A stretch of DNA of 64,000 bases from Selaginella moellendorffii (Eukaryota; Plantae; Lycopodiophyta), in contig NW_003314354.1 in assembly GCF_000143415.4 (NCBI RefSeq), positions 348,575-412,574 of the forward strand, given 5' to 3'. The notes beneath the pieces are model-generated. The model searched no databases and was not told the origin of the DNA. It worked only from the letters and a program-made list of their open reading frames with translations. Below are positions 1 through 64,000 of the stretch, one piece after another. A program made the position numbers and the translations under genes. The number at the start of each line of letters is the position of its first letter. Position 1 is the stretch's first letter.

Positions 1-192
1 CGAAAATGCCATCATGCCATATTGGACAGTTGAATGGAGGAGATCTCATAGGCAAATCCATCATGTAGCTGCTTTTGTGTTTGTAACCTTTCTCTTTCTG
101 CAGTGAAAGCACAGATAATAGCTTCGTTGGACGGTATAGCAGTGCAACCTCCGCGAGGTGGTGGAGTTCCCCGGGAAACTGATGACAATAAC

Positions 193-435
193 GGTGGCTG
201 GAACGCTGGTGATGGTGGACTGGAGGCTATGGTGGCGGAGGATGGAACGCCGGCGGTGAAATGGCTGGAACACTGGCGACAATGGTGGCGGAGGCTGGAA
301 CACCGGCAGCGAGGATGGTCGTTGCGGCTGGACGACAGGCAGCGACAATGCTGGTGTGCTGGAGGCTGGAACAGGTGGCAGAGGCTGGAACACCGGCAGC
401 GAAGATGGTGGTCGAAATGGCTGGGGCAGTGGAGA
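193..435 (+). pseudogene. GW/WG-repeat (AGO-hook-like) coding fragment, frameshifted; copy 1
   Basis: Across frameshifts it reads GGWNAG..GGWNAG..NGWNTGDNGGGGWNTGSEDGRCGWTTGS..RGWNTGSEDGGRNGWGS. Confidence 0.55.
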
Positions 436-668
436 AGTGTGATAACAATGCTACTTGGAACTCCCAGCAACGAGCACGGAGGAGGACCAAGCTCGCGAGT
501 GATACCAATGAAGAAGACAATCCCGAGTAGTCCCTGCATAGAACGCGAGCAGTGGTGAGTCGCAAGTGGTGATGCTGGAGAGGACTAGAGGAGCAAGCGT
601 TTTGGCCGATTTTGGAGAGATTTTAGTTAGCGGGCGAAATCTTTGTTTGACAAGTTTTGGTCGCTCGC

Positions 669-1110
669 TTGGATCCACGGCGCTACAAGGAGATGGTCGC
701 GCTGGGGAGCATCAGCTTCGCCGCGACCCCCAGTTGATGCTGATGGTGATGCCTTCCGCCGCTCGGGCACTGGATCGCGCCGAAGAGCCTGGAATTCTCG
801 ACGTGGGAGGAATTTCAGAAGCTTCCTCAAGCACGGTCTATGCTGAAATTTGGAGATCCGCGAGAAACATGGAGCTCTTTTCTATACTGTTAAGTTGTGA
901 TGTTCTTTTAAATATCAGCAGACTTTTAGAGAGCTGGAAGAGAACGAGACATGAATTACAATAGGAAGAGGAAGCAGGAGGCAGAAGATGCGAAGAGAAA
1001 AACTAAAAGATTCATTTCGGCATTACTGCGAATGGAATGTTGGCCGTGGTAAGCTCTTTCGTTTCGATTCTTTTATGGACGTCAAGCATTTGCTTGCAGG
1101 GAAAACTTAA
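669..1110 (+). pseudogene. Captured, internally deleted fragment of the AFG1-like ATPase gene (source about 33231-33860), intron pieces retained
   Basis: Blocks such as GGAGATGGTCGCGCTGGGGA, TAAATATCAGCAGACTTTTAGA, GAGCTGGAAGAGAACGAGACATGAATTAC and GTGGTAAGCT are shared in order with the gene at 33.2-33.9 kb. Confidence 0.8.
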
Positions 1111-1206
1111 GGGTTTGCTGCTCACTTTGTTTTCAGGCAGAGATATACCCTTTATCACGAATCTTTAAAAGGAAGAGGCCTCAAAGGGTTTCTCCAAACT
1201 AGGGCA

Positions 1207-2379
1207 ATGGCTTTGTGGATCCTCACGCACCCGTTTTCGCGCAGGCCCCCGAGGTACTGGGGCTTGCCTCACAGGTTCACCGTCCTAGCGGCGATCTCCC
1301 TGCTGTGGATAGCTCTCGGCAGCATCCCGCTCTATGGTATGTCCAAGACGCCGGCAGCTGGCTGGGCATGGGTGCGCGAGGTGTTCGCATCCAGCCCAGG
1401 AACTCTCACAGACCTGGGAGTGATATGCTTGGTGGCTGCTAGTCAGGTGAGGGTGAGGTTGCCAATGAGCGAGGAGGTGCCCATGCCCGAAGACAAAGTA
1501 ACGAAGTTCGTCATGTTTGGCGTGTCGCTGCTCCTCCCAGTGCTGCCCCTTGCTGCTGGTCGCTATGGAAGTGATCTCGGTGTTCTCAAGGCGCTGCTGC
1601 TCTATGCCCAGCTCTGCCTTGCGAATTGCGTCGCGTGCTTGCTCGTGATTGCCTGCGAGTTTCGGCGCTGGGGAATAGGAGTTGACATTGCGGAGCTCCT
1701 CCCGGCGGCGACTCTGGCCAAGAGCTTGGTTGTCAAGGCGTTGAGCCCTTTCCCTCCAGCGGCACCGGTTAGTGGCAGAAGGTTTGAAGGTGCGCTGCTT
1801 CACGGGCTGTCTGTGGTGCGTGGCAATTACAGTGGGAGTGCGTTTTATAGTGCTCTTGGCACCGGCGGCGGCGGCGATCTTGCTTCTGGGAATGAAGTGG
1901 TGAGCTTGTGGAGTGTGCTTGCCACAGTCACTTTTGTGGCGGCCGCGTACAAACTCCAGAAGAATCGGAAGTTCACGCTCTTTCAAGTCTCGGACTGGCT
2001 ACAACCGGTACAGTTTCTCGCTTTGTTGGCATGGATCTTGGGCGTCGTTTCCTCCAAGGCGCTCACGCTGTCCGCTGGGCGCGGTTTGCTCACCTGGATC
2101 TTGGTGCCGGTGGCGATGGGTTTACTGTTCAAGGCGTTTGCGGCGTGGGAGAGTTGGGAGCTGGGCTCGTCGGAGACGGATACTTGGGCCGGGGTGGCGG
2201 CTGGAGTGCTGTGCGTGGTGGCGGCTGCCACAGGATGCGTGGGCTCGGCTTTTGGATGGCTGATAGTTTGTCGGCTGATCTACAAACTTTACCGCTCAGT
2301 GTGCTCTGCAATCATGACCCGGCGGATGCTAGAAAAAATGGAGCAGGAGGGGGTGCCCTCCATGTACGCACGCTTCTGA
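1207..2379 (+). CDS. Highly divergent intronless Sec61alpha/SecY-like membrane protein (390 aa)
   Basis: Motifs in Sec61alpha order: IPLYG; ASSPGTLTDLG (cf. ASNRGTLMELG); GRYG; KALSP (cf. KAFSP); GRRFEGAL (cf. GAEFEGAV); GCVGSAFGWLIVCRLIY (cf. GAIGSGTGILLAVTIIY); about 10 hydrophobic segments. Confidence 0.75.
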   Translation: MALWILTHPFSRRPPRYWGLPHRFTVLAAISLLWIALGSIPLYGMSKTPAAGWAWVREVFASSPGTLTDLGVICLVAASQVRVRLPMSEEVPMPEDKVTKFVMFGVSLLLPVLPLAAGRYGSDLGVLKALLLYAQLCLANCVACLLVIACEFRRWGIGVDIAELLPAATLAKSLVVKALSPFPPAAPVSGRRFEGALLHGLSVVRGNYSGSAFYSALGTGGGGDLASGNEVVSLWSVLATVTFVAAAYKLQKNRKFTLFQVSDWLQPVQFLALLAWILGVVSSKALTLSAGRGLLTWILVPVAMGLLFKAFAAWESWELGSSETDTWAGVAAGVLCVVAAATGCVGSAFGWLIVCRLIYKLYRSVCSAIMTRRMLEKMEQEGVPSMYARF

Positions 2380-2459
2380 AACTCAAATCAGGTTTTGTAG
2401 CAAGGGAACAAAAGAAAACGAAAGATTTCAGCAAACCCTGGTGGAAGTATTGTTGATTC

Positions 2460-2758
2460 TTAGATCAATTAAAAAATCTTAGGAAACTAATCAACTGGGT
2501 GTAAGAACATTAAGGGCTATAAGGGCATTTAAGTATAAAAGGCAAAAATTATAACAAAGAGAAAATTTGAATGGACATCAATTCTAGATGCAAAATTGTT
2601 ATCAATTCAAGGACTTGCAAATAGAAAAGCAAAAGAATTAAAACTTAGCCATAATATTGGCTTAATTGAGCAACAAATTGTTTCTAGATACTATTATATA
2701 TCGATAAAGAATAAAAATGAGAAAATAAATTTTTTAATGTATCCAAAGAACAACATAC
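2460..2758 (+). mobile_element. A-rich decayed RT thumb/connection-like remnant (Gypsy- or caulimovirid-like) hosting the nested insertions; continues at 10463-10591 and 16466-17170
   Basis: LRKLINWV and KRKFEWT motifs with stops; the A-rich sequence resumes directly after both insertions. Confidence 0.35.
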
Positions 2759-4566
2759 TGTGAGACACAAAATCCCTAGGCCCCAAAGTGGAGCCGGAAG
2801 GGCGCCACATGGTAGTGGCCGAAGCGAGAGCCAAACGAGCGTAACACGTTTGGACCAGAAGCTCCGACTTGAAAAGTCAAGAGCGGGAGTGGAACTCCCA
2901 ACGAAGTGCTCGAGGAACGAGCACGAAGCGAGCAAAAGGCAAGGCTCCAAAAAGGGACCCAAAAGGACCAACACATGACACGTGGGAGTGTCCGAGATGG
3001 ACTCGAGTTGGAGTCCGAAGTGGAGTCCGAGGTGGACCCGAGTTGGAGTCCGAAGTGGAGTCCGAGATGGACCCGAGTTGGAGTCCGAGATGGAGTCCGA
3101 GGTGGACCCGAGATGGACTCGAGATGGAGTCCAAAGTGGAGTCCGAGATGGACCCGAGATGGAGCCCGAGATGGAGTCCGAGATGGAGTCCGAGGTGGAC
3201 CCGAGATGGACCCGAAATGGAGTCCGAGATGGAGTCCGAGATGGACCCGAGATGGAGTCCGAGATGGAGTCCGAGGTGGACCCGAGATGGACCCGAAATG
3301 GAGTCCGAGATGGAGTCCGAGATGGACCCGAGATGGAGTCCGAGATGGAGTCCGAGATGGACCCGAGATGGACCCGAGATGGAGTCCGAGATGGAGTCCG
3401 AAGTCGAGACCAAGACCGGAACCGAGACCGGGACCGAGACCGAGACCGAGACCGAGATCGGGACCGAGACTGAGACCGAGGCCGAGGCCAAGACCGAGCC
3501 CGAGCCCGAGTCTGAGTCCGAATCCGAGTCCGAGTCCGAGTCCGAGTCCGAGTCCGAGTCCGGAGCCTGAGAGGGTGAAAGCCCAAAGCGTTCGTCTCCC
3601 AGACCCTGGGGGGTTTGGTGAGCTCCAAAAGTATAGTAGGGGGAGGACTGCAGTGGAGCCAGTTTGGCCAGGAAAGGCCAGTTTGGCCCAGGAAGGCCGG
3701 ACCCAGTGTTGGGTGATGAGCTGTCCGCTGGGAAGTCCAAGACTAGAGTGAACACAGACCGACAAGCGGGGTAGCTTGGTGAAGTGTTCAAGAGCCGGCT
3801 CTAGTTCCCCCGGGAGATCGACTGGCCGATGCTCCCAGTCCAAGTGTGGGTGGCACTACCTACTTGGATACCTGGTGTGGCTCAACGGAACCCACTCTAA
3901 GCCCATGGCTAGAGCACCTAAAGGCGATAGGTGGGGAGAGTACCCAGGTGGCTCGCGTAAGGCCACGGTGTTCCGAAATGTTGTCCCAAAGGCCCAGACT
4001 GTGGAAAGGAAGAGGAGCAGTCCTCTGGGGTTGTGACCAAGGACACAGTCATGTGGTGAGGAAGTCCTAGAGGACCGTGGGACTTAGTGGTCGGGCCTGT
4101 GGGCCTCGATCCAGTGGCAGTGTTGGCAAACACGGCCAGGGGCAGAAAGGGACTTGGTAGGAACTGACAAAGGGACTTTGGGGAAGGCAATTCCCCAGGT
4201 CTGTGGGCATCCTAAGGATGCTAAGGAGTGGATCCAGGATGACCCCTCGTAGACAGATGGCCCAGTCTTGGAGAGACGGGATGGTGATGCAAGTGGTATT
4301 GGACCATTTGCGCAGCAAAGGTGAATGGGCATGGCCTTAGCGTAACGGGCCGAGATGTCAGTGGTACCTTTGGGTGTCGGTTTTGGGACCGGACACGTGG
4401 AGCACTTGGACCAGGTGCAAGTGTTGAGTGGCATGGATGCCATTCTTGGGGTTAGCAAGTCCCAAGTCCTGAATTGGACTGATGGAGGTTGTGAATGAGA
4501 CTCCTCCAAGTGGTCGGAGGTGTGGTTAAGTGACTAAAGTAGAAATGGAAAAATTAGTCGCTTACA
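2759..4566 (+). repeat. 5' LTR (1808 bp)
   Basis: TG...CA termini; direct repeat of 8662-10457. Confidence 0.95.
2990..3562. repeat. LTR-internal tandem array of 11/12-mers (GAGATGGAGTCC / GAGATGGACCC) grading into hexamers (CCGAGA/CCGAGT)
   Basis: Directly visible; produces the spurious SPRW/ESE ORFs. Confidence 0.95.
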
Positions 4567-4569
4567 ATG

Positions 4570-4581
4570 TGGTATCGGAGC
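4570..4581 (+). promoter_or_regulatory. Primer-binding site (tRNA-iMet type)
   Basis: TGGTATCGGAGC 3 nt after the LTR end; one mismatch to the canonical TGGTATCAGAGC. Confidence 0.9.
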
Positions 4582-7500
4582 TGTTCCTTAGTCCGACTTT
4601 TATTGGTGCTCAAGTATATCACCACTAGTGTTGGCATCGGAAGGTCCGAGGAGTGGGCCTATCCTTGAGGAGTAGCAAGTCGGGAAGACATGGCTCTCCA
4701 TTACAGTTCATGTGTGAACTTGTAGACGAGGTGGTGGATAGAAAAGGGCCAATAATGGAACGACTTTGGGATCTTGGGAACAGTGCAAGGTTTTCCTCAT
4801 TGAGTTAAGGATGTGATCCGGATAAGCATTTGTCTCAGCAAATTGGCTAAGGTTGTTGTGGTAAACAACTAAAGTTGGGATCACGGGAAAGATAGAGACT
4901 CCAAAACAATAAAGGAGTCACAAGATTATCCTCATATAGTTGAGGTTGGTGCTCATGAATGTGAGACCAAAGGTAATGACCGTGGAAGGTCAAATACGGA
5001 AGAGGACTCAAGTCCTTGAAATGGTAGCCGGGGCTACCTCTAATAAATGCTGGAACAACCCAAGGAGTTGGGGGTGTATTAAGTGGATGAGTTGGTATTC
5101 TCATCACATGGACAAGTAGTCCTAAGGGGCAAAGGTTGCCCCCAGAGAACAAAATCAAGTGTCGGAGTAACACTTGTGAATATAGTCCTTTTGAGTAGGA
5201 CTGGAATGCAAGATGTGTATTCCAGTGAGCTAGTGCCTCACAAGTAGGACCTTACGGGTCGGTGGATTAACCAAGTCCAAAACTGCTAGACGACTCAAGT
5301 AGAGTCAAGGGATGGTCCTAAAAAGGACTGAATGAAGCATTTGGACTGAGGTGCGTTGTACCCCACAAAGGATGGGGGGGGATCATAGGATCCAAGGATG
5401 AGAACAGAGAGTATCTCATCGATGGCTAAATGTGCCATGCTAAAGTTATGGGAAAGGTGTTCCCAGAAGGAAACAACTTTGACATAAAGTTGTGTGTGAC
5501 CTCTATGGGGCAGTGCTAACGGATGGTTGGCATGAGAAAGAGCGGTGTTGGTCTTGGCAAAGACTTAGACACGAAGGGAAATGTGATAGAGGTAGGCTCG
5601 TGAAGCCGATGGTGTGGAGACACCAAATGTGCCAAGGTGTGATACCTTGAGGCTATGTTGGTGGGTTCGTGAGAACCCCTTGCCAAAGGAATCCCAATGG
5701 AAATGGGAATGGCATAGCTTAAGCTGCAAAGCATGCAGTTGGAGTGTGGTGACCCAGATAGTGATGGAGGTGTGAAAGCACCAAGCAATGAGTTGTAAGA
5801 CTTGACAACTATGAGGCAACTAAGCAAGAGGTGCAAAATAACTGGTTAAACGGGTAGAAGGTAGCTACCCAAGACTTCTAGTATAGGGAAGTCGGATATA
5901 CCCTTACGGGGGATAAGTTACTTATGTTGCGATATAGTAAGTCAATGTCATAAAAGGAAATACTCATTGTCAAGAAAGCCATCATTGGGACACCCGAACA
6001 CTCTAGAACACCAGAAGGTGGTGTTTGATGTCGCGAGGGCAATGGATAAAGCCCAAGGGACTAAGTCCCTAGCGAATGATGGATAGAAGGTGCTATCCAA
6101 ATGTCCAAGGTTGTGGAGACAAGAGAGGACTGTCTACCCAAGTTGGACAAAGCCAAAAATGAAATTTTGGCAAGGCTAGTGATGGGCATGTAAAGGCCCA
6201 TAAGCAACAATGTAACCCCAGTGTGTGAGATTATAAGCTGAGCATACCCGAATTGAGGAACCACTCCCCGGGCTATTGGGTAGGTTCATCCCTAAGAATA
6301 CTTGCTAAGGCATGATAGAAAGTGCAAAGCTATCCTCCTAGTCTGGAGGAGAATGACTGAAGGAAAGGTGTGAAGCCAAAGGCAAGTAGTGTTGGGATGG
6401 AACTGAACCATAGAAATCAAAGGGCATATCCAACAGTGGTTATGAAAGTTGGGAGTGGAGAATCAAGAGGGTGCTCGAGGATATTGTTGCTAGCAACCGT
6501 GATGCCATGGAGAGTCTAAAATATGGAATTGTCCATGTTAGACTATATGGCAACTATAAAGCTTGCGAAAGGGGAGGCCTTAGCAAGCTGAGGGACAGAG
6601 TTCCTTCAAGGTTCCCAAAGACGATTCTAGGTAGCGTAGTACCTAGAAAGGCCAAGTGTAAATGGTTCATGGAACGCGCGAAATCAGAGTGGCGCAGCAG
6701 AAGCGTGGTCTTGAAGCTTGCCATGAGGCAAAGTTATCAAGGTTAGGGAAGTAGTTCCCGAGTGTTCAAAGAGAGGGCTTTGAACGAAAGTCGATGGTCA
6801 AGGACTTTCACGCTTATGCAGGAACCATGTTACAATGGTCGGAGGACTTGCCAAGTGAGATTAGCACGTCGGGGGAACAAAGACCCTAGTTGAAGGTGAT
6901 ATCTTCAAAACGGGTGGGCCAGGGGGCCAAGCATGGAGGAGTCCATGCATGATCACAGATATGTCAAGTGAGAGGACTTGGCAGTGTGGAGGAACTAGGT
7001 TCCTAAGCTGTGATCTGTAGCGCGCTTTAAAAAATAAGTTGGTGCACCGGCGTGGGGAGTCACGCCAGGCATCTTGTGTGATGCTGTCCGTAGATGCATA
7101 TACGGAGGTTGGGTTCGAGTCCCGACCCTCTAGTGCTTGGGTTCGAGTCCCAAATCACTAGGGCGTGGTGGTGGTTTGGAATATGAGGACACTCATATTT
7201 CGGTGGTCATGGACTCTCAGTGGGGAGACTGGTTTGGGCACACCGCCAAGCGAGGGATGCCTCGGAGTCGTGATGCACGGTTAGATTGCTTAGTGTGAAA
7301 GCTCAGCATATCTAATTTGAACACTTTGGTGCAAGTGGCACCAAGGTCGTGGTGAGTGAGATGGGGACACCTAATCTCAGTTGCTATGAACCCTTGGCCG
7401 TAAGGGCTAGCTTGGGTGCACCGCCAAGTGTGGGGGATGCCCCCGGGGTTATAGTCAACAACTTGGAGGTCTAGAAGACCAAGTACCTCTTGGCAACTCT

Positions 7501-8647
7501 ATTAAGGTGCCAAGGTGAGATCACTAGGTGATCTTATGGCCAGATAAGGACAAGGTCCTTGGTTGGCTAAGGAATGAAGTTCCTAGTTCAAAATGTTGAA
7601 ATTGAACTGTTTAAGGTGGTGTGGCTTGGTCGTGATGACCAAGTGGGAAGAGCACCTAAGGGAAATAAACTATGTCCGTGCGATGGCATAGTGAGTCCGA
7701 GGAAAGTAGTCTCTATAAAAGACCCATGGGAGGGTCACGAAGTTGGGCCGTGGATAGAGCCCATAGCAGAAGATGCTAAAGAGACATACTAGGGGTGAAC
7801 ATCCTCCGGACTTGGCAAAGAAGAGTCTTTGCTATGGAACCGAAACAATACCTCAAGGAGGGAGGTAGAGATTCGATGTTGCTTGGTGCAACAATCAACG
7901 GATAGGAGCAAAAGATGAGTGGCCAAGATAGGGCCGTGGAATCCCTTGGAAGGAATCCAAGTGACAAAGTTAGGCGAGGAACACTAATGTGTTGGACGCT
8001 AACAAATTGCGGGAAAGGAAGTGTGTTTCCAAGGAGGGATTCCAAAATGCTCCGATTTGGCGAAAGTGGAAGCTCCAAGGGAGGGAGCGGTAAGGTAGCC
8101 AAATGATAGGGCCATGAACAGCCCTAGCACAAAGTATGATAACTGGAACTTTGGCACAAAATAGAAGAGAGGATGATGGTGCCCTCGAGTAGAAAACTTC
8201 CTAGGATGGGAAGTGGAGTTGCACAAAATGTGCAAGGCAAGGTGTCGGAGACACCTAGGAAATTGACTCCAAAAAGTCAAAAGTAAACATTCCAAAGTGC
8301 AAAGGTAGATCAATGGAATCTGTGACTACTCAAGAATGAGTAGTGGAATTGAGTTAGAGAGGGTGTCTCTAACGGGTTTAGCGAGAACTGAACCAATAAA
8401 AAGGAGCAAACCACCCCAGGTGGTCAAGTGAGTCTCTAAGCTGGAGAGACTATCCGCCTTAGAGGATAGGCAAGGCATGGTGAGCCTTTGGTGTCGAACC
8501 ATTGAGGAATATGCAAAAGGCATGGTGAGCCTTCAATGTCAAACCATTGACAAATATTGGCTAGGTGCCAAGGATGGAAATGGTAACACATACGAGTGTT
8601 ACTTTACAAAATGGTTTACCGTTCGATGAGGACATCGAACTTCATCT

Positions 8648-8660
8648 ATGGGTGGTGGAG
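8648..8660 (+). promoter_or_regulatory. Polypurine tract
   Basis: ATGGGTGGTGGAG immediately before the 3' LTR. Confidence 0.8.
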
Positions 8661-8661
8661 T

Positions 8662-10457
8662 TGTGAGACACAAAATCCCTAGGCCCCAAAGTGGAGCCGG
8701 AAGGGCGCCACATGGTAGTGGCTGAAGCGAGAGCCAAACGAGCGTAACACGTTTGGACCAGAAGCTCCGACTTGAAAAGTCAAGAGCGGGAGTGGAACTC
8801 CCAACGAAGTGCTCGAGGAACGAGCACGAAGCGAGCAAAAGGCAAGGCTCCAAAAAGGGACCCAAAAGGACCAACACATGACACGTGGGAGTGTCCGAGA
8901 TGGACTCGAGTTGGAGTCCGAAGTGGAGTCCGAGGTGGACCCGAGTTGGAGTCCGAAGTGGAGTCCGAGATGGACCCGAGTTGGAGTCCGAGATGGAGTC
9001 CGAGGTGGACCCGAGATGGACTCGAGATGGAGTCCAAAGTGGAGTCCGAGATGGACCCGAGATGGAGCCCGAGATGGAGTCCGAGATGGAGTCCGAGGTG
9101 GACCCGAGATGGACCCGAAATGGAGTCCGAGATGGAGTCCGAGATGGACCCGAGATGGAGTCCGAGATGGAGTCCGAGGTGGACCCGAGATGGACCCGAA
9201 ATGGAGTCCGAGATGGAGTCCGAGATGGACCCGAGATGGAGTCCGAGATGGAGTCCGAGATGGACCCGAGATGGACCCGAGATGGAGTCCGAGATGGAGT
9301 CCGAAGTCGAGACCAAGACCGGAACCGAGACCGGGACCGAGACCGAGACCGAGACCGAGATCGGGACCGAGACTGAGACCGAGGCCGAGGCCAAGACCGA
9401 GCCCGAGCCCGAGTCTGAGTCCGAATCCGAGTCCGAGTCCGAGTCCGAGTCCGGAGCCTGAGAGGGTGAAAGCCCAAAGCGTTCGTCTCCCAGACCCTGG
9501 GGGGTTTGGTGAGCTCCAAAAGTATAGTAGGGGGAGGACTGCAGTGGAGCCAGTTTGGCCAGGAAAGGCCAGTTTGGCCCAGGAAGGCCGGACCCAGTGT
9601 TGGGTGATGAGCTGTCCGCTGGGAAGTCCAAGACTAGAGTGAACACAGACCGACAAGCGGGGTAGCTTGGTGAAGTGTTCAAGAGCCGGCTCTAGTTCCC
9701 CCGGGAGATCGACTGGCCGATGCTCCCAGTCCAAGTGTGGGTGGCACTACCTACTTGGATACCTGGTGTGGCTCAACGGAACCCGCTCTAAGCCCATGGC
9801 TAGAGCACCTAAAGGCGATAGGTGGGGAGAGTACCCAGGTGGCTCGCGTAAGGCCACGGTGTTCCGAAATGTTGTCCCAAAGGCCCAGACTGTGGAAAGG
9901 AAGAGGAGCAGTCCTCTGGGGTTGTGACCAAGGACACAGTCATGTGGTGAGGAAGTCCCAGAGGACCGTGGGACTTAGTGGTCGGGCCTGTGGGCCTCGA
10001 TCCAGTGGCAGTGTTGGCAAACACGGCCAGGGGCAGAAAGGGACTTGGTAGGAACTGACAAAGGGACTTTGGGGAAGGCAATTCCCCAGGTCTGTGGGCA
10101 TCCTAAGGATGCTAAGGAGTGGATCCAGGATGACCCCTCGTAGACAGATGGCCCAGTCTTGGAGAGACGGGATGGTGATGCAAGTGGTATTGGACCATTT
10201 GCGCAGCAAAGGTGAATGGGCATGGCCTTAGCGTAACGGGCCGAGATGTCAATGGTACCTTTGGGTGTCGGTTTTGGGACCGGACACGTGGAGCACTTGG
10301 ACCAGGTGCAAGTGTTGAGTGGCATGGATGCCATTCTTGGGGTTAGCAAGTCCCAAGTCCTGAATTGGACTGATGGAGGTTGTGAATGAGACTCCTCCAA
10401 GTGGTCGGAGGTGTGGTTAAGTGACTAAAGTAGAAATGGAAAAATTAGTCGCTTACA
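8662..10457 (+). repeat. 3' LTR (1796 bp)
   Basis: Differs from the 5' LTR by a 12-bp hexamer contraction and about 4 substitutions seen by eye. Confidence 0.95.
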
Positions 10458-11823
10458 CATACTTTACAAAATCAGAAGAAGACAAAATACTAATAGAAAC
10501 ATGGAACTTACAAAAAGAAATTGAAAACATAAATGTTTTTAGACAAAGAACAAAGAGAACAATAGCAAATGAAAAACTTCAAAGAAGAGTATCTACTACT
10601 TAAGGAGCAAATGCTGAACTTTGTGGGCTGCCAGATCTGGCCAATCGGGGCCATCCAATGGGGGGGTAACTGTAAAGGGGTTATTTCTTTAACCACATGT
10701 TAGCGAATAATCACACTAGTGTTTGCTCCCGGCCAATGGCCAAGCTGTGTGTGGCAAGAGAGGAAGGCCTAGCGACGCATGTCACATGCAATGTGTTGAC
10801 CGTCGTGGCCTATCAAGTGAATTGGTTTTGTTTTGTATGTTTTTCTAGGGTTTATGAGACGGCGAGAGAGCCCCTGCTGCTGCTGCCAATTTGCAATCCA
10901 AATCGGAGGTGCTGTGTCAATGTTGGTGTCCAGTTAACTTTAACATTGATGTAGGAGTGAGAACCCCATCGCAAGTTGTTATTTGTCATTCTTCTTTCAT
11001 AACTTTGGTATTCTCATACACAATGTGTCTCCACTTTTAGCTCTTCATCGCGTTAATGTGAGGAGTTCCATCAAATCAAGGTATTTGTGGTGTGTAGAAT
11101 TTGTATGATCTTCATTCTTACTCCACTGTCAAGAAATGGGATGAGGCGATTTAAGCTCTTAAATGCTTTGAAGCACATTCACTTGGCACAGCCTTGCTCA
11201 CCTGGACGTGAAGCTTGACAACATCTACATCTGCAATCGCATCTACAAGATTCGCTCCGAGACCGTGCTGCCGAGGTAGAGGCTGTGGAGGCTGTAACAA
11301 CTGCAAAGTTACCTACTCAATCTGCGCGGTGGGCGCCTCCCATTGTTTTGCTGTGTTGTGGTGTTGGTAAATTTTCTTCTTTTCACTGTTTTGTTATTGT
11401 TCTTCCTACCATATGTGTTGCGGGATTTTGTGACTTAGTGCTGTCAGGGAGAGCCAAGACTGTAAATCCCTGTTTTGTAAGATTTTGTATACTTGGCTGT
11501 CTATGTGTTGTCAGCAGATTGGACATTCATCCTTTGATCCTTTGATAACCTGGAGAAAATGAAGAGAACAATGAGCAAAGTTCAAAGTCGAGAGAGAAAA
11601 AAGAGATTTTTACCTTCAGGATACATTGCATGCAAAAGGTATGGCTGCAGTCCAGTTTGGATGGCTCTACACAGTGCTCTGGACGAAGAATGGGAAGAAA
11701 TGAAGTAAGCTTAGATTGTTACAACAATTTGCGAGAGTGGGAGTTAATGAGACAAATGCAGCAAATGATGTCATTGTGTGGCATTGCGAAGTTGAAAACT
11801 TCGTTGAGATCTAGCCCCATCAT

Positions 11824-12017
11824 TGTAAGCAACCAAAGGGAACGACTCGAGAAACGATCTATGGGGTTTAAATATAAAGGGAAAAGGCCTATGAACAAGA
11901 GTGCACCCCCTTTTCCAATCGGTTAAGGGTTTTGGGATATTTGGGGTTAAGCGTCCTTAGGTTTGAATAGTACTGGGTTGGGTGACCTCTCGGGAAGTCC
12001 AAACTCAAGAGCTTACA
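11824..12017 (+). mobile_element. Cassandra-type (5S-bearing TRIM) solo LTR inserted in the Helitron
   Basis: Inverted termini TGTAAGC...GCTTACA; TSD ATCAT on both sides; internal 5S rRNA-like segment. Confidence 0.85.
11946..12000 (+). other. 5S rRNA-derived domain (box A / IE / box C region) inside the solo LTR
   Basis: GTTAAGCGTCCTTAGGTTTGAATAGTACTGGGTTGGGTGACCTCTCGGGAAGTCC resembles plant 5S GTTAAGCGTGCTTGGGCGAGAGTAGTACTAGGATGGGTGACCTCCTGGGAAGTCC. Confidence 0.85.
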
Positions 12018-12190
12018 ATCATCTTCTCTTCGATTGACAGAGATAGAGGTTGCTTACAATCATCTTCTCTTCGATTGACAGAGATAGAGGTTGATCTCGG
12101 TGTTCTTCCGATATGTGTGAGTTGGAAGAGCTCTTGCTGTGATGCAGGCTGGCGAATGGACTCTTGGGAAGGTTGTGTCCATTCCCATCA

Positions 12191-12953
12191 GCATTGCTAG
12201 AAGTAATCAAGTTCTATCATATGATTGTGATGTAAGCATCATCAGGAAGTGGATGAAGAGCTTCACTCTCATCGCCATTGCTAGAAGTAATCAAGTTCTA
12301 TCATATGATTGTGATGTAAGCATCATCAGGAAGTGGATGAAGAGCTTCACTCTCATCGCCACCTTCGCCCTCCAGCACATCCATGATGAATCTGAAGGGA
12401 TTGCTCGACTGGAACTGCCATTGCTAGAAGTAATCAAGTTCTATCATATGATTGTGATGTAAGCATCATCAGGAAGTGGATGAAGAGCTTCACTCTCATC
12501 GCCACCTTCGCCCTCCAGCACATCCATGATGAATCTGAAGGGATTGCTCGACTGGAACTGCCATTGCTAGAAGTAATCAAGTTTTATCATATGATTGTGA
12601 TGTAAGCATCATCAGGAAGTGGATGAAGAGCTTCACTCTCATTGAAGGGATTGCTCGACTGGAACTGCCATTGCTAGAAGTAATCAAGTTCTATCATATG
12701 ATTGTGATGTAAGCATCATCAGGAAGTGGATGAAGAGCTTCACTCTCATCGCCACCTTCGCCCTCCAGCACATCCATGATGAATCTGAAGGGATTGCTCG
12801 ACTGGAACTGCCATTGCTAGAAGTAATCAAGTTCTATCATATGATTGTGATGTAAGCATCATCAGGAAGTGGATGAAGAGCTTCACTCTCATCACCACCT
12901 TCACCCTCCAGCACAACCATGATGAATCTGAAGGGATTGCTCGACTGGAACTG
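12191..12953. repeat. Tandem array of a 143-bp unit (units about 84, 143, 143, 107, 143, 143 bp) inside the Helitron
   Basis: GCCATTGCTAGAAG recurs at 12274, 12417, 12560, 12667 and 12810. Confidence 0.95.
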
Positions 12954-12989
12954 CTGCATATCTGCTTGATCATTTCGAAAAAGAAAATA

Positions 12990-15900
12990 GATATGATACT
13001 CAAACATATTAATCCATATGCACAAGCTTTTAGAATGATGTATGAATTGGAATGAGAAAATATTTCAAGAACTATTATTTCTGGTAGCAATTTACGTGGA
13101 GTTTATATGCTCATTAAAAATGAAGGCACAAACCATCGTCAATATAATACTCCACAGACTAATGATATTGCAACAGTTTTCCAAAGTGAAGATGGTGTGC
13201 CACCTTTTGACCGTGAAATATGCATTCATCCAAAATCATCATAACCACAATATATATCTATTTTAAATGCTAATTGCGATCCTATGGTTTATCCATTGCT
13301 TTTTCCATATGGAGATAGAGCCTAGCATGACAAGCTTTTTTCTAACAAACATGTAACACTCCTTCAATTATGTTTATTTTTTGTCCAAAAGAGATTCAAC
13401 ATTATCAACCTCTACAGTTATATATGACCAAATTTTACATGCTGGAAAACTCACCCAACAATATATTGTAGATGCCTATGTTAAAATTGAAAGCAACAAT
13501 TTACAATACTATAGATCTAATCAAAAAAATATGAGAGTTGATTTTTATACAAGTTTGATGGATTATATTGTTGGCAAAGCTGCTGATGCAAATGCTCAAC
13601 CAAGAAAAATTTTTATTTTACCTTCTACTTTTATAAGAAGCCCAAGAGCTATGCAACAAAATTACCAAGATACTATGGCAATTGTAACAAAATACTCAAA
13701 ACTTGATATTTTCATAACTTTCACTTGCAATCCTAAATAGCTTGAGATATTACAAAATCTGCACCCTAATGAAGGACTTGAAGACTGACCTAATTTAGTT
13801 GCTAGGGTTTTTAACATGAAGCTAAAATATTTTCTCCATGATATTACACAAAATAATATCTTTGGAAGATGTATTGCATTTATATATATCATTGAGTTCC
13901 AAAAAAGAGGTTTGCCACATTGTCATTTCCTAGGCATATTAGATAATGAAAGTAAAATTAAAGACCGTGACACTATTGACCAATATGTATCTACTCAATT
14001 ACTTGACCCTTTATCAGAGCCCGACCTCTTTAAAATAATCACATCACATATGTCCATATGGATTACTAAATCCTCAAAGTTCATGTATAGAAAACAAAAA
14101 ATGCTTCAAAAACTATCCCAAAAACTTCAATGACAGAATTACATATTGTGTGGATGGGTACCTAGAATATTTTAGGCTAAAAAATGGTGACACCTTCCTT
14201 AAAAATGATCTCCAATTGATAACAAATGGATTGTCCCATATAATAAATATTTATGTAAAAAATACAAAGCCCATATAAATGTAGAAATATGTGCATCAAT
14301 TAAAAGTATTAAGTATCTTTTTCAATATGTTTATAAATGATATGATTGTGCAACCATTCAAATCCAAACAGCTACTCAATCTGAAAATGTATTAAATTGG
14401 GATGAAATCACGAATTTTATAAATACCCAATACATTTCAGTACCAGAAGCTATTTGGAGGATATTTAAATTTAAAATGCATGGACACTCACACCCTATAA
14501 TACGTCTATCTATACATCTTCCTGACTTCCAAAATGTGTATTTTACAGAAGGCTCGGAGCACAATGCCTTGCAAAGAGTAGCACATAATGGGACAATACT
14601 AACAAAATGGTTCAAACTCAATATTCATAATCTAAATGCAAGACAATATATCTATGTTGAAATACCTTTACATTATGTTTTCAATAAATCTGCTAATGTA
14701 TGGCAATGTCAAAAAAAGAAAAAGGTTATTCCTCGACTATATTTAATATCTCCTCTAAATACCGAGTTGTACCACTTACATATTATTCTTCTTCATAAAA
14801 AATGAGTGACATCCTTCGACAATATTAAAACTGTTAATGATGTAACTTACTAAAGCTTTCAACAAGCTGCTATTGCTATGAGTCTTTTTGACGATGATAA
14901 CGAGTGGTATAATTGTTTACAAGAAACATGCAATTTTCAAATGGCCCTGGTGGTACTGGCAAAATATATTTATTAAAGATAATGGTAAAATATTTTGAGT
15001 TCTACAATAAAAAAGTGGTTTGTATGGCATGGACAGACATTGCAAGCACACTACTACATAATGGACAAACATCCCATACAACCTAAGTTATTAATTCCAA
15101 TTAATGATATATCCATTTCTGGTTTAACACCTAATAATAGTGTTAGTAGATTTATGAAAGCAATACAAGTGCTTATTTAGGATGAAATTAGTAACACTTA
15201 CCTTTGCAACTGTCAATTGCTACCTACAAGACTTGAAACAAAACAATTCTCCATTCAGTGGCATTGTTATTGTTACAAATGGTGAATTTCGTCAAACATT
15301 ACCAGTTGTCCCACACAATCATCGAGCACATATTATTTCCACATCTGTAAGAATGAATAGTCTATAAAATCTATTTTAAAAGTTTCAATTGCAAACAGAT
15401 ATGTGGCTTGGCCCCAAGTTCCTAGACTAGGCAGAATGGCTATTGAAAGTCGGTGATGCAAATAATTACACACAAAACCCTATTTTACCACTTGATTCTA
15501 TCCTTCTTCCTTCAGAACTAATTAGAAATACTTCTATTACTGATTTCGTATTCCCATGTATCAAAGATATTTCAAATGTTCAAATTGCAGCAAATAGAGC
15601 CATTTTAACACCTCTTAATGATGATACATTTCCAATTAACAACAACATCATCTCTCAATTACCAGGTCCACCTCAAATTTATATTAGTATTGACTCTGTT
15701 AATGTTGAACACCCTGAAGATTTCCCAATTGAATTTCTAAACTCTATCATTCCCTCTAGACTACCACCACACAAATTGATACTAAAAGAATGTTGTATAG
15801 TTATTCTTCTGAGAAATATGTCTCTAACAATTGGATTATGCAATAGAACTCGACTAATGGTCAAAAGAACTTCATATAAAGTTTTGGACTGTGAAATAAT

Positions 15901-16240
15901 TACAGGTGAATTTAAAGGTACTAAAACTTTTATCCCACACGTTAACTTAACACCCTTTAATTCGGATGTTCTATTTCATATGTCTCAAAAACAATTTCCT
16001 CTTCATCTTGGATACTACTTAACAATTTCAAAATGCCAAGGTCAAACATTTGATCGTGTAGGCATCTACTTACCCCAGCCAGTTGTTACCCATAGGCAGC
16101 TCTATGTTGCAATCTCAAAATGCACATCACCACAACAATTTGTAATTCGAGTTGACACAACTTAAACACAAGGCTACTTGATTCCATTCAATTTATCAAC
16201 ATTCACCATCAATATTGTATATAAAGAAGCTTTATATTAA
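12990..16240 (+). pseudogene. Helitron Rep/PIF1 helicase, disrupted
   Basis: FITFTCNPK, IEFQKRGLPHCH, KYLFQYVYK, GPGGTGK, GEFRQTLPVV, QFPL..TISKCQGQT..LYVAISK; many stops and frameshifts plus an internal deletion near 14940. Confidence 0.92.
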
Positions 16241-16808
16241 CTAACTCCTATCCTACTACACCTTAAAACATAAAAACAAACTACAATAAACTTTATTATT
16301 TTTTAACTTTCCCTATGGCCCAATAGATAGCAATGGACTGGTGCTAACAATGAAGGAATCATTTCACAAGGAAATTGTGAGATGTGTGCAAATTCTGTCA
16401 CAAATATATGTTAGTAAGTTTGAGAGGATTTTCCAACTACCTAGCATTGGCTTGGCAAATACTAGTATTATATGAGAACCAAAGAAAAAAAAACAATAAA
16501 AGAAAAAAAACAACAAGAAAATGAAGATGAAATAAAAAATATAAAAACATTACAAACTTATTATGAAGCTATACATAATATACCACTACATCCTTGTAAA
16601 ATATGTAAAAGACTCTAGTTTAAATGTAATAAAAAATATTCAATCAATGCATGATAAATAAAGAAAAGTAAAAAGTCTAGAAAATGTTAGAATGAATGAA
16701 ATTGATCAATATACAGAACAACTAAATGATATTGAAGAAAAAATGATTGCTCTACATATTCTATTTGCAAATAAAACAATACCAAAACAACCTCAATAGT
16801 ACTATCAC

Positions 16809-16899
16809 ATTAGTTGGGAAATTTATTATTCCTCCTTTTATGTGTTGCTGGTATTACCAGCAACACATAAAAGGATGAATTATAAATGTCCCAACTAAT
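16809..16899. repeat. Near-perfect 91-bp foldback
   Basis: ATTAGTTGGGA...TCCTTTTATGTGTTGCTGGTA-T-TACCAGCAACACATAAAAGGA...TCCCAACTAAT. Confidence 0.9.
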
Positions 16900-17338
16900 A
16901 TTAAACCAATATTCAATAGAACATACTAAAAACAAATTCAACTAAATTGAAGATTAAACAAAAAAATGATTATAAATATGGAGTAGCTAGAGAAAATTAT
17001 ATTTATAATAGTATAAAAATAACTGATAAGAAACAAAACTATATAAGAAAAATAAATAAATATAGATGAAAACTGGTTTCATCAAGCACAAAATTTAGAA
17101 AATATAGATAACAAGACATATATAATATTAGAAAATCAATTACAATAAAAATTAAATGAAGATGACAAAAATATAAGTAGGTTGGTCAGATTTCCAATGG
17201 AGTCTAGGAGCTTGATGTTGAATAAGTTTTCCGGGTCTCGAACTTTTCATCCAATAGTAGAACTATAGAGCTGCTCAAAACCAAGTCAGGGGGATTGAAA
17301 AGCACCATCTACCAAAGTATTCATTGCCAAGTAGTTCG

Positions 17339-17652
17339 TAGATGAAATAAAAGACAAGCAAGTGCACTTAGTTTTCCTTTCAAGAGTCTATTTAATCCTT
17401 TCTAGAAATTGCACTATACATTGGACTATTTTCTTCTTAACATTTTAGAACAACCAAGATGGTGAGTTGTTCAGGACATATTTTAACAATTCAACAATTC
17501 AAAAGAGAGGTTGCAAAATAATTAAGTTTACTTTATGTATGTAGGCCGTTGAATATGAAGCAAAAGTGGATCTTCAACATGATTCTTAGGTTTGACTAAC
17601 TTATGGTGTTTCCTTATTTGATTCCGGCTTAGCACAGTAGATTGCTAGAGTT
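17339..17652. repeat. About 315-bp dispersed repeat, second copy at 22609-22922
   Basis: Colinear and moderately diverged by eye (TAGATGAAATAAAAGACAAGCAAG ... ATTGCTAGAGTT). Confidence 0.9.
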
Positions 17653-18074
17653 TGAGAAGAAATTAGTGCGGTTGTGGCAAAAATTAGTGTAGATCTTGTG
17701 CATGAGCTTCCACTCAGGCCCCAGTGAGTGAAAGGCCAATCGCTTGAACCAAAGCTAAAGATCCAGAAGAACTCCTTTGACTTAGGGCGATTGGTGAACT
17801 TCGTCATGATCCAATATTACAAACGGAGCTGGTTTTACCTTCGTGATTGCCATAAGCTGCTGATGTTAAGTTGTGGGATTAATATTTGACGAGCATTCTT
17901 TCATTTGTCCGAGCAAAGTTTACCGAACACTTAAGCCGCATACAAATGGGGCAACAATGGCACTATAACTCCCATCATCATCCACCTACAAAGTACAAAG
18001 TGGATGACTTATTACAACCCCCATCATCATCCACCTGCGGAGTACAAAGTGGATGACTTAGTGTTAGTCCATTT

Positions 18075-18420
18075 TCCCCATCTTACGGTATGTAATTTAT
18101 CTAAAAGGCTCCTTGCTTAGTGGAAAAGATTGTATTGGGTATTGTGGCAAGTTGGACCATAAGTTTATGAGGTTCAGTATGACATCCAACAGGTCAATCT
18201 TCCAGAGATTGTGTATGTATAACGGTTAAAATACTTCATAGAAAGGGATCAAGAATAGCTAATACCACTTACAAATCCGCCGATGCTTTGTCCTGACGTT
18301 CTTTCATATCTCGGCCCATCTACAAAAGAACCCTAATGGTCTTTTATTATTCCAAGAGGAGGGGATGATGTGAAGGCCAAGTGTATGGCTACAATGCCAT
18401 ATACTAATATTAGCATAGTG
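18075..18420 (+). mobile_element. Degenerate Ty3/Gypsy integrase C-terminus (GPY/F-like) + PPT + LTR start
   Basis: NLSKRLLA*WKRLYWVLWQVGP*VYEV...IVYV*RLKYF; AAGAGGAGGGGA then TGT at 18369. Confidence 0.6.
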
Positions 18421-20239
18421 GGATTTTGATAGCTGTCAGATTGATTTTAATTTGAACCACTGGCTCCTGTATATAAACTAGGGTTTTTGGGCTAATTGAT
18501 ATTTATATTTTTTGTATTCCCTTTCTATATTCCATGCACTTATAGAAGTAATATAAATTAAGAAATAAAAACAAACTTTTATTTATAGTTTTAACTTTTT
18601 TATTTGTGGCTATCCATATTCATTAGAAATTCATATCTCTTCACTTTAATTGAGCTTCTTGATATGATATTTATTTGGATATTTATATTTATTATTGTAA
18701 TAATTATGATTGACAACTTGTAGTAAAAAAATTAAAAATAATGTTTTAACATTAATATTTTATATAATTAAATATATCAAAAACTTATATATTATCTTGT
18801 GAAATTAATATATTAACTTGTGAAGTAGATGAAGGCTAAAGATTATGTTTAATTTTAATTTTAATTTAATTTTTATTTTTATTTACCCATAATATAGAAT
18901 CTATATTTACTTTAAAATTATAATAAACAGCTAAAATCTAAGTAAAATGTGAATTAATATTTTTCATTTTTACTCTAGATATTTAGTGAGTTTTTTTTAA
19001 ATTTTATTTAAAATTTTATTTAATTTATCTTTTTTATAAATAATAATTTGACATAAATCTATGAATCAATGGAGGAATATGATTTTTATAATTTCATTAT
19101 ATTTTACTTGTGTATTTAATTTAGTTATTATTTAATTGAAAGCATATCCAAAGTCTATACTATATTAACTTTATATTTAAAGAAATTAGAAAAACTTTTA
19201 TATATAAACATTTATAAATTTTAGTACTTTTAAGTTTTGAAAGGCTTTCAATATAAATATTTTAACTAAATATTAAACAAGCTACAAATAAATAAAATCT
19301 TTAACTATATATTTTCACTAGATTATGTTAGAATGTGCGCCTTGTATTCCACAAAAGCAGTTGCACCATTTATGGTACTGCTTACTGAGTATTGTAGTAA
19401 ACACCCTTCCATTCCCAATTATTTATAATGTATAAAATGGATTATATAACGATAAAATATAATTTTATTTATTTGTAAAAAGTCAGAAAACATTTATACA
19501 TACATATATATGGAGTACTCCCCTGTTCCAGAGAATAATCCTAAAGAAGTAAAAAAAAATTTAAAGAATCAAATGTGTTATATTTCAATAATAAATAAAT
19601 CAAAAATAGAAAACAAAAAATATATATTATCTGCTTAAAAAGTCAAGCTATGAAAATTTAACACAAGTTAAAAAAATTGAACATGCTATTGGATAAGTGA
19701 TTCAGAAATAAAAAATGAAACAAAGAAGAAATATGCAAGTTTTTAGTTTTATTTTTTAAATTATAATAATTTTTTCATTAATTAATTTTTCATTTAATCT
19801 CAGAAATCAGAAATCACTGTCTTGGCACATCTTTCACTTCTGAATTCTCATTATTTTTCCAACATTTATTTTCTCTCATAACTTTTTTCTTCAACACCTT
19901 TCTTTAGCAATGACAATATGCATGCTATGCTTTTTCATGAGCTAGTAGGAGTTCTTGTGTTCTGTAATCACTTGATCTACTTAAAATATATAGACAAGAT
20001 TTCTCTCTTTTGTTTCTCCCTTTTATGATTCTATGACTCTGGTCAGGGATGCCACTGCCTCAAAGGAGAAGGCAAAGGCAAGGAACGATACTGGAAAGGC
20101 AACTCCCCTTGAGAGAGTCTATGAGGTTGTGAACGACGTCCCATCCAGTGAGCACGAAGGCCAGACGAAGCTTGAAAGGAGCTCTCTCCTTGTTTCCTCA
20201 AGTTTTTCTTCAAGCTAGATATGATCTGTGCTGCAGCCA

Positions 20240-22350
20240 CGAAAATGCCATCATGCCATACTGGACAGTTGAATGGAGGAGATCTCATAGGCAAATCCAT
20301 CAGATTCTGTCTAGCTGCTTTTGTGTTCTCTTTCTGCAGTGGAAGCACAAATAATAGCTTCGTTGGACGGTATAGCAGTGCAACCTCCGCGAGGTGGTGG
20401 AGTTCCCCAGGAAACTGATGACAATAACGGTGGCTGGAACGCTGGTGATGGTGGAGGCTGGAACACTGGAGGCTATGGTGGCGGAGGATGGAACGCTGGC
20501 GGTGAAATGGCTGGAACACTGGCGACAATGGTGGCGGAGGCTGGAACACCGGCAGCGAGGATGGTCGTTGCGGCTGGAAGACAGGCAGCGACAATGCTGG
20601 TGTGCTGGAGGCTGGAACAGGTGGCAGAGGCTGGAACACCGGCGGCGAAGATGGTGGTCGAAATGGCTGGGGCAGTGAAGAAGTGCTGGAGAAGGACCAA
20701 GCTCGCGAGTGGTACCAATGAAGAAGACAATCCCGAGTAGTCCCTGCGTAGAACGCGAGCAGTGGCGAGTCGCAAGTGGTGATGCTGGAGAGGACTAGAG
20801 GAGCATCGACAAGACAAGCGTTTTGGCCGATTTGGAGAGATTTTAGTTCGCGGGCGAAATCTTTGTTTGACAAATTTTGGGCTCTTGTTTGTTTGCTCAC
20901 TTGGATCCACGGCGCTACAAGGAGATGGTCGCGCTGGGGAGCATCAGCTTCGCCGCGACCCCCAGTTGATGCTGATGGTGATGCCTTCCGCCGCTCGGGC
21001 ACTGGATCGCGCCGAAGAGCCTGGAATTCTCGACGTGGGGGGAATTTCAGAAGCTTCCTCAAGCACGGTCGATGCTGAAATTTGGAGATCCGCCAGAAAC
21101 ATGGAACTCTTTTCTATACTGTAAGTTGTGATGTTCCTTTTAATAAGAGAACGAGACATGAATTACAATAGGAAGATTTTAAGCATTTGCTTGCAGGGTT
21201 TGCTGCTCACTTTGTTTTCCAGAGATATACCCTTTATCACGAATCTTCAAAAGGAAGAGGGCTCAAAGCTTGTGCAATGGCTTTGTGGATCCTCTCGCAC
21301 CCGTTTTCGCGCAGGCCCCCGAGGTACTGGGGCTTGCCTCACAGGTTCACCGTCCTAGCGGCGATCTCCCTGCTTTGGATAGCTCTCGGCAGCATCCCGC
21401 TCTATGGTATGTCCAAGACGCCGGCAGCTGGCTGGGCATGGGTGCGCGAGGTGTTCGCATCCAGCCCAGGAACTCTCACAGACCTGGGAGTGATATGCTT
21501 GGTGGCTGCTAGTCAGGTGAGGGTGAGGTTGCCAATGAGCGAGGAGGTGCCCATGCCCGAAGACAAAGTAACGAAGTTCGTCATGTTTGGCGTGTCGCTG
21601 CTCCTCCCAGTGCTGCCCCTTGCTGCTGGTCGCTATGGACGTGATCTCGGTGTTCTCAAGGTGCTGCTGCTCTATGCCCAGCTCTGCCTTGCGAATTGCG
21701 TCGCGTGCTTGCTCGTGATTGCCTGCGAGTGTCGGCGCTGGGGAATAGGAGTTGACATTGCGGAGCTCCTCCCGGCGGCGACTCTGGCCAAGAGCTTGGT
21801 TGTCAAGGCGTTGAGCCCATTCCCTCCAGCGGCACCGGTTAGTGGCAGAAGGTTTGAAGGTGCGCTGCTTCACGGGCGCCGCGTACAAACTCCAGAAGAA
21901 TCGGAAGTTCACGCTCTTTCAAGTCTTGGACTGGTTACAACCGGTACAGTTTCTCGCTTTGTTGGCATGGATTTTGGGCGTCGTTTCCTCCAAGGCGCTC
22001 ACGCTGTCCGATGGGCTCACCTGGATCTTGGTGCCGGTGGCGATGGTAAAGGCTTTTGCGGCGTGGGAGAGTTGGGAGCTGGGCTCGTCGGAGACGGATA
22101 CTTGGGCCGGGGTGGCGGCTGGAGTGCTGTGCGTGGTGGCGGCTGCCACAGGATGCGTGGGCTCGGCTTTCGGATGGCTGATAGTTTGTCGGCTGATCTA
22201 CAAACTTTACCGCTCAGTGTGCTCTGCAATTATGACCCGGCGGATGCTAGAAAAATTGGAGCAGGAGGGGGTGCCCTCCATGTACGCACGCTTCTGAAAC
22301 TCAAATCAGCTTTTGTAGTTTATCATCAGCAAGGGAACAAAAGAAATAGA
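20240..22350 (+). repeat. Segmental duplicate of 1-2425 (GW fragment 20429-20677, AFG1 fragment 20901-21197, Sec61-like gene)
   Basis: High colinear identity with the window start, with several indels. Confidence 0.95.
21277..22297 (+). pseudogene. Sec61alpha-like copy 2, frameshifted
   Basis: 134-bp deletion (copy-1 positions 1808-1941) near 21878 shifts the frame; two further 9-bp deletions. Confidence 0.88.
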
Positions 22351-22949
22351 CGGTTTTCAGCATTCACCTGTTAATTCTTGTAAGAAACTAAAAAATTCTC
22401 AAACTACTTTGTGGATGGATGAGGCATGGCTCTAGGCACTGGGCGGCGAAGATATCAGCATGCTCCACAGATTGTGCCAGGACTTTGTAACAGGCACTGG
22501 TCACCGGATGGGAAAAGGGTGACAGCGAGCAATATGGGATATGTCCAGCAGCAGTGACCAATCATCAGCTCATGCCATGAGAGTGTAAGATCTTGGCTAG
22601 GCAGTTTCTAGATGAAATAAAAGACAAGCAAGCACACTTAGTTTTCCTTCCAGGAGTTTATTTAATCCTTTCTAGGAATTGCATTATACATTGGACTATT
22701 TGCTTCTTGACATTTTAGAACAACCATGATGGTGAGTTGTTCAGGATGTATTTTAACAGTTCAACAATTCAAAAGAGCGGTTGCAAAATAATTAAGTTTA
22801 CTTTGTATGTGTAGGCCGTTGAATCTGAAGCAAAAGTGGATTTATGACATGATTCTTAGGTTTGACCAACTTATGGTGTCTCCTGATCCTATTCTGGCTT
22901 GGCACAGCAGATTGCTAGAGTTCTATATTTTCAAAATTTGTAACCATTG

Positions 22950-23290
22950 GGATCTCTTAGTGGTAATAGAAGGCCTTTCTAGAGTAGGGAAGACTGAGTT
23001 ACTTATTGAGGTTATGGCAATGATTTGAAAATTTCTGGCTCCAAGCAATAAATGGGTCTGTGGATGCTTTTTACATCAGCTTTAATGGTTGAACTTTTAA
23101 CACCTTTAAACCTTACTTTTTGACTTTTGAGTGTTAAAGGGGATTTTGAGTATACTATCCATTTTTTGTCCATCTATTCCTGCAATTAATATATTTATTC
23201 TTATATACCAAACACTCACATTGATAGAAATGAGGGGCATTGTAATTTGTCTTTGGATGTTTCTTTCTTAAATTCTTTTGTTGTCTTCTT
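22950..23290 (+). pseudogene. Eroded CRESS-DNA (gemini/genomovirus-like) Rep SF3 helicase fragment
   Basis: VVIEGLSRVGKT (cf. IEGDSRTGKT); then, across frameshifts, DAFYISFNG..FKPYF..EC*RGF*V and SIPAI in the expected order. Confidence 0.45.
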
Positions 23291-24036
23291 TTTGGCCTAA
23301 TGCTTTAAAAAAAAAAATTTTGCAAGAAAGGGTAAAGGGGATAGATAGGAATTTATCCTTGATAATGGAGTGAAGATAAATGGATATAATAATAGAATGA
23401 AGATAAATAATATGAATTGAGATAAGTACAATGAGTCTAAATGGATCATTCAACCCCAATGTAATGAAGTTGAATACATGCAATAGTAAAATAAGGTTAA
23501 ACATAAATGGTGGAGTGAGGATAAGTGCAACAAATGTGAATGAAACCGATGCTTCAAAATTCAAAGATGTAGAAAATAAATGGAGTGAGTCTAATTTCCT
23601 ATGTGTGGTATTAAATGAAGACAATGGTCATAAGTCTGAATTAATACAAGTCTTAAATGTTCAGCAAAGGGAAGATGTAAAAATAAATTCTGTTTATGGT
23701 TGTGAATTAGAGTTAATGGTGGTTTTAAAAGATTATCAATAAGTAAACTTAAAGACAAAATATATTATTTGCTATAATTGTGCTTTATTGACTGTAATTG
23801 CTCTTAAAGTCCTTTGTTTCGGTTCAAAATTATGATTTTGAAGTTGGTTTGAGCATTTGGTAGTTGCATATAAATTTAAAATTAGTTTATCAAGATTCTA
23901 TAGTTGATTAATGCTTTTGCCATGGCTTTGGATTTTATTTCAGTTATAGTTGTTAGCAATTATATTGATAATTTTGTAGGAACTTTAGATTCTTGTGGTA
24001 GTTCATCTTCCAGAGGGGAGGATGATGTAAGTTCTG

Positions 24037-24196
<160 letters not shown>

Positions 24197-24566
24197 GCCT
24201 AAGTGATATATTAATTATAATACTAATACTATACCATATAGATGTATATAAGTACCCCAATTAATATATTTATATAAGTACCCCAATAGAATTATTATAT
24301 TTATATAAATTTAAATTTATGAAATAATTCATTAAATATGCGAATTAATACATTTTTGTTAAATAGTAAATAGAGAATATCCTAGTATAGTTTCAACTGT
24401 CAGTCGAGAGTTCCTAGTATATGAGTAATAGGCATGTCCTGGAAGTCAACCTCACGTTAATATTGTGGTGGCAGACTTGAGGTTCTTGACTGGCAGCATG
24501 CGTCAGCAGCACGGCCTGTGGTACTTCTGCACCCCCACTCGATGGTCAGCTCGATGTTTAGCCTGG

Positions 24567-26009
24567 TCACGTAAGCCGCCACGATCTCGTGGATCCAACG
24601 GAGTTGAGCTTGTCCGAGACGTTGAGCCTGTCCTGCATGTAAGTCCGGAGACCCGATTCCACGAAGTAGATCTCGGCGTTGTGAGGCTCCGTCGCCAGAG
24701 CCTTCCACCTTTGCCTTGTCACAGAGAGTCGATTGAGTCTGGCACGCCGCCAGGAGCGTCGTCCACGCCTGGCTCGAAAGGCATGCTGTCGATGGGCTCC
24801 TCGGCCCGGCCGAGTAGCCCCTTCCGGCACAGGATCCGCCAGGCAGTCGTAGTGAGCCAGCGCCAGGCTCACGCCATGATAGATGTTGGCGAAGTTGAAG
24901 ACCCGCAGCGTCTCAGGTGGATGACGCTTGATCACTTCCATCATTATCATCCAGTTCTCGCTGAGAGGAGAGTCCGCCACCGTCTCAACAAGTTTGCGGC
25001 GTTTGAGAGGCGGATGGTCACAGTAATGATCCGCCCCCGCCGGTGCCTTCCTCTTGTTTCCAGGCAGCGGGTAGAATAGCCCTGTCAAGGAAAAGAGTTA
25101 GCCGATTCCACAGAAATCACGAAAAAACTTACTCTCAGGGAGAGTAAGTTTGCGGTGATCGAGAGGCGGCTGATCACAGCAATGATCCACCGGTGCCTTC
25201 CTACCACGACCATCAATCTCCGAGTAGAATAGCCCTGTTTACAAGGAAAAGAGTTGGCCGATCCCATAGAAATCACAAACAATCTTACTGTCAGGGAGAG
25301 TAAGTTTGCGACGATCAAGAGGCGGATGATCACAGTCATGATCCACCGCCGCCGGTGCCTTCCTCTTATTTCCAAGCAGCTCTACTGCACCACGATCATC
25401 AAACTCCCCAGTTTAGTGAGCCGACCACACAGAAATCACGAAATAAGCTTACTGTTAGGGAGAGTAAGTTTGCCGTGATCGAGAGGCGGATGATCACAGA
25501 CCGCCGGCGGTGCCTTCCTCTTGTTTCCAAGCACTGTGTTATGATCATCGAACTCCGGGTATAACAACCCTGCTTACAAGAAAAAGCGTTAGCGGAAAAC
25601 AAGCGACAAGACCTTGGAAACCTTGACCCAGCTCGGGCTTCCGGGCGAACTCCTGTAGCTCCACCACCTTTTCATCGTCAGAGTGTAGGATTTGCTGCCG
25701 CTTGGGCGGTTCGACGCTGCAAAGCTGTTCGAGGGATGAATCGTGCTGTACCAAGGAGAGCATCAACAGAAAAGGAAAAAGAAAGGGGAAAATGAGAGAG
25801 GAAAAGGAGAAACGCTAGCCATACCTTTTCCTGTGCAGCTTCGGTTTCCTGAGCCTACAAGCAGGAATGAGAGATTGAGAAGAAGCCCCAAAACTCACCT
25901 CAATTAGAGCATCTAAGTCGCTCGGGAGCTCGTCCTTGACATTCCATTCACTGCATACAAAGTTGAAGGCAAGCACGATTTCCGCTATCTGTAATAGCTC
26001 AAACAACAT
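24567..26009 (-). pseudogene. Lineage-specific spliced gene or pseudogene with four tandemly duplicated exon-intron units
   Basis: Repeated exon ...GNKRKAPA..DH.CDHPPL.RRKL, separated by about 50-nt GT-AG introns on the minus strand. Confidence 0.5.
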
Positions 26010-26199
26010 CTTGGAAAGAAAGAGAGAGCGCTCGCTAGAAACACCAAATCTTAACCTAGTTAAGAAAATGATTTAAGTAACCCTTGAGGGAAACGGTAAT
26101 TGATGTATCTTAGATTAAAATGTGGTTAGATAAATACATTTAGCAGTAAGGTTAATTAAATATATTACTTATTAGGCTTTGAGAATACGTAGACAAAGG

Positions 26200-27190
26200 T
26201 CATACCTTTGTCACCCCCAAAATCTTCCAAGCCAAGAGACCAGTCGTCAATGGGTAGTGAATCTGGAGTTACTCCCTCAATAGTTTCCATTACGGCTTTC
26301 TCAGTGCCAGAGAAGAAAATACACACAGAGTGAGCTTAAAACATACCCAAGGTGTATACAAGGATGGACCATTTCAATCCTGGTTCCAGCAACGCCGGCA
26401 TTCATATTTCAGGGTGGCTGTATGTGATCTGCAGTGAGAATGGTTATAGATCAGGAACTATAGAAGTTTTCTTTCTTCCTACCAGCAGAATCCTGCGAGA
26501 GAGCATGAACTCAATCAGTAGTAGTACACACAAAACCTGTAAGTCTCTCTTAGCATTTGTAGAACGCCTTCGGCCGGATCGACTCCAAACTGAAAGAAGG
26601 AACGCAAATTGCATTAGACAAGGATATTTTTGGTGGCACAAAGACGTACTAGCATGGCGTTGGCCATGCCTGAAAAACAAAGAAAAAAAAATGTAAGAGG
26701 AGACTCTGGAGAGTAAACTATAACTTTGTTACCTTTGTCAATGACCGCATCAAAGGAACAGTCTTGAAACGCACTCATGTCCCGTGAATCTATTGCCACA
26801 TCTTAAGTTTCGTCAAGGAAGATATGGCTGCTGCAAAGAAGTAACATCATCAAGCCCAAGGATACAAGAGAGCTGAGGAACGTGAGCATATCTAGCTTTG
26901 AAGTTGTCAATCACCACCGAAGATAGATCCGTGTTGACGATTTCCTGGTAGCCATCTTCCACCATATCGTTAGACATTGCTGTGTTACATCACTGGAATT
27001 AGTATTCTTTTCTATGGCATCGCTCATTGAGATCTTGGTACCTAAATTGCCACACCCAGCCATCAAAACCCGGGAAGATTTGGGGATGTGCTTACGGACA
27101 ATCGTCTCGAATCTGGAGTAATCCGAGAACCAAAGCATCGGGTTGCTCCGCGTAGCGCTTGTCCCAGTAGGATATCTCGCCATAGCCACC
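26200..27190 (-). pseudogene. EEF1AKMT4/METTL13-like SAM methyltransferase pseudogene
   Basis: YWDKRY, frameshift, WFSDY..VLMAGCGN, MVEDGY..IVNTDLS, SFDAVIDKG; U12-type intron at 26802-26865. Confidence 0.75.
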
Positions 27191-27389
27191 GGGCTCGGGT
27201 GCTGAAGGAGCAATGCGGGGTAGCTACAAGCTCAAAATATTTCGAGAATTTCTTACCAGGGAATTTCGCCGCTGAGAATGGAGGAACCGAGGAGCTGATC
27301 TTCGCAAAGCACCGGATGATTCGCGATCGCACCCTCGCCTCGATGCTGCTGCAGTAGCACGCGCAAGCAATTGAGTGGTTCCGATCGAG

Positions 27390-28440
27390 CGATGGGATTG
27401 TCCGAGATCTCGCTCCAGCTGAATCCGTGTAGCAAGGAGGAAGAAGAGGGAGCGCATGGCAAGGCCATAGCCGGCGCACATCCTCCTCCCGGCGGAGAAT
27501 GGGATGATCTGGAAGTACTGCCCCCCGGGCGAGATAGGAATCGCTCGGGCTGGAATTCGTGGGGGCTTGGGTTGACGAGGAGTTTGCATTCGCGGGGATT
27601 ATGGTGCCATGGCCATCGCCGAGCTCCACGGGGGGAGGGGCCCCAGCGGCAACGCCGGGTAGAGGCGGAGAGCCTCCTTGAGGATCGCCTGGATGAATGG
27701 GAGATTTGGGAGGTCTGATTCTTCCACCCCTCCCGTTCTTCTTGGGCGTTGCGCATGACCTCGGGTTTGCTGATCACTTCGGACATGTACCACTCGATCG
27801 ACTCCATGGAGGTTTTGAATCCGGCACCCACCATATCCTAGAAGAAAGTTCGATGGATCGTCACATCGCAGAGAAGAGGATCCAGAAGGATGATGATCAC
27901 TTACACACAATGATCTCTTGGTCCGAGAGCTTGTCACTGTCGTCCAGGGAGATGAGACCGTCCACAAAGTCGCGCAGACAAACCCATCGCCCCGCCTTCT
28001 TACGCTCCCGGTGCTCCCGGACTTGATCGTCGACCAGCGCCTTCATCCGGGGCATGATCTTGCCCCTCATCTTGGCGTGGACGCCGTGGAGATCCATCCA
28101 GTCGAGGGACGGGATGATCTCGCCGATGTTGAGGTTGATCGCCTGCCAGGCCATGTTGTTGATCGTCTCCACCACCTCGGAACACTCCTCGCTGAAGAGC
28201 GTAAGGCACAGCTGTATCTGGCGAAGAGGGTCCGCAAGTTCACGGGCTCGCTGCGCCGTGATCAATCGAGGATGCCCTCCATGGTGACCTGGAGCTGCGA
28301 TCGGCGGTAGGGGGCACTGGTGGCGAGCATGGCGTTGCTGAAGAGGTTCGTGGCGCAGCATGAGCTTCCCCGGTGAGCGGAAGGCCAGGTCGCTCCAGTC
28401 GAAGCTGAAGATCCGGAAGAACTCCTCCGACTGGGGGCGA
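27390..28440 (-). pseudogene. Cytochrome P450 (CYP71-clan-like) pseudogene
   Basis: ESDLPNLPFIQAILKEALRLYP, FQPERF, PFSAGRRMCAG heme motif; frameshifts and deletions. Confidence 0.88.
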
Positions 28441-30413
28441 TTGGCGAACTCGGCTGATTGGCGGCAGTATTTTCATGCAAACTTGTTTAACATCGTCTGT
28501 ACTTTATGGTGAGCCCTACCAAGTGATATCCAGATAAAGTGTCATGTCTCATGATCACGTTAGGAAAGGGCTTGGGATAGCAAATGGGAAAATGTTGCCT
28601 CTTTATTTGTTACTCAAATGCTTGTGCAGGAGGTTATTGCGTGATCTTCAGGGGCATGTGTAATTGGGTAGGCACTATCATGACTACCTCTTCTTGGAGG
28701 AACAGTTCTCCCAATTGCTGGGAAATACATGTCAGGGTGGATGGACATCAAAATCACACTAGAGCCTATGGCTTCTGCAATTCAGGTATTAAGTCTCTCT
28801 GTCAAAGACTCCAGGTTTGCATCCATCGAGCCTCAGATAAGGGTACTTTTAGAATACTGTTCCTGCATGCAAAATTGCAAGTCGTGGTAAATAGGATCCT
28901 ATCGGAGGGGAACAGAGACATGGTGAAGCATATGTTGCAACTTTTGTTTGACAGGTGTGAAGCTTAAGGCTGCTTCATCACTGGAGATCCAAGAATGTTT
29001 AAAAGGGTACGTATATATGCAGGGAACTCCAGCAGGAATCAGGTATAAAAGTCCAACACTGTTGCTATATGTTCTTTGCAGCTTGGTATTCTTAAGCCAG
29101 AGCCCCTAAGAGGGGACTACCTTGAGTACGAGTTTTTTTATGTTCTGATGAGAGTCTATGAGGGCACTATATACTTTGATTGCAGGACATGGCGCTCGAG
29201 GAGCTTTTTGATCTTTCCTGGGGCAATAGGGGATAATAACCTTCTTCAGATGGAGGTTGAAGCTAAGGGGATAGTGATCATCTCATTAATGAAATGTATC
29301 AATTCTATAATCTCTTCCATGTTCAAGGTATGTTTGAGTGAGACTTAGTACTAATGTATGGATTTATTTTCTTTCTGGATGACATTTATATTACAAGAAA
29401 TGACTACAGATGCCATTATTCATTGTAGTGTAAAGACAAGAGTTTTGCTATTGATACTAGGTTTTTTTTAACAAGCTAAACCAGCAAGAACCTATATGAG
29501 ATTTGGAAGAAAGAAAACCCAGATCAGTGTGCAAGAAGAAAAAGGATACATTACTGTTGCCTTTGATCCCAAGTTTATTATAGAAGGTAGGACAAAGATA
29601 TTTAGTCTTTGCAATGGTACGGCAAAGATGCTGGAGAATGGTTTACTTCTCAATTTCATCGATTTATGCTTAAGCATATGCAATAAGAATTTCTTGGGTT
29701 GTACAAATAATTAATCTGATTCAAACAAATAGATAAGATTCAAAATTTAGAAAAATCATATGTAAACTTCAATATCTGTTATGCGCAGTCGTTTGGGCCA
29801 TAACTAAAAGGCTATCAAGTTAATCTTGTAGATGTTCTTGGTTATCAAGAGGATCTTCAGCCAAATCGATTATTAAGAATTACAAAGAAATTTTGTTACC
29901 TGTACAGAGTCAAACCGTGATGCCTCAAGATATGGAAGCCCCAAAAAGGTAATACACAGATTCACAAAGAAGATTCCCGCAGATTCCGTTTTGAAATCCT
30001 AAAAGTTAAAAAAAATACAGCAATATAATTTGGAAATCCCACTCCTCGTGTTTAGATCGAATTGGGCTCCACGGCTCCAGCTCCCACGTTGCATTCCCAT
30101 CCTCTTCGTCTATGCTCCTCTGCGTTTCTTTTCCACTCGCACATAGGAAATCGCGGGGTGGCTTCAAATTCGGGGAGCGACTCGGCGGGAGAGAACGTTG
30201 CGTCAGACGCCGGCCAGCAGACCACCGATGCTCCCAATAGTGGCGACGATGGGCGGAGTACGCCGGCACACACACTCAAACACGGACAAGTGACGAGCAA
30301 GAAATAGATGGTACTCCATCAAACAAGCGTTTCTTTCTAACGAAACCATCCCTCCTTCCACCATATGATAGAACACTGGATGATCTCCCTCTATGTTTTC
30401 TTCTTCTTCTTCT

Positions 30414-32843
<2,430 letters not shown>

Positions 32844-33115
32844 TTTCTTTTTTGATGATCAAGTACACCACTATGGTTCGACTATATGCTCTGAAAGAAA
32901 TCGATTTTCCTGAGCTTTTGGAGACATCTTTCGCAACAATGGCACTCTCGACTCGCGCGAATCGCGCGGTGAATTGATCTCGAGGGTCGAAGGCTAAAAG
33001 ATGCTATAGCATATGCTTAGACCTCAAATAAATCTGAACCGTAGAATGTTGGACGGTTGAGATGTTCTATGAATGTCTTCTTCCTTTAGCGATTGTCTTT
33101 GTTGGAAGACCTAAA

Positions 33116-35512
33116 ATGCGGGTGGCCTGGAAGCGTCCCCTGAGGAATGGCGGCCTCCCTAGGTTCTTCAGCTCCTCTTCTTCTGGTGCGTTAATTGTGT
33201 AGATTCATTTGTTAGCTCAGCTGATATTGATTGGATCCAGGGCCACGCGCGCGCTACGAGGAGATGGTCGCGCTGGGGATTCTCAAGCACGACGAACAGC
33301 AGCACAGGGTTGCGTCGATGCTGGAGTTGCTGCTGGAGAATTTGAAGATCCACCAGAAGAACATGGAGCTCTACAATGTAAGTTATGTGATGTTTAAGGC
33401 TTTTTTTCTTCTCTCTTTTCGTCTCTAAATATCAGCAGACTTTTAGATTGAGCTCCAGAGCTGGAAGAGAACGAGACATGAATTACGGGAGCAAATGCTG
33501 GAGGAGGAAGCCGAGGCAGAAGAAGCCAGGAAAAATGTGCAAGCGAAAAGAAACTGGAGAGAATCCATATCTAAGATGTTCACGAGGTATGGAAAAACAA
33601 GTTGTTTTGTTTCGTTCTGATGAAAAATTTCATTTCAGGCAAGGAACATTACGGCAAGTTGAACCGGGAGCTGGAAAGATGGTGGCTCGAATAAAACGAG
33701 AGAAAAATCTCGACAACTTAATAGGATGTCGCCCTCTTCCTCCAGAATCTCCCAAAGGAATTTATCTTCACGGAAATGTTGGCTGTGGTAAGCTATTTCG
33801 CTACAATGTTTTTTGTTTTTTAAAAGTCAAGCGTTTGCTTGCAGGAAAAACGTTACTTATGGATTTGCTATTCAATTCCTCAGAAGGTGTTGTGAAGTAC
33901 CGTCGAAGAATGCATTTTCATGCTGTTAGTAGATACTCTCGCTACTTAATACGCTGCTCACTTTCTTGTTTTCTTTCTCAGGCAATGCTGGAAGTTCACG
34001 ATCGCATGCAGAAGATATGGAAAGAATGGCGTTCATCAGAAAAACCGGGTGACGAAGAGGAGGAAGGAGAATTGGAACCGCGAACCGATTCTGTCAGTCC
34101 AATCTTTGATGCTATTGCTGACGAACTCTTAAAAAATGCCAACGATGAAGATGAGTTTGAAGGCGCAAGCTTGTTATGTTTCGACGAGGTCCAGGTATTA
34201 CTTTGGTTTCAGCACCGCTTGTTCTGATTTACTTTCACAGGTAGTTGATCCGTTTACCGCGGTGGCACTAGCCGGAATTTTTGGTAGGCTTCTTAACAGA
34301 GGTCTTGTTCTTGTTGCTACAAGCAATCGTCCTTTCACTGATTTGAACAAGGTCCACAATTCATTACAGTTTTACGGTGTCCGACTTACAACTCTTATTT
34401 CTCTCTTGCCAGGACGGGCTTCAGAAGGAGGTGTTTCTGAAGTTTCTGGAACGCTTGGAAAAACATGTGTGTCCCGTTTCTGTTGACAACAAAGTGGACT
34501 ACAGACGAGTGATAGCAGACTCGTATAACAAGGTGCGTTTCTCTTGGAGTCTTTTATATCACTTACAGATTTCTTTCCAGGACGAGCAAAAGCACTACTT
34601 TTGGCCTTTAAACAGTCAAACTGATGAAAAGTTGAGACTGGAATGGAAGAATGCGATCAGTTCTTTAGAAAAAAACGGCCTGACCGTTTCATCAAGTCGT
34701 GTGCCGGTTATGTTTGGCAGGTACTTACCATCTTTTGTGTCCAAAGATTTGGTAAAATTCCTTTCGTGATTGCTGCAGAGCTCTCGAAATCCCAGAGTCC
34801 TGCGACGGCGTTGCAAAGTTCACTTTCGAGCAACTTTGTGATTACCCTGTAAGTTTCTGTTTCCAAAACTCTTTACGCTTCTGAGAAAACGCACAGCTTG
34901 GAGCAGCGGATTACATGGCTCTCGCCCAAAGATATCACTCTGTTTTCATCACTGGTATCCCTGTCATGAGCATGAAGATTCGAGACAAGGTAAATACAGC
35001 CTCTGTTACGATTTATAACTGACTGTTTCACTAGGCTAGAAGATTCATCACCCTGGTGGATGAACTATATAATCATCAGTGTCAACTCATTTGCACAGCA
35101 GCAGCTCCTCCAGACGAACTTTTCCTTGGAACAGATGAGGGCCCCTTGATAGATCTAGAAGGGTGAGTGCTATCTTCACCAATTCTCTGGTCACAGCTTT
35201 TTATGTTTCCATCCAGGCTACAGTTTGAGACCGAAGCTGAAGGAACGAGGCTCCGAAGAAATGTCCTTGTATCGGGGAACGTCGCCCCAGTCACAGATCA
35301 CAGCAAAGTGCAGCTACTCCTGTCTGGCTACGAGGAAATGTTTGCATTTCGTCGTGCGGTATGTCTTTCCTTATCCTTTACCTCCCAACTTCTGGCTTGA
35401 TCACACCGATCTTTGATATTTGCAGGCCTCGAGGCTTATAGAAATGCAAACCCCTGCCTACACTGTCAAACGCTCGTTAATGGGCCTTTCTCAAACTTCG
35501 AAAGGTACATAA
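33116..35512 (+). CDS. AFG1/LACE1/ZapE-like ATPase, probably mitochondrial (spliced)
   Basis: PKGIYLHGNVGCGKT, RRMHFH, LLCFDEVQ, VATSNR, ARRFITLVDELY, SRLIEMQT. Confidence 0.95.
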
Positions 35513-35665
35513 TAAAGGTTAAGGCTCTTAAGCTAATCAGTTGCCTTTCGTTAAAACCTGAGGTCGAGAGTTCAAGCCTCTCTCACGCAAAGTTTTGGCG
35601 TTGGGTTTTAAATTTTACATTTTGGCGCCAAACACATTTTAGGGTTCTTGTGAAGGGCTTTGGCG

Positions 35666-36868
35666 ATGGAGAATGTGGGGGAGTGCCCGGATCTGGTATG
35701 CGCGATACTTCGCAGGCTGGATCGGCGCCGCGATCTCGCCCGCTGCAGTAGGGTGTCCAGGCTGTGGCGCCGATGCTGCGCCGACGCAAGGGGCTCGGTA
35801 GCGCTCGCCGCGACTCACTTGGTCGGGACAGACAGGGATTTCGATCTCTGGACGCTCGACACCGCCACAGGCAAGCTATGCTTCTCTTCATTCGACACCT
35901 ACTCGGGACGGATCCTTGACTCCGGAATGGATGGATCCAGGATCCTGTGCGCTTGCGAGGGCCTCGTCGTTGTTCTCTTCGACGTGTGGTCGCTCGCAAT
36001 TGGCGAGCCGATCTCGGGCAAATGGCGACGTCTTTGGAATGCGGAATTTCCTCGCGGTGTCGTCGCCGGTGCCTTGTTCCCGGATCCCGATCGCACAGGA
36101 GGGGAGATTGCCCTCGCCATCCTGCAGTACAACGGGAGGGTCGATCGATACAAGTTCGAGGAGGGGCGCTGGGAGCAGCAAAATGCCCCCTTCTGGGGTT
36201 GGTACGCAGATTCCTCGACGTGTTCGCAGCTCTTCTATCAACAGGGTGGCTTGTTCTGCGTCTTCCAGAAATGCCGTGGGCCGTTCCGCCGTTGGCCGCC
36301 ACGCCCTCTCCCGCTCCAGAATGGGATCTTTCGCTACAACTTGGGCGAGAGGAAGTGGTCGCAGCTCCGATTTGGCAGCGATCAGGAGGAAGGAGATCTC
36401 CGCTGGCCCGATGAGCTGCGCTTCTTCCATTGGAATGGCAGGCTCATGCTTTGCTTGTCACACTCTCAGCAAGCCCGCGTTAAGTTTTGCGAGTGTGTCA
36501 CGGATGGTAGCACCGATGGTGATGGTGGTGGTATTCACGGCAGGCTGGTGGAAGTGCCATCCTTTCTGGGGGCCGGGGTCGATGAGTTCTACCGTGAGTT
36601 TGTGGGGAACGAGAACGAGCTGTTTGTGTTCCGGGGCGACCACGCAGTGAGGCTTTCAGGGAAGGACACGTCCAAGACCAGTTTCAAGGTTCCTCGAGCG
36701 ATGATGTCGAGCGTTTCCTGTTACACACCCGATGAAGGAGAAGCAATCGGACGAGTTGCCACGAGAGAAAAGTCGTCAGACACCGCGGGTACGAGCGCCA
36801 CATCTCAAGCCAAGCCAAAGGAGGTTCCAGCTCGGCCTTGGATTGTTGTTGCTCCAGAAAAGAAATAG
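35666..36868 (+). CDS. Intronless F-box protein
   Basis: PDLVCAILRRL..LARCSRVSRLWR; ACEGLV. Confidence 0.8.
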   Translation: MENVGECPDLVCAILRRLDRRRDLARCSRVSRLWRRCCADARGSVALAATHLVGTDRDFDLWTLDTATGKLCFSSFDTYSGRILDSGMDGSRILCACEGLVVVLFDVWSLAIGEPISGKWRRLWNAEFPRGVVAGALFPDPDRTGGEIALAILQYNGRVDRYKFEEGRWEQQNAPFWGWYADSSTCSQLFYQQGGLFCVFQKCRGPFRRWPPRPLPLQNGIFRYNLGERKWSQLRFGSDQEEGDLRWPDELRFFHWNGRLMLCLSHSQQARVKFCECVTDGSTDGDGGGIHGRLVEVPSFLGAGVDEFYREFVGNENELFVFRGDHAVRLSGKDTSKTSFKVPRAMMSSVSCYTPDEGEAIGRVATREKSSDTAGTSATSQAKPKEVPARPWIVVAPEKK

Positions 36869-37435
36869 TTGCTCTTGACATTCTCTCAACCCAAGCGGAA
36901 GAAGGTCCCAGCACGACCCTGACTTGAAATAATGTTCTTGTTCTTGTTAATAATGTTCTTGCTCTTGTTGTTATTTTTGTGCAATATAAGCTACGTCAAG
37001 CCTCATATTCCTTCCTCGTTTTGTAGGATAGTACGTGAGCTTGCTGGATTGGCTCAAGTAGCGAGTAAACACTTTCCTTCCTTTGTCTGGTAAACATCTC
37101 CTGCTCGAAAGCCAGGCCACAGAGCTTCCGAAACCATTGGACGGTATTCAGAGACCTCCTCAAGATGCAAGACATCAGATAGATAATTCCACACAAAAAC
37201 ACACACGCACCTAGAGTATGAAACAGCGAGCTTGGCGTAGAAATCAGAGTCTTCTCTGCCAAGTTGAGGAGCTCCTGGAACTCCATGAAATACGTCAACA
37301 AAGGTGCCAGAGGCGGGGTGCACAAGTTGGAAACTTGTGGATGGTCTCGCTGCTACATCATTCTGGAAATCGCATTATGAAAGCTGGTGGGAGGACAAAT
37401 TGTAAGTGAGATTTTAGGGTTAGAGAAGGTAAGCA

Positions 37436-38659
37436 ATGAGCATGCTTCTTGGGTATGATATACTGGTACGCATCTTGCTGTCGCTCGGCTGGGAATCACT
37501 ATTGCAAGCCCGCCGCGTCTGCAAGGAGTGGAGAGCCATCATCAAATCCGCGGAGTTTAAGGCGCTTTGGCGGCCGCGTTCGAGCGACGAAGACCGTGTC
37601 CTCCTGACGGCTTACACCTCCCACTGGCAGCGTCACCCTCGACCACTCCACGTCTGCGCCTGGAGCCCCAAGTCGCGCGTCGTCTCTCCGCTCCCGGGGT
37701 GGATGAAGCTCCCGCTCCCGCCCGGCTCCTTCTTCGACATCGTCGCCTCCTCCGCAGGCCTGGTGCTCATCCGCCAGCCGTCTTGGTCCGACCGTGAGAC
37801 GCCCGGGGTGGAGTTCACGGTGGGCAATCCGGCAACCAACGAGTGGGTCAGCATCCCACGCCTGGATCCGCAGCAAGCCGGTCGGATCTACGGCATGAGT
37901 GCCGACCCGGCGACTGGGGAGTTCAAGCTGCTGGACAACCATAACTGGCGTGTCTACGAATCAAGTTCACGGGCCTGGGGCCCGACCCTGAGGATGCCTG
38001 CCATCTCCGAGACTGGCGAACTCAACGATAACACAGATACGCTGGGGTGTCTCCCTTTCGTGTGGGAGCACAAGGGAGTGCGCTACCGGGCGTGCGCAAT
38101 CGCTGATACCTACGGCAAAGTCACGTACAAGGTGTGGGTGTGGACCGGCCAGTATCGAGATGTTGCGAGCGATGTCTTGGACCTCTACTTCGACTCCATG
38201 GATGGCGCTGGTCAGTGGCTAGGGATTGCGAGCATGGACTTGGACAAGACGGGTGTCTACACTGACTGGTCCATGGCGCTCGAGTGCCAGGCCGAGGGCA
38301 ATCTCGTGTGCCTGGCCGGCCAGTGCCGCCATTGCTACGACGACGGTGAGAAGTGGGCTGACGAAGGTGGCGAGCCTCTGCCACCCGTGGTCTACGACTT
38401 GGATCGCGACGAGTGGATGTACGTCCGTGCCAAGAGCGACGAGGGTGTGCAGTACCGGCGGGCGGTGGTTTACCGCCCCTCGCTTGTGAAGCCCTCTGGC
38501 GTGGAAGGAGCTGTGGCGCTTGATCCCGAGGGTGGCGAGGGGCACAAGCGCAAGAGGGAGCAGCAGCCGCTAGACACGGTTGCCAGGATCCGGCAACACA
38601 GGATGAGAGCATTCGGAATAGAGGCTGAGGTGTACGAGGACATCTTTTTCATGACGTGA
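37436..38659 (+). CDS. Intronless F-box protein (FBA/kelch-like C-terminus)
   Basis: DILVRILLSL..LLQARRVCKEWRAII; SSAGLV; VGNPATNEWVSIP. Confidence 0.85.
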   Translation: MSMLLGYDILVRILLSLGWESLLQARRVCKEWRAIIKSAEFKALWRPRSSDEDRVLLTAYTSHWQRHPRPLHVCAWSPKSRVVSPLPGWMKLPLPPGSFFDIVASSAGLVLIRQPSWSDRETPGVEFTVGNPATNEWVSIPRLDPQQAGRIYGMSADPATGEFKLLDNHNWRVYESSSRAWGPTLRMPAISETGELNDNTDTLGCLPFVWEHKGVRYRACAIADTYGKVTYKVWVWTGQYRDVASDVLDLYFDSMDGAGQWLGIASMDLDKTGVYTDWSMALECQAEGNLVCLAGQCRHCYDDGEKWADEGGEPLPPVVYDLDRDEWMYVRAKSDEGVQYRRAVVYRPSLVKPSGVEGAVALDPEGGEGHKRKREQQPLDTVARIRQHRMRAFGIEAEVYEDIFFMT

Positions 38660-39066
38660 ATTCTCTTTAAAAGTTGTAAAATAAAAGTGTAGAAGTCAGA
38701 ACTGCCATCTAAATCGAAGTAGGCGAAACCTCATATTGTTCTACAGAGGGATTGTATGATGTGAGCAATGATCTCTGGATTGACAATTTTTAATCTTCTA
38801 TGCGACTTGCGAGCTCCAGAGTTCTGATGGTCAATTCCTCAGTCGAGTAGACTTGAAAATTTACTCAGGGAAAAAAGTATAAAACCGTAGTTAAAGAAAA
38901 AAAGAAAAAACGATTTTGTCTTAAAGCATCCAACACTTCAAATCTCAGCCGTAAATTCTTACAGTCTTCTCAGATCGCTTAGCAAACCACCATAAAATTC
39001 TAGATCAAAATCCGGGGTTTAAAAGCGAGAGCTGGTTTGCCCTAAATTCTCGTTGCCAAGGAGGGC

Positions 39067-41435
39067 ATGGTTCCCATGGCGGCGGGCAAGCGCTCGTATG
39101 GCCATATGCTCATGAACGATCCAGGTACTTATCCCTCCTCCGACACCAGCAAGCGCCACCAGTCCTCGTTCCGGCGATCCGACAGCTCGCGCGGCGCGGC
39201 AATCCCCGCCTCGCAGCAGCAATTGATCCAGCAGCAGCAGGAGGAGCTCTTCCGGATCCTCTGCCCGGCGTCGCGGATCGGCAGCGTGATTGGCAAGGGC
39301 GGCAGCATTATCAAGACGCTGCGGCAGCAGACCGGGGCGAAGATCAAGATCGCGGACGCAATCCCTGGCTCAGATGAGCGAGTGATTATAATTGGGGCCT
39401 TTGATGCCGAAGGGGGCGGGGACGAAGACTATCCCGCTGGTAGCGGTGGTGGCGCCCCCGCGGCTCTTGACAAGGATGATCGAGCAATGGACGAGTACAC
39501 GAATGGGAGGGATGTGGCGTGTCCGGCCCAGCTAGCTCTCTTCAAAGTCCACTCGCGGATCCTCGACGCCGACAAGTATGAGGACGATCTGGACGACTCG
39601 GATAGCGTGGAGGAGGATCTCTCGGAGAAAGTTGTGACGAGAATGCTTGTTCCCGAGAACCAAGTTGGCTGCTTGCTTGGGAAGAAGGGGAGGATCATCG
39701 AGCAGATGCGTGAGGAGACGGGGTCGCAGATCCGGATACTTCCCAGAGAGCAGCTGCCGGTGTGTGCATTGCCGACTGACGAAGTTGTCCAGGTATCTAG
39801 CGTGTTTCTTCGTCTTTCCTTCTTCTTCTTCTCATTCTTTTTCCTTTTCTGGACAGGTTGTAGGGGATCGTCCTTCCGTGAAGAGAGCTCTAAACGCGAT
39901 CTCGACTCGCTTGCTGGACAATCCGCCAAAGGATCGCCCCTCGAGTGCATCCTTCCAGTCCGGCAACTTTGGTGGTGGTTCCAGGAGCTCCGGTTTTCCA
40001 GCTAGCGAGCCTTATATCCCGCAACATACTTCGCTGGCACCTCAAACAAGGCTACGAGCTGAGCCGCGAAGTGATTCTGGTGACAATGGCTATCAGTTGC
40101 TGCGACCGACAGCGCCTGGTTTATCAGAGTTTGGGACCGGCAGACACTTGGTTCCAATGGACGAGGAGCTGGTCTTCAGGATTCTGTGCCCAAGCGAAAA
40201 AATTGGCAACATAATCGGCAAGTTCATACAGACGCTTCAAGAGGAGACGGGGGCGAAGATCAACGTTCCGGATGCGGTTCCTGGCTGCGAAGAGAGAGTC
40301 ATCATCGTATCTGCTGTTGAGGTGATAACAGGTTTAGTTTCTTTTTCTCGTTTGCTGCCACCATGCGATGATGAGGAGCTCTTTCTTTCTGTGCAGTCCC
40401 CGGATGATGACCTCTCGCCCGCTCAAGAGGCTGTTTTTCATATCCAGGACAAGCTCAGGGATGATGGAGGAGAGACGTCCGAGCGTGTTGTCACTAGGCT
40501 GCTGGTTCCATCGAATCACGTAGGCTGCCTTCTGGGAAAAGGTGGCAACATCATAAGTGAGATGCGGAACTCGACTAGAGCCATCATCCGAGTTCTAGAC
40601 AGAGAGCAGCTACCACTTTGTGCTCTAGACAATGACGAGGTCGTCCAGGTATGGTTTTGTTTTTAACTTTCTGCTTTCGTCTGCGACGGGACACGGTCTT
40701 TGGACTTCCAGGTTTTAGGCGAAATACGTGTTGCCCGTGATGCTTTGGTACAAATCACCTCAAGACTGCGAGCGAACCTGTATAGAGAGAAAACTGACCG
40801 CTCTGACGACTATGGATACCAGAGATCCACTTCCCCGTTGTCGAACTTCGGTTTGCAAGCGAGTCAGCCACCCGGCATTCAAGCTCCGAGAAGTCCTCCG
40901 TCATGGTTACTACAACAGGTGCTCATTCCTCCCCCCTCGTTTAAATCTCGACTGACAAGTTTTCTTCCATGTCTAGACCGAAAGAGGAGCCTACAATGGT
41001 TTGCCACGGCTTACAAGCTATGCTGGAATCGAGAGAAGCTATGGCTTGGCAGGAGATCGTTCGGCCTTGCCGACTGGCCTTACCAAGTAAGTCACTCTAT
41101 ACAACGTCAGTATCTTAAATTCGAAACTTCTTTGCAGCCTCAGCGTTGTCACGTCAACCAAGATCGATGTTCTCATCCCTGAAGTCACTTTTTCTGCTGT
41201 TCTTGGACAAAATGGAGACAACTTGACACAGATTTCCAAGGTGAGCTCCTGTTTTCTAGAACGGCAATCAAGAACACAAGTCTCTATGCAGATGTCCGGA
41301 GCTAAAGTCACTCTCGCCGATGGATGCACTGCCACCGGCGATAGATTGATCGAGATATCTGGGACTCCAGATCAAACCAACATCGCCAAAACGGTCGTGG
41401 AAGCATTCGCGGCGTCTGGAAACAAGAGGAGCTAG
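39067..41435 (+). CDS. Multi-KH-domain RNA-binding protein (HEN4/RCF3-like, spliced)
   Basis: Five KH-like repeats with GSVIGKGG, GCLLGKKG, GCLLGKGG and VLGQNG. Confidence 0.93.
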
Positions 41436-42049
41436 CGAGAAAGGAGTTATTTAGGAATAAAAATTGTGTGTGAAAGAAAGATTACATTACTTTGCAAAGA
41501 ACCCTAAAAACAGAGCGCAACTCTGTTTTTAGGGCTAGAAGAATTCTAGGAATTTAGGGTGCACTCAAGGAGGAGAGCGAGCGGCAGGCCATCGATTCTA
41601 CCGCTGCATTGCGGAAGCGAGCTCGAAACAGGTGATCGCCTTGCGAAAACCCGCCTCCTCGAGGACAGTTTCTCAGGATCGCCGCTCCATTTGTCCACTG
41701 ACACAGGCGAGTTTGTTTCCCCGTGCTGGAATCGCAGCGATCGAGGCCAGCAGCGGGTCAGGGGCGAGCGTGGCGTCACTGCGCGCTCGAATCAGGCGAG
41801 CGCGGCGAGATTTCTCGGGTGGATTGGGCTACAGGGACGACATTTTCGTTTTAAAGGTAAGGGGGAAATTTTCTTCTTTTTTCTCCCTTTGGTTTTTGGT
41901 TTGAGGACGATGATGATGTCACGTGATTAGGGTTTGTTGTTTGGTGCAAGAAAAGAGAGCGAGGCGGGGAGATGGTGGAGTGAGAGGGGAGGAGGCGCCG
42001 CGCGAAGCGAGTGGAGAATCACAGGAAGAAAAGAGAGATGAAGATGCGT

Positions 42050-43323
42050 ATGGGGGCGCCGAAGCAGAAATGGACAGCAGAGGAGGAGTGCGCGCTGCGC
42101 GCTGGCGTCGAGAAATATGGCCCAGGGAAGTGGAGGGCGATCCAGAGGGATCCAAAGTTTGGACCAGCGCTTGTCGCTCGCTCAAATGTGGATCTTAAGG
42201 TGCGTGGAATCGTTTCTCTGCTTGCTTTGCTTTCTTTCTTTTGCTTGGTTGTTTCTTTCTCTCATCAAAGTTGGTTTTTTTTTTTTTTGCTTTTCCTTGG
42301 CGTTCTGACAGTTCTTTGCTGCAGGACAAATGGCGAAACTTGAGCGTTAGTTCCGGCCAGCCGCGGATTCCCAGGTCGAAGGTGCGTCGTGTGTCGAAAT
42401 CCTCGGAGCGTACTGGCTCCGGGAAGAACCTCAGTGGCAGCAGTGATTCCGAAGAGGGAGAGGGAGAGGAATATGAAGATGAGGACGAGGATGGGAACGA
42501 AACGCCTCCAGTTTACAATCAAAGGAAGCAACTTGGCTCCAGGTATGCGGGAAAGGCTCCTTTTTCTTCTTTCATCTGTATCTGGCTGTGTGTTGCAGGT
42601 ACGATGAGCTCGTGTCTGAAGCCATACTCACACTCAAAGAACCTAATGGTTCAGACATCTCGGCAATCGCAAACTACATCGAGGTGAGGAGTTTTCTTTT
42701 GCTCTCGCTCTTGCCTCACTGTGTTTCCTTTTCGCTTCTCAGGAGCATCAGAGAGTACCATCTAGATTTCGGAAGTTACTCACCTTGAAGTTGAAAGCTT
42801 TGACGGCTCAAGGAAAGTTGGTAAAGGTACGAAACTATATCTCAATTTTACTGTTCAGTCTAAAGATCAGCGTGATAGCCAGGTAGGTAAATCATTCAAG
42901 GTGCGAGACTACTTGTTTTTCGGCAAGACAGCCAAGGGCACACGGTTACGACGGCAAGATCTGGACGAGACGTCGCCAAAATTCCTGAGAACCGCAACCG
43001 CGTTCGACTTGAGTAATGCCAGGTCGAAGATGAAGACGGCGGAGGAGGCTGCGAGGCTGGCCGCTCAAGCCGTCGCAGACGCCGAGGCCGCCGCCGCCGC
43101 AGCCGAACAAGCAGCTAGAGAAGCCGAGGCCGCCGAGGCCGTGGCCGAGGCTGCCGCCGAAGAAGCCGTAGCTCTGGCTGCAAGGTCCGGGAAAGGTATG
43201 TCTCTGTTTACTTCCATCCTTTCGAGTTTTTGTAAGTTTTTTGTTTTGTTGGTGTGCTTTGCAGATCTAATAGCAGCAGCTCCTGTGCCTAGCGAAGCAC
43301 TCCCCGTAGTTGCTGCCATCTAA
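42050..43323 (+). CDS. TRB: Telomere repeat-binding factor (single-Myb histone: Myb + GH1 + coiled coil)
   Basis: [31 protein letters not shown]; [12 protein letters not shown]; TAEEAA..AVADAE coil. Confidence 0.95.
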
Positions 43324-43687
43324 CTCTCCCTCGCCTGGGCGGTCGCATTTTTGGGAAAAGCTGGTTTAACTTTGGTGTCCGTGTGGGTCGCTACGACGAC
43401 CCTTTGTCAACTCACAAGTAAAGCAAAGGCAAGTAAGCAGTGCATCCAAAAACATCATCTCATTCACCATTGCTACCACTTCATCACTCATCACACCATC
43501 TGTAATTTATGAGAGGGACAGAAAGGGAGAGATAGAGCACGATAGAGACAGGGAAAGAAAAGTTTGTATGTTAAAACCACAGGAAGGCTTTGTAATTCCA
43601 ATAGATTCATTCACAGCGAGAGCTTTCTCGCTTCCAAACGCGCGCAAAGTTCTTTTTCTCTCGTGATCTAGCGAAAGTTCGCGTGAT

Positions 43688-45585
43688 CTAACTCGGCTCG
43701 CTGTAGAACGCTTGCAAGCTCGTCCTGCGCAGCGGCTCGCCGCGGAGCGACGCAAACGTCGTGTCGAGGATCTTCACTGCGACGTAATCGCCGGGCTTGG
43801 TGTCCACCAAGTCGCCGCTTTGGTGGTCCGGGACTGGAGCTCTGGAGAAGAAGACTTTCTGGCCGCTGTCGCAGCGTCCTCCCCACTCGTTGGGATTTCT
43901 CTTGTTTGGAGCCTCGATGAGAACGAGCTGCGTCTTCCCGAGCTGGGAATGGTACCTGGCGGCGGATGATCTCTTGAAAGTGGCGATGAGCTCCGAGAGG
44001 CGGCGCTGCTTCACTTCCTCTGGAACGTCGTCTACGTCGTGCCTGTGCGCTGGAGTTTTCTCGCGCATGCTGTACGCGAACATGTAGGCCATCTCGTAGC
44101 CGACGGTCTCGACGATGCTGAGAGTTTGGAGGTGATCTTCTTCGGTCTCACCGCAAAATCCTGAAAGAGAAAAAATTCGAACTTCGAGCAAGCAGAAAAA
44201 ACGAAAAATTTTCTACCTGCGATGAAGTCGCTGCTGAGAGCTACACCCGGGATGATCTCCCGTATCCTCTCCACGAGCTCGAGATACGCCTCGCGAGTGT
44301 AGCCTCGTCTCATCCTCTCCAAAACCCGCGAGCTCCCGCTCTGGACCGGCAAGTGGATGCTGTTGCAGACGTTGTGCTGCTCTCTCATCACGAGCAGCAA
44401 GTCGTCCGGGAAGTCCTTGGGATGAGGCGACGTGAACCGGAAGCGCATCTCGGGATACGTCTCCGCCAGGCACTTGAGCAAGCTCGCGAAACGCAGACCC
44501 GACTCGTTGGTGCGATAGATCGCCGAGAAACCCGAGCTGAGAACGTCCGACTGGAAGTACTTGATCGCGTGCTTGCCTTGTCCCACGACCACAGCCTCGC
44601 TCTTCTTCGTCTTCTTCTTTTCCTCCTCGCGGCGTTGTTCTTCGTCAGGAGTGTCCTCTTCTCCTTCTCTGATTCCCGGAGTGTTGGAGAGATCGCAGTA
44701 GCTGTTTACGTTCTGCCCCAGGAGAGTAACTTCCTTCACGCCCTGCTCCCACAGCTCCCCAACTTCTCTCACGATGGATTCCAGCGGACGCGAGCGCTCG
44801 CGTCCCCGAGTGAAAGGAACAATGCAGAACGAGCACATATTGTTGCAGCCTCGCATGATCGACACAAAGGCGGTCACCGAGTCCTTGGCGATCCTCACCG
44901 GCGAGACGTCGGCATAAGTTTCTTCCAGCGAGAGCAAAGTGTTGATCGCCTGCTGGCCCTGCTCCACCGAAGAAAGCAGCCTCGGAAGATCCCTGTATGC
45001 GTCGGGGCCACAAACCACGTCCACCATCTTGTCCGCCTCGATGAGCTTCTCTTTGAGCCTCTCAGCCATGCAACCGAGAACCGCGACCTTGGGAGGAGGC
45101 CTGGAAGATTTGGTTCCATTCTTCCTCCAGTTAGATTTGATGTGCTTGAAGTAGTTTAGACGCTGCCAGATCTTGTTCTCGGCGTTGTCCCGGATGGCGC
45201 AGGTGTTGATGAGGATCACGTCCGACTCCTCGGGGAGCTGGACGATGTCGCCATAGCCGGCCTTCTTCATGATCGCGAGAACCACCTCTAGATCGTTGAA
45301 ATTCATCTGGCAGCCATACGTTTCCAGATAGAGCTTCCTTCCTTCCAGGATCGACGAGGGCGAGGAAGGCGATTCCTCGGCAGTGCTGGGAAGAGGGAAA
45401 GGGAGACATCCATAGAAATCCAAGAACAAAAATCTGCGCTCTTACGGCAGAATGGCGATGCTTGCTGCCGCTCGCACGCCGCGATTCGCGAATCTCAGCC
45501 GCGCCCTCCCTGTATTCCAATGCTCGCTGGCGAATGTGGAGGCCGCGACGCACAGGCTCCTCCCTGGCACCATAGCCATTTCCAT
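43688..45585 (-). CDS. miaB: tRNA ms2i6A37 methylthiotransferase (MiaB/CDK5RAP1-like)
   Basis: [25 protein letters not shown] radical-SAM motif, SPHP, TRAM domain; start position approximate. Confidence 0.95.
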
Positions 45586-45663
45586 CAATCCTCCATAAAC
45601 CCTAAAACCCTACTTTATCTTTACCTTTATCCCCTTGCGAGTAGAATTAGGGTTCTTCGTGCG

Positions 45664-46242
45664 ATGGAGAGTCCGGGCATTGCCGAGCTCGATCTCTCGG
45701 ACGAGGATGACGCTTTGGAGCCAGAAGAAGAGGAAGCGCAAGAGCAACGCCCTGCCGACGATCTAGAAGTCGAGATTGTCCAGCAGCGGATCGTCTTCAT
45801 CATCCCCGCGTTGCCTCCGAGGCCGGAGATCCACAAGAACAGGAGGAAAGAGAAGCGGCAGCGGCAGCGCGATCGCGATCGCGGCCAGAATCCAGAGCAA
45901 TCGCAGGAGAGGCAGAGGGAGAGGAAGCGCCAGAGAAAGGAGATTATCGTCCCAAGCATCAATCCAGGGGCCTTGGCGAGATTGCTAGCGCCGGGCCAGG
46001 AGGAGAATCTCATTCACAGGACCAAGACACTGTTTTTGAGAAAGAGGGTGGAGAGAAGAGGAGGATTGCGACTGTGGCTGGGCTCCAAGGGGCTGGGAAG
46101 GTTTGCGCGGCTCTTCCAGGAGCACAAGATCGATGTGAGCGAGCTCTCGCATCTCACCATGGATGCTCTCAAGCAGATTGGTGTTCTTCCAGTCGGGCCT
46201 CGCAGAAAGCTTATCGCAGCGATCGAGAAGCTGTGCATCTGA
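45664..46242 (+). CDS. SAM (sterile alpha motif) domain protein
   Basis: WLGSKGLGRFARLFQEHKID..LSHLTMDALKQIGV.PVGPRRKLI. Confidence 0.85.
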   Translation: MESPGIAELDLSDEDDALEPEEEEAQEQRPADDLEVEIVQQRIVFIIPALPPRPEIHKNRRKEKRQRQRDRDRGQNPEQSQERQRERKRQRKEIIVPSINPGALARLLAPGQEENLIHRTKTLFLRKRVERRGGLRLWLGSKGLGRFARLFQEHKIDVSELSHLTMDALKQIGVLPVGPRRKLIAAIEKLCI

Positions 46243-46337
46243 GCGCTTGGACGACGAACGAAGAACAAAATTTCAAAGATTGGAACTTACAAATCTCAAA
46301 TGGTGGTTTCGTATTTAGATTTCGTTCGAGCGAATCA

Positions 46338-47242
46338 TCATCTCCGTGCTTCGAGCTTCTTGGCTTCCTTGGCTGCGAAAACAAAGAGATTCTTGTTTAG
46401 CTTCCAGTGGATGGATTGGGAAAAATCTTCTTTTTACCAGCTTTTTCCTCTTCGCGTTTCTTCGCAGCCTCCACCCTCTGCTGTCTGATCATTGCTAAGC
46501 GTTCTACAGCAAAAACCACACTGTAAAGAGAGAAGAAAAGAGAAGAAACTTTACCAAGATCCTTTCGAGCTTGCTCAGTTTTTCCTTGCTCCTGGAGTTT
46601 GAGATAGCGTTCATGTGCTCTTTGCTTCTCAAGCTCCTCCCTGATCGATCAACGCAAAAGTCAGTTTTTTTTCAAAGATTCTAAAAAAGTTCTCTTTACC
46701 TTTCGCGTCTCGAGAGCTCGGTTGGTCTGTCCAACTACAAAACGAATGGAATAAACGCGATTTCGAAAGCTACTCACTTACATCAACATCTTTCGCTTTG
46801 GTCCCTTTGGCTTTCGCCAAGTTGGGATTCTCCACTTCAATCACGCCTTGAGTGCCTTTCTTCTTCTGCGAAAGAAAGAGCATAACAAAACCAAATGAGA
46901 AGATCAACAATAAAAAACGATGAACGAATACCTCCGGCTCCTCTTCCGATTCTGCCTCAGACTCCTCGGACTCCTCCTCTGGTTCCTCTTCCTGAAGAAA
47001 AAGCGAAGAAAAAAACAAAGAATCGATAGAGAAATCACGACATAGACTCGAGCAAAGCGCGCCTTACCCGTCTAAATGTGCGAGGCTTCCCAGACGTGCC
47101 AGCAGCTGCGTGAATGCGATCAATTCAGCTCCAAGATAGGCAAGCGAGGAAGAAATACGTTACCCATCTCTTCCGGCGTGGAGAAATTTCGCTTGCCCGT
47201 AGGCTTTCCCTTGAACTTCCCGCGGCCTCCGCCCTTCCCCAT
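46338..47242 (-). CDS. 28-kDa heat/acid-stable phosphoprotein (PDAP1-like, spliced)
   Basis: [21 protein letters not shown]; [14 protein letters not shown]; [10 protein letters not shown]. Confidence 0.9.
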
Positions 47243-47408
47243 GACTGGCGAAAGCGCAGCTCCACCGCCGAGAGCGCCTTGGAGCAATAGAGATCCACAA
47301 TAAACAAACCCTAAAACTCGGAGGTCTCGAGTTCGATTCCAATAAGCCCAACAAAAACGTGAACCCTAAAACAGAGTAAATTGAAAATTAGGGCCTTTTC
47401 TGTGAGCT

Positions 47409-48478
47409 ATGGCGTCTTTGGCGCCAGGCTCCTTCCTCTCTCCGCTTAATCCGATCGCGTCCAGCAGGAACACGAGGATTTCAGTGCAATGCGGGCGCGG
47501 CATTGGCTATCTGAGCGCTGGATCCAGTCAATCGTTGAAATTAGGTTCGATTTTGGTGGCAGCAGCAGCCGCGGATCCAGATACTTCGGCGGCAGCAGCT
47601 AAGTCTGACGACTACAATCGAGCAATGCAGCGGCAGATGAGGAATCCGTATGAGTATCACCACGATCTAGGTCGGTGTTCTTCCTCTCCTCGTTTCCATT
47701 TGTCTAGTTCGTGCTGGAATTTGTGTGGATTGAGGGTAATGCAGGCATGCATTTCACTGTGATAGAGAAGAATCTCATCGTAGGTTCGCAACCGCAGTGC
47801 AAAGAGGACATCACTCGCCTGTACGAGGAAGAAGGCGTCCGGGCGATCCTCAACTTGCAGCAAGACAAAGATGTCGAGTACTGGGGTATCGACTTGCCCG
47901 CGATCATGAAACAATCTGCCTCTCATGGCATCGCTTACTTTCGTATCCCGGTACGCTTTCTCATATTTGCTCGATCTTTGCGTTCTACTCCTCGATGGCA
48001 TTCTCAGTTTTGCTCGATCTTTGTTTTACTTTGGTTCCAGGCGCGAGACTTTGATCCAAACTCGCTACGCAACGAGCTGCCAAGAGCAGTAGCTGCTCTC
48101 GAGAGCGCGATCTCCAGCGGCAGCGTTTATGTCCATTGCACCGCCGGCCTGGGAAGATCACCGGCAGTGGCCATTGCCTACCTCTACTGGTTTTGTGACA
48201 TGGATGTAAGTAGAACTTTGCTCTTTTTCTTCTTCAAGCTTGGCATTTTTCTCTTCCAAATCTTAGTTTTGTTCTTCCAGATGGACACCGCGTACTCACT
48301 GCTCACATCCAAGCGCCCGTGTGGGCCAAAGAAAGAAGCGATTCGTGGCGCCACTTATGATCTAGCGAACGACGATCCATTCAAGCTTCCGCTGGAAAAG
48401 CTTCCAGAGGATGCCTTCACGGACGTTTCCGAAGAAGAAAGAAGACTAATCCAACAGCGCGTGAGAAAGCTTCGGTAG
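47409..48478 (+). CDS. LSF2: Phosphoglucan phosphatase LIKE SEX FOUR 2
   Basis: NPYEYHHDLGM, LIVGSQPQ, HCTAGLGR, AIRGATYDLA; transit peptide; no CBM. Confidence 0.92.
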
Positions 48479-48551
48479 AAGTTCTACAATCATGGGAATA
48501 AATTTTAATAGATTTTAGGGCTCTTGGCACTATGAGCCCTAATTCTTGGCG

Positions 48552-49421
48552 ATGATGGAGGCCGCCTACGATCGGCGGAGGTATGACCAGCATCATCCAA
48601 CGCGGCCGCCGCCCCCCAATCCGTCATCGTCATCGTTCTATCCTCGTCTCCCGCAGCAAGCGCCGGCGCCTCCGACTGTGAATCGCGCGGCGCTGCCGCC
48701 CGTGCCTGGAGCTCCTCCTCAATCATGTAAGTCTACTCGCTCGCAGCTCATTGCTGTTGGATCAACGCTTGTTATGCAGCAGGACTTGGTATCAAGGTCG
48801 CGCTCAAGCCACAGTATCGAATGGCGCCTCCGGTGAGGATAAAAATCTCTCTTTGGAGGGCAATTCATGGGTTTTCTTTCTTTTTCTTATCAATGGTTTC
48901 TTACAGGTGCAATTGTCTCCAGTTATCGGAGAAGTTCCAAGAACATCGATCGCCCAGTTTGATTTCGATTTCGAGCGCAAAGTTATAGACGATGCCGAGA
49001 GAGGTGTTCGCACTCAAATCCGGCAACATCAGCTGGCAAATGGCGGTGAGACAGCCTCTGCTAGTGTAAGTTCTTCGCTGTTCTTCGTCTCCAGTGATAG
49101 CAATTTTCTTAGCCTTGTGTGATTCTCCTCTTTTGTTCTGTCTTCCAGCAAGCGAACGACGATCCTGTTATCAGCAAATACTTGTCAATGGGATTAAGTA
49201 GAGAAGCAGTGTCTTTGGGAGTGGCGGCTTACGGCGATGTGCAGGCTAAGGTACCAAAGTTTCCTCTCTCTTTTCTTGCTTACGTTTCTAGCTTCCAGGT
49301 GGTGGAATTTTGCTCTGCGTATAGTCTCCTTAGAGAGATGGGCTTTCCATCCACCGCTGTTGCTGGAGCTCTTGTTATGCACGACAATGACAAGGAGAAA
49401 GCACTCGCACAATTTGTATAG
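48552..49421 (+). CDS. Pro-rich UMA/UBA-domain protein (UBAP1-like)
   Basis: FDFDFERKV; DPVISKYLSMGL; LREMGFP..VAGALVMHDNDKEKAL. Confidence 0.8.
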
Positions 49422-49544
49422 ATAAGTAGAAGGGTTGTCTCCTTTATCTTCGCAAATTTGGATTAGCAACGTAAACACATCAAATTAATAGGAGCCGTTG
49501 GATTTGAGCATTCAACCTGCTTGTTTTAGGGTTTAGGGTATAGC

Positions 49545-51800
49545 GATGCGAGCGGGCAGCTCAAAGCTTGTAGCGCAGAGGTATGGGAGCGGGAAATAGA
49601 TTTTCTACGAGGGCTGTCCCCCGGGAAAAAATAGCGCGGGCGTTTCCCAATCGCCCTCGAGAAATAGTGCTAGTTCCTGTGGCATTTGGTAGAGGAAAGC
49701 TATTGTTCTATTCCATGAGCTCGCTGGATCTTCGTTTTCCGGTTCCGGGGAACAGGTTGCGAGTTTCCAAGCTGTGCGATCATCTCAAGATCTCCAGTGA
49801 TCAGGCTAGCCATCTTGACTGTCAATTGTCCATGCACGAGAAACACACCGACGAGTAGCACGTAGAAGGTGCTGCCGAGAGGAAGCTACTGGAAACGCCA
49901 GAGTTCTCATCGCCTTTGCGGTGACTGGCACGAAATGGCAGCTCTTTGCGAAGAGAGCTTCGGCTCGGCAACTGGAACCATTGACAGGGACTTACGACTT
50001 AAGCGAAAGCGACCGTGTGGAAGTTGCTCTGGTGTTCTTCAAGCTCTACTTTCTAGCAGCTGGTGGTAAGACTTACAGCACTACAGCACTACTTACGGCT
50101 CGTTGTTTCTCATCTTTTTCAGAATGCTGGCGCTGTTTAACGTGCACGAGCGGCTCTAGTAAACGATTCAGCTGGACGTGTCTCAACTGGACTGGTTCGT
50201 GCGGTGGCTTGGCCGAGCGTCAGCACGGTGCGTAAGAACTTCGCGAGGGACGGGGTTGCTGCTCTCGCCGCTCTGCACGGTGCTGGTCTTGTTCATCGCA
50301 TCTGGTGGGCGGATGTTCGGATCTGCAAATTCTCTTTTGGCAAGTGATTTCTCTTTTCCATTAAGGTACGTGGATCCTTTGGTTGCTGGTTACAATGTCG
50401 CTTGACGGACTCGTTGCTTGAAGTTCTGAGCGTCGATTTTGTTTGATTCGGACTTGAGGACAAAGCTCCGAGGACAAACGTGTTGCTTGTACTCCAATCC
50501 GGCAGCAACTCAACGATGACCAGCAAAGACCAAGGGTACCATGCAAGCCAAGGTTCCCCCTCCTGTTTTTTTCTCTCCTGTGCTATGCTTATGTTTGTAA
50601 ACTTCCAGGCCTTGGAACTTTGGTCCGCTTAGAAAGTCTTGCTTAAACAGATCCAGTGACGAGGAGGAGGAAGGCAGAGGTTGTCTTTCTTATCTCCCTT
50701 TTAGTTCCTTCGGCCTTGAACTTAAACCAAGTACGTGCTAGATCTCTCCATTTTGACATGCTCATGTGGTCTCAGGTCCATCATGATGTGTGTGCTAAAG
50801 GCATAATAAGCTGGTGCTGGCCTCCAGAAGCTGGAGAGATATGATTGACGCGGGTATCGCCCTCGTTTCACATAAAAGAAGGCTGCCAGTGTGCAGTGAC
50901 GTCCCCGGCCCTGGCGTTGCATGGCCAGGTTGCTTTGCACGTCTCGTCTGTACTCCACACAAGGTACTATCCACTTATATAAGCAAGATGTGATCCTTGG
51001 CTTTTCATTCTCAAACTTTTAAGCCTTGTATGCAGGCTGCGATTAGGAAATCCTAAGAGCTCTGAGGAAAATCCGTCTTGGCAGCACTGCAACTTTGGGG
51101 ATTCTGAAACAGAGCTAAAGCCGAGCCGCCGACAGTACCCGCATTTATTCCCGCCAGGGCAGCAGCAGCAGCACCGATAAGAAGAAAGGAACATTAGAAA
51201 AATGGCCATAACTTACAGCAGCAGCCGCTACAGCATTCCTTGAAGTGTGAGAAGAAGGGAAGATCATAAAAAACATTAGAAATCAGGCCTACTAGTAGCG
51301 CAGCTGAACGGGCTCACAGATGTGAGAGCGGAGGAAAGACGCAGTTTGGAAAGGAACAGGTGCCTCTACATTTGGAGCTTGGCCAGCAAAGGAAAGAAAA
51401 AAAAGCAGACAGCGATGGTGGCGATGGTGGATTACGGAGAAGGTTTGCTCTTCCAGGTACTTTATACTTACTAGAGCTATGCTGAGACTTTCAAAGGCTA
51501 TACTACCTAACTGTGCTCTCCAGGTGTGGTTTTCTTTGCGGCAGTCAAAGAGAATTTTTCTCGGTCGCGACTCGGGCGCTCCTGCTAGTAGATCCTAGAA
51601 ATGCTCCGCCATTATGACAATGGTTTTCGGAGGCGTGGTAGTCTACCACCACTACCAAGTAAGTCAGTCTATAAGATTGTTGTAGCTACCTGGGAATAGC
51701 TAACTCCAATCAATCAGGTGGTGTGAATTCGATGGAGCAAGCAAGCGGCCTCTGGAAAAGATAAGAAAGCAGGAGGAAAAAAAAAGAATTTTTGAAGAAT
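49545..51800 (+). ncRNA. Candidate multi-exon, structured long non-coding RNA
   Basis: Telo-box promoter at 49524-49539; several canonical-looking GT-AG introns; no ORF continuing across exons; many hairpins in the exons. Confidence 0.4.
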
Positions 51801-54800
51801 TCATTGGCAGTCAGGGGTGGTACTGGTACGATTCGACCGAGATCCTCGTCTAGTCCTCGGCGACGCACGACCACGCAGCCACTTAGTCATTGGGGGGGCA
51901 CCTTTTCCCAAGCCCGCCCAAATTGCAAGTACCTGGTTGTCCAACAGGGGAGAAAGGAACAGTGTTGGAGCTGTAGCTGGAAGAGCTCACGGGTGGTCTT
52001 TAAGCGAGAGAAGATCGCCGGAAGAAGAAGCAAAGCAGGGAAGAAGCGAAAAGAAAAGCCAAGAACAAAAGAAAGAAAATGGACGACGAACAGGACCATA
52101 TCAGTCTCTGTGAGAAGATTTAAAGCTCTCGGGGCAGTGGACAGAGTTCCGTTATTGGATTCGGTGCTCGCTCTGGATCAAAGCTACAATTTTTAGACAA
52201 GAAAACAGAGTGGTGGTGAAGACAAGTTACGCTGGTTTTGGAGAAACGTCTCGAGTTTTTCTTTCTCGTTGTTTTTTGTCCTTGTGTTTTTGGCTGATTG
52301 TTTCGTGTCTTCCAGGGATCCTGGCCGAAGAGATTAACAATAACGAGGAGAATCATTTCATAGTATGTTCTAAAGCTTTGAATATCTTTGGCCGGGAGAT
52401 CGAGGAGAGCAAGAACAAGCGACAAAACGACGGGAAAGGGTCTGCCTTGGAATGCATGAAACTCTCGTGAACAAGTTTGACATTCGCTCCACACGGCACA
52501 GCTCACTCCCACCAACGAGTGGATGAATGAATGAATGGATGGATGGTTTATGATCAAAGTGTTGGTAATACTCCTCCCGGGATTTCCACCACCGTGTGTG
52601 TTTTTTTAGTTCTTCCAAATCCCATCCTTCCACTTCACGATAGCTCGCTACTTACGTGGTTTGACCGATTTGGGTTTGTTCCTTGGGGTTAAGTTATCCA
52701 GATTGACGTGAACTTCAACATATCCTCGCCCTCGAACAACGATAAACAAGATTAAATTGTCTTGTGCTTGGATGGTTTGAATGAAACGCAAGGAAGAAAA
52801 CTTAGAACAGAACAAGATCCACGCAGTAAAAAAGTCTCAAAGCAACTAAGACTGACTTTGGAAGTCTAGGAGGTCGTGCCAAAACCATTTGACAAAAGCT
52901 TCGTATAGGTGGTGGTGTTTGTGTCTTTGTTTTGGACGTGATCCATCAATCGCTCGTCCCCCATGCCACGACGAGCCATTGCCATCTTTGCGAGCTGGAC
53001 GGGCGATAAATCGGTATATAGCTACATTCTATACGTTTAGATGATCTGGACACATCGATTGGAGAGAAGCAAAAGTCTGTTTTTTACGTAGTCAATACGT
53101 TCAAGCCTTCAAAGCCATACATGTGGGATCTTATACATACATACATGGAGAGAGAGAGAGAGAGAGAATTTGATGATGGTTTTGTTTGTTTGCGTTTGTG
53201 GTCCGAGAGAGAGGGAGTTCTTGGTTGTTTTAGCGAATTTGATGATGGTTTAAAGCTTGTTTTTTCTGCGTTTGTGGTCCGAGAGTTTGATCTGTCAGCA
53301 GTGATTCTTACAAACAAACGCCAGTAGTGCTGTGCCTTGCTATCAGCTGGGAATCTGATCCACACACGACGAAAGAGCTTTGCGCTCTTCCAGTGTCCAG
53401 TGTTTCTCGTCCCTTTCACAATACGATAAAGTAAAGAGCTAGCTAAGCTAGACGGTCTTGAGAGATGTTCTCCCGTACACAAATGGCCTGGCTGACACAA
53501 CCACGGAAAAAAGCAGAAATATTTCCGCAAGAAAGACAGGGAACGAGAGAGAAAAGATCATTCTCTTCCCAAGGAAGTTCGTGAAAACTGCCTCGATCGC
53601 TTTTGTGCAGCGAGTGTAGCTCTACAAATGTGGTGCTCGCTGTGAATGCCAGAGATCCACGCTCCTTTCATGTCTATAGTTGTTGATGATATGTTTCGTT
53701 TGATCGCGAGATTTGTGGTGATTCATGGGTTCCACTTTGAAACAACACGACACACAGCTGTGGAGACGACTAGTACGAAGCGATTGACCAAAGCCCACCA
53801 AACTGAAAAGTTTTGGAGACAAGGACCAGAGCGTCACCACAAATCTAGAAGCTGTGAGAGAGGAAATCACCCAAGGGTCACAATTCACAAGTTAGAAGGA
53901 AAGAATCTATCAAAAAGAAAAGAGGGATGGAATGCTAGATGGCAAGTTTGCAAACGTTTAATGTGGGTTTTTTTTGGGGGGCTGGTGGAGGGGCGCTGCC
54001 AGTGCATTAATGGGAAGAGAAGACATGTCTTTGTCCTGCCTTCTTAACAAGACAAGGTCCTTGTCTTGAAATTTTGCTATGGTTGAAAGAATATTGTACT
54101 GCATGGCATATCTATCTTTCCAAATGCCATATACTTGGCTGCTTGTTTATGTGATTGACCAATCAAATCAGTTTAAAATATTCTCTCTCTCTCTCGCTCT
54201 CTCTCTCCTTTTCTCTGTGAAAAAATTAATAAGAAAAAACTAATTTCTGGCTTTGTTTTTTTCTCAAGGAACACACCACAATGTTGGCTTTTGCAACGTA
54301 CAGAGTACACAAATACTCACTGTCCAACAAGCAGAGATACCATCTCAATGTGTTGGTTCTTTGAATCTGTGGAAAAACATGCTTGTAGGGGAGATTGATG
54401 GACTGGAATAGATGGAATCACTCTCCACTTGTAGAGTGGCAGTGGTGAGGCTGCAATCCACAAAAAAGCAAGGAAAAAACAGTGGGCCTCAAAAACCAAA
54501 TGTGAGTTTCTTGCCTGTGGTCCAAAGTTTCTAGCTCACTCACAATCTTCGTCCTGATAAAATTCTCCCTGGCTTTGGAGCTCTCTAAGCTAGCAGCATT
54601 TAATGAGGGATGAGAATATCATAAACCTTGCATTTGAACGAGAGAAAAGTAGTGTGGACCAAACAAAGTAGTGCACAGCAGCATGTAGCTTGCAGCAGGA
54701 GGCAAGCAAGCAATCACACTGCATTGATGAAAACTGTGCAAAGTTACTTACTATAAATCCCGCTGCTTCGTCGCCATCTCGCGAATTAGTAAGCCGATAG

Positions 54801-57320
54801 CCAACAGGTAGAGCGAGCGAGCGCTCGCTTTCACCGGTTCCACGTCCAAAAGCCCCTGTCCAAAGCCCGAGTAAGTAAGCAGATAGAAAGAAACCAAAGA
54901 GAGTAGCGAGCGAGTAACGAAGTTATGACTAAGTGGCGACTGTCTCTGTGTGCGTCCCGTCCTTGTTGTGTGGTAGACACAACAACATCAACACGGAGAG
55001 AACGGACGGAGGGATCCAGGCCCCCCGACGGACGGACTGGATCTCGTGGAGATCTTAATGGCGTTTCTAGAGAGACCCTGCCATTAATGAGCCCAGCCCA
55101 GCCTCTCTCCTGCTCAGGTGCCCCTCGGTCTATTCCTTCTTAAAATCTAGACTAGTCTCATCATCTTCTAACAATTACTACCCCCTGTTGTTGGACGGAT
55201 ACGACTACTACCACTCTTATACTACAACTGAGAATACAAACATGTATACGCACCTTTCAAGCGCAGTCCAGAAGTTAACCAGCTCCTCAGAGAGATTATA
55301 AGTATCTTTGGTGTATCACATTGGATACAAGTCTCCATCCTTCATGTAAATGCCGGGGGATGTCCAGAGAGAAGCGTCGTCAAGCTTGGCTGGCTTGGAG
55401 CTTTGATAGCTTTTCTCTCTTCTAGCGCTGGTGGTGAATTTTGCCTCCCTGCATTGCAACCAGGAATAAAGTAATCGTTTTCTATAAGCACACCGCATTA
55501 CCCGAGGAACAATGGTGACATTCTTCTTCCTTCCTGCTTCCTTTGTTCCTTTCTCCGGACCCGACTTTTATAAGCCCTCCTAAAGAGCGATGGATGTAAT
55601 TTATGTAAACTTAGTGACAAAAATTGACACCAAGCGATAAAACTTAACCTTGATGACTCAATCAACCTCTAGTAGAGCCAGACGGACGAGCGAGCAAATT
55701 GATTGATTGATCACGTACCAGCTATCCTCGTGTTTTTAAGTCCTGTAGAGACCACATACACAAGCAAGTGGCGAGTGAGAAAGTGAGAGCGTGTAAAAAA
55801 AATAAAAAATAAAAAAAACTTGTTAGCGATCGAGAAGCAAAGCACAGCCTTTTGTTTACCTTAACTGCAGCTTTTGGGTCGAGTGATTGACGATGCCTTT
55901 CTTCCGCCTGGCACAGATCTGTTCCTCGTCTTCTCTGTCTGATACTACTACTACTACCGCTCTGGTGGGTGGCTCCTCCCTTTCAGTGTCTCTGCTTACT
56001 GTATAATATTATGCTGTGCCGCCTGCTGACTTGCGCTTCTGCATTTGTCTCGGCGCTCAATTGTTTTTGCTGCCTCCTGAGTCCTGCTCATCGTTTTTTT
56101 TTTCTCCCCTGCTATACGGCCCTTCCACCGCTGCTGGCAAAACTCTCTAGAGAGAGGCTTTAAACTCCCTCTATAACATCACCGCTTGGTGTGTGCTGCC
56201 TCTTCGAGATCGCGTCTTTAGCCCGATGCTGCTGATGCCACCTGAATATTTATATATATGATAAGAGATTCCCTTCCGCCTCTAAAGTCCATCCTTCTTA
56301 TCATCATTCCGCTCCAAAGCCTGGATACTATTTTCCTGCTAAGCAGTAGTAGTAGTGGTTGTGTGTCGGTCTGACCCTCCCGGTTCCGGAGATATAAGAA
56401 TCCAGCCAAAGGTCATCTTAATCCCTGCTGCTGGTTGCTTCCCTCCGGCTCTCCCATATTCCTCCCATCATCGTCACGGAGTGGCTTCTCCTCCTCCTTC
56501 CTCCCTTTAAAATCTATGCTTGGCAGTAGCGCTTCGCTCTCATGCCAGGCGTGCCCTCTCCTTTTCGATGCATTCTTCGCCTCTATTGCAGCCTTTCTTG
56601 TCCGCAAGTGATTCTTTGCTGCTGTTTGCTCTTTGCCGTTCCTGCTGCTGCTGCTGCTGCCGCTGTTACTGCCAACGAATTACTACATACTCCTCCGCTT
56701 CCTCGATCAGCATCTCCCCTTCTCGATTGATTGTTCTTGACATCGTGCTAAATTGTTAGGTGAGCCGTAGCAGGCATCTTCTTGTACTTCCGCTTGCCTT
56801 GCCAAGGTCGCTGCCAAAGCATTCAAGAGTTTCTCATGCTCTTTCTCCTCTTCGCGTCGTATACACCTGCAAGCGGAGAGCACCATGATCATGATGAGTG
56901 CTCGTCGAAATCCAGAATTATTCAAAGTGAGCTGTGATATGGGGTAGCACAGTACCGGTTGCAGTAGTTAGCAGAAGCTGTCAAAAATTCTCTGGAATTG
57001 CGTCCCAGTATATCTTCCATTGCAGCAACCACGAACAGCATTTTCCCAAAGGGAGTATGAGCAGCGACGCCTCTTACTAAGGTTGGATCCCGCTGCTGTC
57101 TGTGATTGCGATACTAATCCTTCAGCAGGAAGAAAAAGTGAGAACAGCATTTATCATAATTCTCAAGACTCTTACGCTGCTTCAAGCACGATGCCACCCC
57201 TGGGTTATCGGCTCTTCGGAGTAGTCAACGGCATGTTCTCGGAGCAGCAGCTGTTTCGGGAGTCTCTGAGCTATGACAGAGGCGTTTGTTGATGGAAAAG
57301 CTGAGTAAGAGAGGCCGAGC

Positions 57321-59193
57321 ATGAACAGAAGAAAGCAGGACCACTCTGTTCCAGATTTGTCACTCCAGATCAGCCCCCCGTCGACAGGCAAGAGCACTCC
57401 CATGGCGACTTATCAAAAGAACTACCAGGAATTCGATCTCTGGAGTCGGGCTCAGCACAACTCAAGCAGCTCAGTCAGTGACAACTCCTCCAATTCCACT
57501 TGTGGGAGTGAGAGGTGGTGCAGGGAAGCAGCCGCTGCACCTCCATCCACGGAGCTCTCGCTAGGAGCAAACCCCTTGTTTCGAGCGACTCCTCCCTCTC
57601 CTTCTTTCAAGAGCAGCATAAGATCAAGCTCGGAATCATATGCAGCAGCTTTGGAGGCGTCTAGACCAGGATTCGCTGTATACAGCAGCAGCTCGTCACA
57701 CATTCCAGCAGCGCAATCATTTCAGAACTTAAGAATTGCAAATGAGGATGCTCACTGCAGATCCGCGGATGCGTCCACCAGGAACAGCTTCCATGCTTTC
57801 TACTCACACGCATTCGGGTATGCTGATCAATCGGGGGGAGCAGGCCAAGCAGGACATGGGCTTGTGGCAACTTACAGCAACGCCGCTGGCGGTCTACAGC
57901 AGCAGCAGCAGCAGCAGCAGCAACATCAGGCATACAGCTCGTTCCACAGACTTCACAATCGAGAAGGACTTCCCAACATCTTGTCAGCAGTAAACAGCAC
58001 GTCATACGACTCAAGGGACTACCATCAGCGAAGATATACACCAAGCCTTCAGGAAATCTTGCAAGGGAGGAGCCCGCAAGGCCAAGGTCGGTACATGGAA
58101 CTAGCTGAGAATGCAGGCATCACATTGTCGACCCTAACAAGGAGCATTGCACAGCAACACGAAGCTCACACAGGTAGCAGCAATCTCAGGTCGCAGTTTA
58201 TGCCTCGCTTACCCACCAAGAGAAGCATGCGTGCTCGGAGAATGCGATGGACAAGTACACTCCACGCTCACTTTGTACATGCAGTGGAGCTCCTCGGAGG
58301 ACACGAAAGTAAGCCTCGCTCGAAACTGATCTCTCTTGCATTGTTCCGCAGCTGCTAGAGCATCTGTCAGGCATGGGAAGTGTATCAGCAAATTATTTCT
58401 GCAATCATTATGCATCAGAGAGCATGCAAAAGAAAGGAAAAAAAAAAGGAAGTTTCTCACGAGTTCATGAACTGGTTTCTCATTTTCTCCATCATATGCA
58501 TGATCTTTGTCTCACAGTTTTCGATTTGATGATCAGGGGCAACACCAAAGTCTGTGCTGGAGCTTATGAACGTCAAGGATCTCACTTTAGCCCATGTCAA
58601 GAGCCATCTCCAGGTACGAAGGGAAAAACTCTCTCTTCCAGAGAACTAAGTTACTCCACTGGAACATTGTTTCCATTTTCTAGATGTACAGGACGATCAA
58701 AACAACGGACAAAGCAAGCAGCAGCTCAGGTACTTCAAACTTTTTCTAAAGACCAAAAAGATCCTCACGTAACCAAACACGCAGGCGCTACGAATGACGC
58801 GACCTCAGGAAGCCTGGAATCGTTGAACGCAAGAAAATCCAGCGAGCAAGTAGCGTGGCATGATCCCGAAAGGTAGAAAAGGACCTACATTCCTCCCTGG
58901 AGATGAAAATCCTTGGAAATTTTCATGATCCAGGTCGAAAACACGAATGGAAGAGGGGCGATCATCGGGCTGGGAGGCTTGCGATCACGAGGTAAACGTA
59001 ATCTAGGTTTTTGAGACCGATATTTCATCGATCGATGCAGGAACACGAGGAGGAGGACGAAGACTTACCAGGGAAGAAGAAGCAATCGAAGCCGCCATGC
59101 CCGGAGCTCAGCCTGGGACGATCGAGCTGGGACGATCCACCGCCATCGCCGCCATCCTCCGAGGGCGAGGAGCTTATGTTACTAAAATGCTAA
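57321..59193 (+). CDS. KAN: KANADI GARP transcription factor (spliced)
   Basis: [62 protein letters not shown]; C-terminal ELSLGR..LLKC. Confidence 0.95.
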
Positions 59194-59530
59194 TCCTAAA
59201 GGAGGCCGTTAAAGTTTTGCAAGGCGGTTAAAACTTCGCTTGTATGTTTCTTCCAATTTTGAAAGAGCCGGAAGAAACAAACAAGATGGAAGCTCACACT
59301 CAAGAAAAAAAGTTATGAAGTAAAAAAGTTCTTCGAGAGGAAAAAAAAACGCTCACTTATTCACACAAAGCTCTCCTTATTCTCGCGTTCCTTCTCTCTC
59401 TCTCTCTCTCTCTTTTGGTTTCCTAGACTCGAATCCAGGCGATTCAAGGACGATCTGATCGACGAAGTTCACTCCTGGACGAGCAGCACGCATGAGAATT
59501 AGATATAGTAGAAGCCCACCTCGATCAGTC

Positions 59531-60523
59531 TTAGAACATGATATCTTCGTCGCGATCGGTCTCGGACAGCAGCATGTTTGAGTTGGATTTGTAGCCCGAG
59601 TTCCCAAAGTCTTGGAAATCGTCGCTCTGATCGTTACTATGAGACGCAAACGATGATCCAGTCGTGGTGGAAGCAGCAGCCTGGTGACCACCACCGCCAC
59701 CGCCACTCTCACTCCTGTAAGAAGAGTTGGTCTCGTCGCTCCGATAGCTCGGGCTGCTCGGACGGGGTGGCGGACTCGGACTCCGGCTACTCGAGAAGAA
59801 CCCGCCACCTTTCTTCGCGGGCGGAGGAGCCGGCTTCTTTGGGGCTTTCCCCACCGCCTCGAGTCTCTTCCTCTCGACTTCCTTCTTCTTGAATCCCTGG
59901 ATCTTCTTCAGCCGGAAAAACTCCTCTCTCTCGAGCTCGTCCAGCTCGCCTTTGATGTAGAGGATGGTGTTTTCGATCCTCGGCTTGACGACGTTCTCCA
60001 GCGCGTTCACTCTCCGGTTGGTCGTCTTGATCGCCTCGTCCAGCGTGAGAAAGGAGGTCTGGAGAGACGCCAGCTCCACCAGAAGCTCCACTGCCTTGAT
60101 GAAAGAGGACTTACAGAGCTGGACCTGGCGGCCCCCTCGAGCGAGGCCCGTGAGATCGTTCTTGGTCTCCACCGCCTCGACGTAGTGCTCGAATTTGGGG
60201 ATCTTGACGCCCGCCACATTCTCCTGCTTGGCCCTCACCTTGATCGTCGCGGCGTCCACATTCTCGAGGACGACGTGCTTGATGCTGTCCCCAGCCGTGT
60301 ATTTCACCTCCGTGAGCGCGAAGGACGCGGATTTCATAGTGTCGCCCATCGCCTCCTTGGTCTGGACGATGCGCTTGAGGATCTGCCGGAACTGCATCGT
60401 CAGGGCATCGCTCTTCTTCTTGAGCAGCTGGTGCCCCTTTGTGGCGCCGATCAGCCGCGCCTTGATCGCGCCCAGGACCGTCACGGTCGGCACCACATTG
60501 AGGCGCTGCTGCTGTCCCGCCAT
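59531..60523 (-). CDS. VHA-D: V-type ATPase subunit D with a long low-complexity C-terminal insert
   Basis: GHQLLKKKSDAL, TNRRVNALE, ELDELEREEFFRLKKIQ, terminal DEDIMF. Confidence 0.96.
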   Translation of the reverse strand: MAGQQQRLNVVPTVTVLGAIKARLIGATKGHQLLKKKSDALTMQFRQILKRIVQTKEAMGDTMKSASFALTEVKYTAGDSIKHVVLENVDAATIKVRAKQENVAGVKIPKFEHYVEAVETKNDLTGLARGGRQVQLCKSSFIKAVELLVELASLQTSFLTLDEAIKTTNRRVNALENVVKPRIENTILYIKGELDELEREEFFRLKKIQGFKKKEVERKRLEAVGKAPKKPAPPPAKKGGGFFSSSRSPSPPPRPSSPSYRSDETNSSYRSESGGGGGGHQAAASTTTGSSFASHSNDQSDDFQDFGNSGYKSNSNMLLSETDRDEDIMF

Positions 60524-60614
60524 CGATGGATCTTCTCTTCTTACTCACCAGCCCTAGAGTCTTCTTCCTCTTCGCCAAGAACCCTAATTTCGGCTCTCCT
60601 CCAGTGGGGATATT

Positions 60615-63600
60615 ATGGCGCGCATTTCGCCGCTGCCGCAGACAGTCGCGAGCTGCCTGCGATCCAGCAGCATTCTCTCCGGCATCTCGCAAGTAGTCGA
60701 CGAGCTCGTGTGTAATGCGATCGACGCGCAAGCGACACAGGTATGAATCGATCGATCGATGATAGCTCAAAATCTTGCAACACTGCTGGATGATGGCAGA
60801 TCATCGTTTTCCTGGACATCAGAAGCTGCTATATCAAAGTCGAGGACGACGGTAGAACGAAGCAAGCTTAGATTTCTTTCTTTGACATCCTTTTCGATGC
60901 AGGTTGTGGTATTAGTCGTGAGGACTTCGTATTTTTGGGAGAGAGACATGGTAAGCAGTGTCTGTTTCTTTCCTTCTTGAACGTCTGTTCTTTGCAGCTA
61001 CATCAAAGCTCCATTGCCTGGATGAGCTAGAGACTGGTCTCCAAACGCTTGGCTTTCGTGGAGAAGGCTTGAGCTCTGTTTCCGACATAGGCCTTGTAGA
61101 AGTGACGTCCAGAGCCAAAGGAAGTCCTCATACATATCGCAAGATTTTCAAGGTGCGTTCTACAGCATTTGCTTTTGGCAGTTTTGATATCATCTGCCCT
61201 TGCAGAATTGTAAGAGTTTGTCACTAGGACTTCCGGGGAACCAAAGAGATCCTGGTACAACCGGTACGTTTACTTTACGTGGAGAAGCTTGCCTGCTCTA
61301 AGCTGTGGTCTTGTTTCTCAGTTGTTGTGAAAGACGCTTTCTACAATCAGCCAGTTCGCAAAAAGATTCTTCACAGCAAGTTGAAGAAGCCTTCTTTTCC
61401 TCCATGGCATTTGTGTTAAACACTGTCTGGTTCTGCAGCTCCAGAAAAGCCGTGGAGTCGGTAAAGAACCACATTCTGCGATTGTGCCTTGTTCACCCGA
61501 AAATCCAGTTTACGTTGGTAGACCTTGAGAGGTGCTATCTCTTACGATTCCAACTAATAGCCGAAAAGGTTTTTTCATAGGGAGGAGAAGGTGTTTCAAG
61601 CGAAACCAGCAAGATCACTATCTAGCAGGATTTCTGATATGTTTGGGGATGAAACTCGAAACACTCTACAGAAAATAGATTTTGCAAAGGGATCGCTTAG
61701 GCTCGCTGGTTATATCTCCAAGCATTTGAAATCGTTTTCTACAAAGGTATAACGTTTCTTTTTATAAATTTTCTTTCATAACGTGCTTTAGTGCAGGCGT
61801 TGCAGTTTCTCTGTATCCCAATTAATCGGTTCCTTTTTTCTCTGCTAGTTTTTCTTGACAACGAATTCAGATATAAATCGGAGGTTCGTCGTTAAAACTC
61901 CGTTGCACAAGGTTTTAAACTCCTGGCCGTCAACACAAATTGGCTGTCCATCGTTTGTTTTAAACCTTGTCTGTCCACATGTGGACTATGACATTACACT
62001 TGATGCATCTAAGTCGCTTGTCGTGTTTAAGGTAATGTCTACGATCATATCATTGCCTTATTGACATTCCTCTTGTTTTTAAGGATTGGAGTCTGGTGTT
62101 GTCTTTTGTTGAAGAAATTCTTAAACAACTCTGGGAAGTCGAATGCCGTATTGGTACAAGCAGGAAGCCAAAAGCGAAGAGAAAGCGCGGGGCTGGTCTT
62201 ATAAGAGGTGCTGAGACGTTTTCTGAATTACCTGCCTCAGATTTAGATGGTACAAAGGCATCCCGAACAGTGGTGAATACATGGAGAAGCTCGTCTGCAC
62301 CCCCATTCTACAAGCCACGGAAAAAGTTTGCGACGCATAAAAGCTTTGACGACATGTCTGTCACCTACGAGGCTCCCAGAAAAAACAAAATCTTAAAGCT
62401 GGATACTCTCGACTACCAAGACCGAAAACTTTGCAAGTGGAGACAGATTCTGCTGCGACCGAGACAAAATACTTTCACAACTATCGAAAGGCCTATTTTG
62501 CAAATCGGTTCCGGAACCTTGGCCAGTGGAGATTTTCAACCTGATTCTATAACTAAGGAGATGCTGTCAGGCGCGAAAGTGCTTGGTCAAGTTGACAGGA
62601 AGTTCATTGCGGCTATCACAAATGGAGTTCTGTTTTTCATCGACCAGGTTTGCGAGCTTCCAATTAGATTCTCATTGCTAGTTTTTCTTTGCAGCACGCC
62701 GCTGATGAAAGAGTTCGTTTGGAGGAATTCCGCGATGACGTAAGTATGAAGCCGAAGTATATACTTACCACCAGTGACTTCTTCGTGTAGATCTTTTCCA
62801 CGAAAGAAGGCCACGGGACATCCCTTGGAGATCAGTCGGAGGAAGTTGTATGTTTTTCAATTATGCTGTGTGGATTCCGTTGTCTCAAAGTTTCTTCCAG
62901 ATTTTAACTCGGTCAGAACAAGAGGCTCTTGTATCTTACCGGGAAAAAATCGAATACTGGGGTTGGAGATCAACATTTGTTTTCTCTCAAGGGTAAGACT
63001 ATTGTTATTAGCATGAAAAGCTAAGTATTGTTGCACAGTCGTTCCTCGGAAATTTGCAAAGTAGTCTTGGCGGCAGTAAGACTTTTATTTCGTGATTTGC
63101 GGTGTAACCGGCGAAAATGTTTCCAGGTTCCTTGCATCAAAGGAGTAAAGCTTACATCGAAAGACTTATTGGAATATCTTCGCCAGGTTTCTTCATTTCT
63201 TGTTCTTCTTTCTGTAGCACATCACTAAGTGAATAACTTGTAGCTGGTTGATACGCATGGATCATCTAGTGCACCGCCAGCAGTTCTGAGAGTCCTGAAC
63301 TTTAAGGCATGCAGGGGTATGCGTGTGATTGTTTACATTTTGGATGGGACTTTGACGAGACAATGCAGGTGCTATAATGTTTGGAGATTTCCTGCTACCT
63401 AGCGAGTGTGAGCAGTTGGTAAATGCGCTGAAGAAAACGTCGTTGTGCTTTCAGGTTCGTCTTGTTGTTCATTTCCTTCTCGATATTAAAACTTACTTAT
63501 GCAGTGTGCACATGGTCGCCCAACTATGGTCCCGATTGTAAATCTCGAGACTATCCGTACTCACCAGTGGCAATCACCGAAGAAAGACTTTTCCTTTTCC

Positions 63601-63636
63601 GTCAACAAGGCCTTGTTTTCTACAAGGAAATTCTGA
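60615..63636 (+). CDS. MLH3: MutL homolog MLH3 (spliced, compact)
   Basis: ELVCNAIDA, GFRGEGLSS, RSSSAPPFY, QVDRKFI, DQHAADERVRLEE, KACRGAIMFGD, CFQCAHGRPT. Confidence 0.93.
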
Positions 63637-63737
63637 CAAAGAGGTATCCTACTTTTTCGCAGCTGCTTTTATAACGTTGTTGTCAAACTTGAAGCCACCG
63701 TTGCGTTGAAGCACTTTTTTTGAGCCCTACTTTATCC

Positions 63738-64000
63738 ATGGCGTATCCTCTTTCGCAGTGCACGGCTCTTGTGTTTGTTCCACCGCCCTCTGCAGCTATC
63801 TTTGCTCCTTCCAATAGCAGGCTTCATTTAACAGGTGGGAGCATTTGCAATCGAAGCACTGAGGCTCTTAAGAAAGTGTCCAGATGTGGTTCAGCATCCT
63901 CCTCAATCAATTTTGACTACCAGGTACTGTGAAGTTCACAATGCGTTTTCTGAAAAGTAGTATGCAGTTTCGGGATGACGGTGGAGAGCTAGAACTCCGA
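63738..64000 (+). CDS. 5' part of a probable plastid-targeted protein (truncated by the window end)
   Basis: Ser/Ala-rich transit-peptide-like exon, GT-AG intron, then FRDDGGELELR. Confidence 0.5.

Follow-up and report, generated by a model that had tools for sequence, protein, structure and literature searches.

Does the lycophyte Selaginella moellendorffii encode a Sec61-alpha that has dispensed with the cytosolic loops used to dock the ribosome and, if so, is this a maintained gene or a duplicate on its way to decay? Few membrane proteins of eukaryotes are as conserved as Sec61-alpha, and the question is raised by an open reading frame located on the forward strand of scaffold GL377658.1, at positions 1207-2379 of the window (i.e., the whole stretch of 64,000 nucleotides that was analysed). 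On this scaffold of 741,856 nt, the first letter of the window falls at about position 348,576. The frame runs intact from ATG to stop and encodes 390 aa, as compared with about 475 aa of canonical Sec61-alpha. A first-pass annotation, made from the DNA letters alone, had read it as an intact, intronless and probably retroposed Sec61-alpha derivative, keeping the transmembrane (TM) core and apparently lacking both ribosome-binding loops, 6/7 and 8/9. The same annotation had proposed SecY and plug Pfam profiles, superposition of a predicted structure on Sec61, and dN/dS across homologs as checks of this reading. The ATG-to-stop frame of 390 aa is indeed there, and the two strings quoted from its translation, KLQKNRKFTLFQVSD and WELGSSETDTWAG, are found at aa 249-263 and aa 317-329, respectively. 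In GenBank this gene, hereafter called copy 1, appears solely within a 680-aa fusion model, SELMODRAFT_427690, of which it makes up the C-terminal end (390 aa, 100% identity). Taken as a whole, the best explanation of the data, which we regard as probable, is that copy 1 is a genuine gene, which is transcribed and codes for a protein, and that it belongs to a small tandem family descended from Sec61-alpha/SecY. The gene and its transcript are located as follows.

1207 to 2379, forward strand: coding sequence of the putative loop-less Sec61-alpha-like protein (copy 1), from the open reading frame, homology and the GenBank match.
1174 to 2558, forward strand: unspliced transcript with a 5′ UTR of ~30 nt and a 3′ UTR of ~180 nt (approximate, from assembled contig ends).

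Most of the copy 1 stretch is contained in at least 16 transcriptome-sized sequencing runs from at least 7 studies, whose nature as RNA is a guess combined with the coverage pattern. When contigs from 4 of these studies were placed on positions 1-2760 of the window, they covered only the region from 1174/1180 to 2441-2558, where they are colinear with the genome, and coverage was zero at 1-644 and at 2577-2760. One contig end, at position 1180, adjoins an Illumina adapter, and another contig (X1, 1275-2555) matches copy 1 with 0 mismatches. This pattern fits an unspliced mRNA of ~1.4 kb. The colinearity of the RNA-like contigs with the genome from ~1174 to 2558 also agrees with the intronless structure proposed for the gene. 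As to the annotated gene structure, the 680-aa model SELMODRAFT_427690 was rejected, since no contig joins its upstream exons to the gene, coverage starts only at 1174-1180, and the confinement of the contigs to 1174-2558 argues against it.

The relationship of the copy 1 protein to the Sec61/SecY family was probed by several methods. Using phmmer against the PDB, every match was a Sec61-alpha or a SecY (E values from 5e-13 to 1e-5); these matches cover aa 19-216, and a weak additional match is seen at aa 326-366. Comparison of the family with 12 Sec61-alphas by hhalign gave a probability of 99% and an E value of 6e-18, with aa 13-198 aligned on residues 26-220 of Sec61. Furthermore, a Sec61 HMM yielded 81 bits for the N-terminal half and 21 bits for aa 321-390 (TM9-10), and neither score was reached by any of 500 shuffled sequences. 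This significant homology, together with the structural superposition described below, bears out the classification of the protein as a Sec61-alpha derivative. In TM6-8 (aa 231-320), neither the Sec61 HMM nor hhalign detects sequence similarity to Sec61; since both methods fail to align this region, sequence statistics cannot confirm that these three helices derive from TM6-8 of Sec61, and their assignment follows only from position and from the AlphaFold model. Three segments of the coding sequence can be distinguished in this way.

1243 to 1800, forward strand (aa 13-198): TM1, plug (IPLYG, R57), TM2b, TM3-5 and the FEGA motif of loop 5/6, with clear Sec61-alpha homology (81 bits).
1906 to 2160, forward strand (aa 234-318): predicted TM6, TM7 and TM8, assigned by position and fold model.
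2182 to 2304, forward strand (aa 326-366): TM9-TM10 hairpin, with significant similarity to Sec61 TM9-10 (21 bits, 0 of 500 shuffles).

The Pfam scan of the copy 1 protein had a different outcome for each domain. The SecY family (PF00344) is absent from the matches even at an E value of 10, and the NCBIfam SecY model scores 29.6 bits against a cut-off of 300. The Plug_translocon family (PF10559, TM2a) is found at aa 35-65 with 18.1 bits, below its cut-off of 22.1 (E value 0.0023); in this region the alignment shows conservation of IPLYG, R57 and A61, and a helix is predicted at residues 51-59. The Pfam check proposed in the first-pass annotation was negative for SecY and remained below threshold for the plug, while the membership in the SecY family that it addressed was established by PDB phmmer, hhalign and the Sec61 HMM.

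A HMMER scan of 1.84 billion representative proteins returned the Selaginella paralogs (E < 1e-100) and 36 other sequences with E values of 7e-11 or weaker, which align only to aa 2-268 of the copy 1 protein. Ten of these distant matches were scanned with Pfam, and all ten have complete SecY and Plug domains. Those that were traced come from rice, Artemisia, Rhododendron, a bovid, a metamonad, a microsporidian and Asgard, with no Selaginella sequence among them. A language-model search of the Atlas gave nothing usable, its best match (0.76) being an unnamed cluster. The identity of the copy 1 protein to Sec61-alpha is ~22-26%, and the plant sequences of the hit set are >85% identical among themselves.

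MAFFT global alignments with canonical Sec61-alpha sequences reproduce the alignment that had been made by eye. These alignments, along with the helix spacing in two AlphaFold runs, confirm that the ribosome-docking loops 6/7 and 8/9 have both shrunk to tight turns. Compared to plant Sec61-alpha, 25 aa are absent from loop 6/7 (plant residues 259-283), including the equivalents of K268 and R273, and 33 aa are absent from loop 8/9 (plant residues 390-422, with the GHR motif), including the equivalents of H404 and R405. Further losses with respect to the plant protein concern the lumenal loop 7/8, which is 28 aa shorter (7 + 5 + 16), the N-terminus (13 aa) and loop 2/3 (5 aa); the shortening of loop 7/8 and of the N-terminus had been overlooked in the first reading. 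According to the helix limits in AlphaFold, loops 6/7, 7/8 and 8/9 of the C-terminal half measure 5, 12 and 7 residues, respectively, and correspond to the following positions.

1963 to 1977, forward strand (aa 253-257): 5-residue cytosolic turn NRKFT replacing loop 6/7 (MAFFT, helix spacing).
2050 to 2085, forward strand (aa 282-293): shortened lumenal loop 7/8, ~28 aa missing (MAFFT, helix spacing).
2161 to 2181, forward strand (aa 319-325): 7-residue cytosolic turn LGSSETD replacing loop 8/9 (MAFFT, helix spacing).

Given that no similarity to Sec61 is detected in the sequence of TM6-8, the exact boundaries of loop 6/7 rest on MAFFT, on short motifs (LATV, KL) and on the order of the helices. 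The residual turn at this position, KNRK, is basic (K252, R254, K255), and a weak contact with rRNA is conceivable.

The fold of the copy 1 protein was predicted in two AlphaFold runs. The first, whose multiple alignment consisted of the family plus the 12 Sec61-alphas, reached a pLDDT of 62.6 and a pTM of 0.61, and placed helices at residues 20-38 (TM1), 51-59 (plug), 73-84 (TM2b), 95-116 (TM3), 126-152 (TM4), 161-179 (TM5), 234-252 (TM6), 258-281 (TM7), 294-318 (TM8), 326-342 (TM9) and 348-380 (TM10). The second run used three family sequences alone; its pLDDT was 38 and its packing uninformative, and helices and short turns appeared in the same places. Ten helices in SecY order are thus predicted by both runs, with TM6/TM7 and TM8/TM9 spaced by 5-7 residues. 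Since the alignment of the first run contained Sec61, the packing of the C-terminal half is not independent evidence, whereas the number, order and spacing of the helices are. The superposition that had been proposed as a check gave, for the predicted model, a VIA Z of 28.1 and an rmsd of 3.6 Å over 352 residues, on residues 14-465 of Sec61-alpha. Foldseek likewise matched the first model to Sec61-alpha/SecY over its whole length (E value 1e-10, TM-score 0.66-0.74). With the same model, the ESM Atlas returned Sec61-alpha (TM-score 0.80) and then accessory SecY2 (TM-score 0.63, 415 aa).

As for positions of known functional importance, the pore-ring equivalents are V72, V76, I161, P166, F259 and I353, i.e., five hydrophobic residues out of six and one proline, with the TM7 position (F259) being without statistical support. 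The polar cluster of the lateral gate, T86/Q127/N300, aligns with A77/L110/P267, of which P267 is tentative for the same lack of statistical support in the TM7 alignment. Overall, the models indicate that a ten-helix SecY-like core is kept, in which TM1-5, the plug and TM9-10 are recognisable and TM6-8 are remodelled.

Relatives of copy 1 were then considered. A word-index search found three, all of which are uncharacterised S. moellendorffii proteins. The haplotype scaffold GL377624.1 carries a short paralog, SELMODRAFT_423035 (344 aa), in which a further 40 aa are absent from loop 5/6, and a long paralog, SELMODRAFT_423037 (393 aa), located 16 kb downstream of the short one. The haplotype of the window carries three copies, namely copy 1, copy 2 and SELMODRAFT_427686, an allele of the short paralog located 17.8 kb before the window. 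Copy 2 has lost its reading frame through a 134-nt deletion (nt 1808-1941 of copy 1) and bears further small deletions; judging from its flanks, it is allelic in position to SELMODRAFT_423037, which is intact on the other haplotype. In addition, a weak relic of another copy is present at L002 8135-8562, 1.5 kb upstream of SELMODRAFT_423037. Complete open reading frames are kept in four gene copies across the two haplotypes. The copies have upstream sequence in common and are arranged in tandem, in an array that arose by segmental duplication and whose traces within the window are these.

1 to 2433, forward strand: duplicated segment with copy 1, matching 20240-22362 at 87-96% identity.
21277 to 22294, forward strand: copy 2, a pseudogene annotated as the read-through model SELMODRAFT_427691 (frameshift and flank comparison).

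The similarity between the duplicated segments stops 54 nt past the stop codon, so that the end of the copy 1 3′ UTR and its poly(A) site lie in unrelated sequence. The neighbours are genes for Spt5, P450 and CDPK, and the locus is present on both haplotypes; copy 1 is a genuine plant locus. Neither of the protein databases contains an orthologue from outside S. moellendorffii; since the cluster of copy 1 has two GenBank members only, proteins from Selaginella transcriptome contigs are apparently not among the entries, and the single-species range does not establish absence from other lycophytes. A literature search on Selaginella and Sec61, on the SELMODRAFT identifiers and on divergent, intronless or retrogene Sec61 yielded nothing relevant.

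To what extent the coding sequence is under selection can be judged from dN/dS, estimated by the Nei-Gojobori method with one-sided Fisher p values. Between long and short paralogs dN/dS is 0.56-0.66 (dS ~0.26, p 0.0008-0.012), and comparison of the short paralog's two alleles gives 0.28 (p 0.02). By region, values of 0.41 and 0.42 were obtained for the N-terminal half and the TM helices, respectively (p ~0.0005), as compared with 0.80 for the C-terminal half, which is not significantly below 1, and 0.81 outside the helices. In the segment of aa 301-360 dS is only 0.044, which suggests gene conversion, blurring the dN/dS estimates. The CDS of the short paralog is 98.7% identical between haplotypes and its flanks are 70-88% identical. 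Indels in the gene body are all multiples of 3; the sole exception, of 10 nt, falls within the last dozen codons and gives the short paralog its different C-terminal tail. Finally, when the divergence between paralogs was placed randomly on the CDS in a neutral simulation, 5.4 stop codons arose on average, and 13 of 5000 runs stayed open. These data show that the reading frame is maintained by moderate, not strong, purifying selection concentrated on the membrane helices. Near-neutral evolution without expression, the outcome that had been named as speaking against the gene, was not seen: dN/dS between paralogs lies below 1 and transcript contigs are present.

The main rival of this interpretation is that copy 1 is a decaying duplicate, i.e., a transcribed but functionless copy of Sec61-alpha that is turning into a pseudogene and whose loop deletions are damage. 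Several of the observations reported above would be expected in this case: the dN/dS of 0.8 in the C-terminal half and in the non-TM parts, the frameshift of copy 2 and the relic fragment at L002 8135-8562, the 40 aa missing from loop 5/6 of the short paralog, the disappearance of the lateral-gate polar cluster, and the confinement of the family to one species in the databases. However, the family has moved ~3.3 substitutions per site away from any Sec61-alpha, and yet four copies on two haplotypes have complete open reading frames, whereas divergence between the paralogs alone, if neutral, would have introduced the 5.4 stops and left the frame open as rarely as in the simulation. Moreover, the body indels are all in frame, the overall dN/dS lies significantly under 1, with ~0.4 for the TM helices, and the protein still has ten hydrophobic helices, correctly spaced. 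Decay thus appears unlikely to us, without being negligible, and the reading of copy 1 as a maintained protein-coding gene is the one followed below.

What the protein might do can be approached from the known role of the missing loops. Ribosome binding by Sec61 relies mainly on two loops, 6/7 and 8/9, together with the N-terminal helix of Sec61-gamma; within loop 8/9, H404 and R405 (the latter universally conserved) touch uL23 and 28S rRNA, and K268 and R273 of loop 6/7 touch rRNA (Voorhees et al., 2014, PMC4081569). Point mutations in L8 greatly lower the affinity for the ribosome, and mutations in L6 block co-translational translocation (Cheng et al., 2005, PMC2171681). In the copy 1 protein the residues that make these ribosome contacts fall within the deleted segments, which makes it reasonable to suppose that the protein would be unable to carry out normal co-translational translocation. 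Most likely, judging from the sequence on good grounds, canonical docking of the translating ribosome has been lost and the protein does not act as a motor-coupled translocon.

Our best guess is that this would be an ER membrane protein with a mostly closed SecY core, independent of the ribosome, and that it may have retained pairing with Sec61-gamma and Sec61-beta. Sec61-gamma clamps TM1, 5, 6 and 10 of Sec61-alpha, and Sec61-beta touches TM1 and TM4. The contacts of both partners in canonical Sec61 involve parts of the helices that are best conserved here. We infer the ER location, the partner binding and any transport activity of the copy 1 protein from such comparisons, and the functions put forward in the first-pass annotation (insertase, retrotranslocon, leak channel or decoy) are speculation. 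A tentative scenario, to which we give about one chance in a handful, would be a minimal SecY core without cytosolic docking loops that evolves fast within a lycophyte lineage and works in the ER membrane without ribosome, Sec63 or motor, either as a passive channel for leak or retrotranslocation or as a translocon regulator that titrates partners.

Alternatively, copy 1 could encode a neofunctionalised regulator or decoy, in which the surfaces of TM1-5 and TM10 would bind a translocon partner (Sec61-gamma, Sec61-beta or some other) and titrate it away or divert it, with no conduction of polypeptides. The distribution of conservation is what this idea would predict, being concentrated in TM1-5, the plug and TM9-10, with the lateral-gate side (TM7-8) and the cytosolic docking loops remodelled; however, the same pattern is equally expected if the N-terminal half simply evolves slower, and we judge this possibility to be quite improbable.

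A maintained SecY core of this kind can be compared with known members of the family. With canonical Sec61-alpha (SEC61A1, yeast Sec61p, plant SEC61-alpha) copy 1 shares a homologous N-terminal half and TM9-10, and its model has the same order of ten helices (Z 28); unlike the canonical protein, it has loops 6/7, 7/8 and 8/9 in the form of turns, belongs to a tandem array and was found in one species. Like the Sec61-alpha paralogs Ssh1 of yeast and SEC61A2 of vertebrates, it is an extra copy of the channel subunit beside the essential one. Ssh1 and SEC61A2 retain full-length loops 6/7 and 8/9. The structure of Ssh1 (2ww9) is among the structural matches of the copy 1 model, but it was solved bound to the 80S ribosome, whereas the copy 1 protein is without loops 6/7 and 8/9. 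Ssh1 is also reported to bind translating ribosomes (PMC8503631).

Accessory SecY2 of bacteria offers a further parallel, as a shortened and diverged SecY paralog beside the main channel and, by shape, the second-nearest Atlas cluster. The genes for SecA2 and the Asp partners accompany that of SecY2, which still works with a cytosolic motor. In contrast, copy 1 belongs to the Sec61 (eukaryotic/archaeal) type and lies in the plant nuclear genome, with no SecA2 or Asp neighbours. The resemblance is one of structure only, and both the motor and the ribosome docking loops appear to be gone in its protein. Overall, copy 1 is a strongly reduced new variant within Sec61/SecY which, judging from the missing segments, very probably cannot dock ribosomes in the canonical manner. 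An expressed and selectively maintained ten-helix derivative without loops 6/7 and 8/9 would represent a natural experiment on the SecY core without a cytosolic partner, and would also exemplify an extreme acceleration of evolutionary rate following duplication of an essential gene. For now its practical value is limited by the range of one species, the moderate constraint, and the putative status of the protein product and its function.

The origin of the family was addressed with a tree of the N-terminal half. The stem of the family is ~3.3 substitutions per site long, i.e., longer than all sampled eukaryotic Sec61-alpha diversity, and it attaches at a polytomy. In AU tests neither a clade with plants (p-AU 0.52) nor a clade with Asgard SecY (p-AU 0.63) was rejected. 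In loop 5/6 the FEGA motif is of the eukaryote type, which points to a eukaryotic parent. Retroposition, which the first-pass annotation had considered probable, did not gain any positive evidence: no poly(A) remnant follows the 3′ end, with no A-tract in 2380-2700, and the copies lie in tandem in the segmentally duplicated array, although an old event would no longer show such hallmarks. The intron content of the canonical Selaginella Sec61-alpha gene is assumed here from that of other plants. The data are consistent with retroposition and with descent from the plant's own Sec61-alpha, both of which are hypotheses.

That the source was instead a horizontal transfer, a virus or a mobile element is very improbable: the family does not group with plants in the tree, the Asgard constraint is not rejected and copy 1 is intronless, but the plant constraint is equally not rejected, a pull toward Asgard is the expected long-branch artefact, the FEGA motif is missing from the Asgard rows of the alignment, nothing outside Selaginella is closer than canonical Sec61-alpha among the 1.84 billion representatives, and ordinary plant genes flank the locus on both haplotypes, in a unit that carries no hallmarks of a mobile element and near which the LTR element was inserted later.

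Just downstream of copy 1, at positions 2759-10457, lies a young LTR retrotransposon whose LTRs are 99.1% identical.

Between the short paralog (SELMODRAFT_423035, 344 aa) and the long paralogs, which include copy 1 (the intact Sec61-like ORF of the window), synonymous divergence is 0.044 over aa 301–360 (window 2107–2286), as compared to ~0.26–0.35 elsewhere. This low value suggests a recent gene conversion across TM8–TM10. The sequences surrounding copy 1 and copy 2, the frameshifted pseudogene, and the other haplotype comprise the following features:

Window 103–560 and 20240–21176: duplicated upstream region of copies 1 and 2, with overlapping ORFs rich in Gly/Trp/Arg repeats
Window 2759–10457: LTR retrotransposon, LTRs at 2759–4566 and 8662–10457
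L002 (other-haplotype scaffold GL377624.1) 8135–8562: weak relic (68–73% identity) of another family copy, matching its 3′ half

The repeats of the upstream ORFs are GGWNAGDGG-like, and the GenBank models SELMODRAFT_427690 and SELMODRAFT_427691 join this region to the Sec61-like ORFs. Window 1–644 has zero coverage in the four RNA-like runs (transcriptome-sized contig sets, taken as RNA partly from their coverage pattern). Further downstream, at 680–708 and 930–959, contigs of ~1.0–1.2 kb (plus one of 319 nt) match in all four runs. These contigs have higher depth, and their match is limited to the 30-nt pieces, beyond which the sequence is unrelated; their probable source is transcription from another genomic locus, where a diverged relative of this upstream region would lie.

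On the 3′ side of copy 1, the retrotransposon starts ~200 nt downstream of the mRNA 3′ end, ~380 nt past the stop codon. Its insertion is young, because the two LTRs are 99.1% identical. Long imperfect tandem repeats occur inside the LTRs (~2990–3570).

The relic sits ~1.5 kb upstream of SELMODRAFT_423037, and the corresponding place in the window yielded no equivalent. Between the retrotransposon and copy 2, window 12000–20000 is AT-rich (GC 25–37% vs ~45–55% in the remaining window). Finally, window 24254–30866 is syntenic with the other haplotype at 88–90% identity; in L002 it corresponds to genes for an uncharacterised 445-aa protein and a cytochrome P450, and to the start of one for a calcium-dependent protein kinase.
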